From Candidatus Forterrea multitransposorum CG_2015-17_Forterrea_25_41 (GTDB lineage: Archaea; Iainarchaeota; Iainarchaeia; Iainarchaeales; CSSED10-239): a DNA stretch of 64,000 nt. The notes beneath the pieces were generated by a model that did no database searches, was not told the DNA's origin, and saw nothing but the letters and a program-made list of their open reading frames with translations. The DNA is taken from the NCBI GenBank assembly GCA_009392915.1, contig CP045477.1, forward strand, positions 192,001-256,000. The letters run 5' to 3'. Every line of letters starts with the position of its first letter. Position 1 is the first letter of the stretch. Made by a program: the position numbers and the translations under genes. Of this stretch, positions 1-64,000 are shown in pieces.

Positions 1-142
1 CTTCTTGTTTTTCTTCTGGTAATTTAAGATATTTAGAAACTCCTTTCATTCCATAACCTACCATTAAACAATGTTCAAGGTTTGCTTTTTCTTTAATATG
101 TTTGTTTAATATTTCTATAGTTTTTTCTTTTGTATTGTTCAT
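1..142 (-). CDS. HD-superfamily hydrolase-like protein, N-terminal fragment (gene runs off the left edge)
   Basis: Not in the ORF track because it is truncated. The reverse complement from the ATG at 142..140 reads MNNTKEKTIEILNKHIKEKANLEHCLMVGYGMKGVSKYLKLPEEKQE. The opening pattern L.KH...NL..H...M resembles N-termini of small HD/HDIG phosphohydrolases. This is a short, recollection-based call. Confidence 0.4.
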   Translation of the reverse strand, partial: MNNTKEKTIEILNKHIKEKANLEHCLMVGYGMKGVSKYLKLPEEKQE

Positions 143-154
143 ATTTTAAAACCT

Positions 155-3100
155 TTAATTTTGATATTTATATCTTACAATAACAATTCCAGAACCACCA
201 TTTCCACCATTTGCTGATGAATTTGTTGCTGATCCGTTTCCACCATTTCCTGTGTTTGCAGCAGCAGAAGATGCATCTGAGTGAGCATCACCACCTTTAG
301 CATAAGTGTTTCCCCAAATGGTCATACCAGGACCTCCATTAGGTACTGTTCCAGGTCCTCCCGCTCCTCCTCCTCCACCAGCTCCAACATTAACAACAGA
401 GGTTGCACCAGGATATCCAAATCCTGTATTAGGATACCCATCATTTGTACTTGGTTGTGTTGCACTTCCACCATTTGCAGGCACTGCACTATAAAGGTTT
501 GCACCTCCACCTGAACCACCTGATGTACCATCTCTGGAAGGATTATCTCTTGATCCTCCACCACCACCACCATATGCAATTAAATTTTTAAATACAGAAT
601 TATTTCCATTATTTCCTGTAAAGTCTTGATTTGTAGAACCTGTTCCTCCTGCTCCTACAGTAACAGTAATATTTCCAGTACTTGAAAGTGTGTAGTCTTC
701 AACATATACAAGACCTCCAGCACCTCCTCCTCCAGGATTTCTTAAAGTATTTGTTCCTGCTTTTCCAGCACCTCCACCACCACCAACAACTAAAACATCT
801 ACTTTTCCCTCTCCTAATGTTGTTACATTAAATGTTCCACTTGATGTAAAAGTATGATATTTATAGTCTCCAGAAGTTGTAACTGTTCCTCCTGTTGCTT
901 CTAAATATCCTTGATTTATTGTTAAGTTTATAGATGCTCCTGCTGTTTGATATTGATCATTTACTATTAAAGTTATCTTATGTTCTCCTGATGATAGATT
1001 AGTTGTTGAAAAGTTACAAGTTGAACTTAAAGTTCCATCTATATTTGAATCCCAATAACATGAATGGCTTCCAGATGGATTTGTAATTGTTGAATTAAAA
1101 GTTAGGTTTTCGCCATAATTATGTGTTGATGAGTTTGAGGGAGTATCAATTGTAACTGATATTGGATTAGGTATGCTACGCATAAATATCCAAGATATAC
1201 CTACAATTCCAATTTCTTCAACTCTTAATAAAGGAATTGTACCATCGGGATCAAATGAAGAAATACTGACTGATGTAAAATCTCCACTTGTTCCTGTTAC
1301 AACTGTTGAATTATTAATTATTAAATTTCCTGAATTTGAAGAATAAGATGCAGCAGTAGATCCTAATCCATAATAGACTCTTAATTGGTTTATGTCACTA
1401 GGTCCATTCCATGTATTCATTGTAAGTAATCCATTATCTGCAGGTCCACTATAGAAAAATGATAAAAATTCAGGTCTTCTTGTATAACTTGCAAAATTAA
1501 CATTTACTCCATCATTATAATGTGTATAATAATCTAGATTATAACCATATGTAGATAGATCTGTAGTTAATATACGGTTACCATTCCATGCAGGATAAGA
1601 TGAGTCATAAGTATTATCTGTTGAAAATGAAGAATACAACATCCAACCTCCTCCATTATCTTCCATATTACAATAAATTTGAGTTGGAACTCCGTCTTTT
1701 AATATCCAATAAACTCCGTTTGTAGCACTTGGATTGTTATTTTTAATATACATTGCAGAAGGTGCTGCTTTTTCTGAAGAACTTCCATCTAAATCTATAA
1801 TTGTTATTGAAATATTTTTATCTATAGTTTGTTCTTGATCAGTAACAGATAATGTTATTGTATGTTCTCCAACTGTTAAACTACTTGTTGAAAAATCACA
1901 ATTACTTGATAAACTTCCATCTATAGATGATACCCAAGAACAACTATAACTTCCGTTTTCATTTTCTATTTGAGAATTAAAATCAATTGCTTCTCCAAAA
2001 CTGAATGTTTGTAAGTTTGTAGGAGAATTAATATTTATTGTAAGTTCTTCAACATATTCATTTTTAGTATTATCATAAATTGCTTTAATTTCATTTAAAT
2101 TTAAACTTCTGCCATATAGTCTATAGTCTGAAATCATTCCTTTAAAATATCTTGTATTTGTAGAATTTATTCCAAATTTAACTCCTCCACCTTGTGTTTC
2201 ATAACTATAAATTTCTTCTAATGTTTTTTCTAAGTTTCCATTAATATAACCTTTTAAAGTTTTTAATGTTTCATCATATGTAACTGTATAATTAATCCAT
2301 TTATTTTCTTCAACAGGATCTGAAAGCTCATAAGTTGAATATCCTCCATCTAAATCTCTCCATCTTATTTCCATTTTTTTATCAACAGGATTAATACTAA
2401 CTCTAAGATTATTTTTTTGAGACCAAAAGAAACTTTCATGTTCTAAACTTTGATTTTCTGTATAATATATCCATCCATTTATTGTAAATGAACTATAATC
2501 ACCTACATTTGAAACATTAATATAATCATTAGCTCCATCTAAATTTAATTTAGAACTACTATTCCAATTTGCAGTTCCAACAATACTTCCATTATTAGAA
2601 TTTCCTGAATAATCGTATACTGTGCTTCCTTCTCCTTCATCTATTTTCCAATATCCAATTATTTGATAATCAATACAGTCAAGTACATTATAGTTATTTG
2701 TTTTAATAGGTTTTACAATTTCTCTCCCTTTATCTGTATTTAATTTTAATATATAATTTTCTTCAGGAGCACATACAACATCTATTTCTTTAGTTTCTTT
2801 TTTTTCAATAGTTATTGGTTCTTCAAAAAATATATTTTTATTTAAATATTCTGTATCAACAGCATCTGATGCAATAAAATAACTAGTTAATACTAAATCT
2901 TGATTAATATTGTTGTTTGAAAGTACAATACTTTGATTTACAACTTCTTCAATTAAGATTTCATCTCCAATTCTTTGTATCTCAATTATAGGAATATTAT
3001 TATTTTTATCCACAACACTAAATCTTAATTCTTCAAGTCCAGGCATAATATCAATGTAGTTATAAAAAAGAATATTATTATTATAATCAATATTATAAAG

Positions 3101-3463
3101 TAGACTTGTTTCTTGTCTATTAATTATAAGTGATCCTATTTGGCTTTGTGTTTTTAGATTTTCAATACTTCTTTTATTTTTAATTTCTTGTCTTAAATAA
3201 AGATTACTTGAGTTATTATCAACTGTAATTGGGTCACTTAAATCTAAATAAACTTCTTTATAGCTTCCAACTTCTGAATCTTTTAAATCTGTTAAAATAT
3301 CATTAATATATGCTAAGTTATCTCTGTTGTTTTTCATTCTTTGTGAATCTTCTAGAGTTCCAAAATAATTCATTGCAAAATAAATAAATATACCTAAAAA
3401 TATAATACTTACAAAAAGAATTGCTATTCCTGAAAATAAAGATGTTACTCCTTTTTGATTCAT
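155..3463 (-). CDS. Pilin-like (class III signal peptide) multidomain adhesin: LamG + 2 PKD/Ig-like + fibrinogen-like + C-terminal Gly-rich domain
   Basis: The N-terminus MNQKG/VTSLFSGIAILFVSIIF is basic-Gly followed by a hydrophobic helix. LamG/ConA-like motif: GYWKIDEGEGSTVYDYSGNSNNGSIVG...LDGANDYINV...FTINGWIY. PKD-like modules: SYSCSWVSSIDGSL...GEHTITLSVTDQEQT and SHSCYWDSNIDGTL...GEHKITLIVNDQYQT. Fibrinogen-like motif: NGVYWILKDGVPTQIYCNMEDNGGGWMLY. C-terminal domain: FTSSGTFNVT...VDVLVVGGGGGAG... Its start overlaps the stop of the upstream gene by 1 nt (TAATG). Confidence 0.85.
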   Translation of the reverse strand: MNQKGVTSLFSGIAILFVSIIFLGIFIYFAMNYFGTLEDSQRMKNNRDNLAYINDILTDLKDSEVGSYKEVYLDLSDPITVDNNSSNLYLRQEIKNKRSIENLKTQSQIGSLIINRQETSLLYNIDYNNNILFYNYIDIMPGLEELRFSVVDKNNNIPIIEIQRIGDEILIEEVVNQSIVLSNNNINQDLVLTSYFIASDAVDTEYLNKNIFFEEPITIEKKETKEIDVVCAPEENYILKLNTDKGREIVKPIKTNNYNVLDCIDYQIIGYWKIDEGEGSTVYDYSGNSNNGSIVGTANWNSSSKLNLDGANDYINVSNVGDYSSFTINGWIYYTENQSLEHESFFWSQKNNLRVSINPVDKKMEIRWRDLDGGYSTYELSDPVEENKWINYTVTYDETLKTLKGYINGNLEKTLEEIYSYETQGGGVKFGINSTNTRYFKGMISDYRLYGRSLNLNEIKAIYDNTKNEYVEELTININSPTNLQTFSFGEAIDFNSQIENENGSYSCSWVSSIDGSLSSNCDFSTSSLTVGEHTITLSVTDQEQTIDKNISITIIDLDGSSSEKAAPSAMYIKNNNPSATNGVYWILKDGVPTQIYCNMEDNGGGWMLYSSFSTDNTYDSSYPAWNGNRILTTDLSTYGYNLDYYTHYNDGVNVNFASYTRRPEFLSFFYSGPADNGLLTMNTWNGPSDINQLRVYYGLGSTAASYSSNSGNLIINNSTVVTGTSGDFTSVSISSFDPDGTIPLLRVEEIGIVGISWIFMRSIPNPISVTIDTPSNSSTHNYGENLTFNSTITNPSGSHSCYWDSNIDGTLSSTCNFSTTNLSSGEHKITLIVNDQYQTAGASINLTINQGYLEATGGTVTTSGDYKYHTFTSSGTFNVTTLGEGKVDVLVVGGGGGAGKAGTNTLRNPGGGGAGGLVYVEDYTLSSTGNITVTVGAGGTGSTNQDFTGNNGNNSVFKNLIAYGGGGGGSRDNPSRDGTSGGSGGGANLYSAVPANGGSATQPSTNDGYPNTGFGYPGATSVVNVGAGGGGGAGGPGTVPNGGPGMTIWGNTYAKGGDAHSDASSAAANTGNGGNGSATNSSANGGNGGSGIVIVRYKYQN

Positions 3464-3993
3464 TATTCTTCACTTTTATTAAAATCTAATAATTCTATTT
3501 CTATAATTATTTTATTTTCATCAAGATTATAATCTTGATAACTAAAAACATAATTTGTTTGTCCTTGATTTAAATTAATTAAATTACAATCTATGTTTAT
3601 TTGGGAATTATTGTTTATTGTTTTTTTAAAATAGGCTCTATTTGATTCTTTACTAACTTCAATATCTTTTATTGTAACTAATTGATCATCTCTAATCTCT
3701 GAGTTAAAGATTATTTCTCCTCTGATTTCATTTTGATTACAATCAATCTCTAAGACTTCTGGATTATATATTGTAATTTCTTTTGCTGAAAATCTAGATT
3801 TTGAAATTTCTTGAAAAGTATTTGAAATTAAATCTATGTTTTCAATCATTTGATCAAAATTATATTTTTCTTGATTTTTTTCAATAGTATCTTGCACCAT
3901 ATAAAGTATGCTTGAAAGAATGGCTATACTTACAAATATATATAGAAAGTATGAAAATAAATTTGCTGCTCCTTTTTCTTTTCTTAAAAACAT
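3463..3993 (-). CDS. Small pilin-like protein (class III signal peptide)
   Basis: The N-terminus MFLRKEKG/AANLFSYFLYIFVSIAILSSILYMV is followed by a ~140-aa polar domain. It lies between two pilin-like adhesin genes and is translationally coupled to the downstream one. Confidence 0.7.
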   Translation of the reverse strand: MFLRKEKGAANLFSYFLYIFVSIAILSSILYMVQDTIEKNQEKYNFDQMIENIDLISNTFQEISKSRFSAKEITIYNPEVLEIDCNQNEIRGEIIFNSEIRDDQLVTIKDIEVSKESNRAYFKKTINNNSQINIDCNLINLNQGQTNYVFSYQDYNLDENKIIIEIELLDFNKSEE

Positions 3994-4005
3994 ATTTTAA
4001 AACCT

Positions 4006-6414
4006 TTATTCTATATTTAAATTTAAATTTTCAGTAATAGTTTGTTCTTGATCTGTCACTGATAATGTTATTGTGTGTTCTCCAACAGACAATGTTGAAA
4101 TATTAATATCACAATTATCTAAAGAATATTGATTATTATATAGTTTTGAAACATCTTCTTGATCTATTGCTTCATCAAAAATTAAAATATCATCCATTTT
4201 ACCATTAAAAAAATGATCATAAGTTCCAACAACTCCATTATAAGCTATAGCAGCACCAATTGCAACTGGCAAGCTATTTGATATTGATCCATAAGTTCCA
4301 ATAGGAACACTAGCATCAAGAATTCCATTAATATAAAAATTTAAATCTTGGTTGTCTTTATAAGACATAATAACATTATACCAATTATTTTGAGCATATA
4401 GAGAACCACAATTACTACAACTTTTATAGTTACTTTGAGCATCATCAATACCAGAATAAATATCCCAATTACTAGAAACATTATTAATCATTAATTGCCA
4501 ACCTGCATAACTTCCTCCGGCACCTCTTCCTCTAGTATTAATTATTCTTTGATATCCAGAACCAGTAGGATTTATCCATGTTGATACAGTAATTTCATCT
4601 AAATTTGAACTAATATTATTATCTAAAGTTGCATAGCTTGAAGTTCCATTAAAACTTAATGCATTATTTTCTCTTCCAAATCTGTCTGTTGTTCTAGTTA
4701 CATTAAATAAAGTTCCGTCAATATTCCCTATATTATCATAAATAGTATCTCCTGTAGTTTCTTCAAATCTATATTCTGCATATGGTTTTTGATATGTTAA
4801 ATTTCCATCAATTGATGATGCCCAAGAACAAGAATAATTTCCTACATTATTTGTAATATTTGTATCTATTTCTATATTATCTCCTAAAGTATATACATTT
4901 GAATCAATATTTATTTCTGCATTTAAAGATGGATTTTCTACAGTTATATTTTTTGTTTCAGTAATAGTTTGTTCTTGATCGGTCACTGATAAAGTTATGG
5001 TGTGTTCTCCAACAGACAATGTTGAAATATTAATATCACAATTATTTGAAGAATATTGATTATTATATAGTTTTGAAACATCAGAACTAGAAATTCCATT
5101 ATTAAAAATAATAATATCATCTAACTTTCCATTAAAAAAATGATTAAAAGTTCCATACACTCCATTATATGCAACTGATGTCCCAATTGCTGTTGGTAAG
5201 CTGTTTGTTATATTTCCATATGGATCTAAATTTACACTTTCATCTAATTGTCCATCAACATAAAAATTAAGATTATTATCTTCATCAAAAGACATAACAA
5301 AATGATACCATTTTCCAAGTGTCAAACTATTTCCACAAGTGTTACAACCAGTAAATGGACTTGTTGAAGAATCAACTCCTGAATAAAGATAAAAATTACT
5401 AGTTGTATCATTAATTAATATTTGCCATCCTTCAACATCTGAAGCTGCAGATCCTCTTGTGTTTATAATTCTCTGATATGTACTAGATCCATTTGATAAA
5501 AACCATCCTGATATTGCAAATCTATTAAGTTCTTGACTTATATTATTATCTAATAAAACATAGCTTGAAGTTCCATTAAAGCTTAAAGCCTTATTTTCTC
5601 TTCCAAATCTATCTGTAGTTCTTGTAATGTTATATCCATTACCATCAATATTACCTATTAAATCATAAATTATATTTCCTGAAGTTTCATTAAAATCCCA
5701 TCTTGCATAAGGTGTTTTACTTGGTATTAAGTTTCCATCAATTGATGATGCCCAAGAACAAGAATAACTTCCAACAGGGTTATTTACTTCTGATGTGAAA
5801 TTAATTGGTTCTGAAAATAAGAAAGAAGTTGCTTCTATTGGATTTGAAATATCTATAGTTGTCACAGTTTCTATTGGATTTAGATTTGGTCTTTCTTTTT
5901 GAAGATTTAATTTTTCAGAAGAATCAATTTCTCTTAAAAAACTTATTTTGTTTCTACTTATTTTTTTAATATAAATAATTGTTTTTGTGTTATTAAGATA
6001 TATTCCTTGTTCTATATCTATTCCATTGATGTCTAAACCAACAATTAATTTTTCAAATTCTCTAAAAGTATAAATTTCTCCTTCTCTAATTAATTGTCCT
6101 TCTTTATAATAATTTCCAGAAATATTATGAAATATTTCTATTTTATCTAAATTAGAATCTGCTTCAAAACTTAAACCATCAAGGTCTATTACAAAAGAGA
6201 CAACAGATCCATTTGAATTTTCTAAAACTTCTTGTATTTTTCCTTGAATTTCTTCAATATACATTCTAGATTCTTCAAATTTTTGTTGTGAATTATTTCT
6301 TTCAATTGCAGGAACAACTCCTTGATAAATAAGTCCTACAACAGCAACAATAATAAATATAACTAAGATATAACTTAAAATTTCAGAAGCTCCTCTCTGA
6401 TTTAGTCTTTTCAT
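4006..6414 (-). CDS. Pilin-like (class III signal peptide) adhesin with a tandemly duplicated PKD-like + LamG module
   Basis: N-terminus: MKRLNQRG/ASEILSYILVIFIIVAVVGLIY. Two LamG-type modules: ARWDFNETSGNIIYDLIGNIDG...ALSFNGTSSYVLLD...FAISGWF and AEYRFEETTGDTIYDNIGNIDG...ALSFNGTSSYATLD...ITVSTWI. Each module is preceded by SYSCSWASSIDGNL and followed by CDINISTLSVGEHTITLSVTDQEQTIT. Confidence 0.85.
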   Translation of the reverse strand: MKRLNQRGASEILSYILVIFIIVAVVGLIYQGVVPAIERNNSQQKFEESRMYIEEIQGKIQEVLENSNGSVVSFVIDLDGLSFEADSNLDKIEIFHNISGNYYKEGQLIREGEIYTFREFEKLIVGLDINGIDIEQGIYLNNTKTIIYIKKISRNKISFLREIDSSEKLNLQKERPNLNPIETVTTIDISNPIEATSFLFSEPINFTSEVNNPVGSYSCSWASSIDGNLIPSKTPYARWDFNETSGNIIYDLIGNIDGNGYNITRTTDRFGRENKALSFNGTSSYVLLDNNISQELNRFAISGWFLSNGSSTYQRIINTRGSAASDVEGWQILINDTTSNFYLYSGVDSSTSPFTGCNTCGNSLTLGKWYHFVMSFDEDNNLNFYVDGQLDESVNLDPYGNITNSLPTAIGTSVAYNGVYGTFNHFFNGKLDDIIIFNNGISSSDVSKLYNNQYSSNNCDINISTLSVGEHTITLSVTDQEQTITETKNITVENPSLNAEINIDSNVYTLGDNIEIDTNITNNVGNYSCSWASSIDGNLTYQKPYAEYRFEETTGDTIYDNIGNIDGTLFNVTRTTDRFGRENNALSFNGTSSYATLDNNISSNLDEITVSTWINPTGSGYQRIINTRGRGAGGSYAGWQLMINNVSSNWDIYSGIDDAQSNYKSCSNCGSLYAQNNWYNVIMSYKDNQDLNFYINGILDASVPIGTYGSISNSLPVAIGAAIAYNGVVGTYDHFFNGKMDDILIFDEAIDQEDVSKLYNNQYSLDNCDINISTLSVGEHTITLSVTDQEQTITENLNLNIE
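4030..4155. repeat. 126-nt near-identical intragenic repeat, copy 1 (pairs with 4957..5082)
   Basis: Manual alignment gives 121/126 identical positions to 4957..5082. It encodes ..VSKLYNNQYS..CDINISTLSVGEHTITLSVTDQEQTIT. All five differences are synonymous on the coding strand. Confidence 0.9.
4957..5082. repeat. 126-nt near-identical intragenic repeat, copy 2 (927 nt = 309 codons from copy 1)
   Basis: See copy 1. A more diverged third copy (~55 nt, tagtttgttcttgatcagtaacagataatgttattgtatgttctccaac) lies at about 1825..1880 in the neighbouring adhesin gene. Confidence 0.9.
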
Positions 6415-6513
6415 AATTATTCTTTATTTTTAAATATATTTTACTAATATATTATATATGAAATCTTTATAAACATATTTAATCTATATTATATATACAA
6501 TACAAAATATTGT

Positions 6514-6586
6514 GGTCCGAATAGTGTAGTGGTTAGCATATGGGTCTGTGGATCCCATGACTCGGGTTCGAATCCCGGTTCGGACC
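6514..6586 (+). tRNA. tRNA-His (GUG) with genome-encoded G-1
   Basis: Manual cloverleaf. Acceptor GUCCGAA/UUCGGAC, with an extra 5' G (6514) pairing with discriminator C73. Anticodon loop CUGUGGA. T-arm UCGGG-UUCGAAU-CCCGG. It is a GC-rich island in AT-rich sequence. Confidence 0.9.
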
Positions 6587-6727
6587 CTCTTTATTCTTTT
6601 AAATTGTTTTAAAAATTATTTTTTCTATTTTTTTAAAAATATTTTTATATGTTTTGCCATTCATTTGTTTTTTTAAAAAAACAATCTATTTTTAAATCAT
6701 ATGATTTACTATATTTTTAAAATATAA

Positions 6728-6734
6728 AGGTGAT
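6728..6734 (+). promoter_or_regulatory. Shine-Dalgarno-like motif (AGGTGAT) 5 nt upstream of the rbcL ATG
   Basis: It matches the GGAGGUGAUC-type anti-SD complement. Similar GGTG/GGAGG motifs precede many genes here (8956, 10176, 33111, 35364, 36374, 40842, 49474, 63925). Confidence 0.5.
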
Positions 6735-6739
6735 ATATA

Positions 6740-8188
6740 ATGCACGAAGATCTTTTTAACACCCTAAACCCACATCAAAAAGCATATATTAATTTTGAAA
6801 TTCCAAATGTTAAAAATGGAGAATATATGTTATGTGCTTTCCATTTAAGACCTGGAGGAGATTTAAATATCTTACAAGCAGCTTGTGAAACAGCAGCTGA
6901 ATCTTCAACTGGTACAAATTTTTTAGTAAACACAGAAACTCCTTTTGCAAGAGAGATGAATGCTTTAGTTTATAAATTAGATTTAGAAAAAAGTTTAGTA
7001 TGGATAGCATATCCTTGGAGACTTTTTGATAGAGGAGGAAATGTTCAAAATATCTTAACATACATTGTAGGAAATGTTTTAGGTATGAAAGAAGTTTCTG
7101 CAATTAAACTTTTAGATGTTTGGTTTCCACCAGCTATGCTTGAACAATACGATGGACCTTCCTATACTTTAGATGATATGAGAAAATATTTAGATGTTTA
7201 TGATAGACCAATTTTAGGAACAATTATAAAACCAAAAATGGGTTTAACTTCAGCAGAATATGCAGAAGCATGCTATGATTTCTGGGTTGGTGGAGGAGAT
7301 TTTGTTAAAAATGATGAACCTCAAGCAAACCAAGATTTCTGTCCATATGATAAAATGGTAAAACATGTAAAAGAAGCTATGGATAAAGCTGTAAAAGAAA
7401 CTGGTCATAAAAAAGTACATTCTTTCAATGTTTCAGCTGCAGATTATGATACAATGATTGAAAGATGTGAAATGATTGTTAATGCAGGTTTTGAAAAAGG
7501 ATCTTATGCATTTTTAATAGATGGAACTACTGCAGGTTGGATGGCAGTTCAAACTTTAAGACGTAAATATCCTGATGTTTTCCTTCATTTCCATAGAGCA
7601 GGACATGGAGCATATACAAGACCTGAAAATCCAATTGGTTTTTCTGTTTTAGTATTATCTAAATTTGCAAGACTTGCAGGAGCTTCTGGTATTCATACAG
7701 GAACTGCAGGTGTAGGAAAAATGGCAGGTACTCCAACAGAAGATATTACAGCTGCAACTGGTATTTTAAAATTAGTCTCAGAAGGACATATTTTCCATCA
7801 ATCATGGTCAACTGTTCCTGAAAAAGATTTAGATGTTGTAAAGCTTGCACAAGAGGATGAAGCTCATCATGTTATCTTAGAAGATGATAGTTGGAGAGGT
7901 CTTAAAAAATGTACTCCAATAATCTCTGGTGGTCTAAATCCAACTCTTCTTAAACCATTTATTGATTTAATGGGTGGAGTTGATTTTATAACAACTATGG
8001 GTGCTGGTTGTCATGCTCATCCAAAAGGTACACAAGCAGGCGCTAAGGCTTTAGTTCAAGCATGTGAAGCATACCAGAAAGGAATTTCTATTGAAGAATA
8101 TTCAAAAGATAGACCTGAGCTTGCAGAAGCTATTGAGTTTTTTACAAAGAAAAAGCATGTTGATAACTTAAAGAAGGAGTTTTCTTAA
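6740..8188 (+). CDS. rbcL: Ribulose-1,5-bisphosphate carboxylase/oxygenase large subunit, form II/III
   Basis: Form II-type active-site motifs: TIIKPKMGL, GGGDFVKNDEPQANQ, FHRAGHGA, SGIHTGT, TPIISGG. There is also a ~29-aa insertion (STVPEKDLDVVKLAQEDEAHHVILEDDSWRGLK) where form II has a short GGMKA-like segment. Confidence 0.95.
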   Translation: MHEDLFNTLNPHQKAYINFEIPNVKNGEYMLCAFHLRPGGDLNILQAACETAAESSTGTNFLVNTETPFAREMNALVYKLDLEKSLVWIAYPWRLFDRGGNVQNILTYIVGNVLGMKEVSAIKLLDVWFPPAMLEQYDGPSYTLDDMRKYLDVYDRPILGTIIKPKMGLTSAEYAEACYDFWVGGGDFVKNDEPQANQDFCPYDKMVKHVKEAMDKAVKETGHKKVHSFNVSAADYDTMIERCEMIVNAGFEKGSYAFLIDGTTAGWMAVQTLRRKYPDVFLHFHRAGHGAYTRPENPIGFSVLVLSKFARLAGASGIHTGTAGVGKMAGTPTEDITAATGILKLVSEGHIFHQSWSTVPEKDLDVVKLAQEDEAHHVILEDDSWRGLKKCTPIISGGLNPTLLKPFIDLMGGVDFITTMGAGCHAHPKGTQAGAKALVQACEAYQKGISIEEYSKDRPELAEAIEFFTKKKHVDNLKKEFS

Positions 8189-8247
8189 ATTAATTTTTTT
8201 AAGAAAATCTTTTTCTTTTTTTCTTTGTTTTTTGGACAAGAGGTTTT

Positions 8248-8844
8248 GTGTTTATGCAGATAGATAAAAGTAAAATTTATTTTGAAACAGATCGTTTAAT
8301 AATAAGATTATTAAAGCCATCTGATGCTTCTGATATTTTTGAAAATTATAAGGATAAAGTATATTCTAAAAATATACCTAATCTTCCTTATCCTTATACT
8401 TTAAAACATGCAAATGATTTTATTAAAAAAAATAAATCTAAAATTAATAGAAAAAAAGATCCTGGAATTGAGTTTGCAATTTTTTCAAAAGAAGAAAATC
8501 GAGTTATTGGTGGTGCTTCTTTAAACCATATTGATTTTAAAAATAAAAAATGTGAAAGCGCTTCTTGTCTTTCAAAAAAATATTGGGGTAAAAAATATAT
8601 TTATGAAGCAAAGCTTGAAATCTATAAATATGCTTTCAATATTTTAAAATTAAATAAAATTTATGCTGATGTTTTTACTTATAATTTAAGAAGTAAAAAG
8701 CATTTAGAAAAGTTAGGTTTTAAGGAAGTCGGGCTTAAAAGAAAAGATATCTTCCATAAAAATAAGTTTATAGATCTTTACAGGCTTGATCTTTTAAAAG
8801 AGGAATTTAAGTATAAAGATTTAAAGAAAAATCTTCTTTCTTAA
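8248..8844 (+). CDS. GNAT family N-acetyltransferase (RimJ/RimL-like)
   Basis: FETDRLIIRLLKPSDASDIFENY is the typical RimJ-type N-terminus. Later motifs: GGASL..IDFKNKKCE, YWGKKY, and LKLNKIYADVFTYNLRSKKHLEKLGF. The start is either GTG 8248 or ATG 8254. Confidence 0.75.
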   Translation: MFMQIDKSKIYFETDRLIIRLLKPSDASDIFENYKDKVYSKNIPNLPYPYTLKHANDFIKKNKSKINRKKDPGIEFAIFSKEENRVIGGASLNHIDFKNKKCESASCLSKKYWGKKYIYEAKLEIYKYAFNILKLNKIYADVFTYNLRSKKHLEKLGFKEVGLKRKDIFHKNKFIDLYRLDLLKEEFKYKDLKKNLLS

Positions 8845-8967
8845 TTTTTTTTTAATTTTTTAGAAAAATTTAAAAACTTTTCTAGAAAATATTTTTATTT
8901 TTTTTGTTACATTATATATTTATTAACAAAAACTATTTTTAAAAAAACAAAAAAAGGTGGTGTAACT

Positions 8968-9447
8968 ATGAAAAAATATACTATCTGGGATGAAATGAGA
9001 AGAATGCAAAGAGAGATGGATTCTTTATTTGATGACTTTGTTTATTCTCAAAAACCATATCTTCTTTCAGGTTCTAAAAAAGATGAAAATTCTTTAACTT
9101 CTTTAGAAAACTATAGAGAACCAGTTTGTGATGTTAAAGAAGATAATGATAAATATAATCTTTCTTTAGAAATTCCTGGTTCAAAAAAAGAAGATATTAA
9201 AATAAATGTAAATGATAACAACTTAGAAATAAAGGTTGAACATAAAAGTGAAGAAAAAAAAGAGGATAAAGAAAAAGGTTACTATAGCTATTCAAAAAGT
9301 TATTCTGGCTTTTATAGATCCTTCTCTCTTCCAAGAAATATAGATAAGGATAACATAGATGCAGAGTACAAGGATGGTGTCTTACATCTTAAACTTCCAA
9401 AAAAAGAAATATCTTCTTCTTTAAACAAGTTAATAGAGGTTAAATAA
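8968..9447 (+). CDS. hsp20: Small heat-shock protein, Hsp20/alpha-crystallin family
   Basis: Alpha-crystallin domain: PVCDVKEDNDKYNLSLEIPGSKKEDIKINVNDNNLEIKVEHK...FYRSFSLPRNIDKDNIDAEYKDGVLHLKLPKK. A strong SD (GGTGGTG, 8956..8962) precedes it. Confidence 0.9.
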   Translation: MKKYTIWDEMRRMQREMDSLFDDFVYSQKPYLLSGSKKDENSLTSLENYREPVCDVKEDNDKYNLSLEIPGSKKEDIKINVNDNNLEIKVEHKSEEKKEDKEKGYYSYSKSYSGFYRSFSLPRNIDKDNIDAEYKDGVLHLKLPKKEISSSLNKLIEVK

Positions 9448-9460
9448 TTTTTTTAACCTC
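9436..9460. terminator. 8-bp inverted repeat hairpin between convergent genes
   Basis: GAGGTTAA (9436..9443) and TTAACCTC (9453..9460) flank a 9-nt loop. The hairpin overlaps the hsp20 stop and is followed by a T-run. Function is inferred. Confidence 0.4.
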
Positions 9461-9462
9461 TT

Positions 9463-10002
9463 TTATTCTTTAAGTAAATAATAAATATCTTTATCTAAGA
9501 TTAAGTTATTTACTTTTCCTAATTTTTCTTTTTTAATAATACCATTTTCTTCAAGTTTTAAAATTAGTCTATGAACTTTAATCTTTGATAACCCATCAAT
9601 ATATGTAAGTTCATATTGCCTTACTTTTCCATCATTTTCTAATATCTTTTCAATAATCTTTTTTTCATCTTTAGTTAAAAGATTAAGTATGGTTTTACTC
9701 TTAACATTAATATTTTTTTCTTTTTGATTAATTTCTTCAGATAAAAGATAGTAGATAAGTAACCCTACAAACATTCCAAAGAATGCACTAATAGGTATTA
9801 GATAAAAAGAATAATTTGATTTTTCTGGTTTATTTAACATCTGTTCTTTAAGTTCATCTATAGTATAAAGATCTATTGTTGTAATATCAATAGTATTCTG
9901 ACTTCTATTTATCTTTTGTTGTGCAGATAAAAATAAAAGAGTTGAAACTATTAATAATATAAAAGATAATAAGACAGCTAAGATAATTATTTTTTTGTTC
10001 AT
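9463..10002 (-). CDS. Membrane-anchored winged-helix DNA-binding protein
   Basis: Two hydrophobic helices (IIILAVLLSFILLIVSTLLFL and ISAFFGMFVGLLIYYLL) are followed by a wHTH-like C-terminus, LTKDEKKIIEKILENDGKVRQYELTYIDGLSKIKVHRLILKLEENGIIKKEKLGK. Confidence 0.6.
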   Translation of the reverse strand: MNKKIIILAVLLSFILLIVSTLLFLSAQQKINRSQNTIDITTIDLYTIDELKEQMLNKPEKSNYSFYLIPISAFFGMFVGLLIYYLLSEEINQKEKNINVKSKTILNLLTKDEKKIIEKILENDGKVRQYELTYIDGLSKIKVHRLILKLEENGIIKKEKLGKVNNLILDKDIYYLLKE

Positions 10003-10178
10003 AATAGATATATTGTTCTTTTCTGTTTTTATTCTTTATTGTTTATATATAGTTTCAGTTAATCAAACCATAGTTTCATAAAAGAGTATATATCGTTACA
10101 CTTATAATTATCTAGTACTTTAAAGGGTTTTTTTAAAAGTTTGTTAAAAACTTTTTAAAGTAAAATTAAAAAAAAAAG

Positions 10179-10613
10179 GTGAAAAAAAATATGAATAATA
10201 AAACAAAAATAATTGCCTCTATCCTTACATTGTTTAGTTTTCTTTTAGTTTTAGGAACAGTAAGTGCATACAGAGGAGATGTAACAAAGCTAGGTCCAAA
10301 CTACGATCCTGTAGTACATGCAAATATGCAATTTGCAATTGAAGCTGGAGATTATCAAGCTTGGAATGATATTGTTTCTTTAAGAGATAATAATTCAAAG
10401 ATAACTACATATATAACAGAAGAAAACTTTGAAGAATACAGTAAAGCATACCTTTCTGCTTTATCAGGAGATTCATCTTCTTTACAAGAGTTTAGAGCTT
10501 CTTTAGGTTTAGGCCAAGGTAATCAATATAGAGGATCTAATAAAGGTTCTTTAAATGAAAACTCTAATTCTTTAGGTCAAAAGAAAATGAATAGATACAA
10601 CTCTACAAATTAG
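10179..10613 (+). CDS. Small secreted protein of unknown function
   Basis: Signal-peptide-like KTKIIASILTLFSFLLVLGTVSAYRG. The likely true start is ATG 10191, 9 nt after the SD AAGGTGA. No recognisable domain. Confidence 0.55.
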   Translation: MKKNMNNKTKIIASILTLFSFLLVLGTVSAYRGDVTKLGPNYDPVVHANMQFAIEAGDYQAWNDIVSLRDNNSKITTYITEENFEEYSKAYLSALSGDSSSLQEFRASLGLGQGNQYRGSNKGSLNENSNSLGQKKMNRYNSTN

Positions 10614-10766
10614 TTTTTTTTAATAGGTTATAAAAATTAATTAAGATTATTTATTTAATCTTTTTTTCTTTTATAAGTTCTTTTTTTAAATGTATTTATG
10701 CTTAATTATATTATTAGTTTATAATTCTATTTTTCTTTTAAGAAGAATATTTTATATGAATTTTTG

Positions 10767-10838
10767 CTTCTGTGGCTCAGTGGTAGAGCGCAACCTTGGT
10801 AAGGTTGAGGTCGCGGGTTCGACTCCCGCCAGAAGCTT
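10767..10838 (+). tRNA. tRNA-Thr (GGU)
   Basis: Canonical cloverleaf: GCUUCUG UG GCUC AGUGGUA GAGC G CAACC UUGGUAA GGUUG AGGUC GCGGG UUCGACU CCCGC CAGAAGC U. Confidence 0.92.
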
Positions 10839-10840
10839 GA

Positions 10841-10867
10841 TGCACAAAAATAACTAATTTGTGCATT
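10841..10867. repeat. Perfect 9-bp inverted repeat immediately 3' of tRNA-Thr
   Basis: ATGCACAAA (10841..10849) and TTTGTGCAT (10859..10867) flank a 9-nt loop. It could be a tRNA terminator or a recombination or binding site at a possible element boundary. Confidence 0.4.
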
Positions 10868-10995
10868 TGAAATATACTTTTTAATCTTTAATTATACCAA
10901 ATTATATGCATTTATAAATAGATTATAACGGACTTATAATCTTTTAGTAAAAGACTATATTTAAAAACATTTCTGTTATATATTATATTAGTGAT

Positions 10996-12267
10996 TTGTA
11001 TATGGATAAAGATTTTTTAAGAAATGTTATTACTGATCAATATGAAGATCTAAAAGATGTTTCTAAAACGGTTTTAAGATATGATTTAAAAGAAATAACA
11101 TCTTTTGTAGAAAATCCTGCAATTTCAATAATTTCAGGAATTAGAAGATGTGGAAAATCAACTTTTTTAGAACAAATAATTAACCTACATTATAAAGATG
11201 ATTTTTATTATTTTGATTTTTCAGATGAAAGAATTTCAAGATTTCAAACAGAAGATTTTCAAAAACTATATGAAGTATTTTTAGAAAAATTTGGAAAAAG
11301 AAAAGCATTTTTCTTTGATGAGATACAAGAAGTTCCAGATTGGAATAAATTCGTAAATAGAATGAATAAAATAGGCTATAAATGTTTTGTTACTGGTTCA
11401 AACTCAAATTTATTAAGCAAAGAATTATCCACATACCTTACAGGAAGACATATAGATAAAGTTTTATTTCCATTTTCTTTTAAAGAATATTTAGTATATA
11501 AAAATATAAATATTGACTTAGATTCTACAAAATCAAAAACCTTAATTATTAAAGAATTTAAAAATTATTTTAAATTAGGGGGTTTTCCAGAAGTTGTTTT
11601 AACAAATGACACTTCAATTTTATTAAATATTTATTCAGATATTATTTCAAAAGACATTATTGAAAGATTTAAAATAAATGATATTTCTCTATTTAAAGAA
11701 TTTTGTAATTATGTTATATCTTTATCTACAAATGAATTTACTTATAAATCATTAAAAGATAATTTTAAAATTCAAAATATAACTACTGTTTCAAATTATC
11801 TTGATTATTTAAAACTTACATATCTTGTTTATGAAGTTAAAAGATTTTCTCCTGCTTTACAGAAATTAAATAAATTTCCAAAAAAATATTATTGTATTGA
11901 TAATGGGTTATTAAATAAAGTTGGTTTTGGATATTCAATAGAAGAGAGTAGATTTTTAGAAAATCAAGTTTTTATTGAACTTTGGAGAAACAATTTAAAT
12001 TCTGAAATTTATTATTATAGAAATAAAGATAATAAAGAATGTGATTTTTTAGTATTAAATAACAGAAAAGTTGCTAAAGCTATTCAAGTTTGTTATGCTT
12101 TTAAAAAAGCAGAAACAAGAAATAGAGAAATTGAAGGTTTATTATCTGCTTTAAAAGAATTTAATTTGTCTTTTGGAGAAATTATAACCTTTGAACATAA
12201 AGAAAGATTAGAAATTGAGGGTAAAATTATAGAAATGATTCCTATCTATGAGTGGTTATTAAAATAA
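10996..12267 (+). CDS. AAA+ ATPase with C-terminal DUF4143-type domain (COG1373 family)
   Basis: Walker A: ISGIRRCGKSTFLEQ. Walker B: AFFFDEIQEVPDW. The FVTGSNSNLLSKELSTYLTGR block and the C-terminal ...ECDFLV... restriction-endonuclease-like fold motif are typical of this family. The probable start is ATG 11002. Confidence 0.85.
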   Translation: MYMDKDFLRNVITDQYEDLKDVSKTVLRYDLKEITSFVENPAISIISGIRRCGKSTFLEQIINLHYKDDFYYFDFSDERISRFQTEDFQKLYEVFLEKFGKRKAFFFDEIQEVPDWNKFVNRMNKIGYKCFVTGSNSNLLSKELSTYLTGRHIDKVLFPFSFKEYLVYKNINIDLDSTKSKTLIIKEFKNYFKLGGFPEVVLTNDTSILLNIYSDIISKDIIERFKINDISLFKEFCNYVISLSTNEFTYKSLKDNFKIQNITTVSNYLDYLKLTYLVYEVKRFSPALQKLNKFPKKYYCIDNGLLNKVGFGYSIEESRFLENQVFIELWRNNLNSEIYYYRNKDNKECDFLVLNNRKVAKAIQVCYAFKKAETRNREIEGLLSALKEFNLSFGEIITFEHKERLEIEGKIIEMIPIYEWLLK

Positions 12268-12272
12268 AAAAT

Positions 12273-12311
12273 GAGCGCTTTTAACCTAAGGTTTAGTTCC
12301 TGCCAGAAGCT
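12273..12311 (+). pseudogene. Degraded partial copy of tRNA-Thr (D-arm 3' side to acceptor 3' end)
   Basis: The fragment gagcgc-ttttaacct-aaggtt-tag-ttcctgccagaagct aligns with tRNA-Thr gagcgc-aacctt(ggt)aaggtt-gag...ctcccgccagaagct. There is an exact 11-nt match, gccagaagctt, at both sites (10829..10839 and 12302..12312). The anticodon loop and most of the T-arm are deleted. Confidence 0.55.
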
Positions 12312-12313
12312 TT

Positions 12314-12379
12314 GAACCGGTTTCGCTCGGTTCACGCGCAATCTTTAAAAGAGCTGGTTTCGATCAGTTAACACGCAAT
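12314..12379. repeat. Two tandem 29-nt GC-rich hairpin motifs (period 37 nt)
   Basis: R1 (12314..12342) is gaaccggtttcgctcggttcacgcgcaat. R2 (12351..12379) is gagctggtttcgatcagttaacacgcaat. They share 23/29 identical positions. A stem C-G pair in R1 is replaced by T-A in R2, a compensatory change. Confidence 0.6.
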
Positions 12380-12402
12380 GGTTCTTCTTTTTCTTCTAGA
12401 AA

Positions 12403-13170
12403 TTAAGCTTTTCTGAACAATAAAAATCCAATTGTAATTAAAAATAAAGCAATACAAATAGATGCAGCAGTAATTATTTCAGGATATTGATTATTAAAAC
12501 CAACAGAACTTGTATGCTTAATAATAATCCCAAAATATGCCCACGCAAAAACTAAAATATAAGCAATATCTCTATTTCTAACACTGGTTAAAATACCAAT
12601 AATAGAACCTACTAAAAGAATAGCAATTGTCCAAATACTTTCACTAATACCAAAACCATTCCATCCAACACTAACAAGAAAAGCTGTAATATTTGCAATT
12701 GTTGCAACTGTTATCCATCCAAAGTAAATACTAAATGGAAGGGATAAAAAGAAAAAATCTTTAGACTTATTTTCTCTTATTAGTAAATTAATTTTAATTA
12801 AACAAAATAATATACCTAGCATAAAGATTATAGATACCCATAATAAACCATAATGCCAAGAAAAGATCCATAATGCATTAGCTACAGAACTTATAATAAA
12901 ATAAATACTTATCTTGTTTAATAATTTATTTTCTTTTAAACTAATTTTTTTAAAAGTTTCAAATTGATATAAAACAAATAAACCTAATAACAAATAAATT
13001 ATACCCCAGATAGAAAAAGTAATTCCTGCAGGAGCAAATAAGTTAGGATATAGGTCAGAGACAGCCCCTGTATCAATGTTATTTATTGGCAGGGCATTAG
13101 CTAAATAATTAACTACAATCATTACTATATAGACTAATGCTACAAAAATTTTTCTTAATATAAAATTCAT
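12403..13170 (-). CDS. Polytopic membrane protein, TspO/MBR-related (tryptophan-rich sensory protein-like)
   Basis: The N-terminal block NYLANALPINNIDTGAVSDLYPNLFAPAGITFSIWGIIYLLLG and Trp-rich helices (WIFSWHYGLLW, YFGWITVATIAN) match my recollection of long TspO-like proteins. The family assignment is uncertain. Confidence 0.5.
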   Translation of the reverse strand: MNFILRKIFVALVYIVMIVVNYLANALPINNIDTGAVSDLYPNLFAPAGITFSIWGIIYLLLGLFVLYQFETFKKISLKENKLLNKISIYFIISSVANALWIFSWHYGLLWVSIIFMLGILFCLIKINLLIRENKSKDFFFLSLPFSIYFGWITVATIANITAFLVSVGWNGFGISESIWTIAILLVGSIIGILTSVRNRDIAYILVFAWAYFGIIIKHTSSVGFNNQYPEIITAASICIALFLITIGFLLFRKA

Positions 13171-13316
13171 AATTATTTCTTAAACCAAAACATATTTATA
13201 TGTTATTTCTTAAATATTTTTTTAAAATTAATCTACAAATATTTTTTAACTTAAGTTTTTAGCTAAAATTTTAATAATTAATATTTTTTAAAAATACATC
13301 TCTATTTATATTTTTT

Positions 13317-13784
13317 TTGTTTTATTTCTTAATTATGGCAACAAATAAAGCTGTAAAAGCAATAATCTTTAATAAAGATAATCAAATGTTAATTTTAAAA
13401 AGAACTCCTCTTTATAAAAGAAAAGGCAAAATTAATGTTTTAAAAAAATATGCACATTTAGATAAAAAAAATATATATGATCTCCCTGGTGGAAGACTTG
13501 AAATAAATGAAACTATCAAAACTGGCCTTAAAAGAGAAGTTTTTGAAGAAACAGGACTTAAAATTAAAATCTTAAAAAAAGTAAGTTCTTGGGAATTTAT
13601 TTCTTTAGATAATAAAAAAGTAGAAGTGACTAATTTTCTTTGTGAAATTAAAAAGAATACTTCAAATAAAATAATTTTAAGTCAAGAACATGATAATTAT
13701 AAATGGGTTGATCTTAAAAATATTAAAAGATATAGTTTTAAAGATAAAAGTTTTTTTGATTCTTTAAAATTTTTATCTAAATAA
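13317..13784 (+). CDS. NUDIX hydrolase
   Basis: Nudix box: GGRLEINETIKTGLKREVFEETGL (G-x5-E-x7-REUxEExGU). The likely start is ATG 13335 (MATNKAVKAIIF). Confidence 0.85.
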   Translation: MFYFLIMATNKAVKAIIFNKDNQMLILKRTPLYKRKGKINVLKKYAHLDKKNIYDLPGGRLEINETIKTGLKREVFEETGLKIKILKKVSSWEFISLDNKKVEVTNFLCEIKKNTSNKIILSQEHDNYKWVDLKNIKRYSFKDKSFFDSLKFLSK

Positions 13785-13814
13785 TTTTTTAAAGAAAAAA
13801 AAAGAAAAGAAGAA

Positions 13815-16013
13815 TTATCTATATGTTTCATCTATATAGCTAATATCTTCTCCAATAACAACTTCTGTTTCTTCTTGACTTGTAAAGTTATATGTCTTTA
13901 ATAAATTATTAGTTATAGTATACAATTCATCTCCAATATATAAACTTCTAGCAATAGATCCATAGTAATATCTATTTTTCTTTGTGTGATCAATAGTTGT
14001 TATTTTACTAATACCATCTTTATCTGCTTTTAAAACAACAAATCCAAACTCAGAAGATGATGTATTATATCTTTCAGTAATAGGAAGTACAACTAAATTA
14101 TTCTTTGAAATATATAAGAATGCTTTATGATCGTAAGATACTTGTGTATTTGAATAACTTGCACTTGAAACCCATTTTCCAACTTCTTTAGGATTTGAAA
14201 AATCACTTACATCAAACAAAGCAACCTTAACTCCAGAATTATTAGTTCCACCCCATTCATTAGCTTCAGTTTCTTGACCAATACCTAATATTAAATTTTC
14301 AGATATTGGATGAAGATAATCAGAGTAACCTGAAATTTTTAAATAACCTAGAACTTTTGGTTTTGTAGGGTTTTCTAAATCAATTACAAAGAAAGGATCA
14401 ACTTGTCTGTATGTAACTAAATAAAGTTTATCTCCCATAAATCTAGCACTATATATTCTTTCATTTGGTGCAATTTCATCAACAATTCCAACTTCATTTA
14501 AAGAACTATTTAAAACTGTAACTGCATTTTTTGAAATAGTAGAATATCCGTTGTAATCTTGATAAGTTGTTGCAACTCTTAAATAACCTTCTTCTTCATC
14601 TAATGAAAATTGATTTAAAAGTTTTCCTTTAACTTCTCCTTGTGATATACTTCCAAAGCTACCATCTAAAAGAAGTTCAATTCTGTTAATGTATGTTTTA
14701 TCATATTGATTTCTTTCTTCTTGATAATATTTATCAGATTCTTCTTGTATTAAATTATATAATTCTTCTTTTTCTTCTTTGTCAAGAGTTTGATAGTAGT
14801 TATTTAATATTTCAATTAATTTTTCAGAATCATTTAAATTACTTTCAATTTCTTTAGCTATATTTGTAGGATATACTTTTTCATAGATTGATTCAAAAAC
14901 TAAATCTTTTGAATAGTTATTCCATCCAAATCTAAAGAAAGGATAATACATATTTTTTTCAGTTACAACATATAGGTTATTATTACTCATATATATTGTA
15001 TTTGAATTATCAAGTATGATTTCTATACTATCAATAATTGAAGATTCTTTTTCTAAATAATTAAGTGAAGTTAAATTATACATTACTTTAGATTCTTCAC
15101 TAACATCTCTTGGCATAATTATTTTAGATTCAAAATTACTTACAACATCATTTTTAATTTCTTTAACAGGCATTATAAATCTATCATAATAGATGTTAGG
15201 GTTAAAATCATATAGATAATCATTAGTTATAATATATACAATTCCATCTTTCATTCTTGATTGATAGTAGTTGCCTTTAATTTCTACGCTGTTAAGTTTT
15301 GAAAGAGAATTTTCTTCTATTCTATAAGTTTCAACAACAGTAAATGGTATATAAGTCATTTGAGGATAAAGATAAGAATATTGAGTAAATTTACTTTCTA
15401 CAATATTTTTTTCAATTATTACATATAAAAGGTCTTCTGTATCTAAGAACATTCCTTTAATTGTTAAATATTCTGCATTTTGATCATTAATTTTAACAGT
15501 ATATTTTTCTTCATCAGCTATAGGAACATCAACATCATTTATTACTGTTATTGTTTTGTCTTTTGCAATAAATATTTGTTTTCCATTAGTTTTTACAATA
15601 TCTCCTTCATCTATACCAGAAACTTGTACATTAGTTTGAGAAAAATCATTTTCAGCTCCTGTTGATTGAACAGAACTATCAGTTGCCATAATAGGCATTG
15701 ATTCTTCCATGGTTTTAGACATATCTCCTACTCTAATACTATTACTTGAATTAGTGGTAGTTAAAAGAGTTAATAGTTCTTGGGAGGTAATTGTTACAAA
15801 TGGTGATTCTTCATTTGTTTTAAAATCACTATATGTTAAATTTTCATAGTTTTTTTCTGTTGATTGATCACTAAGATATTCATCTTGGTTATCATCTATT
15901 ATTTTATTTTTTAAAATATTTTGATTAATTACAAGTCCAACAACTAATAGTGCAAGAACAAGTATTATAATCCCTAAAAATAAATTTGATTTATTTTTCA
16001 TATATCTTTTCAC
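13815..16013 (-). CDS. Secreted beta-propeller domain protein (COG4880 / Beta_propel family)
   Basis: N-terminal TM/signal LFLGIIILVLALLVVGLVI. Family-typical blocks: VSGIDEGDIVKTNGKQIFIA, YQSRMKDGIVYIITN, and SARFMGDKLYLVTYRQVDPFFVIDLENPTKPKVLGYLKISGYSDYLHP. Confidence 0.85.
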   Translation of the reverse strand: MKRYMKNKSNLFLGIIILVLALLVVGLVINQNILKNKIIDDNQDEYLSDQSTEKNYENLTYSDFKTNEESPFVTITSQELLTLLTTTNSSNSIRVGDMSKTMEESMPIMATDSSVQSTGAENDFSQTNVQVSGIDEGDIVKTNGKQIFIAKDKTITVINDVDVPIADEEKYTVKINDQNAEYLTIKGMFLDTEDLLYVIIEKNIVESKFTQYSYLYPQMTYIPFTVVETYRIEENSLSKLNSVEIKGNYYQSRMKDGIVYIITNDYLYDFNPNIYYDRFIMPVKEIKNDVVSNFESKIIMPRDVSEESKVMYNLTSLNYLEKESSIIDSIEIILDNSNTIYMSNNNLYVVTEKNMYYPFFRFGWNNYSKDLVFESIYEKVYPTNIAKEIESNLNDSEKLIEILNNYYQTLDKEEKEELYNLIQEESDKYYQEERNQYDKTYINRIELLLDGSFGSISQGEVKGKLLNQFSLDEEEGYLRVATTYQDYNGYSTISKNAVTVLNSSLNEVGIVDEIAPNERIYSARFMGDKLYLVTYRQVDPFFVIDLENPTKPKVLGYLKISGYSDYLHPISENLILGIGQETEANEWGGTNNSGVKVALFDVSDFSNPKEVGKWVSSASYSNTQVSYDHKAFLYISKNNLVVLPITERYNTSSSEFGFVVLKADKDGISKITTIDHTKKNRYYYGSIARSLYIGDELYTITNNLLKTYNFTSQEETEVVIGEDISYIDETYR

Positions 16014-16180
16014 CTTTACTTTTTTATGTAAAATTATTATTAATAAGTATTCTATGCTCTAAAGTCAATATAAACCCTATTTTTTAGTTAGGTTATTTCC
16101 TTTTTATAGTTTATTTTAATTTTAAGTTATTTTTATTTGTTAAAGATTGTTTTTTAAATTATTTGTAACATTTATATTCT

Positions 16181-17008
16181 ATGCATTTTTATATTATTGA
16201 GTTTGTTATAATAATTTTATTTATACTTACTTTAATTCATTTTAGAAAAAATAAGCGATTTTTAATATTTTCATTTATTTTTGCATGTCTTTTTGAAATA
16301 TTTGGAGTCTTTATTTCAGGTTATCTTTATTCTAATGATTTTTTAATAAATATTTATGGTGTTCCAATTTTTATAATTTTATCTTGGGTTATTATTCTAA
16401 CCACATCTTATAACTTAATTTCAACTATAACAAATCATAAATTAACAAAAGCTATTTTAGTATCATTATCAGCAACTGCTTTAGACTTAGTTTTTGAAGC
16501 ATCAGCTGTTTTTCTAAATTTTTGGACTTGGAAAGTAACAGTTCCAAATATTTTAGTAAGTATTGATCCAGCTAATTTTATTGGATGGATGATTGTAAGT
16601 TTTTGTTTTGTTTACTTATATGAGCTAAATTATAAAGCAGGTATGCTTTTTTCTTTTCCTTTTTATGTTTTTTTAGGGATATCTTATAAAATAATATATG
16701 ATTTAATTTTTAAAAATAGTAATATTGATCCTTTTTTCCCTTTCTTTCTATTATTTACTTTTGTTTTTGTTTTGGCAGTTTATTTATTATATAAAAATTA
16801 TAAATTTTCTAAAAATAATCTTTGGTGGTACTCTTTTCTTTTAAGAGTGCCTTTTTTGATATTTGGAGTTTTCTTTTCAATAAAATTTAAACTATTTATT
16901 GATAATTATATTTTACTTTTTATAGTCATGGGACTTTTAATAGAAATTGTTTTCTTATATCTTAGTTTCTCTTATAAATATAATAAATTTAAAAAACATA
17001 TGAAATAA
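16181..17008 (+). CDS. Polytopic integral membrane protein (possibly DUF422/carotenoid-biosynthesis-protein-like)
   Basis: About 8 hydrophobic helices. ALDLVFEASAVFLNFWTWK is weakly reminiscent of DUF422. Coding is likely, function is uncertain. Confidence 0.5.
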   Translation: MHFYIIEFVIIILFILTLIHFRKNKRFLIFSFIFACLFEIFGVFISGYLYSNDFLINIYGVPIFIILSWVIILTTSYNLISTITNHKLTKAILVSLSATALDLVFEASAVFLNFWTWKVTVPNILVSIDPANFIGWMIVSFCFVYLYELNYKAGMLFSFPFYVFLGISYKIIYDLIFKNSNIDPFFPFFLLFTFVFVLAVYLLYKNYKFSKNNLWWYSFLLRVPFLIFGVFFSIKFKLFIDNYILLFIVMGLLIEIVFLYLSFSYKYNKFKKHMK

Positions 17009-17075
17009 AATTCATTTATAAACCTTACTTCTCATATTTATATATACAATATAATTTTGTGAGAGGTAAATTAAT

Positions 17076-17441
17076 ATGAATTCAAATAAACAAAAAAAAA
17101 TTAATTTTTTAATTAAAATTAATACTTATTTTTTAGCTGCTTTGGTGCTTTATGCAGGAATAAATAAATTATTTATAAATGGAATTGATGGTGTTATTGG
17201 TATGCTTACAGGAGCAGGTTTCTTTTTACCAGTGTTTTTAGCATGGGTTTTAGTTATTTCAGAAATCGGTTCAGGTATAATGCTTTTTACTGGTCTTTAT
17301 AAAAAGTATGTTGTTTTAGTTCCAGCATTTATAATGATTGTGATCACTTTTACAATAGCTTTTGGTAATTGGCAAAGTATGATACAACATTTATTAATAG
17401 CATCTAATTATTTACTTATAGGTTGTATTTCCTCTAAGTAA
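17076..17441 (+). CDS. DoxX-like small membrane protein
   Basis: Four predicted helices. LYAGINKLF...WVLVISEIGSGIMLFTGL resembles the DoxX family topology and motifs. Confidence 0.55.
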   Translation: MNSNKQKKINFLIKINTYFLAALVLYAGINKLFINGIDGVIGMLTGAGFFLPVFLAWVLVISEIGSGIMLFTGLYKKYVVLVPAFIMIVITFTIAFGNWQSMIQHLLIASNYLLIGCISSK

Positions 17442-17532
17442 TTTTCTTTTTTTTATTTCTTTATTTTTTGGACAGAATCTATTTAAAAACCTTTAGAAAT
17501 ATAATTATTTCATAAAACGGAGTTGATATTTT

Positions 17533-18126
17533 ATGGTTGTTAAACAAAATGATTGGATTGAAGTTGAATATACTGGAAAGCTTAAAGACGGTAATATTTT
17601 TGATACTTCAAAGGGAAGAGAAACCTTAAAATTTAAGGTTGGAACTGGTATGGTTATTCCTGGTTTTGATGCAGCTGTAATAGGTATGGATGAAAATACT
17701 GATAAAGATTTTACTATCCCTTTTGCAGAAGCTTATGGACCAAAAAACACAGAAGCAGTTGAAATCCCTAAAACATCTTTTAAAGATGTAACTAATTTAG
17801 AAAAGGGTAAAAGTTATAATTTTATGACAGATATGGGTCCTATAAAAATTGATGTTGAAGAAGTTTTAGATGAAAAAATTAAGGCAACAGTAAATCATCC
17901 TTTAGCTGGTGAAGACTTAACTTTTGAAATAAAACTTGTAAAAATTTTATCTCCAGAAGAAGCTAAATCTTATGAAGATGCATTAATTGCTCAACATCAA
18001 AATCATGAACATGCTCATTCTGATAAAGAAGGTTCTTGTGCATGTGGAGATCCTGATTGTGAATGTGATGATGATTGTGATTGTTCAGATTCAAAAGATT
18101 CATGTGGTTGTGGACACGATCATTAA
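17533..18126 (+). CDS. slyD: FKBP-type peptidyl-prolyl cis-trans isomerase, SlyD-like, with Cys/Asp/His-rich C-terminal tail
   Basis: VEYTGKLKDGNIFDTS..., VGTGMVIPGFDAAVIGM, an IF-insert region, and VNHPLAGEDLTFEIKLVKI. The tail is HQNHEHAHSDKEGSCACGDPDCECDDDCDCSDSKDSCGCGHDH. Confidence 0.9.
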   Translation: MVVKQNDWIEVEYTGKLKDGNIFDTSKGRETLKFKVGTGMVIPGFDAAVIGMDENTDKDFTIPFAEAYGPKNTEAVEIPKTSFKDVTNLEKGKSYNFMTDMGPIKIDVEEVLDEKIKATVNHPLAGEDLTFEIKLVKILSPEEAKSYEDALIAQHQNHEHAHSDKEGSCACGDPDCECDDDCDCSDSKDSCGCGHDH

Positions 18127-18153
18127 TTTTTTTAAAATAAATAGGATATATTT

Positions 18154-18684
18154 ATGAATAAGTTTCTACATTTATTTAGAAAATTTTCTGCATATATCTT
18201 ATTTATTTCTACTTTACTTTCTTTTATTTTTTCTGAAAATGAATTTTTAAGTATTTTATTTGTATCAATTGCTTTCGTTGCTTTTTTTAAAATAAATATT
18301 TTTGAATTATTTAAAAATAAAAGATATTTATCAAAATTAGAATTATTCTTCTCAATTTTATTATTTGTAAAAGTAATTTTATTATTTGATGTAAATATTT
18401 TTTATAAATATTTAAGTTATTTTTTTGGTTTTTTCTTTTTAATAGTTTATTTTTTATTTTTTTCAAATACACAAAATATTACTACAAATATCTTAGGTGT
18501 TAAGAAAGATAAGGCTTCTCAAGAAGATGATCTTGAAGATTATGACAATTATGAGGATGATTCTCAAGAAGTAGAAGAAGATTCTGATTTTGAGTTAGAA
18601 GATGATTTTGAAGAAGATGAAGATAATTTAGAAGAAGATGAAGATGATTTAGACGAAAATGAGGATATTTCTAAAAAACATTAA
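18154..18684 (+). CDS. Membrane protein with extremely acidic C-terminal tail
   Basis: Four hydrophobic segments, then QEDDLEDYDNYEDDSQEVEEDSDFELEDDFEEDEDNLEEDEDDLDENED. No family recognised. Confidence 0.5.
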   Translation: MNKFLHLFRKFSAYILFISTLLSFIFSENEFLSILFVSIAFVAFFKINIFELFKNKRYLSKLELFFSILLFVKVILLFDVNIFYKYLSYFFGFFFLIVYFLFFSNTQNITTNILGVKKDKASQEDDLEDYDNYEDDSQEVEEDSDFELEDDFEEDEDNLEEDEDDLDENEDISKKH

Positions 18685-18745
18685 AAATAATTCCTTTATA
18701 TTTTTTTTGCTTCTATATTATATTATACTTGTTATTAAAAAAAAA

Positions 18746-18827
18746 GCAGGGGTTCCCGAGTGGTCAAAGGGGCACGGCTAAGAACCGTGTGCTTAGTGCT
18801 TCGCAGGTTCGAATCCTGTCCCTTGCA
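18746..18827 (+). tRNA. tRNA-Leu, class II (long variable arm), anticodon read as AAG
   Basis: Acceptor GCAGGGG/CCCUUGC (one G-U pair). Anticodon stem CACGG/CCGUG with loop CUAAGAA, so positions 34-36 are AAG. 13-nt variable arm. T-arm GCAGG-UUCGAAU-CCUGU. Confidence 0.85.
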
Positions 18828-18843
18828 TTATATTTTTTTAAAT

Positions 18844-18917
18844 GCTCGAATAGTGTAGCCCGGTAATCATATCAGACTCTCACTCTGATGACGGGGGTTC
18901 GAATCCCCCTTCGAGCA
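18844..18917 (+). tRNA. tRNA-Glu (CUC)
   Basis: GCUCGAA UA GUGU AGCCCGGUAA UCAU A UCAGA CUCUCAC UCUGA UGAC GGGGG UUCGAAU CCCCC UUCGAGC A. Confidence 0.9.
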
Positions 18918-18972
18918 CTTATAATATTTTTTAAAAATCTATTTAATAACTTAAATTTGTAATTACTTAATT

Positions 18973-20421
18973 TTGTGTTTTATTATGATTTTCAAACAAT
19001 CAAAGAATCAAATTAAAAGAGATTTCTCTTTTTCTGTAAAAGATGGGATTTTTTGGGTACTAATGAATTCTATAGCTATAATTTTTTTAGTTCCATATTT
19101 AGTTTCTTTAGGTGCAAATTCTTTTCAAATAGGTCTTTTAAATTCATTTCCTTTATTTATAACTTCTTTTTTAGTTTTAATATCTTATAAACTTTTAAAA
19201 ATATTTAAATCTAAAAAACATGCAGTTGTAATTTTTTTAACATTACAAGCTTTAATGTGGATTCCTCTTGCAATGGCTTATTTCTTTTTTCCAAATTCAA
19301 TTACTATTTGGATTATAATTTTAATTTATACAATAATAACTGCTTTAGGAACAATTATTCATCCAATTTACATGGACTGGATAAGAAAACTTTTTCCAAC
19401 AAAACAAATGGGTTCTTATATTGCAAAAAAAAATATAATTTTAGAGTTTGTTTCAATTTTTCCAATTTTTTTAATAGGTTATATTTTAGATGTTATTTTC
19501 AAATCAAATACTTTTATTGGTTATTCAATAATTTTTGTATTTGCAGGAATATTTAGATATTTTTCAACAAGATTTTTAAATAAAATGAGTGAAACAGAAG
19601 ATAAAGAAGCTATTTTAAAACTTGTAAAAGAAAAAGAAAAAATTCCTCTTTTAAAATCTTTTAAAGATGAAGTTATAAAAGATAAGTCTTTTTTAAAGTT
19701 TTTAATTTTTATCATTCTATCATATATTGGTATTCACTTAGCAACTTCTTATGTTTCTTATTTTGTTTTAAACTTTTTAAATTATTCTTCTACTCAATAT
19801 GTTCTATGGAAAATTTCTTTTATTTTAGGAACTGTTTTAAGTTTAAGTTATTGGGGTTATATTTCAGATAAATATAGTCCTGTAAAAGTTTTACAAATAA
19901 GTACTTTATTTATGCCTTTATTTTTAATAATTCCTGCATTCTTTTATTCTAGTTATTCTTTAATGATTTTTTCAATTTTTGTTGGAGGTGTTATTTTTGG
20001 TGCTTTTAATTTAGGGGTTTTAGATTATCTTTTTAAAAATATAAAAAGAGATTTAATAGGTCATAGTTCTTATTTTTTAATAATACAAGCAAGTTCAATT
20101 TTTATTGGAACTCTTCTAGGTTCTGGAATAATTTATTTAGCAACAAAATTTTATTCTTCAGAATTCAAGGCTTTAATATTTTTATTTGTATTTACAATAT
20201 TTTTTAGATACATAGCATTTTTCTATTCTTTAAAGCTTAAAAAATTAGAAAGAAGAGATCTTAGATTTTTTAAATATGTTATTTTTCAAAGACCTGTTCT
20301 TTATGGTTTACTTCAATTTACTCATCTTTCACATGAAGAAAAAAAATTACTACTTGATTTAAAATTAAAATCTGAATTTAAAAAAATTAAATCAAAATTA
20401 TTTAATCAGAAAAAACAGTAG
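18973..20421 (+). CDS. MFS-type transporter
   Basis: About 12 hydrophobic helices with a central cytoplasmic loop (NKMSETEDKEAILKLVKEKEK), which is the major-facilitator layout. The likely start is ATG 18985. Substrate unknown. Confidence 0.6.
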   Translation: MCFIMIFKQSKNQIKRDFSFSVKDGIFWVLMNSIAIIFLVPYLVSLGANSFQIGLLNSFPLFITSFLVLISYKLLKIFKSKKHAVVIFLTLQALMWIPLAMAYFFFPNSITIWIIILIYTIITALGTIIHPIYMDWIRKLFPTKQMGSYIAKKNIILEFVSIFPIFLIGYILDVIFKSNTFIGYSIIFVFAGIFRYFSTRFLNKMSETEDKEAILKLVKEKEKIPLLKSFKDEVIKDKSFLKFLIFIILSYIGIHLATSYVSYFVLNFLNYSSTQYVLWKISFILGTVLSLSYWGYISDKYSPVKVLQISTLFMPLFLIIPAFFYSSYSLMIFSIFVGGVIFGAFNLGVLDYLFKNIKRDLIGHSSYFLIIQASSIFIGTLLGSGIIYLATKFYSSEFKALIFLFVFTIFFRYIAFFYSLKLKKLERRDLRFFKYVIFQRPVLYGLLQFTHLSHEEKKLLLDLKLKSEFKKIKSKLFNQKKQ

Positions 20422-22924
20422 CTGTTTTTCCTCCATCCCATGTAATTCTTGGTCTTATTTTTAGAAGCATTACTTTTTCGGAGTTATCATCAATCATTAT
20501 TGCATATCCTTGTTCTTTTGGCATTTGTGCATAATATTTATCCATAGGTATATTTAGATAACTAGGTCTAATTGATGAAACTGCTTGAATATCTTCTTGT
20601 GCTGTCATTCTCATACTTAAGAAAAGATCACATTGAGAGATTGTTTCAGAATGTAGTTTATTTGGTCTTTGGGTTGCAAGGATTAATGAAAGTCCTGGTT
20701 GCCTTCCAACTCTTATCCATTGCAATAAAACATCTAAAGCCATACTAGGTCTGTCTTGAGGCATAAACATGTGTGCTTCATCTATTACCATCCAGACAAT
20801 AGGCATTTCACTTGTTTTTCTTTTTCCTTCAAGAAGATTTTTTTCTTCTTCTTTTCTATAAAGCATTCTTTCTTCATATAGTCTTTTTCCTAAAAGTCCA
20901 ACTATAAGTTCTTGAACTGATTCCATTCCAATTGCTTGTTTATATGTTGAAACATCAATTGTTGTAATTGTTCCTGGCTTTGCAAATTCTTTCATAGTTG
21001 TTCCTGATTTTGAAAAAAGACCCCATGATTTTGCAATTTTCATTCTATTTATTAAAGAGTCTTTAATTTCTTTTGTTGTTTCTGAATCTGTTAAAGCTAC
21101 TTTAATAATATCATCAATATCATAAAGATTTCCAAGTTTTTGTTTTAAAATATCAATACTTCTTGACAGAAGTCCAGATTCTGGATCTCTCCAAGTTAGT
21201 CTAAAAAGACCAAGCCAGTCTTCTAAATCTACTTGTGAAGATCTTATTGAAAAAGGTGAATCAAAAGGTATTTCTTTTTCTTTATAAAAATCTTGTTTTC
21301 CTGCAGGAATCATATTTCTAATACCAATACCATCTGCCTTTAAATCCCATTTATCTAATAGTTCTTTAGGTACTTCTTTATTTGGATAGTTCATGGTCCA
21401 AAAAATACCTACAGTGTCAATAACAATTACAGAAAGTCTATCTTTAACATCAAAAGGTTGTCTTGCAAATTCTTCCATAACAACAGATAGAGTATAACTG
21501 TTGTGTATTATTATATTATTTGCAATAAAATTATGGTTTTTTAAAACTGTTATGTCATAAACTTCAAATTTTCCTTTTAAATGATTAATTTCTTTAATCT
21601 CATCCCAATAGATATCTGATGTTGCTATTTTTTCAAGTTCTTTATTATTTTCTTTTTTTGCAATAATTAATAATTTTTCTCTTGAAGGTGCATAATTTAT
21701 TGATGATCTAATTGCTTTTGGTGTTTTATAATTAAATTCTACACCAATATTTTTCCATCCGTTTAAAGGTTTAAAATTATTCCAAATTTCTTTAGGAATT
21801 GTATCAATATTTGGATTTTTAATTTTATTTTTATATTTTAATGTTTTTTTTTCTTTTTCTCCAATAAATCCAATTTCTTTAATATATTTTTCTACATCTT
21901 GTTCTAATATTTCAAGTTCATAACTATCTCTTTTTTTAGTTTTCTTTTTTCTAATTTTTGAAAGTATTTCTAGTTTTAATAAGATTCCTTGAATCTGTAG
22001 TATCATTTTTTTAGAAGAAGATGAGTAACTTATTCTACATCTTTTTTCTTTTTCAAAATAAATTGTTCCATCACAACTAAACATTCTATTTAAAAATAAA
22101 GCAAGGTTTTCTTTTTTTTGTTTAAATATAATTTCTGGAATTTCTTTTTGATATGATAATTTATTATACATTCCAATTTGTTTAATATATTCTTTTAAAC
22201 TTCCTTTCTGGTATGGATTTTCTTTTCCTTTTTTCCATATAACTTTGTAATTATATTTTCCTATTTCTTTTAAGTCTAGTTCTTTATCAAATAATTTTAT
22301 TGAAGATCTAAAATCATTTACAATTTTGTCATCACCATTACAAAAAAGTACAACTCTATTTGAAAGATGCCCTTCTGCAAGAAGATATGCAATTAATTTA
22401 ATATTTTCTTTTTTTAATTTATCTTTACCTATATTATTTAATTTTCTAGGTGTTGCAATTCTTGACTTTACTTTAAGATCTTTTGCTTCTTTCCAACCTT
22501 CTAAAGTAAGTAATGGATGTTCTAAAGTTAATTTTATTTCTTTTCCACTTCTAAGTTTAATTTCTAAAAGTTCATTTACTTTTCTTTTAAAAAAGTTTTC
22601 TTTTTTAGCTTTTTCTATTTTTAAATTATCATTAATAGACATTACTTTAAGATTTGTATTTTCTAAATCTTTTATTTCAATTTCTCTTCCATCTTCTAAA
22701 GCTATTAAAGTGTCTCCAGTTACACATTTTCCGCCGCCCCTTTTTCCGCAGATAATCATTACATGTGATCTTGAAAGATCCATTAATACTTTTTTACCTA
22801 AAACAGGGTCATCTCCTCCAGAGACAACTACTTTTCCTAAATATCCAGTTGCTTTTTCTTTGTATTTATCAAGATCGCTTTGTTTTCTTCCAACTACAAT
22901 ATTATCTGTAAAATCTAAACTCAT
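20402..22924 (-). CDS. HerA-like (DUF87/COG0433, FtsK-HerA superfamily) ATPase interrupted by an intein
   Basis: The spliced Walker A would read ICGKRGGGK-SYTLSVVMEE. Walker B: WMVIDEAHMF. HerA-typical block: LATQRPNKLHSETISQCDLFLSMRMTAQEDIQAV. C-terminus: KIRPRITWDGG. The exteins are 66 + 365 aa. Confidence 0.85.
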   Translation of the reverse strand: MSLDFTDNIVVGRKQSDLDKYKEKATGYLGKVVVSGGDDPVLGKKVLMDLSRSHVMIICGKRGGGKCVTGDTLIALEDGREIEIKDLENTNLKVMSINDNLKIEKAKKENFFKRKVNELLEIKLRSGKEIKLTLEHPLLTLEGWKEAKDLKVKSRIATPRKLNNIGKDKLKKENIKLIAYLLAEGHLSNRVVLFCNGDDKIVNDFRSSIKLFDKELDLKEIGKYNYKVIWKKGKENPYQKGSLKEYIKQIGMYNKLSYQKEIPEIIFKQKKENLALFLNRMFSCDGTIYFEKEKRCRISYSSSSKKMILQIQGILLKLEILSKIRKKKTKKRDSYELEILEQDVEKYIKEIGFIGEKEKKTLKYKNKIKNPNIDTIPKEIWNNFKPLNGWKNIGVEFNYKTPKAIRSSINYAPSREKLLIIAKKENNKELEKIATSDIYWDEIKEINHLKGKFEVYDITVLKNHNFIANNIIIHNSYTLSVVMEEFARQPFDVKDRLSVIVIDTVGIFWTMNYPNKEVPKELLDKWDLKADGIGIRNMIPAGKQDFYKEKEIPFDSPFSIRSSQVDLEDWLGLFRLTWRDPESGLLSRSIDILKQKLGNLYDIDDIIKVALTDSETTKEIKDSLINRMKIAKSWGLFSKSGTTMKEFAKPGTITTIDVSTYKQAIGMESVQELIVGLLGKRLYEERMLYRKEEEKNLLEGKRKTSEMPIVWMVIDEAHMFMPQDRPSMALDVLLQWIRVGRQPGLSLILATQRPNKLHSETISQCDLFLSMRMTAQEDIQAVSSIRPSYLNIPMDKYYAQMPKEQGYAIMIDDNSEKVMLLKIRPRITWDGGKTATVFSD
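21500..22726 (-). mobile_element. Intein (409 aa) with LAGLIDADG homing-endonuclease domain, inserted in the P-loop
   Basis: It starts at Cys67 (GGGK/CVTGDTLIAL) and has block B LTLEHPLL. LAGLIDADG motifs: LIAYLLAEGHL and FLNRMFSCDGTI. The C-terminal splicing block is VYDITVLKNHNFIANNIIIHN/S. Codon positions were checked against the DNA (TGT at 22726..22724, AAC-AGT at 21502..21497). Confidence 0.9.
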
Positions 22925-23601
22925 ATTTTTTCTTTTTTATATTTTTTTAAAAATTCTTTAATTGTTTTTATTGTTATATATCCTGATGCTAATATAATTA
23001 ATATAAATATTATAACTATTAGTACATATGCAATTGATCTTAAATTTATAAAGAAAATAAATAATATTTTAATTAAGTGTGTTTGTATAATTGCTCCTAC
23101 CATTATTGAAATTAAAGCTATGTAAAATAATTTAATATCTTGTTTTGTAAAGAAAATAGCTCTTATCTTATATTTATCTTCTTTAATGATTAAATTATTT
23201 AAAAATATTTTTACAATTAATAATAATGTTTTTATTCCAAGTGTTGAAAATATAATGTATGATATAAAAAATAAAAATTGAGGTATTAATTGAACTAATA
23301 ATTTTACTTGACCTAAAAATGAAGATGTTAATAGTTCAACATGAATATATGCATATTGTATACCTATTGTTAAATAAGCAAATGGTGTGAAAAAAAGATC
23401 TAATGAATTATTAAATATTTCATAAATTGTTTGTTTGAAATAAATTGCACTTGTAAGAGATAAATTTTGTATAAAGTTTGATCCTTCTGTAATTAGGATG
23501 TCTCCTCTTGAGGCATAGATAAAAGCAATTATAATTCCAATAATATATGAAATTCCAAAAGTTGAAGCAATTACTCTATAATAGTTATCTATCTTTACCA
23601 T
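22921..23601 (-). CDS. Polytopic membrane protein translationally coupled to the HerA-like ATPase
   Basis: About 6 hydrophobic helices. Its stop overlaps the ATPase start (ATGA, 22921..22924). No recognisable family. Confidence 0.6.
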   Translation of the reverse strand: MVKIDNYYRVIASTFGISYIIGIIIAFIYASRGDILITEGSNFIQNLSLTSAIYFKQTIYEIFNNSLDLFFTPFAYLTIGIQYAYIHVELLTSSFLGQVKLLVQLIPQFLFFISYIIFSTLGIKTLLLIVKIFLNNLIIKEDKYKIRAIFFTKQDIKLFYIALISIMVGAIIQTHLIKILFIFFINLRSIAYVLIVIIFILIILASGYITIKTIKEFLKKYKKEKI

Positions 23602-23720
23602 ATTATTAAATATATTTAAGAAAATAGTTTAAAAGACTATGGTTTTTAAGTATTATGTTGGTTTTATAAAAATATAGGTTTTTAATATATTTATTGTTTA
23701 TTTAAATGAGATAATTAGAT

Positions 23721-24161
23721 ATGAAAAGAAAAATTAAAGATTTAAGAAATAAAAAAAATACTGCAGAAAATCATTCTGGAGTTTTAAGAATAAAAAGTGA
23801 AAGATTTAAAATTGAAAGAAATTTAGCTTCTCAAAAACCTCTTGCTATGGAATATAAGTCTGAATATAAGCAAGGATGTTTATTTATTAAGAAAATTTTA
23901 GATTATAAACAAAAAAATAAATTAATATTTTTTACTGGAAAACAAGCTGGTGAGATTTTAAAAAAATATCCAAAACTAGATTCTCCAGAAGCTATAAAAA
24001 GTATATTGATTGCAAGTTCTAATCCTAATTTAAATATTAAAAAAATAAATTCTATAGTTTCTGAAATATATAGTAAAAAGATCTCTGAAAAAGAAAGAAA
24101 AGATATTATTTTTACAATGATCAGAAGTATAAAAATAGAAAACTATGAATACCTTTTATAG
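23721..24161 (+). CDS. Hypothetical basic protein
   Basis: A 146-aa ORF with no competing frame. It is Lys-rich and has no motif I recognise. Confidence 0.45.
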   Translation: MKRKIKDLRNKKNTAENHSGVLRIKSERFKIERNLASQKPLAMEYKSEYKQGCLFIKKILDYKQKNKLIFFTGKQAGEILKKYPKLDSPEAIKSILIASSNPNLNIKKINSIVSEIYSKKISEKERKDIIFTMIRSIKIENYEYLL

Positions 24162-24205
24162 TTTTTATTTTTTAAAAAAATAAGAAAAAAAAAGAGAAAG
24201 AAAAA

Positions 24206-24490
24206 CTATTCTTGTTTAATTTCAGTTTTCTTCATTCTTTTTGGTATTACAAAATAACTTTTAGCTTTACAAACTGAACATTCAGCTGTATAAACTGGTT
24301 TTTTATTTTGTTTTTTAACAGGTTTGATTAATTTTGCTTTTCCACCATAACCTGACTTATGTTTAGCTTCATTTTTTCTAGTACCAATAGACATAGCTCT
24401 TGCTTTTCTAGGTTTGAATGCTTTTAATTTTTGTTCTGTATGTTTTTTACATTTTTTACAATATCCTTTTACTGTTTTTGGAAGGTTCAT
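24206..24490 (-). CDS. rpl44e: 50S ribosomal protein L44e (eL42)
   Basis: KTVKGYCKKCKKHTEQKLKAFKPRKA...GYGGKAKLIKPVKKQNKKPVYTAECSVCKAKSYF is the CxxC...CxxC zinc ribbon and conserved core of eL42. Confidence 0.92.
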   Translation of the reverse strand: MNLPKTVKGYCKKCKKHTEQKLKAFKPRKARAMSIGTRKNEAKHKSGYGGKAKLIKPVKKQNKKPVYTAECSVCKAKSYFVIPKRMKKTEIKQE

Positions 24491-24599
24491 AATTATTCAC
24501 TCTTTTTTTATAAATTTTAATTTTTAAATAAGTTGTTCACTCTTACTCTTATATAATATATATAAGCAAGCTTTAAAAACAAATTGTTTTTTAAAGAAT

Positions 24600-26504
24600 T
24601 TAAGAAAAGAACTTTAAAATCTCTTCTTTGTATTCTTTTGTTTTTATAAATTTAATATTTTTAGGAATATGTCTCTTATAATTATCCCATTCATACCTAG
24701 AATCTAGATAAAAAACAACTCCTCTATCTTTTTCACTTCTAATTACTCTACCTGCACTTTGTATTACTTTCTGAATTGCTGGTTGAATATATGCATATTG
24801 CCATCCTTTTTTATAAAGTTTATCATAATATTCAATTCTAGCTTTAGTATAGATTTCTAATTTTGAAAGAGGTATTCCAATTATTACAGCTCCTAAAAGT
24901 AAATTCCCAGGCAGGTCAATTCCTTCTGAGGCTTTTCCACCCATTACTGCAAACAAACAAGATCCTAAAAGTCTAGATCCATCTTTAAAATCATTAATCA
25001 TTTTTTCAAAATCATCAGTTGTACTTTCTTCTAATTGATATATTTTAGGTTTATTTATTTTAATATATTTCTCAATATCTCTCATCATTTCAAAACTTGG
25101 AAAGAAAACAACTGTATTTCCTGGTATGGAGTTAACTATTTGTGAAGTAATATCTCCTATTTTTTTATATTCATCAATATTTCTATTTGTAAATTTTGTT
25201 GTAACATTATTAATTAGAATATCTAGTCTATTTTCTTTTAAAAAAGGGGAATCATATTCTTTTAAAACAGAATTATCTTTAATTCCATATATTTCTTCAT
25301 ACATAGAAAGAGGAGTTAATGTTCCTGACATTATAACAGATGAAAAGCAATTTTTAAAAACTTCTTTTGTAATTGTTGAAACATCTAAAGCATTATTTTT
25401 AAGAGTTATTACATTTTTTTCAATTTTTATATATTTTACAAAATCTTTTTCTTTTATTAAAAACCAACTTTCAAGAAAAAGAGCAACTGTTACAAGAGAA
25501 GATCTAGTTTCATTTTTCTTTTCAATATAGCTAATTCCAGCTTCTTCAATTTCTATTATTTTTTCTTCAATATCTTTTATATGTTTTTCAGAAATTATTT
25601 CATTTTCTTTTACAAATTCTTCTTTTTCATATAGACTTTTTTTATCTTTAAATTTATTGTGTGCTATTTCTTCAAGTTTTAAAACAAATTCTTTTAAGAA
25701 ACTTTCAACATTTTTTTCATCAATTTCTTCTGCTTCTTTAATAGCTCTATTTATTATATTAAGATTAATTGTTTTTGAAAGAAGTTTAATTATTCTTTCT
25801 TCTAAGTTATGTGCTTCATCAACAATAACTATACAATCTTTAATATCTACATTTATTTCTGCAAGGAAAGTTGAAGATATTTTCTTTGAAAATAAATGAT
25901 TATAATCTGCAATTATTATTTGACAAGTTCTTGCAAATATTTTTGAAAACTCATAAGGACAAAGAGGTGCTGGTTTTCCATGTAAATTTTTAAAATCATA
26001 TGAGATATTTCGTGAATTTTCTGCAGAAAGAATTGTAAGACTTCTATTTTCTCTTTCAATTAATTGTTCTGTAATTTCTCTTTCTGTTTTATTTGCAGGT
26101 CTTACATTATTATAAAAAGGACATTGTTTATTCATACATGCATTTTTACAAACTTCATAAAATCCAGCCTTTACTTGTGAAATTCCAGGTTCAATACAAA
26201 GGTTTCTTTTTCCTACAAAATCAATTGCTTTAACTCCTAAATTATACTTAAAATTTATTTCTCTAATAACTTCTAAAGCAATTTTATGTTGAGAGGTTTT
26301 TGGTGTTAGAAAAAGTATTTTTTTATCATGTTCAATTGCATAGCTAATGGCTGCTGAAAGAGAGGCATCTGTTTTCCCAGTTCCTGTTGGTGCATGTAGA
26401 ATAATGTTTTTTCTATTTTCAAAAGCTTCAAGTATGTCTATAATGATTTGTTTCTGTCCTTCTCTAAAGGATGAATGTCTAAAGTATATTTTTTTAAGCA
26501 CCAT
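24600..26504 (-). CDS. xpd: XPD/Rad3-type (DEAD_2) Fe-S DNA helicase
   Basis: Walker A: HAPTGTGKT. Fe-S cluster cysteines: NLCIEPG...VCKNACMNKQCPFY...LCPYE. DEAH box: VDEAHNLE. C-terminal motifs: SGTL, GKASEGIDL, and QSAGRVIRS. Confidence 0.9.
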   Translation of the reverse strand: MVLKKIYFRHSSFREGQKQIIIDILEAFENRKNIILHAPTGTGKTDASLSAAISYAIEHDKKILFLTPKTSQHKIALEVIREINFKYNLGVKAIDFVGKRNLCIEPGISQVKAGFYEVCKNACMNKQCPFYNNVRPANKTEREITEQLIERENRSLTILSAENSRNISYDFKNLHGKPAPLCPYEFSKIFARTCQIIIADYNHLFSKKISSTFLAEINVDIKDCIVIVDEAHNLEERIIKLLSKTINLNIINRAIKEAEEIDEKNVESFLKEFVLKLEEIAHNKFKDKKSLYEKEEFVKENEIISEKHIKDIEEKIIEIEEAGISYIEKKNETRSSLVTVALFLESWFLIKEKDFVKYIKIEKNVITLKNNALDVSTITKEVFKNCFSSVIMSGTLTPLSMYEEIYGIKDNSVLKEYDSPFLKENRLDILINNVTTKFTNRNIDEYKKIGDITSQIVNSIPGNTVVFFPSFEMMRDIEKYIKINKPKIYQLEESTTDDFEKMINDFKDGSRLLGSCLFAVMGGKASEGIDLPGNLLLGAVIIGIPLSKLEIYTKARIEYYDKLYKKGWQYAYIQPAIQKVIQSAGRVIRSEKDRGVVFYLDSRYEWDNYKRHIPKNIKFIKTKEYKEEILKFFS

Positions 26505-26795
26505 TTATTTTCTTAATTAATATTTTGTTTTCTTTATTTTAAGTAAAAGAAGATATAATATATTGTTTCTAAAAGAATATATATCTTTTGTAGGTTCTTG
26601 GCTTTTATAAAATAGTTTATAAAAGTTTCTAATGTATTAATTATCTGTAAAATATATAAATATATTTTATTTTAAGGTATGAATTAAAATGAATAATGTA
26701 AGGGAAATAATTAATTTTCATACATATTTTTTTAAGAATAAAAATTGATTTTTTCTAAACATTTGTCTGGTAAAAAGAAATAAAAAAGAAATTTT

Positions 26796-27746
26796 ATGCC
26801 AATTTTAAAAAATAAAAATAAACCTTTAAAAGGAAATTTAACACAAGGAAGATATAGAGAAAAGCTACCTTTAAAAAAACCAGTTAACTTTAAAAAAATG
26901 AAATCTCCTGGTGAGTTGTTTAAAGGTAAGTTTTCAAAATCTGTTGTAAAGTATATTTATCAACTTTATCTTGGAAAATTAAATTTAACATCTAGATCAG
27001 GGATAAAGACATATCCTTTTGCAACTAAACAAGAATTAACTAAATCTTTTGTTTTTCTTAAAAATAAACTTAAAGAAAAAAATATAGATATTTTTAATAA
27101 TTCTGGCCAGAAACTACATTTTATTTTTCCTCTTTCAGGTATGAGTCCTGTTGGTTATTTTTATAAAGGAATTATTGAACAGTTAATGCCTAAGGCAAGA
27201 ATTACTTTTTTAAAAACTATTGGAAATCGCAGAAATGTTCCTGGCTATGATTTAGTAAATCTTAAAAAGTCAATTAATAAATATGATGAATTATTTTGTG
27301 TGATTGATTATTTTGAAAAAGGTAGTACATTAAGATTAATTGAAAATAATTTAAAAGAAATTAATCCTAAGTTTGATTTAATTGGAGTTAATTCTCCAGA
27401 ATCAAGGATAGATCTTGAATCTTATAATATTATAAATAATAATAAAAATTTATTAGATATAATAGATAATGAATATAATAATAGTAATAAATTTATTAGT
27501 AAAAGTACTTTTAGAGAGAAGATGTCACCTCAAAAACCTTTAACAAGATCTTTTTATAAAGATATTGCTCAAATAAATACAAATAGATTAATAATTCCAA
27601 ACTATCAAGCTTATAAAATAGAAGCTTTAGAAAAAGGATTTTTTAATGAAAAAGTTTTTAATGCTTTAAAAGAAATGGATAAAGCACAAAAGTATACCTA
27701 TTATTATTTAGGAACTAGATTTATTAGTAATGTTTTAAAAAAATAA
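26796..27746 (+). CDS. Hypothetical protein (weak phosphoribosyltransferase-like motif)
   Basis: A 316-aa ORF. ELFCVIDYFEKGSTLRL faintly resembles a PRTase PRPP-binding loop. This is not a confident call. Confidence 0.5.
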   Translation: MPILKNKNKPLKGNLTQGRYREKLPLKKPVNFKKMKSPGELFKGKFSKSVVKYIYQLYLGKLNLTSRSGIKTYPFATKQELTKSFVFLKNKLKEKNIDIFNNSGQKLHFIFPLSGMSPVGYFYKGIIEQLMPKARITFLKTIGNRRNVPGYDLVNLKKSINKYDELFCVIDYFEKGSTLRLIENNLKEINPKFDLIGVNSPESRIDLESYNIINNNKNLLDIIDNEYNNSNKFISKSTFREKMSPQKPLTRSFYKDIAQINTNRLIIPNYQAYKIEALEKGFFNEKVFNALKEMDKAQKYTYYYLGTRFISNVLKK

Positions 27747-27761
27747 AAAAATATTTTAATT

Positions 27762-28574
27762 ATGGACTTTAAAAAAATAAAAAATATAGCAATTTATTAT
27801 TTCTCAGGAACAGGAAACACTTTGTTTATTTCTGAAACTTATAATAAATATTTTTTACTTAAAAGTAAATCTGTAGATTTAAAACCTATTGAAAATATTG
27901 AAATTGTTTCAAGTCAAGGTAAATATGATATGCTTGTAATTGCTTTTCCGGTTCATGCTTTTAAAGCTCCTAAGTTAGTTGAAAAGTTTATAAATAATCT
28001 TCCATCTTCAACAACTAAAAAACCAGTATTATTACTTGCAAGCTGTGGAGGAATGCCTGGATCTTCTTTTAGTATATTAAATAAAATTTTAATAAAAAAA
28101 GGATATTATATAGCTTCAAATTTTTATTATTCAATGCCAGATAATGTTTCTTTTATGTTTTCAAAAGACTTAATTTCAGAAAAAGAAATTATGGATAAAA
28201 TTGCTTTAGCAAAAGATAAATCTTTTAAAGATTTTACAAATCTTTATTCTGGAAAAGAAGAGGTTATTAAGTCTAATATTTTTAAAAGATTATTTTCAAA
28301 TATTGTTTTTTATTTTTTATCTAAATCTTTAAAGAAGAATAAATGGGTTGTTGATTATAATAAATGTATTTTTTGTGAAATTTGTTCTAAAAATTGCCCT
28401 ACTCAAAACATTACTGTTAAAAAACAGAAGAGAGAGGTTAAATTTTCAGATAAATGTATTATGTGTACAAGGTGTTATAATCTTTGTCCAGTAAATGCTA
28501 TTAATTATAAGTCTGAAAAGACTAAAGATTTTAAGAGATATAATATTTTTAAAAAGGAACTTATATCAAAATAA
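27762..28574 (+). CDS. EFR1-family ferredoxin (flavodoxin-like N-domain + 2x[4Fe-4S] domain)
   Basis: Flavodoxin-like loop: IAIYYFSGTGNT. Two cluster motifs: CIFCEICSKNCP and CIMCTRCYNLCP. Confidence 0.8.
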   Translation: MDFKKIKNIAIYYFSGTGNTLFISETYNKYFLLKSKSVDLKPIENIEIVSSQGKYDMLVIAFPVHAFKAPKLVEKFINNLPSSTTKKPVLLLASCGGMPGSSFSILNKILIKKGYYIASNFYYSMPDNVSFMFSKDLISEKEIMDKIALAKDKSFKDFTNLYSGKEEVIKSNIFKRLFSNIVFYFLSKSLKKNKWVVDYNKCIFCEICSKNCPTQNITVKKQKREVKFSDKCIMCTRCYNLCPVNAINYKSEKTKDFKRYNIFKKELISK

Positions 28575-28605
28575 ATTTTAATAAAATTAGTAAAGTGATT
28601 AGATT

Positions 28606-30342
28606 ATGAAAAAAATATTATTAATACTTTTAATAGTAGTTCTTTTACTACCTTCTTTTACATTTGCAAGGTCTTTATCCATAGATAATTATTCTATAGA
28701 TTATGTGATTAATACAGATGGACAAGTAAATGTTTCAGAAAAATTAACTTATACTTTAGAGAGGTGTTATACAGAGCTTTATCTTCAAAGACCAACTTCT
28801 CTACAAATACTAAATGCAAGTGGTTCTTGTGATGGAAAAGAATGTTTTTTTAGACATGACTTAAAAGATACCCCTTCAGGAGATCAAGAACTTGTTTTAA
28901 AAAGTAATTATTGTGATGAAACTGTAAATATTAATTTTGAATATTCTTTAACAAATGTTATAAATCAACTACAAGATGGTTATTTTCAATTTTATTATCA
29001 ACTTTATGGAAAAGAGACTGATTATTCTACAGATTTAAAAATATCTTTAACAATACCAAATAGTTTTGATAATACAGAATATTTTCTTCATTCAAAAGAT
29101 TATAACTTAAATGTAGTTAATAATCAATTGTTTTTTTCAAAGAAAGTTTTGCCAAAAGAACCAGTAGAGATTAATATTTTAATGCCTAGTAATTATCTTG
29201 TAAAATCTGATAAAATTAAATTAGATTCAACAACTTCTAATAATGTTAAAAATTTGGAAGAAAATTGGGAAAATGAGTATGATAAATATATAAAATCAAT
29301 AACTCCTTTATCTACATTTAATCAAATAATTATAATTTTCTTATATCTATTAATACCTTTTATTATATTTTTCTTAATTTGGAAAAAACATTCAAAAGAA
29401 TTTTCCAAAGAAGAAGTTGGTTTCTTTGAAGAATATTATAGAGAACTTCCTGATAATAAAGATCCTTTGTTTGCAAATTATTTTGTAAATGAAAAATTTT
29501 CTCAAAATTGGTTTTCATCAGGAATAATGTATCTTGTATGGAAAGAAAAATATTTGCTTGATAAGGAAGAAGATAATTATTTTTTAACAAGAACAGAAAA
29601 AGAAATTTCTCTTCCAGAATATGTTTCAAAGATTGATCAATTTATTTTTAAATATTTCAAAAATGATAAATTTAATGTTTTAGATATTTCTAAAAGTTTA
29701 AAAGGTCGTAATGTATTAAATGGAAATATTATAGATAATTATAAAAGATCTACTCAAATGTTAAATGATTTTAGAAAAATGGCAACAGAAATTGAGAAAG
29801 ATTATGATACTAAATTCTATAAGAACAAAGAAATTTATAATAGGAAAGGAAAAAAGTTTGCAAGTATTTTTTCAGGGTTTTATTTAATTGGTATTTTTAT
29901 ATATACTATGATAATTATAAATAGAATGCCACTTTTATTTATTTTTCTTATGTTAGTATTTGTAGCTACTTTATTTTTAATTAATTCAAGAGTATTTGGT
30001 AGATTTACAAAAGAAGGAAGAATAATTAATCTTAAATGGACTGGTTTTAAAAAATATATTACTGATTTTTCAGATATTAAAAACCATCCTCCAAAGCATG
30101 TTATTCTTTGGGAAGAATATTTAGTTTATGCAACTTCTTTTGGTATTGCAAGAACAGTTTTAAAAAATATTAAATCTTTAAATTTAGAAACTTTTAATAA
30201 TAATTCAAGACTTGGTGTCTATTCTTCATTTATTGTTTCAAATAGTTTTTCAAATTTAAATACTCTTTCATCAACTTCTTCTTCAGGTTCAGGAGGAGGT
30301 TTTGGTGGAGGTGGTGGTGGCGGCGGTGCCGGTGGAAGATAA
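28606..30342 (+). CDS. DUF2207 domain membrane protein
   Basis: Signal peptide, then an N-terminal extracellular domain beginning SIDNYSIDYVINTDGQVNVSEKLTYTL. TM helices follow, and the family-typical Gly tail is SSSGSGGGFGGGGGGGGAGGR. Confidence 0.8.
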   Translation: MKKILLILLIVVLLLPSFTFARSLSIDNYSIDYVINTDGQVNVSEKLTYTLERCYTELYLQRPTSLQILNASGSCDGKECFFRHDLKDTPSGDQELVLKSNYCDETVNINFEYSLTNVINQLQDGYFQFYYQLYGKETDYSTDLKISLTIPNSFDNTEYFLHSKDYNLNVVNNQLFFSKKVLPKEPVEINILMPSNYLVKSDKIKLDSTTSNNVKNLEENWENEYDKYIKSITPLSTFNQIIIIFLYLLIPFIIFFLIWKKHSKEFSKEEVGFFEEYYRELPDNKDPLFANYFVNEKFSQNWFSSGIMYLVWKEKYLLDKEEDNYFLTRTEKEISLPEYVSKIDQFIFKYFKNDKFNVLDISKSLKGRNVLNGNIIDNYKRSTQMLNDFRKMATEIEKDYDTKFYKNKEIYNRKGKKFASIFSGFYLIGIFIYTMIIINRMPLLFIFLMLVFVATLFLINSRVFGRFTKEGRIINLKWTGFKKYITDFSDIKNHPPKHVILWEEYLVYATSFGIARTVLKNIKSLNLETFNNNSRLGVYSSFIVSNSFSNLNTLSSTSSSGSGGGFGGGGGGGGAGGR

Positions 30343-30388
30343 ACCTTTTAAAATAGAAGGTATATATTATTATTAAAAATAAATGTAG

Positions 30389-32806
30389 GTGTATGAAAAT
30401 ATGAATAAAGACAAATATATTTTATGGTTTAAAGAAATTTCAATTGAAGATGTTCCTATTGTTGGAGGAAAAAATGCATCTTTAGGAGAAATGTATAGAA
30501 ATTTAACTAAAAAAGGAGTTTCAATTCCTAATGGTTTTGCAATAACTGCTGATGCTTATAGATATTTACTTGAAAAAGATAAAATTTCACAAGAGATAAA
30601 ATCAACTTTAAAAGATTTAGATGTAAATAATTTAAAACAACTTTCAGAAAAAGGTTCTAAAATAAGAAAAATGATTAGAACTGCAGAAATTCCTCAAGAT
30701 CTTGAAAAACAAATTATTGATTCTTATTATACTTTATCAAAACAAGAGAAAACAAAAGAACTTGATGTTGCTGTAAGATCTTCTGCAACTGCTGAAGATT
30801 TGCCTGATGCTTCATTTGCTGGACAACAAGAAACTTATTTAAACATTAGAGGCCCTGAAGAGCTTTTAGATGCTTGTAAAAAATGTTTTGCTTCACTTTT
30901 CACAAATAGAGCAATAGCTTACAGAGTAGAAAAGAAATTTGATCACACAAAAGTTGCTCTTTCAATAACTGTTCAAAAAATGGTAAGAAGTGATTTAGCA
31001 TCTTCAGGTGTAATGTTTTCAATAGATACAGAAACTGGTTTTAGAGATGCTGTAGTTATTAATGGTGCTTATGGTCTTGGAGAAAATGTTGTTCAAGGTG
31101 CTGTTAATCCTGATGAATTTATGGTTTTTAAACCTACATTAAAACAAGGAAAGAATGCTATAATTTCAAAAAGACTTGGTGAAAAAGCAATTAAAATGGT
31201 TTATGATACTCAAGGTAATAAACCTGTTAAAAATATAAATGTTGATATTAATCATAGAAATCAATTTTGTATAACTGATAAAGATGTTATTACTTTAGCA
31301 AAATGGGCTTGTATTATTGAAGATTATTATTCTCAAAAAGCAGGACACTATAAACCAATGGATATGGAATGGGCAATTGATGGTGTTACTAAAAAAGTAT
31401 ATATTGTTCAAGCAAGACCAGAAACTGTTCAATCAAATAAAAATTTAAGTCAAATTGAAACCTATTCTATTTTAGAAGAGAAAGAAGCAATAGTTACAGG
31501 TATTTCAATTGGTCAAAAAATAGCAACAGGAAATGCTTCAATTATTAAAGATGTAAAAGATATTAATAAATTTAAAAAAGGAGATATCTTAATTACAGAA
31601 ATGACAGATCCTGATTGGGTACCTATTATGAAAATTGCTTCAGGTATTGTTACAAACAAAGGAGGAAAAACTTGTCATGCTGCAATTATTGCAAGAGAAC
31701 TTGGAATACCTTGTATTGTTGGAACAATAGATGCTACTTTAAAAATAAAAGATAAGTCTCCAATAACAATTGATTGTTCATCAGGAGATTATGGTTTTGT
31801 GTATGAAGGAACTTTAAAGTTTAAAAAAGATGTTCAAGATATTAAAAAAATACCTATAACAAAAACAAAAATAATGTTAAATGTTGGAAATCCAGAACAA
31901 GCTTTAGAACAATCTTTCCTTCCAGCAGATGGTGTAGGTCTTGCAAGAGAAGAATTTATTATTAATTCTTGGATAAAAATACATCCTTTAGCTTTAATTA
32001 ACTATAATAAAATAAAAGATAAAAAAGTAAAAGAAGAAATAGATAAGTTAACAATAGGGTATAGTAATAAAGTAGATTATTTTGTAGATAAATTATCTCA
32101 AGGTATTGCAAGAATAGCTGCTGCTTTTTATCCTAAAAAAGTTATCTTAAGAACTTCTGATTTTAAGACAGATGAGTATGCAAATTTAATTGGTGGAAAA
32201 GAATATGAACCAATTGAATCTAATCCAATGCTTGGATGGAGAGGTGCTTCAAGATATTATCAAGGAAACTATAGAGAAGGTTTTGCTTTAGAGTGTAAGG
32301 CTATTAAAAGAGTTAGAGAAGATATGGGTCTTACAAATTTAGAAGTAATGATACCTTTTTGTAGAACACTTGATGAAGCTAAAAAAGTAATTGCTGAACT
32401 TAAGAAAAATGGTTTAGAACAAGGTAAAAATGGTCTTAAAGTTATTGGTATGTGTGAGATTCCTTCAAATGTAATTTTAGCTGAAGAATTTTTAAATATC
32501 TTTGATGGTTTTTCAATAGGTTCAAATGACTTAACACAATTAACTTTAGGTCTTGATAGAAATTCAGAAATTGTTGCAAGTATTTATGATGAAAGAAATC
32601 CTGCAGTAAAGGAACTTATTACAAATGTTGTAAAGATTGCAAAAAAGAAAAAGAAATACATAGGTATCTGTGGACAAGCACCTTCTGATTATCCTGACTT
32701 TGCTGAGTTTTTAGTATCTATTGGTATTGATTCTATGAGTTTAAATCCAGATACTTTAATTAAGACAAAAATATTAGTTGCAAACAAAGAAAAATCTAAA
32801 AAATAG
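30389..32806 (+). CDS. ppsA: Phosphoenolpyruvate synthase (pyruvate, water dikinase)
   Basis: ILWFKEISIEDVPIVGGKNASLGEM, RSSATAEDLPDASFAGQQETYLN, the phosphohistidine region GGKTCHAAIIARELGIP, and the C-terminal PEP-utilising domain GFSIGSNDLTQLTLG. The start is GTG 30389 or ATG 30401. Confidence 0.95.
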   Translation: MYENMNKDKYILWFKEISIEDVPIVGGKNASLGEMYRNLTKKGVSIPNGFAITADAYRYLLEKDKISQEIKSTLKDLDVNNLKQLSEKGSKIRKMIRTAEIPQDLEKQIIDSYYTLSKQEKTKELDVAVRSSATAEDLPDASFAGQQETYLNIRGPEELLDACKKCFASLFTNRAIAYRVEKKFDHTKVALSITVQKMVRSDLASSGVMFSIDTETGFRDAVVINGAYGLGENVVQGAVNPDEFMVFKPTLKQGKNAIISKRLGEKAIKMVYDTQGNKPVKNINVDINHRNQFCITDKDVITLAKWACIIEDYYSQKAGHYKPMDMEWAIDGVTKKVYIVQARPETVQSNKNLSQIETYSILEEKEAIVTGISIGQKIATGNASIIKDVKDINKFKKGDILITEMTDPDWVPIMKIASGIVTNKGGKTCHAAIIARELGIPCIVGTIDATLKIKDKSPITIDCSSGDYGFVYEGTLKFKKDVQDIKKIPITKTKIMLNVGNPEQALEQSFLPADGVGLAREEFIINSWIKIHPLALINYNKIKDKKVKEEIDKLTIGYSNKVDYFVDKLSQGIARIAAAFYPKKVILRTSDFKTDEYANLIGGKEYEPIESNPMLGWRGASRYYQGNYREGFALECKAIKRVREDMGLTNLEVMIPFCRTLDEAKKVIAELKKNGLEQGKNGLKVIGMCEIPSNVILAEEFLNIFDGFSIGSNDLTQLTLGLDRNSEIVASIYDERNPAVKELITNVVKIAKKKKKYIGICGQAPSDYPDFAEFLVSIGIDSMSLNPDTLIKTKILVANKEKSKK

Positions 32807-32807
32807 A

Positions 32808-32833
32808 TTTTTTTCTTTTTTTCTTTTTTTTTT
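32808..32833 (+). terminator. Oligo-T tract after ppsA (archaeal-type terminator candidate)
   Basis: tttttttctttttttctttttttttt lies directly after the TAG stop. Similar T-tracts follow rbcL (8190-8230), lemA (34042-34070), 38192..39550, and the first giant gene (49379-49400). Confidence 0.4.
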
Positions 32834-33121
32834 ATAATATAAAATTATTTTTTAAAAATAAAAATAACTACTTAATTTTCAATAATTTATCTTTACATAA
32901 TTATTTTTTGATTTGTAAACCATTATTAGAATATGGTTTGAAATACAAAAACATTCTTTTTAAATTATATTTGATTTACTCTATAATTCCTAAAAAAGAC
33001 TTTTTTTAGAAAACCAAATTAGATTGTAAAAGTAACTGTCAAACAGTCATTTTTTTTCTTTACAATTTAATAAAAACAAGTACTTTCAAACTAGTAAGAT
33101 TCATACAGTGGAGGAATAACT

Positions 33122-33367
33122 ATGCCTAGTAAAAGACAGAAAGGAATGGTTTTAATATCCGTAATTGCAACAGCTTTGTTTGTTTTATCAAATATTTTCT
33201 TTATTACTTTAAGTAGTAATGATTTAAAACAAACAGATATAAGCTATCAAGATAGAATTTCACAATATAAGATGCCTTTTTCAACAGCTCCTTATTGTGG
33301 AGATTTAACTTGTAATTATTCTTACGGAGAAAATCCATTAAATTGTCCTCAAGATTGTTATATGTAG
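33122..33367 (+). CDS. Small pilin-like/secreted protein with Cys motif
   Basis: The N-terminus MPSKRQKG/MVLISVIATALFVLSNIFFITL is class III signal-like. The C-terminus is CGDLTCNYSYGENPLNCPQDC. The SD GGAGG lies 7 nt upstream. Confidence 0.5.
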   Translation: MPSKRQKGMVLISVIATALFVLSNIFFITLSSNDLKQTDISYQDRISQYKMPFSTAPYCGDLTCNYSYGENPLNCPQDCYM

Positions 33368-33489
33368 GATGATTTTTCTTTTTCTTTTTTTTTTATTAAA
33401 AACATTTGTTTTTATTCTTTTTTATTCATAATATAATATACTATTTATTTTAATATTAAATAGATTTCACAAAAAAGGGGGAATTAATT

Positions 33490-34041
33490 ATGGCAGTTTG
33501 GTTAATTATTTTGATCATAGTTGGTGTACTTCTTTTAATTGTGTTTGGTATCTATAATAGTTTAATAAGATTAAGAAACAGAGTTAAAAATTCTTGGAGT
33601 CAAATCGATGTTCAATTAAAGAAAAGATTTGATTTAGTTCCAAACTTAATTGAAACTGTTAAAGGATATATGACACATGAAAAAGAGACTTTAACTAAGA
33701 TTACTCAACTAAGATCTCAAGCAATGAGTGCAACTGATATGAGTATGAAAGCAAAAGCTAATAATCAACTTTCAAAAGCTTTATCAGGTTTAAATATTGC
33801 TGTTGAAAGTTATCCTGATTTAAAAGCAAGTCAGAATTTTTTAATGCTTCAAGAAGAACTTTCAGGTATTGAAAATAAAATTGCATATGCAAGACAATTC
33901 TATAATGATTCAGTAATGATTTATAACAATAAAATAGAAATGTTTCCATCAAACATCTTTGCAAGCATGTTTAATTTTAAGAAAGAACAATTTTTCGAAG
34001 CACCAGAAGAAGAAAGAAAGAATGTTAAGGTTTCTTTCTAA
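33490..34041 (+). CDS. lemA: LemA family protein
   Basis: N-terminal TM, then [39 protein letters not shown]...[39 protein letters not shown], the textbook LemA pattern. Confidence 0.92.
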   Translation: [183 protein letters not shown]

Positions 34042-34108
34042 TTCTTTTTTTTCTTTTTTTTTACAAACATATAAATACTTTATTGTGTATATTTATTTAT
34101 AAGATAAA

Positions 34109-34301
34109 GGGGACATGGGGTAGCCAGGTTAACCTTACAGGCTCCAGATATTTTTTAAATTAGAAAGTAATCTGGAACGCAGGATGTTTTTTTTTAAAAA
34201 AAACAGATGATTGATATTATACAGGTTTGTTTAATTTTATATTTATATAAAATTGAAATAGGAGAAACCTGTAGACCCGGGTTCGAATCCCGGTGTCCCC
34301 A
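34109..34301 (+). tRNA. tRNA-Trp (CCA) interrupted by a ~119-nt intron at the canonical 37/38 position
   Basis: The 5' exon is GGGGACA UG GGGU AGCCAGGUUA ACCU U ACAGG CUCCAG(A). The 3' exon is (A) CCUGU AGAC CCGGG UUCGAAU CCCGG UGUCCCC A. The two halves are separated by AT-rich sequence. Confidence 0.85.
34148..34266 (+). other. tRNA-Trp intron (boundaries ambiguous by 1 nt: 34148..34266 or 34149..34267)
   Basis: The exon halves only form an anticodon stem (ACAGG/CCUGU) after this segment is removed. The intron segment aatctgga is complementary to the anticodon-loop region tccagat, as expected for helix formation around a bulge-helix-bulge site. Confidence 0.75.
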
Positions 34302-34340
34302 TATCTTTCTTTTTTTATAAATTTTAAATTTTGATTATAA

Positions 34341-35324
34341 ATGATTTTTAGCTATTCTTCTTTTTTTAGTATTAAGCATGAAGATTTAAAAATAAATTTT
34401 GATCAAAATAAAGCTTGTTCTTTAGATGAATATCTTTTTTTAACACATGCACATACAGATCATGTTTGTAATACTTCTCAAAAGACTTTTGCAACTAAAG
34501 AAACTATTTCTCTTTTAGAGAATAGATATGATAATAATAAATTTAATTTTATAGAACTTGAATATAATAAACCATATTTTCTTAAAGCCGATTTTAAAGT
34601 TACTGCTTTAAATGCTGGACATATTTTAGGCAGTTCAATGTTTTTATTTGAAACTAATGATACATCTTTACTTTACACTGGAGATTTTAACACTAAAGAT
34701 TCTATTCTTTTAAAAGGTGCAAAACCAGTTATTGCAGATTATTTAGTTATTGATTCAACTTTTGGAAGAGAAGAGTTTTATTTTAAAGAAAGAAGTTTAG
34801 TTTATGATGATTTATTAAAAAAAATAAAACAAGATCTTTTTGAAAATAAATTTATAATTCTTGCAGGATATTCTTTAGGTAAAAATCAAGAAATAATTGC
34901 TTTTTTAAATAAATATCTAAATATAACTCCTTTAGTTGATAAAGAAACATATAGGTATTCTAAAATATATAACACCCATAATAATAATTTAAATTTTATT
35001 CTTTTAGATCATAATATTTATTCTTCAAATGTTTTAGTTATGCCTTTATCTTTAATGAATAGAAATTTAATTAAAAGTTTAGAACATCAAATCTATAAAA
35101 AAATATCTCCTTATGTTCTAACAGGTTGGAAATATTCAAGAGGAGCAAATCTTGTAAATGTTTCTGATCATTGTGATTTTAATTCTTTATTAGATTTTAT
35201 AAATGTTGTAAATCCTAAAAAAGTATTTACAATTCATGGTTTTACTAAAGATTTTGCAGATAGTATTAATTATAAGTTAGGAATTGAGGCTCAATGTGTT
35301 TCTTCCTTAAATAAAAAACTTTAA
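34341..35324 (+). CDS. Metallo-beta-lactamase-fold hydrolase (beta-CASP-like nuclease candidate)
   Basis: HxHxDH motif: LTHAHTDHV. Also NAGHILGS, YTGDF, and the late motif VSDHCDFNSLLDFI...VFTIHG, which resembles beta-CASP motif C. Substrate unknown. Confidence 0.7.
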   Translation: MIFSYSSFFSIKHEDLKINFDQNKACSLDEYLFLTHAHTDHVCNTSQKTFATKETISLLENRYDNNKFNFIELEYNKPYFLKADFKVTALNAGHILGSSMFLFETNDTSLLYTGDFNTKDSILLKGAKPVIADYLVIDSTFGREEFYFKERSLVYDDLLKKIKQDLFENKFIILAGYSLGKNQEIIAFLNKYLNITPLVDKETYRYSKIYNTHNNNLNFILLDHNIYSSNVLVMPLSLMNRNLIKSLEHQIYKKISPYVLTGWKYSRGANLVNVSDHCDFNSLLDFINVVNPKKVFTIHGFTKDFADSINYKLGIEAQCVSSLNKKL

Positions 35325-35370
35325 ATAAATCTTTTTATATTTCTTTAGATATATATTTATATTAGGTGAA

Positions 35371-36285
35371 ATGATTATGGATTCTTATAAAACAGATTTT
35401 TATAGAGAAGTTAGAGTTAATAATTTGAAGACATATATGTTATTTTTCTTTTTTTTTATATTTATAGGGCTTATAGGTGTTGCTTTATATTTTATATTTT
35501 CTGACTTAGGTGTTGGTATTTTATTTTTTGCAGGGCTATTTGCTATAATATATGCTTTAGTTGGATATTTTGCAGGAGATAAAATTGTACTTTCAACCTC
35601 AAGAGCAAAACCAATAGATCCAAATAATAATCCAAAACATAAGCAATTAGATAATTTAGTTGAAGGTCTTTCTATGGCTGCAGGAATTCCAAAACCAAAA
35701 GTATATATTATTCAAGATAAATCTCCAAATGCTTTTGCAACTGGAAGAAATCCTGAAAATTCATCAGTTGCAGTAACCTCTGGGCTTTTAGAAGTTTTAA
35801 ATAGAGAAGAGCTTGAGGGTGTAATTGCTCATGAACTTTCTCATATTAAAAACAGAGATATAAAAGTTATGACAATGGCAACTGTTCTTTTTGGTCTTGT
35901 TATGATGGTTTCAGATATTGCTTTAAGAGGAATTATTTTTGGAGGTGCTTCTGGAGGAGGAAATGATAATAAAAGTCCTGTTCTTTTAATTATTGCTATA
36001 ATTTTTGTAATTCTTTCTCCTATTATTGCTGCAATGATACAAATGTCAATTTCAAGAAAAAGAGAATATTTAGCAGATGCATCAGGTGCACAAATTACAA
36101 GATATCCTAAAGGACTTTCAAATGCTTTAAGAAAAATTTCTGGAGTTAATATTCCTGTTTCAGGTGCTTCAAGAGGGAGTGCTCATCTTTATATTGCAAA
36201 TCCTTTTAGAGGTAAAAGTTTTTCTGGAATGTTTGCAACACATCCTCCTATTGAAGAAAGAATAAAAAGACTTGATGCAATGTAA
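35371..36285 (+). CDS. htpX: HtpX-like M48 zinc metalloprotease
   Basis: PNAFATGRNPENSSVAVTSGLL, HELSHIKNRD (HExxH), REYLADASGA, and THPPIEERIKRL. The likely start is ATG 35377, 8 nt after the SD AGGTGA. Confidence 0.9.
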   Translation: MIMDSYKTDFYREVRVNNLKTYMLFFFFFIFIGLIGVALYFIFSDLGVGILFFAGLFAIIYALVGYFAGDKIVLSTSRAKPIDPNNNPKHKQLDNLVEGLSMAAGIPKPKVYIIQDKSPNAFATGRNPENSSVAVTSGLLEVLNREELEGVIAHELSHIKNRDIKVMTMATVLFGLVMMVSDIALRGIIFGGASGGGNDNKSPVLLIIAIIFVILSPIIAAMIQMSISRKREYLADASGAQITRYPKGLSNALRKISGVNIPVSGASRGSAHLYIANPFRGKSFSGMFATHPPIEERIKRLDAM

Positions 36286-36384
36286 TTTTTTTAAAGGAAA
36301 TATATTTTCTTAAATTATGTGTGGGCATATACTCCACATTACTTTTTAAATTATTCTTAACTAAATATATTTGGTGATTATTAA

Positions 36385-36606
36385 ATGGCTAATATGACTT
36401 TAAGTATACCTGATGATCTTTTAAAAGAATTAAAAAAACACTCTTATATTAAATGGAGTGAAGTTGCAAGAATTGCTTTTGAAGAAAAGGTAAGTGCTTT
36501 AGAAAGAATAGATGTTTTTAAAGAATTTCAAGAAGCTGAAAGAGATTTTAAAGATGGAAAAAGTATTTCTTTAGAACAATTAAAAAAGGAACTTGGTAAA
36601 AAATGA
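36385..36606 (+). CDS. Ribbon-helix-helix (CopG-like) small protein
   Basis: MANMTLSIPDDLLKELKKH... is a typical RHH beta-strand plus helix start. Its stop overlaps the next gene's start (ATGA, 36603..36606). Confidence 0.5.
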   Translation: MANMTLSIPDDLLKELKKHSYIKWSEVARIAFEEKVSALERIDVFKEFQEAERDFKDGKSISLEQLKKELGKK

Positions 36607-37673
36607 TTGAAGAAGAAATTGTAAATTTAATTTCAAAGATTTATGAAAAAAACCAAAGTGTTGTATCTATTTTTAAAGAAAATAATTTTTCTTTACAAAA
36701 GTCATTTTATAATCCTGAAGAAAATATAATTAATCCTATTGTTATTGAAAAAAATCAAAATTTATCATTTTTAGGAGTTGATTCTGGTTTTGTAAATAAA
36801 CAATTTAATTTTGCAAATTTAATTATTATTAAAGAAGCAGGAGCTTTATTTAATTATAAAGATTCAAAACTTTCTTCTGTTAAATATTTTCCAAAAATAT
36901 ATAATATTGCAAAACCATATCTTACAACTTCTTCTTTAGAAATTGAAGAAATTATTTGGAATACTTCTATTCTAAGGCTTAAAAAAGAACTTTCTCTTTC
37001 AAAAAAAATTATGGAATCTGAAAAAGTAAATTTTTCTTTAATAGATGGTTCTATTATTCCTCAATATTTATCTAAACCTTCAAAAGATTCAAAATATTAT
37101 AAAGATTATTCTTTTCTTTTATCCTTATTTTTTTCACTTTATGAAATTTCTAAAAATAAAAAAATATTTTTAGTAGGGTGTGTTGAAGATTCTAGAGCTG
37201 ATAGATTTTTTAATATTTTAAAAAATAATTATTTTAAAGATAAAATAAATTTTGATCTTTCAGATTCTTTTTTAGTATTTTCTCTTCTTTCAAAAAATCA
37301 AAGAACTTGTGTTTTTAGATATACTGATGATTTAAGAGAGCATCCTATCTTAAAAGATTTTCCAAAAGAAATTGTTGATAATTTATATGTTTGTTATTTA
37401 AAGCTTTCAGAAGAGGATTATCCTTTAAGAATAGAATTTATTTATTTTAAAGAATTTGGAATGTCTTTAAAAGAATATACAGATTATATAATTTCAAATA
37501 TTGCGTCTATCTCTTCTTTTAATAAAAGATATATATATCCTGCACCATTAATTGAAGCTGATTTACAGAGTAGACTAAAAATACAAGAAATTGATTTATT
37601 GGTTAGAAATTTTCTTGAAAAAACTAAAAAGTTTGGTCTTAAAGTGCCAAGAAGAGAAGCAAGGTCTTTTTGA
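36603..37673 (+). CDS. nurA: NurA-domain nuclease-like protein
   Basis: The N-terminal catalytic-type motif FLGVDSGF and the second motif FSLIDGSIIPQY resemble the NurA DGS motifs. Size (356 aa) fits. This is a motif-level call only. Confidence 0.6.
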   Translation: MIEEEIVNLISKIYEKNQSVVSIFKENNFSLQKSFYNPEENIINPIVIEKNQNLSFLGVDSGFVNKQFNFANLIIIKEAGALFNYKDSKLSSVKYFPKIYNIAKPYLTTSSLEIEEIIWNTSILRLKKELSLSKKIMESEKVNFSLIDGSIIPQYLSKPSKDSKYYKDYSFLLSLFFSLYEISKNKKIFLVGCVEDSRADRFFNILKNNYFKDKINFDLSDSFLVFSLLSKNQRTCVFRYTDDLREHPILKDFPKEIVDNLYVCYLKLSEEDYPLRIEFIYFKEFGMSLKEYTDYIISNIASISSFNKRYIYPAPLIEADLQSRLKIQEIDLLVRNFLEKTKKFGLKVPRREARSF

Positions 37674-37754
37674 TTAATATATTTTAAATTTTCTAAACAT
37701 TTATAAACTTAATGTGTTACTATTTTATTATATTTTAATAATTATTAAAAATAG

Positions 37755-38174
37755 GTGATTAAATTGAAATTAAAAAAATTAAGTTTTATATTTATTTTAT
37801 TTGCTTTTTTAGTTTTTTCTGCAATTAATGTTTCTGCAGATATAACTACTAGAAGTCTTCCAACAATATATAAAGTTACAGGAGATATTGATATTCCTTC
37901 TCCAGGAACTAATTATTATTTTTTAGTAACATCTGTTAAAAACGGAACTACTTTATATCCTGTTTCAAAAACTCAATGTGCACAATATACTGTTTTGAAA
38001 GATCAATTAACTCAAGGTATGTTTATTGGTCCAATATCTTCAGAAGTTACAGGTTATAATAATAAAAGTTTTACTTTAAGATTAATGATACAAAAGTATA
38101 GTAGTCAAAGTTTATGTCAAACTGGAAATAATTCTATTAGTATGACAGGCAATTTAGGAGAACTTTATAGTTAG
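37755..38174 (+). CDS. Small secreted protein, unknown function
   Basis: Signal peptide: KLSFIFILFAFLVFSAINVSA/D. There is no ATG start. The candidates are GTG 37755 or TTG 37764, after the SD AGGTGA at 37753..37758. Confidence 0.5.
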   Translation: MIKLKLKKLSFIFILFAFLVFSAINVSADITTRSLPTIYKVTGDIDIPSPGTNYYFLVTSVKNGTTLYPVSKTQCAQYTVLKDQLTQGMFIGPISSEVTGYNNKSFTLRLMIQKYSSQSLCQTGNNSISMTGNLGELYS

Positions 38175-38191
38175 AGGGGGTTAGTTTATTT

Positions 38192-39550
38192 ATGAAGTCA
38201 AAATTTATATTTTTAATATTTTCTTTAGTTTTATTATCTGGATTTATTTTTTCTGCAACTCCTGCAGATCCACCAGTAAGCAATACAGTTTTTAGTGTTG
38301 ATATCGTGCTTCCAAATCCATATTATGGATTAATTGTTGCAGATGCATCTAATCTTGCAAATCCAGATTCTGTTTCAACTCAATCAATACTTAATAATGC
38401 TGTTGTATTAAGTAAGATTGGGGCTAGTAATCCTGGTGCAAACAAATTTTTAAAAATTAATTCTACTGGAAATTCTCTTGAATGGGCAACTGTTGAAGGT
38501 GGTTCTAGTTCAGGAGATGGTGTAGTTTATACTGCAACAAACCCTATAAGTATTTCAAATAATGTTATAAGTTTAAATGATTCTGGAATAACTACTTTAA
38601 AATTAGCAAATAGTGCTGTTACTTCTGATAAATTATCAGAAAATTCAGTTACAACTACTAAATTAAATAATTCTGCAGTAACTAATACTAAAATTGCAGA
38701 TGGTGCAGTTAATAAAGATAAAATTGCAGTTAAATCTGTAGATCATGCAAGACTTGAAGTTTATCCTTTAGATAAATGTCCTGCTAATAATGCAACTATA
38801 ATTTATAGAAATAATAGATTAGAATGGTCAAATTCTATTGAATGTGGATCTGACATGTTTATTACAGGGGATATTTCTTCTACAAGAACACAAACTTATT
38901 ATCCAGCTCCATTTAATCAATGTGTAAAAGATGTAACTCACACTGTATCAGGAACTTCTTGTACAGGTGCATCTTGTCTTGAAGAATGGAGTCTTTTTAG
39001 AAGTGGAGGAAGTAATGCTGTTAATAATACTGTAAACAATATTAATGGTACAAGATCTGTTACTTTTAATGCTTCTGAAAATAATTTATATGCTTCAAGT
39101 TATGATATAAGATATAATTTATCTCAACCATCAACAGGGAAATCTGCAACTAGAATTAGAAATAGTAGTTATAATGGTTTTAATGCAATTTCTAATGAAG
39201 AAAATACTTGTGCTCCAGTAGTTCCAAGTTCTTTAAATGTTTTAAGATTTCCATCTGATGGATGTATTGATTATTTTGAAGTTAAAGCATTAGTTAGTTG
39301 TGTTGGTTCTTGTAATTATGTAATGTATGTAGATAATCTTCCTCATTCAGAAGGTTCATTTACTGGTACTCAAACAATTACTGAGAATGTATATGTTTCA
39401 GACATAATACATAATAATCCTAAAGTGAAATTTAAGATTACAAATACAGGCCCTGCTGGACTTGTAGGTCTTGAAAGAATTACACCTGAGGGTACACTTC
39501 AAATTACACTTCCACAAATGGTTGATGGACTTCTTTGTTCACAAAATTAA
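38192..39550 (+). CDS. Secreted protein with tail-fibre-like short tandem repeats and a Cys-rich C-terminal domain
   Basis: Signal peptide: MKSKFIFLIFSLVLLSGFIFSA. Five consecutive ~10-aa repeats: SGITTLKLANSAVTSDKLSENSVTTTKLNNSAVTNTKIADGAVNKDKIAVKSV. About 12 Cys residues follow downstream. Confidence 0.65.
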   Translation: MKSKFIFLIFSLVLLSGFIFSATPADPPVSNTVFSVDIVLPNPYYGLIVADASNLANPDSVSTQSILNNAVVLSKIGASNPGANKFLKINSTGNSLEWATVEGGSSSGDGVVYTATNPISISNNVISLNDSGITTLKLANSAVTSDKLSENSVTTTKLNNSAVTNTKIADGAVNKDKIAVKSVDHARLEVYPLDKCPANNATIIYRNNRLEWSNSIECGSDMFITGDISSTRTQTYYPAPFNQCVKDVTHTVSGTSCTGASCLEEWSLFRSGGSNAVNNTVNNINGTRSVTFNASENNLYASSYDIRYNLSQPSTGKSATRIRNSSYNGFNAISNEENTCAPVVPSSLNVLRFPSDGCIDYFEVKALVSCVGSCNYVMYVDNLPHSEGSFTGTQTITENVYVSDIIHNNPKVKFKITNTGPAGLVGLERITPEGTLQITLPQMVDGLLCSQN

Positions 39551-39852
39551 GATTAATTTCTTAATTTCTTTTTCTTTTTTTTATTTTTTTTTCTTAATTA
39601 AATACCTTTTTAAATAGTTAGGTGTATATTATATCTAAATAATATATTTATTTTTAAGGTTATTAAGATATAAAAAGATCTAATCTCTTTAATAACAAAT
39701 TTTTATATCTTTTTTAAAAAAATATATTACTTTCATGTAGTTGTTTAAAAACTACATAACTTGGTTTGATTTTCAAACCAAAAAAACTATTTCTTATGGG
39801 AAATTTAAACCGAAGCTCTTTTAATACTTTCATGACATTATCATGATATATT

Positions 39853-40317
39853 ATGACACAAAATGACAATATCACAAAACAGATATTTTTAGAAAAGTTA
39901 TTAAAACAAGATACCAAAGAGCTGGGTTTGAATGATCTTATTCAGATCCAAGAGAAGTTTAACGATCCGTTGATACTTTCTGTAATATTACATCAACTTT
40001 TAGAAGAAAGAAAAAGAACAAACGAGATATTAAAAGATCTTTATGAAAAGTATGACTCTTTACAATTTTCTATTAAGAATAGTAAAGAATCTAGTAATTT
40101 AAATCAAGATCAAGATACAATTAATATCTTACCAGAAATAGATGATAAGATAATTTCTTTTATAAGAGCAAATCAAAAAGTTGATGCAGAACAAGTACAG
40201 GAAGCATTTAATTATAAAGGATCAAATGCAGCTTCTCAAAGACTTAATAGACTAGTAAAAGAAGGATACTTACGAAAAGTTCAAGCAGGAAGAAAGGTAT
40301 ACTTTATTGTAAAATGA
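39853..40317 (+). CDS. Winged-helix DNA-binding protein with N-terminal helical region
   Basis: C-terminal wHTH-like KIISFIRANQKVDAEQVQEAFNYKGSNAASQRLNRLVKEGYLRKVQAGRKVYFIV. It sits immediately upstream of a repeat-rich 540-nt intergenic region. Confidence 0.6.
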   Translation: MTQNDNITKQIFLEKLLKQDTKELGLNDLIQIQEKFNDPLILSVILHQLLEERKRTNEILKDLYEKYDSLQFSIKNSKESSNLNQDQDTINILPEIDDKIISFIRANQKVDAEQVQEAFNYKGSNAASQRLNRLVKEGYLRKVQAGRKVYFIVK

Positions 40318-40483
40318 TTTTTCCCCTTAAAAATCATTTCCTTTAAAAAACCCCTTTAATATAGAAAAACTGTAAAAAACCCCTTTTTTACATTTTTTCA
40401 AAATTTATACCTTTTTTCCTTCTTTTAAAAATAAGTTTTTGTCTTTTATTTTAGTCATTTAATTTCCCTCTAAAAAACTTTAA

Positions 40484-40690
40484 AAAAGATTGTAAGGAAA
40501 ACTTTTTTGTTTCTTTCCTTCTTCTTTTCTGCCCTTTAATTATAAAAATACTTATTAAAAAAAAGATTGTAAGGAAAACTTTTTTGTTTCTTTCCTTCTT
40601 CTTTTCTGCCCTTTATTAAAAAATACTTATTAAAAAAAAGATTGTAAGGAAAACTTTTTTGTTTCTTTCCTTCTTCTTTTCTGCCCTTTA
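40484..40690. repeat. Three tandem direct repeats (period 77/75 nt) with an identical 55-nt core
   Basis: The core aaaagattgtaaggaaaacttttttgtttctttccttcttcttttctgcccttta occurs at 40484, 40561 and 40636. The linkers are attataaaaatacttattaaaa and ttaaaaaatacttattaaaa. The core contains the imperfect inverted repeat AAGGAAA...TTTCCTT. Confidence 0.9.
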
Positions 40691-40857
40691 TTTTTAACTT
40701 AAAAAACTAAAAAAACTATTTTTTTTAATTTTACAACTCTTTTTAAATATTTTGTATATATAGATTTAATACTAATGAAATTGCTTTTTAACCTATTAAG
40801 CAATCAATTTAGCTACATTATAATTTTATATTAAAAAGAAGGAGTTGACTTAAAAAT

Positions 40858-41193
40858 ATGAAACTAGAAAAAATTGGTGCATTTGCTTTTCTTGGTGGTA
40901 TCTTAATTTCAATTATTTTTGGACTTATTTACAATATTAACCATCCAGTATGGCTTTCAACTGTTTTAATTATTTTAGGATTAGTTGTTGGTCTTTTAAA
41001 CATTGAAGATAAAAACATATCTCTTTTCTTAATTGCATCCATTACATTTATTGCAACTAGTAACTCAATAAATGCAATACCTGTTATAGGAGATGTATTA
41101 AGAGGAGTTTTAGTTAATTTAGTATACTTTGTAGCTCCAGCTGCATTAGTAGTTTCAATTGTTGCAATTATTAGAGTTTCAAACTCTAAATAA
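40858..41193 (+). CDS. Small 3-TM membrane protein
   Basis: Good SD (AAGGAG, 40842..40847). Three hydrophobic helices. Preferred over the antisense ORF 40929..41228. Confidence 0.55.
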   Translation: MKLEKIGAFAFLGGILISIIFGLIYNINHPVWLSTVLIILGLVVGLLNIEDKNISLFLIASITFIATSNSINAIPVIGDVLRGVLVNLVYFVAPAALVVSIVAIIRVSNSK

Positions 41194-41362
41194 TTCTTTT
41201 TTTTTCTTTTTTTTAAATAAAAATACATTTTTTATCTATAAATAATGAATATTTAAATATTTCTATTTATAGTATATTTAAAGTATATATAAAAAACTTT
41301 ATATAGTAATAAATATATAATATTTATATAATATTTATAAATTTATAAATAAAGAAATAAAT

Positions 41363-44300
41363 ATGGTTAAAGATAAAAATAATTTAGGCTCAAATGAAAA
41401 CAATGAAAATAAACAAAATATTTTTTCAAGATTTTATAATTATCTTGAAGATAAATATTCTTCTTTATCAAACTGGCTTACAGAAAAAGGAATACCATTA
41501 AATAATTTAAATAATTATTTAGAGGAAAAAGGACTTCCTGCTTTTGCAATAGTTGCATCTATTTTATTATTATTAATCTTTATAATTGTTTTCTTAATTA
41601 TCTTTTCTTTTTCCAGTCAATCAACATTAATTTTTTCTGTTAAAGATTATTCTGGACTTTCAATCAATGATGCTTTTTTAAAAATTACAAATAGTTCAGG
41701 TAAGGAAATCTTTTCAGGAACTGTAAATGATACTGATGTTAAAAAATTAAAATTAAAATTAGGAGAATTATATTCTTTTAAATCAACTAAAGATGGATAT
41801 CCTGATTTTTCAAAATCAATAACTATTACTGATAAAGATCAAAAAGTACAAATTACTTTTTCAGAATCAATTGAGTATGGTATATTAAGAATAAAATTAA
41901 TAGATAGAGATAATAAAGGAATAATTACTTCAGGAACTGCGATCGCAAGATATTCAATTAATAATGCTCCTGAGTCTACAGAAAACATTGTAAATATTGC
42001 AAATGAACATTTTATTACTTTAGAAGTTCCAATGAATAAAGATATTGAACTTTTAGTTAGTGCAGATGGTTATGAAGATTTTAAAGAAACAAATTTTAGA
42101 ATAACTTTAGAAAATCAAGAAAAAGTAATTGAAATGGATATTTCTTCTTTATCTTTTGAAGGTAAAAGTCAAGTTACTTTTGTTGTTTTAGATACAGAAC
42201 AAAATCCAATTGATGGTGCTTTAGTAAGCATATATAATCTTGGAGATGAATTATTAGATTCAAAAAATACAATTGATGGAAGAGCTTTATCTTTTATTGA
42301 TAGTGGTTCTACAATATCTTATAAAGTTGAAAAAGAAGGTTATAGAACATTTGTAAGTGATCCTGAAGTTTCTTTTAGAATTACAAAATCTGAAATAACT
42401 TATAATGTTACTTTAGAAGAGGGTGGAAATTTTTTAGATGTGTTTGTAAAATCTGGTTCTAATTTTTTAGCTCTTGGAGATGTTGCAATTACTGTTTATG
42501 ATTTAAATAATAATATTATTAATTCTGGAAATACAGATGATTTAGGAAATTTAAAATTAACTGGTCTTTCTGATAAAGCACCAATTGTTGTAACTGCTTG
42601 TAAAGAAGATTTCCTTTGTGAAAATTTAACAGTAGATCTTTTAGAAAAAAGTTCAGTTGAGTTTACTTTAGAAAGAATAGATGTAACAAATAGTGCTATT
42701 CTGTCTGTTTTTGTTGTTGATGAAAAAAATTTACCGATCTCAAAAGCTTTTATAAAAATCTATCAATTACTTGAAGATGATAAAGAAGTTCCATACAACA
42801 CATCTCTTCAAACTGATCTTACAGGTTCTCTTTCAATACCTCTAAGAGTTGGAGATTCTTTTATAGTTTATTCATTAGTTGGAGAAGTTCAATATTTTGA
42901 AGAAATTACAATTGATGCTTTAAGAGAAAATAAAATAATTTTTGTAATGGATAATGCTTCTAAAATAATTAAATTAGATCTTTATGATGAAAATGGTTTT
43001 AAACTTACTTCAGGTTCTTTACTTGTAAAAACAAAAGATGGAACTGTTCTTTTTGATGGTAATTTATCTGAAACTGATCAAATAAGTTTTATTTCAGAAG
43101 GCTATAAAGATTTATATGCTGAATACACAGATGTTAATGGTAATAAATCTTCAATTAATTTTAATGCTGATGAATCTGAGTCAGATGGATATATAAGACT
43201 TGATTTTAATAAAGAAGTTAATTTAACAGATTATCCTGTAATTGAGTTTTCAGGAATTGTAGATTCTAAAGGAGTTAAATCAAATTTTGTAACAATAGGT
43301 AAAGAATATTATTTAATTTTTGATGTTTTATTCCCAGAAAATACTTATAAAGGACAAGTACATATTAGAGCTGGTGATGATACTCAAGTTGATGTTGAAG
43401 AAATGAGTTATGGTATAACTGGTTTTTCTGCAATGGATATTTATGATTTTAAATATGGTACAACATATAATAGTTCTCCTCTTCCAGGTTTAATGAATAT
43501 TGATCTTTTAAATGAAGGTTCTTCTCAAGTTTTAAATAAATGGCTTGAACTTAAATGGAATAGTGATCTTCCTTTAGGTAATAAACAAATCAAAGTAAAA
43601 ATAAATGTTATAGATGATTCTTATTCAAAATTAACTTTTAAATATAGAACTTTATTTGAAGAAAATAAATTATACTATAGAGATCCAGTTGACTCTTTAT
43701 TAAACCAAAGTTATTCTTCATCTCAAAAAGGTGCTTTATATGCAGATACAAAAGAAGTAAATATTGATGTTTATAATGTTCCTTTAGATTGTGAAGGTTC
43801 TCAATGTTTGTCATATACTTTTATTGATTCAAAAGGAAATGAATTTTCAAAAAATGATTTCTATGCTGTAAGAGATGAAACTTATTTTTTAAAAGTTAGT
43901 CTTTATTCTTTAGATAATAAACAATTAGATCTTTTAGCAGAAACTTCAAAAAGTTTCCCTTTAATTTCATTTGGTTCTTTTTCAGATAATCTTTATCAAA
44001 ATGAAATAATAAATGATAATTCTTTATTTGAAATTTCAAGAGATGGTTTTTTACTTTCTGAAAATTCTTTAAAAAATATTTATCTTTCATTTATCTCAAA
44101 AGATATTGGTGCTGCATATATTGATCTTAAAGCAACAGATGTTATTTTAGGAAATGAAATTTTAAACAATAGATTAAGTTTTAATGTTTATGATAAAAAA
44201 GAAATGAATGTTTTAGTTTCTCCAAGTAATTATGTTGATTATGGATCAAATTTTACTGTTGATGTTTTAGATTCAGTTTCTCTTGAACCTATTACAGATG

Positions 44301-47300
44301 CTTTTATTTCTTTTTATGATGTTAGAGATACTTTTATTTCTTCTTTAAAACCAAGTAATTCAAATGGAAGGAATGGAAAATATACTATTACAAATAATTT
44401 TAATACTTCAACTGTTAAAATGGTAGTTGAAAGATATGGTTATCTTCCTTATGAAACTGAAATTTATATTATTGATAATACTTTATTAAATGCAATTCCT
44501 TCAGAAATAATTTTTAATTTAGGTCTTGACCAAACAGCATCAACTTCAAATTTTAGTTTAGAAAACTTAGGTAATTATCAAGCAACAAATGTAAGGTTTG
44601 GAGAACCTATTTGGATTGAAGGTAGTGCTGGTATTTATCTTGAAGGAAGAGGTAATCCAATAATTAATAAAAACTCAACTCAAAATTATCAATTGTTACT
44701 TACAACAGAAAATGATGTTGAACTTAAAACAGCATATGCACATCTTCCAGTATATGCATCTGTAGGTCCTAGAGAAGTTACAAAAATATTAAATGTTAGA
44801 ATAAATAAAGGTTTAATGTTAAATGAATGTGTTGAAATTACTCCTTCTGAAGTTTCTTCTTTTGTTGGACTAAATGTTTCTTCAAATTATGCAGATCCTT
44901 TTAATACTCCTTTTGCAGATTATGATTATACTTCAAATACTTCAAATAATCCTATGCTTGCACCTTCTCAAAGTTATTCTAATTATGAAGAATATTTAAA
45001 TTCAAGTGGATATAACATTACTGATTCAACAGATAATGGTTATACTTACACAGATTCTAAAAATTATACTTATCATGCAACTTCTCCTGCTCTTAATTCT
45101 CAAATTACTGAAAACACAACTTATTTTACAATTAAAAATAATTGTTCTCAAGCTATAACTTTTAATCCTCAAGCAGTTTTAACTTCTTCATCATCAAATA
45201 ATAATTTAGAAGTTTCTCTTGCAAACATAACTGTTCTTCCAGGAGAAGAAAAAGTTTATGATGTTATTTTAAAAAATTCATCTGAACTTAAAAGAAAAAC
45301 AACATATACCTATAATGTTTTATGGCATAATAATTATTATTCAATAGCTCCTTCAGTTTTAAATGTTGATCTTTTAGATTTAAGTAGAGCTTTATGGGTT
45401 ATGCCACAACAAATAAATATTCCAATCTCTCAAGTACATCCTCAACAAGCTGCTGAAAATTATACTAGATTTTTTATTAAAAATATAGGTGCTGTTCCAA
45501 TAACTGATATACAAATAAGTCAGTATCCAAAAATGGTGTCTTCTAATATTAAAATAACTGAATATCCAAGACAAGTATCTGTTTTAGAACCAGGAAAAAC
45601 AATTCCTGTTGATTTAAAATTTTCAGTAAATATTAATAAATCTACATTAGATAATGCCTTTATACAAGTAACTGGTAAAGCTGTTGGTATTAGTGAACCA
45701 ATTACTTCAACAACACAATTAGTGTTTTCAATTTCTTCTCCAAATTGCTTAAAAGTAAGTAATAAAAATATTAATTTTGATTTAGAAGTTGGGGAAACAA
45801 GAGCAAGAAATATTACAATTACAAATCAATGTTCTGAACCTGTTACAATAGTTGGAATTGATAAAAAACAACAAGGATATTATCAAGCATATGGGGATAA
45901 TTCTTTTAGAATAACTCCTGCTTCTGGTAATCCAATAATTCCTGTTAACATGTCAAATTCTTATAGAATAGAGTTTACTGCAAATTCTTTAGGTGGTTCT
46001 CCAAAAACACCAATGATACTTCAAGGTAGATTAATGAATTCAGGTAATCCTGTAACTTCAGAAGAGGTTTTAGTTTCAATAACTATAGATGATATAATGG
46101 TTGGAGAAGAAGCTGAAAGAAATATTTCTATTTTATCTTCTCTTCCTTCTTGTGAAGATCCACAAAATATTAATTCATATAATAGACCATTAATTTCAAT
46201 TAAAGATTGTTCTGAAACTTCAGGATATTGTGATGGAGAATCTTCAGCTGAATTAATTTTAAAAAAAGTAAATGAACTTCAAAATGAAATTAAACAATTT
46301 TCTGCACAAACACAATCAAAAGTAATTGATACTGGTTGTACTCTTCAAGATGCATATAGTGGTTTTTGTAAAATATCTGAACTTGGTGGAGGAATTGATC
46401 CTGTTGAGTTTTCTTTCTTTATGCAAAATGATAATGTTACACCTGATTTAATTAAATCTATTTTAACAAAATCAAATTATTCTTTTAAAAATTATTTTGT
46501 TGAAACAAATATTTTTAATAAAGAAATTAAAACTATAAATCAATATTCTTCTTATGGGGTATATGCTGGTGGAAATAAAATATTTGTATCTCCTCACCTA
46601 TCAGGTTGTGGAAAATATACAGTAGAGATTGATGGTTATGTTGCTGCAAGTCCAGATTATATTTATCCTGAAAGAGCATATTATTATATTAATGTTGTAG
46701 AAAAAGATACTAACACTATTCATTGTGAGAAAAATATTGTAAATTATTTAAATTATCTTCCATGGGATCTTTCTTTTAATAAAAACCAAAGAGCAGGAAC
46801 TTGGCTTACTTTATTTACTGGTGATGAAAATTTATCAAAAGCTTTAATTAAAAGTGTGGGTAAGTTTAAGTCAGATGAAATTGATTTAAGATATGTTTAT
46901 AATAAAGATGTTTTATCTACAAGAAATAGTACTTTAAATGTTTCAACTGGAGAGATTTCTGAAAATAAAGAAGCTCTTGCAAAAATTTCTTTTAATGATA
47001 CTTCTTTAAGAAAAAGCTCTTCTCCAGAACAAATAGATATTACTTTAAATTCTCTTTATAATTCTCCTGAAGGTAAAACTTCTGAGTATGCTGTTAAAGA
47101 TTTTTCAAAAGTAATTTCTTCAATGATTTCAGATAATGATTATTCTGCAAAAGTTTGTATTTCTGAAGATAAAACATATATGCTTGTTTTAGATGTTATT
47201 TCAGCAGGAGATTTAACTTTTGTTGATAAAGAAGTAAGTCTTCCTTTAAAGGATGGAGCTTCATGTTCTTTATTAAAAGTTAAATCATCAGTTCCTGAAA

Positions 47301-49378
47301 CTTTAAAGATTACTTCTGATTCTTTAGAGTTTGCAAATATTGGTTTTAAGAAAAATAAAGATGATACTCTTCAAGAGTCATTAGATATTAGTGTTATTGC
47401 AAATAAAGATTCTAACTTTTATATGTGTGTAACTCCAAATTCAGAGACTGCTATCTCAAGTCTTGTTGATAAAAAAATAACTGTAACAGCAACAAGTATT
47501 TATTCTGCAAGTGGTAGTATTGGAAATAGAAGCACAACTTCAGAAGTAGCTTTCTCTTCATGTGCAATCACACCTGAAGATTATCTTTTAGGTATTTATT
47601 CAAATATTTTAACTGAAAATAATAAAGCTGAAGATGATAGAATCTTACCTCAAAATTATACAGCTATTGTAGATTGGGATAAACAATATAATCCTGAAGA
47701 AAAAGAAAAATTATGTTCAACTTTACAAAAGATTGTAAATAGTAAAAAGTATAATGGAGAACTTTTCTTTGATTATGAAGTTTTAGGTTGTGAGATTGAA
47801 GATTCTTCACAAGAAAGAGATTCAAGAATAAGTAAAGGATTACATAATGCTGGACAATATTTCTTTTCTTGTTCAGGAGCTTGTGGACTTTGTTATGGTC
47901 TTTCAGGACTTATAATGCCTACACAATTTGTAGGTGCAATTGTTGATTGTTTAGGTTTCTCTTGTTTATTACCTTCATTAAATATATTTGCATCAAATCT
48001 ATCTAATGGAGAAGGTGGAATATCTTGGCTTTTAGATGAATTTTTTGGATTATTATTAAATGATGATGTTAGTTTCTTTTCAAATATTACAAGTGAGATT
48101 GAAACATGGGTAAGTGGTGTTTTAGGTGTTGGAGGAGCTGCAACAAGTGGAGCTTTAAAAGCTAATGCTGCTTCTGCTGCTGTACCTTTAGATCAAGTTA
48201 CTCAAGACTTAGTTTCACAATCTAGTTATGATCCTACAACACAACAAATATTAGATGATTTAGCAAATCCATCAACAACACCTGCTCCTGTAAATCCATC
48301 AACAACTTCTGGTGTAATTAATGGTTCTACTGAATTAAAAAATTTAAATAGTCAATTAAATAATTTAAATAGATATTTAAGTGGTAATGACAATATTAAA
48401 TTACAAACATTTTCAAACCCACAAGAAGCAGGTAGATTTAGTGATATCCTTAGAAAAATGAATCAAACATCTGGATCTAACTTTGATAAATTGAGATCTT
48501 TATCTACTCAAGAGTTTGATGATTTTGTAAATATTCTTGAAAAACAAAATTTTACAGGTAAAAATAGTCATTTATTCAAAAAAGACTTACTTATTAAAAG
48601 ATTAAAAGATGCTAAAGTAAATGATTTCAAATCAGTTTCAGCTGCAACTTCTTCAAGTGCAGCAGCTACATCTAGTAGTGCAGCTTCAGTTGCTGATGAT
48701 TTCTATGATTACCCTAAAGCAGATTATGATCAAGCAATTAAAAATTTTGATAATGATATTAAAATGCTTGATGATTCAATAAGTAATCTTGAAAATCAAA
48801 AAGCAGCAATTGAAACTAATGCAAAAAGATCATCTGCAAATCCTAAAAAAGCACTTCGTTATAAATCAAAAGTTGATGCTCAAATAAAAGCAATAGATAG
48901 TCAACTTGATGAACTTAAAAAAAGTAAAGATGCTCTTTCAAGTGTTAAATCTAAATTTGCTTCAGCTAAAAATGTAAATGGTACTTATAAAGTTCCAACT
49001 TCTGCAATTGATGATTTATCAAATAATATTCCAAAACAAGCAAAACTTAGCAAATTATCTAAATTTGCAAAAATTAAAGGTGTTGCAAAAAGCTTTGGAA
49101 GAGGCCTTCTTTGTGGTGCTACAGGAAATGCTGCAGGAATATATTCTTTAAAAGAAGAAGGTAAAACAGGACTTAATAAATCAATAGAGTTTTTAAGTAA
49201 AAATGATTTTGAGAAAAATATATTCTATGTTTCAGAAGTTGATATGTTATCTCCAGAAAATGATCAAGAATACGAAACAAGATATACAATTAATATAAAA
49301 CCTTATATCTCTCAAGATCAAAGTATTATTTCTTCAATTCCTACAAAAAGAATTGATTCTTGTACTATAGAAGAATAA
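41363..49378 (+). CDS. Giant surface protein A (2671 aa): N-terminal cytoplasmic motif + TM anchor, CarboxypepD_reg/PEGA-like beta-sandwich array, Cys-rich hydrophobic hairpin and coiled-coil C-terminal region
   Basis: An uninterrupted 8016-nt ORF. N-terminus: FSRFYNYLEDKYSSLSNWLTEKGIPLNNLNNYLEEKGLPAFAIVASILLLLIFIIVFLIIF. At least 6 repeats end in ..K(D/E)GY..F.. (KDGYPDFSKSITI, ADGYEDFKETNFRI, KEGYRTFVSDPEV, RYGYLPYETEIYI). Later IKNNCSQAITF and TNQCSEPVTIVGI sandwich starts. C-terminal FFSCSGACGLCYGLSGLIM...FVGAIVDCLGFSCLLPSL, followed by heptad-like segments. Confidence 0.9.
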   Translation: MVKDKNNLGSNENNENKQNIFSRFYNYLEDKYSSLSNWLTEKGIPLNNLNNYLEEKGLPAFAIVASILLLLIFIIVFLIIFSFSSQSTLIFSVKDYSGLSINDAFLKITNSSGKEIFSGTVNDTDVKKLKLKLGELYSFKSTKDGYPDFSKSITITDKDQKVQITFSESIEYGILRIKLIDRDNKGIITSGTAIARYSINNAPESTENIVNIANEHFITLEVPMNKDIELLVSADGYEDFKETNFRITLENQEKVIEMDISSLSFEGKSQVTFVVLDTEQNPIDGALVSIYNLGDELLDSKNTIDGRALSFIDSGSTISYKVEKEGYRTFVSDPEVSFRITKSEITYNVTLEEGGNFLDVFVKSGSNFLALGDVAITVYDLNNNIINSGNTDDLGNLKLTGLSDKAPIVVTACKEDFLCENLTVDLLEKSSVEFTLERIDVTNSAILSVFVVDEKNLPISKAFIKIYQLLEDDKEVPYNTSLQTDLTGSLSIPLRVGDSFIVYSLVGEVQYFEEITIDALRENKIIFVMDNASKIIKLDLYDENGFKLTSGSLLVKTKDGTVLFDGNLSETDQISFISEGYKDLYAEYTDVNGNKSSINFNADESESDGYIRLDFNKEVNLTDYPVIEFSGIVDSKGVKSNFVTIGKEYYLIFDVLFPENTYKGQVHIRAGDDTQVDVEEMSYGITGFSAMDIYDFKYGTTYNSSPLPGLMNIDLLNEGSSQVLNKWLELKWNSDLPLGNKQIKVKINVIDDSYSKLTFKYRTLFEENKLYYRDPVDSLLNQSYSSSQKGALYADTKEVNIDVYNVPLDCEGSQCLSYTFIDSKGNEFSKNDFYAVRDETYFLKVSLYSLDNKQLDLLAETSKSFPLISFGSFSDNLYQNEIINDNSLFEISRDGFLLSENSLKNIYLSFISKDIGAAYIDLKATDVILGNEILNNRLSFNVYDKKEMNVLVSPSNYVDYGSNFTVDVLDSVSLEPITDAFISFYDVRDTFISSLKPSNSNGRNGKYTITNNFNTSTVKMVVERYGYLPYETEIYIIDNTLLNAIPSEIIFNLGLDQTASTSNFSLENLGNYQATNVRFGEPIWIEGSAGIYLEGRGNPIINKNSTQNYQLLLTTENDVELKTAYAHLPVYASVGPREVTKILNVRINKGLMLNECVEITPSEVSSFVGLNVSSNYADPFNTPFADYDYTSNTSNNPMLAPSQSYSNYEEYLNSSGYNITDSTDNGYTYTDSKNYTYHATSPALNSQITENTTYFTIKNNCSQAITFNPQAVLTSSSSNNNLEVSLANITVLPGEEKVYDVILKNSSELKRKTTYTYNVLWHNNYYSIAPSVLNVDLLDLSRALWVMPQQINIPISQVHPQQAAENYTRFFIKNIGAVPITDIQISQYPKMVSSNIKITEYPRQVSVLEPGKTIPVDLKFSVNINKSTLDNAFIQVTGKAVGISEPITSTTQLVFSISSPNCLKVSNKNINFDLEVGETRARNITITNQCSEPVTIVGIDKKQQGYYQAYGDNSFRITPASGNPIIPVNMSNSYRIEFTANSLGGSPKTPMILQGRLMNSGNPVTSEEVLVSITIDDIMVGEEAERNISILSSLPSCEDPQNINSYNRPLISIKDCSETSGYCDGESSAELILKKVNELQNEIKQFSAQTQSKVIDTGCTLQDAYSGFCKISELGGGIDPVEFSFFMQNDNVTPDLIKSILTKSNYSFKNYFVETNIFNKEIKTINQYSSYGVYAGGNKIFVSPHLSGCGKYTVEIDGYVAASPDYIYPERAYYYINVVEKDTNTIHCEKNIVNYLNYLPWDLSFNKNQRAGTWLTLFTGDENLSKALIKSVGKFKSDEIDLRYVYNKDVLSTRNSTLNVSTGEISENKEALAKISFNDTSLRKSSSPEQIDITLNSLYNSPEGKTSEYAVKDFSKVISSMISDNDYSAKVCISEDKTYMLVLDVISAGDLTFVDKEVSLPLKDGASCSLLKVKSSVPETLKITSDSLEFANIGFKKNKDDTLQESLDISVIANKDSNFYMCVTPNSETAISSLVDKKITVTATSIYSASGSIGNRSTTSEVAFSSCAITPEDYLLGIYSNILTENNKAEDDRILPQNYTAIVDWDKQYNPEEKEKLCSTLQKIVNSKKYNGELFFDYEVLGCEIEDSSQERDSRISKGLHNAGQYFFSCSGACGLCYGLSGLIMPTQFVGAIVDCLGFSCLLPSLNIFASNLSNGEGGISWLLDEFFGLLLNDDVSFFSNITSEIETWVSGVLGVGGAATSGALKANAASAAVPLDQVTQDLVSQSSYDPTTQQILDDLANPSTTPAPVNPSTTSGVINGSTELKNLNSQLNNLNRYLSGNDNIKLQTFSNPQEAGRFSDILRKMNQTSGSNFDKLRSLSTQEFDDFVNILEKQNFTGKNSHLFKKDLLIKRLKDAKVNDFKSVSAATSSSAAATSSSAASVADDFYDYPKADYDQAIKNFDNDIKMLDDSISNLENQKAAIETNAKRSSANPKKALRYKSKVDAQIKAIDSQLDELKKSKDALSSVKSKFASAKNVNGTYKVPTSAIDDLSNNIPKQAKLSKLSKFAKIKGVAKSFGRGLLCGATGNAAGIYSLKEEGKTGLNKSIEFLSKNDFEKNIFYVSEVDMLSPENDQEYETRYTINIKPYISQDQSIISSIPTKRIDSCTIEE

Positions 49379-49487
49379 TTCTTTTCTTTTTTTATTTTTT
49401 TAGTAAAAAGAAATATATAAAAATATAAACATCTTATTTATATTAGTTAATATAATATATTAAAGATATAATTGGTGTTATCTAATC

Positions 49488-51167
49488 ATGTTAAGAAATA
49501 AAAAAGGATTTAATTTATTTACTGCTTTAATCTCATTGATGCTTTTATCAATAACTCTAGTTTTTATTTTTAATATGGTTCAAACTGAAGAAAATTATTT
49601 AGAATTAATAAATAATCAATCTCAAGCTTCTGACCTCTTAACAATTGCAGATATTTCAAGAGCTGATGCTTTTAATAATTTTGTTGTTTCTTTTAGAGAA
49701 CAATGGATGTCTTTTAGAAGTGATCCTCGTTCTGAAATCATACTTAAAAGAAAAGATATTATGCTTGATTGGGATGGTTTTGTAGATTATTTTGCAGATT
49801 ATATTTTCTTTGATAATAGTTTTGAAAATTATTTTGCAGATAATATGGTTAGATCTTTAAATTATACAAATCCACCAACAGGTTATGCAATAAATGTTCC
49901 TAATTATTCTCGTGATGATTTATCTAGTATTATTAAAACAGCTTTTCTTGAAGCTGGAGATGATAAAATAAAAGTTGTAAGTTGTGAAAGAGAAGATGAG
50001 GTTTGTTTAGGTACACTTTATTTTACAATTGATACTAGAAAACTTTCTGCACAAGAATATGAAAAACTTCCAATGATAACTGTTAAAAGAAATGTTGATG
50101 ATGAAGTTATTCAAAGACCAGTTTTTGCAAAAAGAGCATACAGGATATATATTCCCTGGAGAGGTTTTCAAGCTTTAAGGACTGTTAGAAATTTTGCACT
50201 TGATGCTGATCTTGAAAAAGGAGAAACAACAGCTCAAATTATTGAATATTCAAAAGATTCAAGAGGTTTTTTAAACCCCTATATTCATTATACTCTCAAT
50301 AGTGCAAAACTTGGTGTTTGTGATATTGATAGTTGTGCTCTAAGAAAAGATTTATTTAAAACTGTTGAGTTTAATGGGTTTACTGGAGATGCATGTTCTA
50401 ATCCGCCTGGAGTTAGTAATGTTTCTGACAATGGAGGAATTACTGGATCTTTTACTGGAGAAGTTTCTCTTTCTAATAATCATAGTTACAATATTCAAGA
50501 TATAGATGGAACTGTAAAACCTATATATAATGATTTAGTTAAAACAACTATAGAAAACAATTTAGAATATAGAACTGATATAATACATGCAGGAAATAAT
50601 TTGCCATCAATCTCTTCTTCTTCAATTTTAGATGATGAATGTCAAATGTCTTTAACAACTGGAAATTTTTCAATATGTGATATACGTGTAAGACTTCCTT
50701 CTCCAAAAGTTACAAAAGAAGTTATTTCTGTAGGAACTGTTTCAGAATCTTTAAGTAGTTTATCTCAAGTTTCATTCAATCCTTCTGGTAGTTTTAATAA
50801 AGCTTCAAACTTAAGTCTCTCTATTGATGATGATTTAAATATTAATGTTTTTGATCAAGAAAGTACTATTCCTAATGAAACTGATAATCAATATCTATCA
50901 TGTACAACAATTGACTATATTGATTTATTATTTAAATTTGAAGAACAAGATGAAAAGTATATTTTTTCTCAAGATTCTAAAAATATTTATATTTTAATTC
51001 AAGATAGATTTTCAGATTATACTTTCTTTAATTCATTTGGAAGCGTTCCTAACTTTAGTGGAGGATATTTTCAAAAAAGAGAACTTCCTTCATTTACAGG
51101 AGGACAAGGTTGGACTTGTAAAAGTTATGAAGCAAATGAAGATGATGCAGCATGTGTTGCAGGTTAA
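49488..51167 (+). CDS. Large pilin-like protein (class III signal peptide), 559 aa
   Basis: N-terminus MLRNKKG/FNLFTALISLMLLSITLVFIFNMV. The rest is polar with scattered Cys residues. It is embedded between giant genes A and C. The SD GGTG is at 49474..49477. Confidence 0.75.
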   Translation: MLRNKKGFNLFTALISLMLLSITLVFIFNMVQTEENYLELINNQSQASDLLTIADISRADAFNNFVVSFREQWMSFRSDPRSEIILKRKDIMLDWDGFVDYFADYIFFDNSFENYFADNMVRSLNYTNPPTGYAINVPNYSRDDLSSIIKTAFLEAGDDKIKVVSCEREDEVCLGTLYFTIDTRKLSAQEYEKLPMITVKRNVDDEVIQRPVFAKRAYRIYIPWRGFQALRTVRNFALDADLEKGETTAQIIEYSKDSRGFLNPYIHYTLNSAKLGVCDIDSCALRKDLFKTVEFNGFTGDACSNPPGVSNVSDNGGITGSFTGEVSLSNNHSYNIQDIDGTVKPIYNDLVKTTIENNLEYRTDIIHAGNNLPSISSSSILDDECQMSLTTGNFSICDIRVRLPSPKVTKEVISVGTVSESLSSLSQVSFNPSGSFNKASNLSLSIDDDLNINVFDQESTIPNETDNQYLSCTTIDYIDLLFKFEEQDEKYIFSQDSKNIYILIQDRFSDYTFFNSFGSVPNFSGGYFQKRELPSFTGGQGWTCKSYEANEDDAACVAG

Positions 51168-51297
51168 ATTCACTTTTTAATGTTAATAAAAAGGTATTTA
51201 AATGTATAAGCACTATAATTATATAACAAATAACATAGTTTTTAAAAGATTATGTTATAAAAATATAATATATTATAATATATACGAGAGATGATTT

Positions 51298-54200
51298 ATG
51301 GGTCTTAGATCTTTTTACTTTAAACAAGAAGAAAAATATTTTAATTTTCTAGACAGGATGGAGAAAAAAGGAATTAATCTATACAAAATAATAGATCCTT
51401 TAGAAAAGAATGGTATACCTACTTTTTTAGTATTTAATATATTTATTCTACTTTTAATTTTATTTTTAGTTTATTTATTTGTTGGACAAACTCCATTAAC
51501 TGATGAAAACTACACTTTAACTTTTGTAAATTCTCAAGACCAGCCAATCTCAAATCAAGCAATTGAAATTCTTCTTAATAACAATAGAAAGATTTTAACA
51601 ACTAATGAATTTGGAATTTCAGAAATTACTGATGTTGAAATTAAATCTTATGATTTAGAAATAAGTAGTGAAAAGTATACTCTTGAAAATCCATTAACTT
51701 TAGATTTTAAAGAAAACACTTCTCATAAAATATTTTTAAAATCAAAAACTTCTGTTTTATCAAAAACTATATATTTTAAAACAAATAATGAATTATATAA
51801 TTCTCCATTAACAATTTCAAATATTTCTTGTTCAAATAATTCTCTTTATACAAAAAATAATCTTCAAACAAATGATGGTTCTTTAACTTTAGATGATATT
51901 CCTACAGATTGTGGATATTTAGAAGTTGCTATTGAATCTTCAACAATTAATGCTGTTGGTTCTTTAGAAGTTTCAGAAGACTCTCCTTCTGGAGATATTG
52001 ATTTAAGTTTTGAAGGTGTTGAAACTGGAAGTGCAAAAATAATTATTCTTGATAAAGATTTAAAAGTGCCTATTCAAAACATAAGTATTTCTATTCTTAA
52101 TAATCAAAGTCAAATTGTAACTTCTTCAATAACAAATGCAAATGGTATAGCATCTTTTGAAGAAATAAATGTTGGAACATATAATCTTTTAATCTATGAT
52201 GAAGAAGAAAGATACAAGCCAGTAACTGAAAATGAAAGTTTAGAACTTGTAGTATATGATTCTGTTTTAGAAGAAAAAGAAGTTCTTTTAGAAAAAGCAT
52301 TCATTGGTAAATTAAATTATAAAATTATTGATACTCAAAGTAAAGAAGCTATTGAAAATGTAGCTGTAACAATATACAAAGGAAATGATATTTTAAAAAC
52401 AATTAATTCAAATAAAGAAGGCGATGTTTCTTTTGGTGTTGAAGAAAATATTTCTTATAAAGTTTTATTTAATCATCCTAATTATATAATAAGAACTGAA
52501 AATAATCAAAGAATAAGTGAATCTATTAAACAAATTGCCTTAACTCCAATAACAAATGAAAATTTAAGAAGTTTAGTTATTACTGTTGTTGATGATTTTG
52601 CAAAACCTGTTGATTTTGCAACCATAAGATTATGGGATGATACTGAAGATATTATTCTTAGAACAATAACAGCTGATATTTATGGTAAAGCTGTTTTTAC
52701 AAATTTAGATTTAGGTAAAGAATATAGACTTGATGCAACTAAAGATCAATTTACTTCAAATCCTACAAATCCTTTTAGAATCTCAGAACAAGAAATAACT
52801 GAAGAAACTATAAAGATGAGTATAGGTGAAGGAACTTTTAATATTAATTTAGTTTCTGAGTATGGAGAGTTCTATCAAGGAAATGTATATGTTTATGATG
52901 CAACAAATGATACTTTAATGCAAGATAAAACCACAACAACAAACCAAGATGGTTTTACAATAATAAAGATTAGAGCTGATAAACAAATTTATTTTGTTAT
53001 TGATAATTTAGATTCTAAATTTATAACTCCAAAGTATTCAACAAATGCAAATGAAATAAATACTTTAAATTTTACAATTCCAGGAACTGTTGGGCAAACA
53101 TCTGGTATTGAATTTTTAGGTTTTTATAATGCTGAAGGAGAAAAAATAAATTCAGTGGCTGCAGGTATGCAAGTTACTGCTAAATATTTATTAAATGTTA
53201 CAAAAGAATATTCTAAAGCAGTTGCACATATAAGAACTGGAGAAGTTCCAAGTCCTTTATGTTCTTCAAACACATATAATGTTTTAGAAGATTTAATTTT
53301 TATAAAAGATGTACGTTATGCAAAATCTGATAAGATCGGTTCATTAACTTTTACTCCATGTAATGGAGAAGGTATTGATTTTTCAAATAAAACTTTAAGA
53401 AATGCAAAATGGTTTAATTTAACTTTAAATAATCCAATGCAAGGAAGTTATTTAATTGAAGCAGATGTTGTTGTTTTAGATACAGCTTTTGCAAATCAAG
53501 CTTTAAACTATAGAGCAGAGTTTTATCAAGGTTCAAGTATTATAAGATCACCTGTTGATTCTTCTTATAGTTCTTCAACAAGTAAACAAAATTTATATGC
53601 TCAAGCAAAACAAGTTCAATTATTTTTAGGAACTCAAAATCAATGTACTTCACTTATGTGTTATGCATTTATTATGACAAATACACAAAATAATTTATCT
53701 AGAAATATAATTGATAGTTATAAAGCTAAATTAAATAATGATTATAGACTTTCATTTAGTTTAAATGTTTTAGATGGAAAAATTGCACCAAACTCAATGC
53801 TTGTAATCTCTTCAGGTAGTTCTGTTGATTTAGATGGTTATTCTATTACTTCAGGAACTGGTTCTCTTTTAGTTGGAGAGGATTATGATGGAATTGATTT
53901 AGGTTCTTTAGTTTCAAATGATTTAATAACTGGAGAGCTTGCTTTTAAAGTAATAGATGATGTTTCTGATGTTTTAGACTTTTCAATAGTTTCTAATGGA
54001 GAAGTTGTATTCTCTAAAAAAATATATCTTGAAATTGATCCTGCAAAAGAAATGTTTGTAGAGTTTGTTCCAAGAAAAATTGTTCCTTTTGTTTCAAATG
54101 ATTTACTTGTTGTTGTAACTGATGATTCTAATAATTTTATTTCAAATGCAATTGTTGAACTTTCAATTAATGATAGAAGTTTAACTGTAGGTTCAACTAA

Positions 54201-57200
54201 TCAAGAAGGATTATTTGGTCATGTAATTCCAGCAACTGATCTTGGAGATGTTTTAAAGATTGTTGTAAAGAAAGATGATTATAAAACAGTTAAAACAGAA
54301 ATTGTAATTGATGATAAATTAATCACAACAATTCCTGAAAAAATTGATTTAACAATTGATTCTTCAAAATCAATAAGAGAAGTTTATAATTTTAGTTTAT
54401 ATAATGAATCTTATGTTCCTTTAACAATTGTTTCTGCATCAGCATTTACTGATAATGAATTTGTTGATCTTGATTTAGGTATTGAAGAAAATATCATAAA
54501 TGGTGTTTCTCAAAATGATATTTCTCTAACAGCAACATTAACAGATAAAGGTATTAATCTTTATAATCAACAAACAATTAATACAGAAGTTGCAATTAAA
54601 ATTAAAAGTGAAGAAATGAATAAAACTTGGGTTATTACAGTTCCATTAACTGTTAGAATAGTTTTAGGAAATTCTCTTGATTCTCTTGAATGTTTAAAAG
54701 TTCTACCTCTTGAAGGAACAATTAGAGCTAAATCTCAAGAAACAAAAACTTTAGATTTTACTTTAGAAAACACTTGTACTTCAAAGAATGTTTCTGTTGA
54801 TTTAGGAACTATTAATGCAATGGTTGATTGGGGTAATGAATCTGAAACTGGACTTTTATCAATTGTTGTTTCTGGTAAAGAATATATTTTAGAAAACTTA
54901 ACTGAAACTGAAATATTATCAACTCTTTTAAAGAAATCAAAAACAACTTTACAATTAAAGTTTAAAGCGCATAAAATAGTTTCAGATGTTAAAATACCAA
55001 TTATTTATTTTACTTCAAAGAAAGGAAATATTAATGGTGTTGATGAAGTTAAAACAAGACTTCCCTTAAAAACAATTATTAATGATTATTCAGAATGTAT
55101 TGAGATCCCAAGAGAGACAATTCCTGCTCTTGCATGTAATTGGTATTCTGGACTTAATAACTATGGTAATTATTATGGTGGAGTAAACCAAGGAGGAGCT
55201 TTCAATAATCCTTATTATGGTGGAAATAATTTTAATGCAACATATAATCCTAATAACCAATTTAATTCTAGAAATTACTATCAACAAGGTTCTGGTTATG
55301 TTACACAACAACAAGGTGTTTTTAATCCAAATTATAATTTAGTGGGACAAACAAATTATACAGGAAATCAAAATTCTGTGTTTAACCCTTATAATTTCCC
55401 TTCCTCACAATATCAAAATACTTTTGGAAATTATGATAGTTATAATTTTACATCAGGTTATCCTCAAGGTAACTATGGAAACATGGGTTTTACAAATAAC
55501 ATGAATTGTCCAACAAGACCATTTTATATTAAAAATAATTGTTCTGAAGCTGTTGATATTAAACTTGATTCAATATATGGTTTAACAATTGCAACAGATA
55601 AAGAATTTACAATAGAACCTGGAGATACAGAAGAGATTAGTGTTTTAGGTGGAGAGTCTATGGGTACTTTTAAAATACCTGTAAATGCAAAAGCATCTCT
55701 TGCATCTAATGAAAATTATTCAACAATTGGAGATGTTTTATTTTCTTTAACATTACCAATTAGTTTTATGTCTTCAAATTGTATACAAGTAACTCCTCAA
55801 AAATTAGATTTTTCAAATATTATTGATCCTAACTATCAACTTGTAAAAGTAATTAATACTTGCTTTGCACAAGGATACAGAATAGTTGAAGTTAATTATC
55901 TTGATTTAATTTCACTTGACTTTGATGGTGTATCTTTCTTAAATGTAGGAGATATGCAAGGAAGAATTCAACCAATTAAAGTTGATACTTTAACAAATAC
56001 AACTACAAATGAACCAATGGAAGTTTGGGAAATTGCATTAAGAAGAAATCCTGAAATTGAAAATACTAAGTCTGTAAAAGAGTATATGAATAAATATTCT
56101 GATTATTCTTTAGCTGCTGGTGTTATTTCTTCATTTAGAAAAATATTAATTGATGTTGAAGACGCAGTTAACTTAAAGTTTTCTTTACAAGTTGGACTTC
56201 AACCACCAACAGGACAAGCTTCACTTATCTATAATAATATAGGTATGGAACTTAAGGATAATTTCCAATGGTTAATTTTAGATAATCCTGATAATATAGG
56301 TCTTTTAAAAGATTTATTTGGTGATGAAGCTATTAGTGATGAAGAAATTTCATTTATTGATACTTCTGTAAAATTAACATATACCCTTGATCCTAATAAC
56401 AATGCAGTTATTATTAATGTTCCTGAAGGAGAACTTGCTGCAGATAAATTCACACAAATTGATCAAGACCCTACAAGTAAAAGATGTTTCTATGGATATG
56501 TTAAAGATTTCCCTATAACTGGTATTGTAGATACTTCATATATACAAAACTCTGGTAAATATTATTTAAATAATAAATATGATCCATTAGATGTAAGTCT
56601 TGAATTTATTACTAGAAATAAAAATATCTTTAAATTATGTTTTGAAAGACCAGTTGAATCATTTGATAATATTTTAGCTACAAATGATAATTACAATATC
56701 TTAGATTTATTTAAAACAAGTAAAGATTCTCTTACAAACCAAAACTTTGAGATTTGGAGAATTTTAGATACTACAAATAAAGGTAAATACCAAGGTAGTA
56801 CTTTAATTGGTGTAAAAGCTGATGTTTCAACAAAAGAAGTTGGCTCTAAAGAAGAGGGTGACTCTGGAAAAACTGATCCTTCTCAAACAACAGATGATTC
56901 TTTAGTTTGTCTTGCTCCTGACCTTTCAACAAATCTTGGACATACAGGTTCTAATGTTTATTCTCAATATGGATTTGATAAAATATTACTTGATTACTTA
57001 CCAGAAGATATTACAGATTCTTCTTGTGAAGATTATTTCTGTGATCAAGAACAATTCTATAATTTCTTAACAAAGAAAGCAGATAAATTAAAAGAAGTTA
57101 CTTCAAATAGTAATTATATAAATATTAATGGTATTTATTTTGAAAAAGAAAATAATACTATTAAAGAATCAAAAGTAAAAGTAGATCTTTGTGCAAACGG

Positions 57201-58269
57201 CGTTTGTGATGGCTTTGATGTTTCTGGTAAAGAAACTTTAAATGATTATATAAATCAAGCAAATAAAGTTTTAAATGCTGTTCCAGCAGACTTAAAGAAA
57301 ATAACAATCATTAAGACTAAAGGTTTAACTACTAATGGAAATAAAATTGTAACAATTGGTGATTATCAATATACAACTGTTGATTATTTCTTAGAAAATT
57401 ATGATTCTTTTGAGAACAAAGCAATAGTTTATGCAAACATGGATGTATACTTTGGATCTTCTCCTCAAGTATTCAGTTCTAACCTTAAGAAATTTTCTGG
57501 TAGTTCTGAAGATTTAAATAAAAAAATCTTAGCAAACTTTAATAATACTTTAACAAGTAACTATACAATTGAGTATGCTGAGGCTGTAAATATTTCAAAA
57601 CCAGGAACTTATACAACAGTTATTTCTCTTGAAAATATAGATTCTCAAAATAAAAGAAAAATAAATTTAACAATAGGTTCTAAAGTTTCTGAGATTAGTG
57701 AAGAATATAGTAAAAATATTTTATTTACATATCCAATTAATCCTGAATATACAATGAAAGAAAAGAGTGATAAATATAATGCTCCTTTCATTAAGAATAA
57801 AAATTATACTTTAATTGATTATCCTTCAGAAATTATACAAGATGGATATATCTTTAAGTTTGAGGATATGGCAAATTATGATTTTATTGATTCAAGACCA
57901 TTTTATTTCAATAAACCATATAGTTTTAAGATTATTGAAACTAATGAAAATAATACAGAGCTTGATTTAATAGAAAATAAAGCAAGTTTATTCTTACTTA
58001 AAGATAGAACAAATAAAAAGATTAGTTTGTATTCAAAACCACAAATTACAAGTCAAGATACAAAGAATAACACTGTCTTTTTAAAAACAACTACTAATAA
58101 TAATTATATGATATATAATTTACAAATGAATAATGTTTTACCAAAATTAACATATTCATCAATGAAAGATGTATTTAATGAAATTAAAAACGAGAATGTA
58201 TGTTTCAATATAACTGAAGGAACAACTCCTGAACTTATGTTGTGGCATAATCCTGAAAAATTTAAATGA
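51298..58269 (+). CDS. Giant surface protein C (2323 aa), paralog of A and D
   Basis: An uninterrupted 6972-nt ORF. N-terminus: MGLRSFYFKQEEKYFNFLDRMEKKGINLYKIIDPLEKNGIPTFLVFNIFILLLILFLVYLF. It has a beta-sandwich array (KDDYKTVKTEIVI and others), an N/Q/Y/G-rich low-complexity segment, and IKNNCSEAVDIKLD, ENTCTSKNVSVDLG and INTCFAQGYRIVEV module starts. Confidence 0.9.
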   Translation: MGLRSFYFKQEEKYFNFLDRMEKKGINLYKIIDPLEKNGIPTFLVFNIFILLLILFLVYLFVGQTPLTDENYTLTFVNSQDQPISNQAIEILLNNNRKILTTNEFGISEITDVEIKSYDLEISSEKYTLENPLTLDFKENTSHKIFLKSKTSVLSKTIYFKTNNELYNSPLTISNISCSNNSLYTKNNLQTNDGSLTLDDIPTDCGYLEVAIESSTINAVGSLEVSEDSPSGDIDLSFEGVETGSAKIIILDKDLKVPIQNISISILNNQSQIVTSSITNANGIASFEEINVGTYNLLIYDEEERYKPVTENESLELVVYDSVLEEKEVLLEKAFIGKLNYKIIDTQSKEAIENVAVTIYKGNDILKTINSNKEGDVSFGVEENISYKVLFNHPNYIIRTENNQRISESIKQIALTPITNENLRSLVITVVDDFAKPVDFATIRLWDDTEDIILRTITADIYGKAVFTNLDLGKEYRLDATKDQFTSNPTNPFRISEQEITEETIKMSIGEGTFNINLVSEYGEFYQGNVYVYDATNDTLMQDKTTTTNQDGFTIIKIRADKQIYFVIDNLDSKFITPKYSTNANEINTLNFTIPGTVGQTSGIEFLGFYNAEGEKINSVAAGMQVTAKYLLNVTKEYSKAVAHIRTGEVPSPLCSSNTYNVLEDLIFIKDVRYAKSDKIGSLTFTPCNGEGIDFSNKTLRNAKWFNLTLNNPMQGSYLIEADVVVLDTAFANQALNYRAEFYQGSSIIRSPVDSSYSSSTSKQNLYAQAKQVQLFLGTQNQCTSLMCYAFIMTNTQNNLSRNIIDSYKAKLNNDYRLSFSLNVLDGKIAPNSMLVISSGSSVDLDGYSITSGTGSLLVGEDYDGIDLGSLVSNDLITGELAFKVIDDVSDVLDFSIVSNGEVVFSKKIYLEIDPAKEMFVEFVPRKIVPFVSNDLLVVVTDDSNNFISNAIVELSINDRSLTVGSTNQEGLFGHVIPATDLGDVLKIVVKKDDYKTVKTEIVIDDKLITTIPEKIDLTIDSSKSIREVYNFSLYNESYVPLTIVSASAFTDNEFVDLDLGIEENIINGVSQNDISLTATLTDKGINLYNQQTINTEVAIKIKSEEMNKTWVITVPLTVRIVLGNSLDSLECLKVLPLEGTIRAKSQETKTLDFTLENTCTSKNVSVDLGTINAMVDWGNESETGLLSIVVSGKEYILENLTETEILSTLLKKSKTTLQLKFKAHKIVSDVKIPIIYFTSKKGNINGVDEVKTRLPLKTIINDYSECIEIPRETIPALACNWYSGLNNYGNYYGGVNQGGAFNNPYYGGNNFNATYNPNNQFNSRNYYQQGSGYVTQQQGVFNPNYNLVGQTNYTGNQNSVFNPYNFPSSQYQNTFGNYDSYNFTSGYPQGNYGNMGFTNNMNCPTRPFYIKNNCSEAVDIKLDSIYGLTIATDKEFTIEPGDTEEISVLGGESMGTFKIPVNAKASLASNENYSTIGDVLFSLTLPISFMSSNCIQVTPQKLDFSNIIDPNYQLVKVINTCFAQGYRIVEVNYLDLISLDFDGVSFLNVGDMQGRIQPIKVDTLTNTTTNEPMEVWEIALRRNPEIENTKSVKEYMNKYSDYSLAAGVISSFRKILIDVEDAVNLKFSLQVGLQPPTGQASLIYNNIGMELKDNFQWLILDNPDNIGLLKDLFGDEAISDEEISFIDTSVKLTYTLDPNNNAVIINVPEGELAADKFTQIDQDPTSKRCFYGYVKDFPITGIVDTSYIQNSGKYYLNNKYDPLDVSLEFITRNKNIFKLCFERPVESFDNILATNDNYNILDLFKTSKDSLTNQNFEIWRILDTTNKGKYQGSTLIGVKADVSTKEVGSKEEGDSGKTDPSQTTDDSLVCLAPDLSTNLGHTGSNVYSQYGFDKILLDYLPEDITDSSCEDYFCDQEQFYNFLTKKADKLKEVTSNSNYININGIYFEKENNTIKESKVKVDLCANGVCDGFDVSGKETLNDYINQANKVLNAVPADLKKITIIKTKGLTTNGNKIVTIGDYQYTTVDYFLENYDSFENKAIVYANMDVYFGSSPQVFSSNLKKFSGSSEDLNKKILANFNNTLTSNYTIEYAEAVNISKPGTYTTVISLENIDSQNKRKINLTIGSKVSEISEEYSKNILFTYPINPEYTMKEKSDKYNAPFIKNKNYTLIDYPSEIIQDGYIFKFEDMANYDFIDSRPFYFNKPYSFKIIETNENNTELDLIENKASLFLLKDRTNKKISLYSKPQITSQDTKNNTVFLKTTTNNNYMIYNLQMNNVLPKLTYSSMKDVFNEIKNENVCFNITEGTTPELMLWHNPEKFK

Positions 58270-58281
58270 TTTTTATAAACT

Positions 58282-58288
58282 AAGAGGT
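58282..58288 (+). promoter_or_regulatory. Shine-Dalgarno-like AAGAGGT 8 nt upstream of the giant gene D start
   Basis: There is only a 27-nt gap between the stop of C (58269) and the start of D (58297), which implies co-transcription. Confidence 0.45.
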
Positions 58289-58296
58289 TATGAAAT

Positions 58297-61200
58297 ATGG
58301 GACTTAAAAAGTTATACTATAATTTAGAAGATAAATATTACAGTTTTGTTGAAAGAACAGGACTTTATAAGGTTACTGATAAAATAGATAAGGTTATGCC
58401 TTCTTTTATTTTATTTATTCTTTTAATTGTAATATTAATATCTGGACTTGTCTTTTTACTACTTCCTTCTTCTCAAGTAAAAGACGGTGTTGATATTCAG
58501 TTTGAAGTGATTGATGCTGAGTCTGGTGCTCTTCTAGAGGATGTAACTTTAATGCTTACAACAAGTAAAGATATTTCTTCTATAACAACTTCTTCTGAAG
58601 GACTTACAGATTATATTAAAATTCCTAAAAATACCTCTTATCAAATAGATATTGTTGAAGATTCTTATGAAAATTTCAATGATATTTTTTCAACAAAAGA
58701 GTCTTCTGAAACTATAACTATAGCTTTAGAACCTTCTGGTGTTGAACCATTAACTGTTTCATATTCTTTTGATGTTGTTGATTCTAAAACTACTTTAATT
58801 GTAAATTCTACTGGTGCAATTTCTTTTAAATGTATGAACGGATCTTTAGCACCTAATCCAGTTAGAGTTTTAAATGGTAATGTTTCAGTTGAGGCATCTC
58901 CTGAATGTAATCTTGCAATTGATTCAATTTCATTTAATGGTTATTTATCAAAAGATAATATTCCAATAAATGCAATGACTGGAACAATTTCTTTAGAACC
59001 AACAGAAATTAATTTCCAAGATGATACTTATAAAGTTGTAATAAATGTTAAAAATTCATCTAATGAAGCTTTATCAAATATTAAGGTAACTTTTACAAAT
59101 GATTATGGTATAATTGATTCTAAAACAACTTCAAGTAATGGAAATGTAACTTTTGAAGATTTAGATTCTGGAGAATATATTGTAAATTTTTCTGATCAAA
59201 GAGCAACTCCTATATACAGTACTCTTTCAAGAACATATTATATTTCATCTGATATTACAAAATCAGAAACTTTATCTTCTGATGTTTCTGGATATATTTT
59301 TGTAAGAATAATTGGTGAAAATTCAGGTGTTTTAGAAGGAGCTGAAGTAAATTTAAAAACTTCAGAAAATAATACTATTGAAACTAAATTATCTGATGTT
59401 GATGGTGAAGTAATTTTTACAGTTTCTGAAATTAAAGATTATAATGTAGTTGTTGATGCTGAAGGTTATTTAATAACTAGAAAACTTGTTGAAGCAAAAG
59501 AAGTAATGCCAACAAACCCTATTGTTATTCCTTTACCTTTAATAACACCTGCAACTTTAGCTTCTTTAAAGGTACAAGTTACAACTTGGGAAGGAAAGCC
59601 TTTTAAGTTTGCAAAAGTTGTTTTGTATGATGCAGAAACTGGTTTTTTAACAGACTATAAACCAGTTTTAACAAACTATGATGGAAATGCTACAATAAAT
59701 ATTACTTCTGGAAAATATATTGCAAAAGCTATTAAAGGAAGTGTTACTGGTGAGTCATCAGAGTTTGAGTTTAATGTTAAATATCCTGAACTTTCTGGTA
59801 CTGTAACTATTCCAATGGGAATTAGTGAAGGTGTATTGAATGTTTCAGTTGTTGATAATGATGGTAATCCTGTTCCATATGCCATAATAGATTTATATGA
59901 TAGATATAGTTACTATAATTTCACACCAGCAGTTCCTTTAAAAAAGACAACTACAGATTCACAAGGAAATATTGAAATGGTTGTGGATGCTGATATTGAA
60001 TATTATGTTGTTGCAACTGATTTAGATGATGTTTATGGAAAAACACAATCTAGATTTGTTTATGTTGGTGCAGATTCTCAAGAGTCTCTAGAAGTTACTC
60101 TTTATCCAAGAAATAGTTCTACAACAAAACCAAGAATGGTATTTAATGGAATATATAAAGATGACTTAAAAGTTGAAGATAACTTAAAGGCTGGAGAAGA
60201 TTACAAAATCAGATATAATCTTTTAGTTCCTCAAAATAGAACTGGAGATGATGTTTTTGAAGAAATTGGTTTAATGTTAAGAACTGGTTCAACTTCAATG
60301 ATTGAAAATGATTCTTTATTTATTAAATATCTAGATGTTCCATATTTAGATAGTATACAAAAATATACACAATTTAATCTTAATGCACCTCATGAAAATG
60401 AAGGTTATTATGATGAAGATAGTTTAACTGAAGGAAACTTTAAATGGGCAAAAGCAACATTAAAAGAAGGTCCTATTAATTATAATGGTTCTTTTGGTTT
60501 CTATAATGCTTATGAAATTGAAGCAATAATTTCTGTTAAAGACACAGCTGTCTTTGGAGAAGAACTTAAAATATTTAGTTTAGGTTATGGTCTTAATGAA
60601 GATGATGAATATGAAACATATAATTCATATTTAGGACCTAATGAAGAAATTGAATATTATGATGTTTATGATCAAATAACATTTGGTGTTGGAAATGAAC
60701 TTTTCTGTTCTGATGAGTTTTGTTTCTCTTCAACAATTGTTGATGTTTCAGAAGACTTAAGATATGATGTTACAAATAATTTTGCAGCTATGCCAAATAA
60801 AGATTATAAGTATAGTTTTACATTAATTAATAATTCTCTTGAAACTAAATATTTATCTTCTAGATTTATTTTAGAAAATATTGATGAAGGTTTAGATTTT
60901 AAAAATATAAAAATCTATAAACCAGATGGAGAAGTATACACCCAAACAAATACTAATGAAAATGAATTTGATATACCAATAACTTCTTTAGTTTCAAAAC
61001 AAAAAGTAACTGGAGAAATTATTTTTATGCCTAAACTTAAAGGTACAAGAGAGTTATCTATTAAATTTATTTCTGATCAAAAAATAAAATTCATTAATCA
61101 ATTATTCATAGATGTTCTTTCAGATAAAACATTTGAAGTAGAGATTGAACCTTCAATAATTCCTTCTGCAAAGAGTTTCTCACTTGTGATTAATGCTGTT

Positions 61201-63900
61201 GATTCTAAAACAAAAATACCTGTTGAAAATAGAACAATAACAATTAAAGATAAATTTAAAGATACTATTAAAGGACCAATTTCAGTATCTGATTCAGTTG
61301 ATGAAATTGAAATAGGTAATATTCCTGCTCAAGGACCTGGAGATACAATCTATGTTTATATAACAGCTCCTGAGTATGAAACTGTTGTTGAAGAATTAAA
61401 AGCAACTGATAAATTATATAATATTATTCCAAGAAATTTAGCATATTCATTAAATATATTTGATGAAAAACAAAAAACTGAAAACTTTACAATTAATAAT
61501 TTATCTCCAATTGATTTAACTATTGATGAAATGGTTGTAAAAGGAAATGGTCTTGAAGTTGTTGATCTTCACAGAATAAATAATACTTTACTTAATAGTG
61601 TTGGTGTTATTATAAAAGGATTTGATTCAGTTTCAGATCTGCCAGATAACACAGACGCTTCAAAAGAGATTCCATTAACTATTAGTTTAAATCCAAGAGC
61701 TGAAACAATTAGAGAAGTTGTAGATTTATCTTCAACACTTCATATTGTTCTTTCAAATGGAGAAAATCAATGGAAGAGTGAGATTCCAATTAAAATAAAT
61801 ATTGGCTTTGATGGTATGATTGATAATTCTAATTGTTTAACTTTATCTCAAGATCAATGGAATGCTGTTGCTTTAAATAAAGCTGTTGATACAACATTTA
61901 TGGTTTCAAATAAATGTTCTGTAAATGGAACAAATATGCCTCTTTCAAATGGTCTTGAAGCAAGAGTATTATTTGAATCTAATCCTCAAGGTAAATTTAT
62001 TATAAGTCTTGATAATAGATCAATTGAACTTACTCATGGTAACTATAGAAGATTACTTGATACTTTTGATAGAGATAGATCACTTCCAGTAATTTTAAAA
62101 TATGAACCTGCTGGAAGAATGAAAGGAACTGTTAAAGGTACAATTGAGTTTAGATCTGTAAATAACACTGGAAGTGGAGAACAAGAATTAGTTTCATCAA
62201 TTGCATTTGAAATTGATGTTACAAATTTAAAAGATTGTGTTGTGTTTTCAAAGAGTTCTTTAAATGTTGGACAAGTTGATGACGAATTCACAATTGAAAA
62301 TGTTGCTTGTCCTGCAGACATGACTTACAGACTTTCATGTGACAATTGTCAAGGTTTAGTTGTTGAACCAAGAAATAATATTGATGTTCCTGCAAGTGGA
62401 AGTAGTGAAAATATTGTTGTAAGAAACATGGGAGCTACACCTGGTGCTTATGTTTTAAATGTATTTTCAAGTATGAAAGAATTTAGAGGTTCTGAAGAAC
62501 TTATAAAAAGAATAAAAGTATATGTAAGACCAACAGATTATTGTGTTGATCTTGAAAGATATGAGTTTGATCTTTATAGATCTGAATATTCTGAAAGTAC
62601 TGGTCTTGAACTTAATGCAACTTCATATGATACAACAAATTTAATTAATCTTTGTTATGGTCAAGAAGTTGAAGGTACTTTTAGTGTTAAAGAAGATGCT
62701 AAATGGAAGATGGCTTTAACTTCATTTTTAAGAGAAGGTTTGTATACTGGTGGTATTTCTGCTATCTTGCAAGGAAAGTTATTTGCATCAGCTGAAGATA
62801 AGGCAAATAAATTACTTGAAAGTGATGCTATAAAGAATAGCACTGATGAAAATGTAAAATCAGCTGCTGCTGCATTAGCTGCTGCTGTTGCTACTGGTAA
62901 TAAGAAAGATATTAAAGAGAAGACAACTGCTCTTGAGAATGCTGTGAATGATTCTGTTAATCCAACTTCTTCAGAAGCTACACCTGGGGAAACTTCTACT
63001 GGAAATCAAACTTCTTTGATTGATAAATCTAACCAATTAGTTACTGATGTTGAAAAATATTTAGAAGATTACAAGGTTTCTGGAAAAAATATTTATCAAG
63101 AAGTTGGTGACACAAATATAAAAAAATTAATCAATGATTTAAAAGATGCAATAAAAACTAATAAAATTGAAAAAATAGAACCTGCTTATAATGAGCTAAA
63201 ATATGTTTTTGAAGAATTTAAAAATACAAATTCTCCTGTTACTACTCCATCTGCTGGAAGTACTCCACCCGCTCAAACTACTTCCCCCGCTCAAACTTCT
63301 GATACTGATAGTTTAACTGTAAATGATGATGTTGATAATACTTGGAAAAATAGTGTTAATTTAGATATATATAGAGAGTTTGTTTTAGATAATCCTAATA
63401 AACTTGATTTTGAATCTAAATCCTATAAAGCAGAAGATTATTCTAATTGGGATACTTTCAGAGAAAAATACGATAAAAGTGTTATTACACTTAATAAAAA
63501 AATAGAAGATGAATTATTAGTGTCTGCAACAAGTCAAAATGATTTTTCTGAAAAAATAAGAACTGCAAAAGATGAATGGAAAAAAAATGTTAGAATTTTA
63601 ATTGAAGATTTAAAAGCAAAGGAGGAGACATTAACTCCTAATTTAGATGTTCAACAACAAAGACTTCAAATTGCAAGTCAAGCACAAACAGGTGCTAGTT
63701 GTAGTAAAGACGAATTAATCCCTGGAACACAAGAAAATTTATTTAATATTATTGAACCTAATGATAATGGATTTGTATATGTTTGTACAGGAAATGGTCA
63801 TTATAGAGCTTGTGATTTAAATACAAATAAATGGACTCCAATAGCAACTAATTACCCAATTTATGATCATGCAGTAGATACATGTATTGAAATAAATTAA
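58297..63900 (+). CDS. Giant surface protein D (1867 aa), paralog of A and C
   Basis: An uninterrupted 5604-nt ORF. N-terminus: MGLKKLYYNLEDKYYSFVERTGLYKVTDKIDKVMPSFILFILLIVILISGLVFLL. It has a beta-sandwich array (AEGYLITRKLVE, APEYETVVEEL) and VSNKCSVNGTNMPL and ENVACPADMTYRLSCDNC modules. The C-terminal region is Ala/Ser/Thr/Pro-rich and coiled-coil-like. Confidence 0.9.
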   Translation: MGLKKLYYNLEDKYYSFVERTGLYKVTDKIDKVMPSFILFILLIVILISGLVFLLLPSSQVKDGVDIQFEVIDAESGALLEDVTLMLTTSKDISSITTSSEGLTDYIKIPKNTSYQIDIVEDSYENFNDIFSTKESSETITIALEPSGVEPLTVSYSFDVVDSKTTLIVNSTGAISFKCMNGSLAPNPVRVLNGNVSVEASPECNLAIDSISFNGYLSKDNIPINAMTGTISLEPTEINFQDDTYKVVINVKNSSNEALSNIKVTFTNDYGIIDSKTTSSNGNVTFEDLDSGEYIVNFSDQRATPIYSTLSRTYYISSDITKSETLSSDVSGYIFVRIIGENSGVLEGAEVNLKTSENNTIETKLSDVDGEVIFTVSEIKDYNVVVDAEGYLITRKLVEAKEVMPTNPIVIPLPLITPATLASLKVQVTTWEGKPFKFAKVVLYDAETGFLTDYKPVLTNYDGNATINITSGKYIAKAIKGSVTGESSEFEFNVKYPELSGTVTIPMGISEGVLNVSVVDNDGNPVPYAIIDLYDRYSYYNFTPAVPLKKTTTDSQGNIEMVVDADIEYYVVATDLDDVYGKTQSRFVYVGADSQESLEVTLYPRNSSTTKPRMVFNGIYKDDLKVEDNLKAGEDYKIRYNLLVPQNRTGDDVFEEIGLMLRTGSTSMIENDSLFIKYLDVPYLDSIQKYTQFNLNAPHENEGYYDEDSLTEGNFKWAKATLKEGPINYNGSFGFYNAYEIEAIISVKDTAVFGEELKIFSLGYGLNEDDEYETYNSYLGPNEEIEYYDVYDQITFGVGNELFCSDEFCFSSTIVDVSEDLRYDVTNNFAAMPNKDYKYSFTLINNSLETKYLSSRFILENIDEGLDFKNIKIYKPDGEVYTQTNTNENEFDIPITSLVSKQKVTGEIIFMPKLKGTRELSIKFISDQKIKFINQLFIDVLSDKTFEVEIEPSIIPSAKSFSLVINAVDSKTKIPVENRTITIKDKFKDTIKGPISVSDSVDEIEIGNIPAQGPGDTIYVYITAPEYETVVEELKATDKLYNIIPRNLAYSLNIFDEKQKTENFTINNLSPIDLTIDEMVVKGNGLEVVDLHRINNTLLNSVGVIIKGFDSVSDLPDNTDASKEIPLTISLNPRAETIREVVDLSSTLHIVLSNGENQWKSEIPIKINIGFDGMIDNSNCLTLSQDQWNAVALNKAVDTTFMVSNKCSVNGTNMPLSNGLEARVLFESNPQGKFIISLDNRSIELTHGNYRRLLDTFDRDRSLPVILKYEPAGRMKGTVKGTIEFRSVNNTGSGEQELVSSIAFEIDVTNLKDCVVFSKSSLNVGQVDDEFTIENVACPADMTYRLSCDNCQGLVVEPRNNIDVPASGSSENIVVRNMGATPGAYVLNVFSSMKEFRGSEELIKRIKVYVRPTDYCVDLERYEFDLYRSEYSESTGLELNATSYDTTNLINLCYGQEVEGTFSVKEDAKWKMALTSFLREGLYTGGISAILQGKLFASAEDKANKLLESDAIKNSTDENVKSAAAALAAAVATGNKKDIKEKTTALENAVNDSVNPTSSEATPGETSTGNQTSLIDKSNQLVTDVEKYLEDYKVSGKNIYQEVGDTNIKKLINDLKDAIKTNKIEKIEPAYNELKYVFEEFKNTNSPVTTPSAGSTPPAQTTSPAQTSDTDSLTVNDDVDNTWKNSVNLDIYREFVLDNPNKLDFESKSYKAEDYSNWDTFREKYDKSVITLNKKIEDELLVSATSQNDFSEKIRTAKDEWKKNVRILIEDLKAKEETLTPNLDVQQQRLQIASQAQTGASCSKDELIPGTQENLFNIIEPNDNGFVYVCTGNGHYRACDLNTNKWTPIATNYPIYDHAVDTCIEIN

Positions 63901-63937
63901 TTAATTTTTATATTAAAAATAAAAGGTGTAAAAAAAT

Positions 63938-64000
63938 ATGGAAAAAATAAAAAAAAATATTAAATTTTTAGGAATTTTTTTAATAATGGCGCTTATGCTT
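63938..64000 (+). CDS. N-terminus of a further secreted/membrane protein (runs off the right edge)
   Basis: The SD AAGGTG (63924..63929) is followed by ATG 63938, reading MEKIKKNIKFLGIFLIMALML (basic then hydrophobic). Only 21 codons are visible. Confidence 0.45.
   Translation, partial: MEKIKKNIKFLGIFLIMALML

Follow-up and report, generated by a model that had tools for sequence, protein, structure and literature searches.

Prion-like aromatic-rich domains have been studied almost wholly as drivers of intracellular condensates in eukaryotes, and an even distribution of aromatic residues in such domains is reported to favour liquid-like assemblies and prevent aggregation (PMC8638251). Archaeal candidates come from composition screens only: in a survey with PLAAC, 69 % of 1,262 archaeal proteomes had candidate prion domains (cPrDs), more in AT-rich genomes, with enrichment in the cell-wall, adhesion and chitin-binding categories, and the one adhesin-like cPrD that was tested was negative in both assays (Zajkowski et al., 10.1101/2020.07.20.212902). 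Among giant surface proteins of bacteria and archaea, SiiE, Bap and the putative Ig-rich S-layer proteins of DPANN archaea such as Nanobdella MJ1_0160 (10.1101/2023.10.27.564410) are very long stalks of tandem beta-sandwich domains, anchored in the membrane or wall, with many N-glycosylation sequons. A further point of comparison is the ASH/PapD-like fold of hydin, CEP192 SPD-2 and the chaperone-usher pilins. To our knowledge, neither an ASH/PapD-like domain with a large disordered insert in its A'-B loop nor a counterpart of a mid-stalk aromatic low-complexity loop in the giant Ig-repeat adhesins has been described.

The locus considered here lies in a 64-kb window (the whole stretch of 64,000 nucleotides that was analysed) and belongs to a predicted giant surface protein, protein C, with the following features.

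51298..58269, + strand: gene C, encoding a giant surface protein of 2,323 aa with a predicted type-II membrane anchor (ORF, Pfam, hydropathy)
51424..51489, + strand: sole N-terminal TM helix of protein C (hydropathy, flanking charges)
54670..55089, + strand: ASH/PapD-like domain before the host domain (about aa 1125-1264), its A-B loop only short (AF2 pLDDT 85-96)
55090..55755, + strand: host ASH/PapD-like beta-sandwich domain, about aa 1265-1486 (AF2, Foldseek, cysteine positions)
55135..55137, + strand: Cys1280, bracketing the loop on its N-terminal side (junction ALAC-NWYSG), present in 14/14 orthologues
55138..55506, + strand: low-complexity loop, N/G/Y/Q/F-rich and uncharged, aa 1281-1403 of protein C (composition, AF2)
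55507..55509, + strand: Cys1404, bracketing the loop on its C-terminal side (junction NNMN-CPTRPFY), invariant in orthologues and alignments

The ORF matches 'hypothetical protein GW835_02520 [archaeon]' from end to end with 100 % identity, and because the other ORFs beneath the loop on both strands are only fragments of 41-74 aa, the long frame is the gene; Rfam and tRNA scans returned 4 tRNAs only, none near the loop locus. Protein C runs from a cytoplasmic N-terminal motif through the TM helix (~aa 43-64) into CarboxypepD_reg/prealbumin-like and ASH-like repeats. Seven K/R residues lie on the N-terminal side of the helix and none on the C-terminal side, which by the positive-inside rule would place the N-terminus inside and the remainder, including the loop, outside. 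Taken with 22 cysteines whose positions look paired, the helix and its flanking charges indicate that the loop is very probably outside the cell, so that the extracellular location proposed in a sequence-only reading of this DNA is upheld as a prediction. With 35 N-x-S/T sequons, protein C resembles the SiiE, Bap and MJ1_0160-type giants in general build but differs from giant Ig-repeat adhesins in its N-terminal TM anchor, which follows a conserved cytoplasmic motif, and in its multi-paralogue cluster; no sequence homology to those giants was detected in Pfam and PDB sequence searches. Pfam matches were confined to CarboxypepD_reg, SdrD_B and SpaA near aa 245-308, with none covering aa 1125-1520 (loop and host domain) at E <= 0.1, and the PDB sequence search with protein C gave no match.

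The interval 55138-55506 (+) translates to exactly the 123-aa string that the sequence-only reading had described as a ~120-aa N/Q/Y/G-rich segment nearly devoid of charged and aliphatic residues, and that description stands. Its composition is N 25.2 %, G 14.6 %, Y 14.6 % and Q 9.8 %, against a window background (32 ORFs of at least 150 aa) of N 8.0 %, G 5.5 %, Y 5.0 % and Q 2.6 %; N+Q together make up 35 % and Pro 5 %, the 28 aromatic residues (about 23 %) lie 4.3 aa apart on average, and the loop lacks E, K, I, H and C and has a single D and a single R. Given the window's amino-acid frequencies, the probability of two or fewer charged residues in 123 is 6e-12, and that of seven or fewer I/L/V residues is 4e-8. 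The N+Q+Y+G fraction of 0.72 per 60-aa segment (mean 0.21, SD 0.07) is the highest of 16,770 such segments and the Shannon entropy of 3.27 bits is the lowest among 1,487 segments of 123 aa, so that no other segment in the 32 ORFs of this size class (at least 150 aa) departs as far in composition as the loop does.

The loop also stands out by measures of prion-likeness. It has 31 Q/N residues in the 80 aa from 1287 to 1366, compared with 20 in the window's next-best ORF, and so exceeds the Q/N-rich criterion of at least 30 Q+N per 80-residue window that Michelitsch & Weissman reportedly set in 2000. A re-implemented PAPA-type score, with log-odds after Toombs et al. 2010 and numbers that are approximate, peaked at 0.167 in the loop and averaged 0.129 there, above the threshold of 0.05 that is applied together with FoldIndex < 0 (loop FoldIndex -0.135), and the loop holds 110 of the window's 178 positions that pass on both counts. 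Its composition correlates with that of yeast Sup35N at r = 0.75, compared with 0.23 for the window proteome. By these simple criteria, computed with approximate parameters, the loop is prion-like in composition, as had been proposed; that it is a true prion is improbable. The accompanying remark that such a segment is unusual for archaea was overstated, given the 69 % of surveyed archaeal proteomes with cPrDs; the loop shares a Q/N-rich segment and an AT-rich archaeal genome with those candidates, a likeness of composition, and the survey (10.1101/2020.07.20.212902) describes neither this family nor its Cys-bracketed intradomain layout nor its conservation of an aromatic pattern.

The same scores (31 Q/N per 80 aa, PAPA-type values up to 0.167, a negative FoldIndex and the Sup35N correlation), together with the report that archaeal candidate prion domains form amyloid (10.1101/2020.07.20.212902), are what a true amyloid or prion domain would predict, whose cross-beta fibrils would fix neighbouring molecules in a coat of functional amyloid or in a state that templates itself. 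Several properties argue against this improbable alternative: the loop is 15 % Gly and 5 % Pro, it has no curli-type imperfect repeat units, ends pinned together as described below would be expected to hinder an in-register parallel stack, and the sole cell-wall-related archaeal candidate assayed by Zajkowski et al. proved negative in both tests. Further evidence against amyloid comes from the wider family and is given with it below.

The segment had been taken for a linker between modules, but instead it interrupts a single ASH/PapD-like domain, entering after strand A' (IPAL, aa 1275-1278) and leading into strand B (PFYIKNNC, aa 1406-1413), with Cys1280 and Cys1404 at its base and the IKNNCSEAVDI motif following it with CPTRPFY in between. 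AF2 places strands directly before (E151-154) and directly after (E282-289) the loop. Foldseek searches of the PDB with the host and preceding domains matched hydin-type central-pair proteins, CEP192 SPD-2/ASH (7ptb, 9fh8), 6fvi (ASH/PapD-like) and the CfaB/FimA pilins, with a probability of 1.0, E values from 1e-8 to 1e-5 and structural-alignment identities of 5-13 %. Since there are Foldseek matches but no Pfam match, ASH/PapD membership holds at the fold level only; the two C domains have the fold of hydin, CEP192 SPD-2 and the pilins in common but differ in the lack of a sequence-level match and in a characteristic cysteine pair of their own, with one member where strand A starts and the other in the N-x-C motif that closes strand B. 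The preceding domain bears the same C-x-x-[VIL]-x-P ... N-x-C signature. Cys1280 and Cys1404 are invariant in both alignments used for structure prediction (A1, 13 sequences; A2, 25 sequences) and are nested within the repeat-typical pair Cys1267/Cys1415, and from these positions a Cys1280-Cys1404 disulfide probably closes the base of the loop. Among the 95 more distant relatives introduced below, only 47 have a Cys at most 6 residues from both predicted loop ends, which counts against the disulfide, although the end positions are extrapolations from profile boundaries.

With alignment A1, AF2 assigned the loop a pLDDT of 21-34, compared with mostly above 80-90 for the scaffold, and the more diverse alignment A2 (29-43 for the loop, 81-95 for the scaffold) did not raise the loop to the level of its surroundings. 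The loop is therefore predicted to be intrinsically disordered, in agreement with its FoldIndex and with the flexibility that had been attributed to it, and its pLDDT of 21-43 across both runs is that expected of a sticker-and-spacer PLCD.

Two paralogues encoded in the window can be compared with protein C at this site.

44879..45073, + strand: aa 1173-1237 of paralogue A, a weaker counterpart of the loop, part of an 81-aa insert that precedes YFTIKNNCSQAITF (YFTIKNNC)
58297..63900, + strand: paralogue D, collinear with C over C aa 1-1275

By inspection, paralogue D has ~7 residues at the site of the 123-aa loop of C and, on this comparison of sequences, serves as an internal control showing the uninserted domain. 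The counterpart in A, which had been noted previously, is real but different in kind, being S/N/T/Y-rich and acidic (9 D/E, 1 K/R) and without bracketing cysteines. BLASTP between A and C gave near-zero similarity except at the N-terminal motif and around the insert, so the equivalence of place depends on a local signature, C-x-E-I-x-P ... F-x-I-K-N-N-C, together with a tblastn match at E = 0.01, obtained without composition correction. Of the A orthologues compared, those of L001 and L002 have the insert and L003 lacks it.

Among orthologues of C the loop is kept in all 14 full-length sequences, which are 29-69 % identical over the aligned two-domain region. Identities of loop versus flank were 0.71 v 0.68, 0.63 v 0.63, 0.57 v 0.66, 0.54 v 0.58, 0.35 v 0.42 and 0.25 v 0.30, compared with a loop identity of 0.09-0.13 expected by composition alone, and on these alignments the loop is about as conserved in sequence as its folded flanks. 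The earlier proposal that the position is conserved and the composition is not thus describes paralogue A correctly but does not extend to the orthologues of C, as the first four of these pairs already demonstrate. At shorter range, a single-protein scan matched only the genome of Ca. 'ainarchaeum' sp. STF1_257, with 96-97 % identity; comparison of the loop with a 96 %-identical relative revealed no indels and replacements that were mostly Y/F and S/T swaps, with changed codons at 20/123 in the loop and 126/1,607 in the rest, a rate ~2x faster for the loop that counts against the sticker reading developed below. At protein identities of 63 % and lower, synonymous sites are saturated.

A genome of ~25 % GC, the weak tracking of loop Asn with AT-type amino-acid usage (rho 0.30) and the gain or loss of the paralogue A insert between lineages would all suit a neutral, functionless low-complexity expansion arising from base composition or replication slippage. 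The sequence-only reading had named absence or variability in close relatives as a sign of such an expansion, but the insert is at the same site in 14/14 orthologues and in ~95 representative relatives, its identity far exceeds the compositional expectation, its bracketing cysteines are invariant, and the 29-69 % identity among orthologues argues against a single recent clade. Slippage is further opposed by the lack of indels at 96 % identity and of any DNA tandem repeat between 54800 and 55900 at a TRF score of at least 30; no second copy of the loop DNA was found within the 64-kb window, where the best other match was at most 39 nt. Base composition is a poor account of a loop with zero Lys and Ile, even though no codons are richer in AT than AAA and ATT, and with a GC of 0.282, slightly above the 0.257 of gene C. 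A neutral origin is consequently barely plausible.

Conservation equal to that of the flanks is nevertheless unusual for a purely 'fuzzy' disordered region and counts against the reading of the loop as a chain of stickers that is developed below; it could reflect a specific structure or partner that is invisible to AF2 with alignments of 13-25 sequences. Under this alternative the loop would be structured in vivo, either alone or on a ligand such as a glycan or a protein of the same cluster, and would act as a recognition module that AlphaFold2 misses. Besides the flank-like identity across orthologues, it could explain the motifs, read from the sequences, that recur over long distances (C-[NP]-[WY]-x-[ST]-G at the loop start, [ND]-P-Y and Y-P-N), the [FY]-N-P motif that occurs four times, loosely spaced, in the window's loop and the one loop Pro that is invariant in A1 and A2, and Tyr/Asn-rich surfaces are typical of carbohydrate binding. 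A structured loop is harder to reconcile with the low pLDDT in two runs beside a confidently predicted scaffold, with an I/L/V content of 6 % and no Ile, which leave scant material for a hydrophobic core, with a length of 47 to 175 aa across the family, or with the lack of a Pfam family match in the region and of a PDB sequence match, and it is considered a genuine but minor possibility.

To place the loop in a wider family, a profile search covering 1.84 billion representative proteins was used, with matches counted at E <= 1e-3. It returned 176 matches, of which 95 bear a 47-175-aa insert at the loop site; the few members with a named source belong to Diapherotrites/Iainarchaeota and Micrarchaeota, and the named relatives have no annotation beyond 'carboxypeptidase regulatory-like domain-containing protein'. 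In C-type proteins the loop has a fixed position at about residue 1,270-1,330, approximately mid-protein. Across the 95 relatives the aromatic fraction was 0.20 +/- 0.04 in the insert and 0.084 in the rest of the protein, the charged fraction 0.05 and 0.23, and the I/L/V fraction 0.06 and 0.23. Insert N (CV 0.46) and G (CV 0.40) varied and were inversely related (rho -0.41), with N ranging from 0.02 to 0.25 and Q+N falling as low as 0.06-0.08. Insert N was correlated with AT-type amino-acid usage elsewhere in the protein (rho 0.30, p 0.003), compared with rho 0.01 for the aromatics. The Asn richness of the loop in the window is the spacer choice of a 25 %-GC genome, with glycine used by relatives.

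The spacing of the aromatics was more regular than chance in both the window and the family. The variance of aromatic gaps in the window loop was 4.96, compared with 13.06 +/- 4.48 in shuffles, ~0.1 % of which reach 4.96; across the 95 relatives the mean z was -0.99, with 94 % below 0, i.e. more even than shuffled, a statistic that takes the representatives as independent although they are related. Judged from these sequences, the conserved trait is the evenly spaced aromatics in an uncharged polar/Gly context, rather than N/Q richness. Such spacing has been linked to assemblies that are liquid-like rather than solid (PMC8638251) and, with Q/N richness unconserved among the relatives, it speaks against the amyloid-like self-association that the sequence-only reading had suggested.

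The reading favoured here, to which about an even chance is given, is that the loop is a conserved, disordered, uncharged and aromatic-rich 'sticker-and-spacer' element serving as a multivalent cohesive or adhesive patch; this function is the most likely one suggested by composition and patterning. The loop would be inserted at A'-B in one Ig-fold domain, approximately half-way along an N-terminally anchored surface giant, and the Cys1280-Cys1404 disulfide, if formed, would pin its ends together so that it projects sideways from the stalk. The ~28 evenly spaced Tyr/Phe/Trp residues would act as stickers and the Asn/Gln/Gly/Ser/Thr/Pro residues as spacers separating them, together allowing many weak pi, hydrogen-bond and hydrophobic contacts, by which the loop could work as such a patch. 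Possible partners would be the same loop on adjacent molecules, the co-encoded giants, or a glycan or protein surface, for example that of a partner cell.

This sticker-and-spacer loop has much in common with the PLCDs of FUS, hnRNPA1 and Sup35-N, namely predicted disorder, few charged or aliphatic residues, polar/Gly spacers, evenly placed aromatics and a length of ~120 aa, and in its aromatic spacing and spacer composition it is FUS/hnRNPA1-like. It differs from them in being predicted extracellular instead of cytoplasmic or nuclear, in forming a closed loop within an Ig-like domain instead of a free terminal tail, and in its denser aromatics (~1 per 4.3 residues), flank-level conservation and DPANN host.

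The DPANN setting also raises the alternative of a membrane-active element that enters the membrane of a partner cell during cell-cell contacts. Cultivated DPANN members attach to host cells (10.1101/2023.10.27.564410). The uncharged composition, the ~23 % aromatic and 15 % Gly content and the Cys-pinned base would be compatible with a fusion-loop-like role. Viral and fusexin fusion loops show a likeness to these features, but known fusion loops are far shorter than 123 aa. The loop in protein C is moreover strongly polar (35 % N+Q), without a hydrophobic stretch, and sits mid-stalk (aa 1281-1403 of 2,323), away from the distal tip, making membrane insertion very unlikely.

An extension of the sticker-and-spacer reading, which is speculative and improbable, is that the loops of neighbouring C proteins in Iainarchaeota/Diapherotrites and Micrarchaeota stick together as a condensate- or hydrogel-like belt outside and around the cell, either as an FG-nucleoporin-like selective mesh or cohesive layer that replaces or supplements a crystalline S-layer, or as a glue to a partner. 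If true, such a belt would constitute a conserved, functional 'phase-separation grammar' outside an archaeal cell. Were the loop mere floppy decoration, it would still be an example of a Tyr/Gly-type loop that an AT-rich genome has given a 'prion-like' look. Four signs point to purifying selection, namely the same site in ~95 relatives, conservation at the level of the flanks, invariant cysteines and even aromatics, and the setting is unusual: a closed loop within an Ig-like domain, predicted to be extracellular, in a DPANN lineage. The family forms a natural series in which Asn- or Gly-rich spacers vary and stickers are constant, and could be used to probe sticker-and-spacer rules under extracellular, oxidising conditions as well as providing a handle on the surface biology of Iainarchaeota and Micrarchaeota.

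Two further classes were considered and rejected. The many AAY codons raised the variable region of a diversity-generating retroelement, but there is no template copy in the 64 kb, the loop is 63-71 % identical in orthologues and the substitutions relative to the 96 %-identical relative are not confined to adenines. A CsgA-like repeat amyloid of the curli type would require repeats, and just four loose [FY]-N-P motifs and no TRF repeat scoring at least 30 were present. N-glycosylation is no distinguishing feature of the loop, which has 3 sequons compared with ~3.7 expected from composition (own estimate) and 0-6 in orthologues. Gene C itself belongs to a conserved cluster of several giant paralogues, and within every gene cluster examined it is protein C alone that bears an uncharged low-complexity stretch.

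The translation of window positions 55138-55506 (+) matches exactly the 123-residue segment quoted from the sequence alone, and the ORF that contains it as aa 1281-1403 (51298..58269; protein C) is identical (100 %, whole length) to 'hypothetical protein GW835_02520 [archaeon]'. Compared with the 32 window ORFs of at least 150 aa each, the segment is rich in Asn, Gly, Tyr and Gln and contains no Glu, Lys, Ile, His or Cys, and only a single Asp and a single Arg (probability of two or fewer charged residues, 6e-12). Across 16,770 windows of 60 aa, the segment had the highest combined share of Asn, Gln, Tyr and Gly (0.72; mean 0.21, SD 0.07), and among 1,487 windows of 123 aa its entropy of 3.27 bits was the minimum. 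No tandem DNA repeat was found in the segment region, the segment DNA occurs only once in the window, and no ORF competes with the gene C frame at the segment.

Amino-acid composition of the segment and of the window ORFs
N: segment 25.2 %; window ORFs 8.0 %
G: segment 14.6 %; window ORFs 5.5 %
Y: segment 14.6 %; window ORFs 5.0 %
Q: segment 9.8 %; window ORFs 2.6 %
E, K, I, H, C: segment 0 each; window ORFs 6.4, 8.1, 9.4, 0.8, 1.0 %

Apart from the segment, the window has a single strongly low-complexity stretch, the Gly_rich_2 region of the first of two large proteins:
155-3463 (-), LamG/concanavalin-like protein with a C-terminal Gly_rich_2 domain (PF21722), 30 % Gly
4006-6414 (-), LamG/concanavalin-like protein

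The segment had been read as a linker between modules, but strand positions, cysteine brackets and the short corresponding site in paralogue D place it instead as an insertion within one domain, in the A'-B loop. AlphaFold2 modelling of aa 1125-1520 from a 13-sequence alignment predicted two beta-sandwich domains (pLDDT mostly 85-96), with one strand stopping 3 residues upstream of the loop and the next starting 2 residues downstream; the loop itself (model residues 158-278) had a pLDDT of 21-34, and a second run with a more diverse 25-sequence alignment gave 29-43 for the loop and 81-95 for the scaffold. Foldseek searches of the PDB matched the scaffold to ASH/PapD-like domains (E down to 1e-8), including hydin-type ciliary central-pair proteins, the CEP192 SPD-2 domain and chaperone-usher pilins, and the modelled host domain is assigned to this class at the fold level only; none of the Pfam models detected the loop or host-domain region. 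A regular expression and two alignments agree on the cysteine bracket around the loop (ALAC, loop, CPTRPFYIKNNC), directly outside which lies a second invariant pair, Cys1267/Cys1415; this outer pair matches the C-x-x-[VIL]-x-P ... N-x-C signature also seen in the adjacent repeats (Cys1132/1160 and Cys1495/1522). By elimination and invariance, a Cys1280-Cys1404 disulfide most probably closes the loop base. Paralogue D, collinear with C aa 1-1275 (23 % identity, E 4e-33), has around 'NLKDCVVFSKSSLNVGQVDDEFTIENVAC' only about 7 residues (NVGQVDD) opposite the 123 of C, and thus serves as a natural 'uninserted' control.

The weaker counterpart reported in protein A is real (window 44879-45073, within an 81-aa insert preceding YFTIKNNC); it is rich in S, N, T and Y, is acidic (9 D/E, 1 K/R) and lacks flanking cysteines. 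Among the A orthologues of related loci L001-L003, two carry this insert in the analogous A-B loop and the one from L003 lacks it altogether, so that it is evolutionarily labile, unlike the loop of C.

An uncharged loop of 83-140 aa occurs at the same site in 14/14 full-length orthologues of C, which are 29-69 % identical to the window protein across the two aligned domains. Loop identities, set beside those of the flanks below, compare with 0.09-0.13 expected from composition alone.

Loop and flank identity of C orthologues to window protein C
P0002: loop 0.71; flank 0.68
P0003: loop 0.63; flank 0.63
P0004: loop 0.57; flank 0.66
P0005: loop 0.54; flank 0.58
P0006: loop 0.35; flank 0.42
P0014: loop 0.25; flank 0.30

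Against a 96 % relative, the loop showed no indels and 11 non-synonymous plus 9 synonymous changes in 123 codons, compared with 54 non-synonymous and 72 synonymous in the remaining 1,607 codons, indicating that it evolves about twice as fast at short range; the replacements were mostly Y/F, S/T and similar swaps. Lys and Ile, which have the most AT-rich codons, are missing from the loop, and its GC content is a little higher than that of the gene as a whole (0.282 against 0.257). Together with the conservation across orthologues, far beyond compositional expectation, these observations contradict a neutral AT-driven expansion, the outcome that the sequence-only reading had set against its own proposal, and this explanation ranks last among the alternatives, with almost no weight left to it.

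A search of 1.84 billion representative proteins with a profile built from the two domains found 176 relatives (E <= 1e-3), mostly 2,300-2,700 aa long and matching at around residues 1,120-1,540. With the insertion site placed by separate upstream and downstream HMMs, an insert of 47-175 aa (mean 95 aa) was found in 95 representatives, each one cluster at 50 % identity, and about ten of the most distant matches, which may be paralogues like D, had 0-14 aa there.

Residue fractions in family inserts and in the rest of the protein (representatives counted as independent, which they are not)
Aromatic: insert 0.20 +/- 0.04 (CV 0.19); rest 0.084
Charged: insert 0.05; rest 0.23
I/L/V: insert 0.06; rest 0.23
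Asn: insert 0.11 +/- 0.05 (CV 0.46); rest 0.062
Gly: insert 0.16 +/- 0.06 (CV 0.40); rest 0.072

The Asn and Gly fractions differ widely between inserts, one rising as the other falls (rho -0.41); insert Asn tracks AT-type amino-acid usage in the remaining protein (rho 0.30, p 0.003), and aromatic content does not (rho 0.01). With the representatives again counted as independent, aromatic spacing is more even than in shuffles in 94 % of inserts (mean z -0.99), and in the window loop the variance of aromatic gaps is 4.96 against 13.1 +/- 4.5 in shuffles, about 0.1 % of which get there. Constant aromatics and low charge with variable Asn and Gly thus identify the conserved trait, as read from sequence, as an uncharged aromatic sticker-and-spacer loop in which the spacers are here mostly asparagine.

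More distant members (P0027, P0033, P0037, P0038, P0044, P0047, P0054 and P0069) have recognisable in-loop motifs in common, C-P-[YF]-N-T-G-[FY]-G-N-Y-G ... S-R-Y ... D-P-Y ... Y-G-Y-G-T-G-x-P-P-Y-[IL]-G, so this 'low-complexity' loop may in part be an array of conserved linear motifs and not composition alone. These recurring motifs, along with sequence conservation at the level of the flanks, would fit a specific structured or ligand-induced recognition module, the foremost alternative; however, both AlphaFold2 runs gave low confidence in the loop, which also lacks core-forming residues, and this explanation is considered unlikely.

Prion propensity was scored with simple re-implementations that give approximate values: the loop has 31 Q/N in 80 aa (threshold 30), a PAPA-type score of up to 0.167 (threshold 0.05) and a FoldIndex of -0.135, and supplies 110 of the 178 window positions at which both the PAPA and the FoldIndex cut-offs are passed. 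In composition it correlates with Sup35N (r = 0.75), and by these measures it would probably be flagged by PLAAC-type tools, in line with the prion-like character first suggested. Such a flag is less unusual for archaea than had been supposed, since candidate prion domains occur in 69 % of 1,262 archaeal proteomes (0.10 % of proteins), more commonly in AT-rich genomes and with enrichment in cell-wall, chitin-binding and adhesion categories; the only adhesin-like candidate assayed in that study was negative (Zajkowski et al., 10.1101/2020.07.20.212902). Even spacing of aromatics in prion-like domains reportedly promotes liquid-like assembly and prevents aggregation (PMC8638251). A true amyloid or prion is the second alternative and is judged improbable. 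The C loop would work like aromatic prion-like low-complexity domains.

The window (GC about 25 %) also encodes NurA, an XPD-like helicase and a PEP synthase/PPDK; gene C has a copy at 96-97 % identity in 'Candidatus ainarchaeum sp. STF1_257', and named relatives belong to Ca. Diapherotrites, Ca. Iainarchaeum and Ca. Micrarchaeota, which places the source among the DPANN archaea, in the Iainarchaeota/Diapherotrites lineage. Gene C lies in a run of genes at 41363-63900 (+) for giant proteins with an N-terminal anchor:
A, 2,671 aa
B, 49488-51167 (+), 559 aa
C, 51298-58269 (+), 2,323 aa
D, 58297-63900 (+), 1,867 aa

The order A-B-C-D is the same in L001 and L003/L004 (A 2.6-2.9 k aa, B about 560-605 aa, D 1.7-1.9 k aa), and two more genes follow there, of about 965 and about 2,450 aa; the L002 contig stops inside D and the window just past it. 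Orthologues from L001, L002 and L003/L004 share 63 %, 37 % and 34 % identity. Protein C has one hydrophobic helix (about aa 43-64) with 7 K/R on its N-terminal side and not one over the next 25 residues, 22 cysteines whose positions look paired, and 35 N-x-S/T sequons; under the positive-inside rule, we infer a type-II membrane protein with its bulk, including the loop, extracellular. That the loop is a membrane-active element, the third alternative, is very improbable.

In the preferred reading, the loop would be disordered and disulfide-stapled, projecting sideways at mid-stalk, where about 28 evenly spaced aromatic stickers would make multivalent weak contacts and act as a cohesive or adhesive patch, with neighbouring C molecules (homotypic), co-encoded partners or a foreign surface as possible partners. 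The anatomy, the conservation, the predicted disorder and the aromatic patterning are results of the analysis; the location, the disulfide and the function are inferred. Assembly of such loops into an extracellular condensate- or hydrogel-like belt is doubtful. To our knowledge, the architecture is new, in that an Ig-like domain of a giant protein, membrane-anchored and predicted to be extracellular, contains a closed disordered loop; so are the deep conservation of the loop across this DPANN family, whose only annotation is 'carboxypeptidase regulatory-like domain-containing protein', and the Asn-for-Gly spacer swap with constant aromatic patterning.

The giant proteins and all C orthologues have in common a cytoplasmic N-terminal motif immediately preceding the TM helix, MGLKxFYYKLEDKYFxxLDxLExKGINLYKIIDPLEKxGIPTF (window 51298-51423 in C, 58297-58380 in D, 41420-41530 in A), which had no match among known families and could be a targeting or assembly signal. 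The N-terminus of protein B, MLRNKKGFNLFTALISLMLLSITLVFIF, resembles a class-III (type IV pilin-like) signal peptide and precedes a domain of roughly 530 aa with 10 cysteines; B had no Pfam match, and an ORF of about its size lies at the same place in every related locus. The C-terminal part of protein A (window about 47600-49378 (+)) contains a cysteine-rich hydrophobic stretch that includes FFSCSGACGLCYGLSGLIMPTQFVGAIVDCLGFSCLLPSL, then S/A/T-rich and coiled-coil-like sequence and another small hydrophobic patch, an arrangement suggestive of membrane contact by both termini of A. Two further genes were noted in the window, the second belonging to a group common among DPANN genomes:
20402-22924 (-), 840-aa ORF with an intein (Intein_splicing plus LAGLIDADG homing endonuclease), its host protein having a weak Zot-like match (E 3.3e-4)
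6740-8188 (+), RuBisCO large-subunit homologue (PF00016, PF02788)
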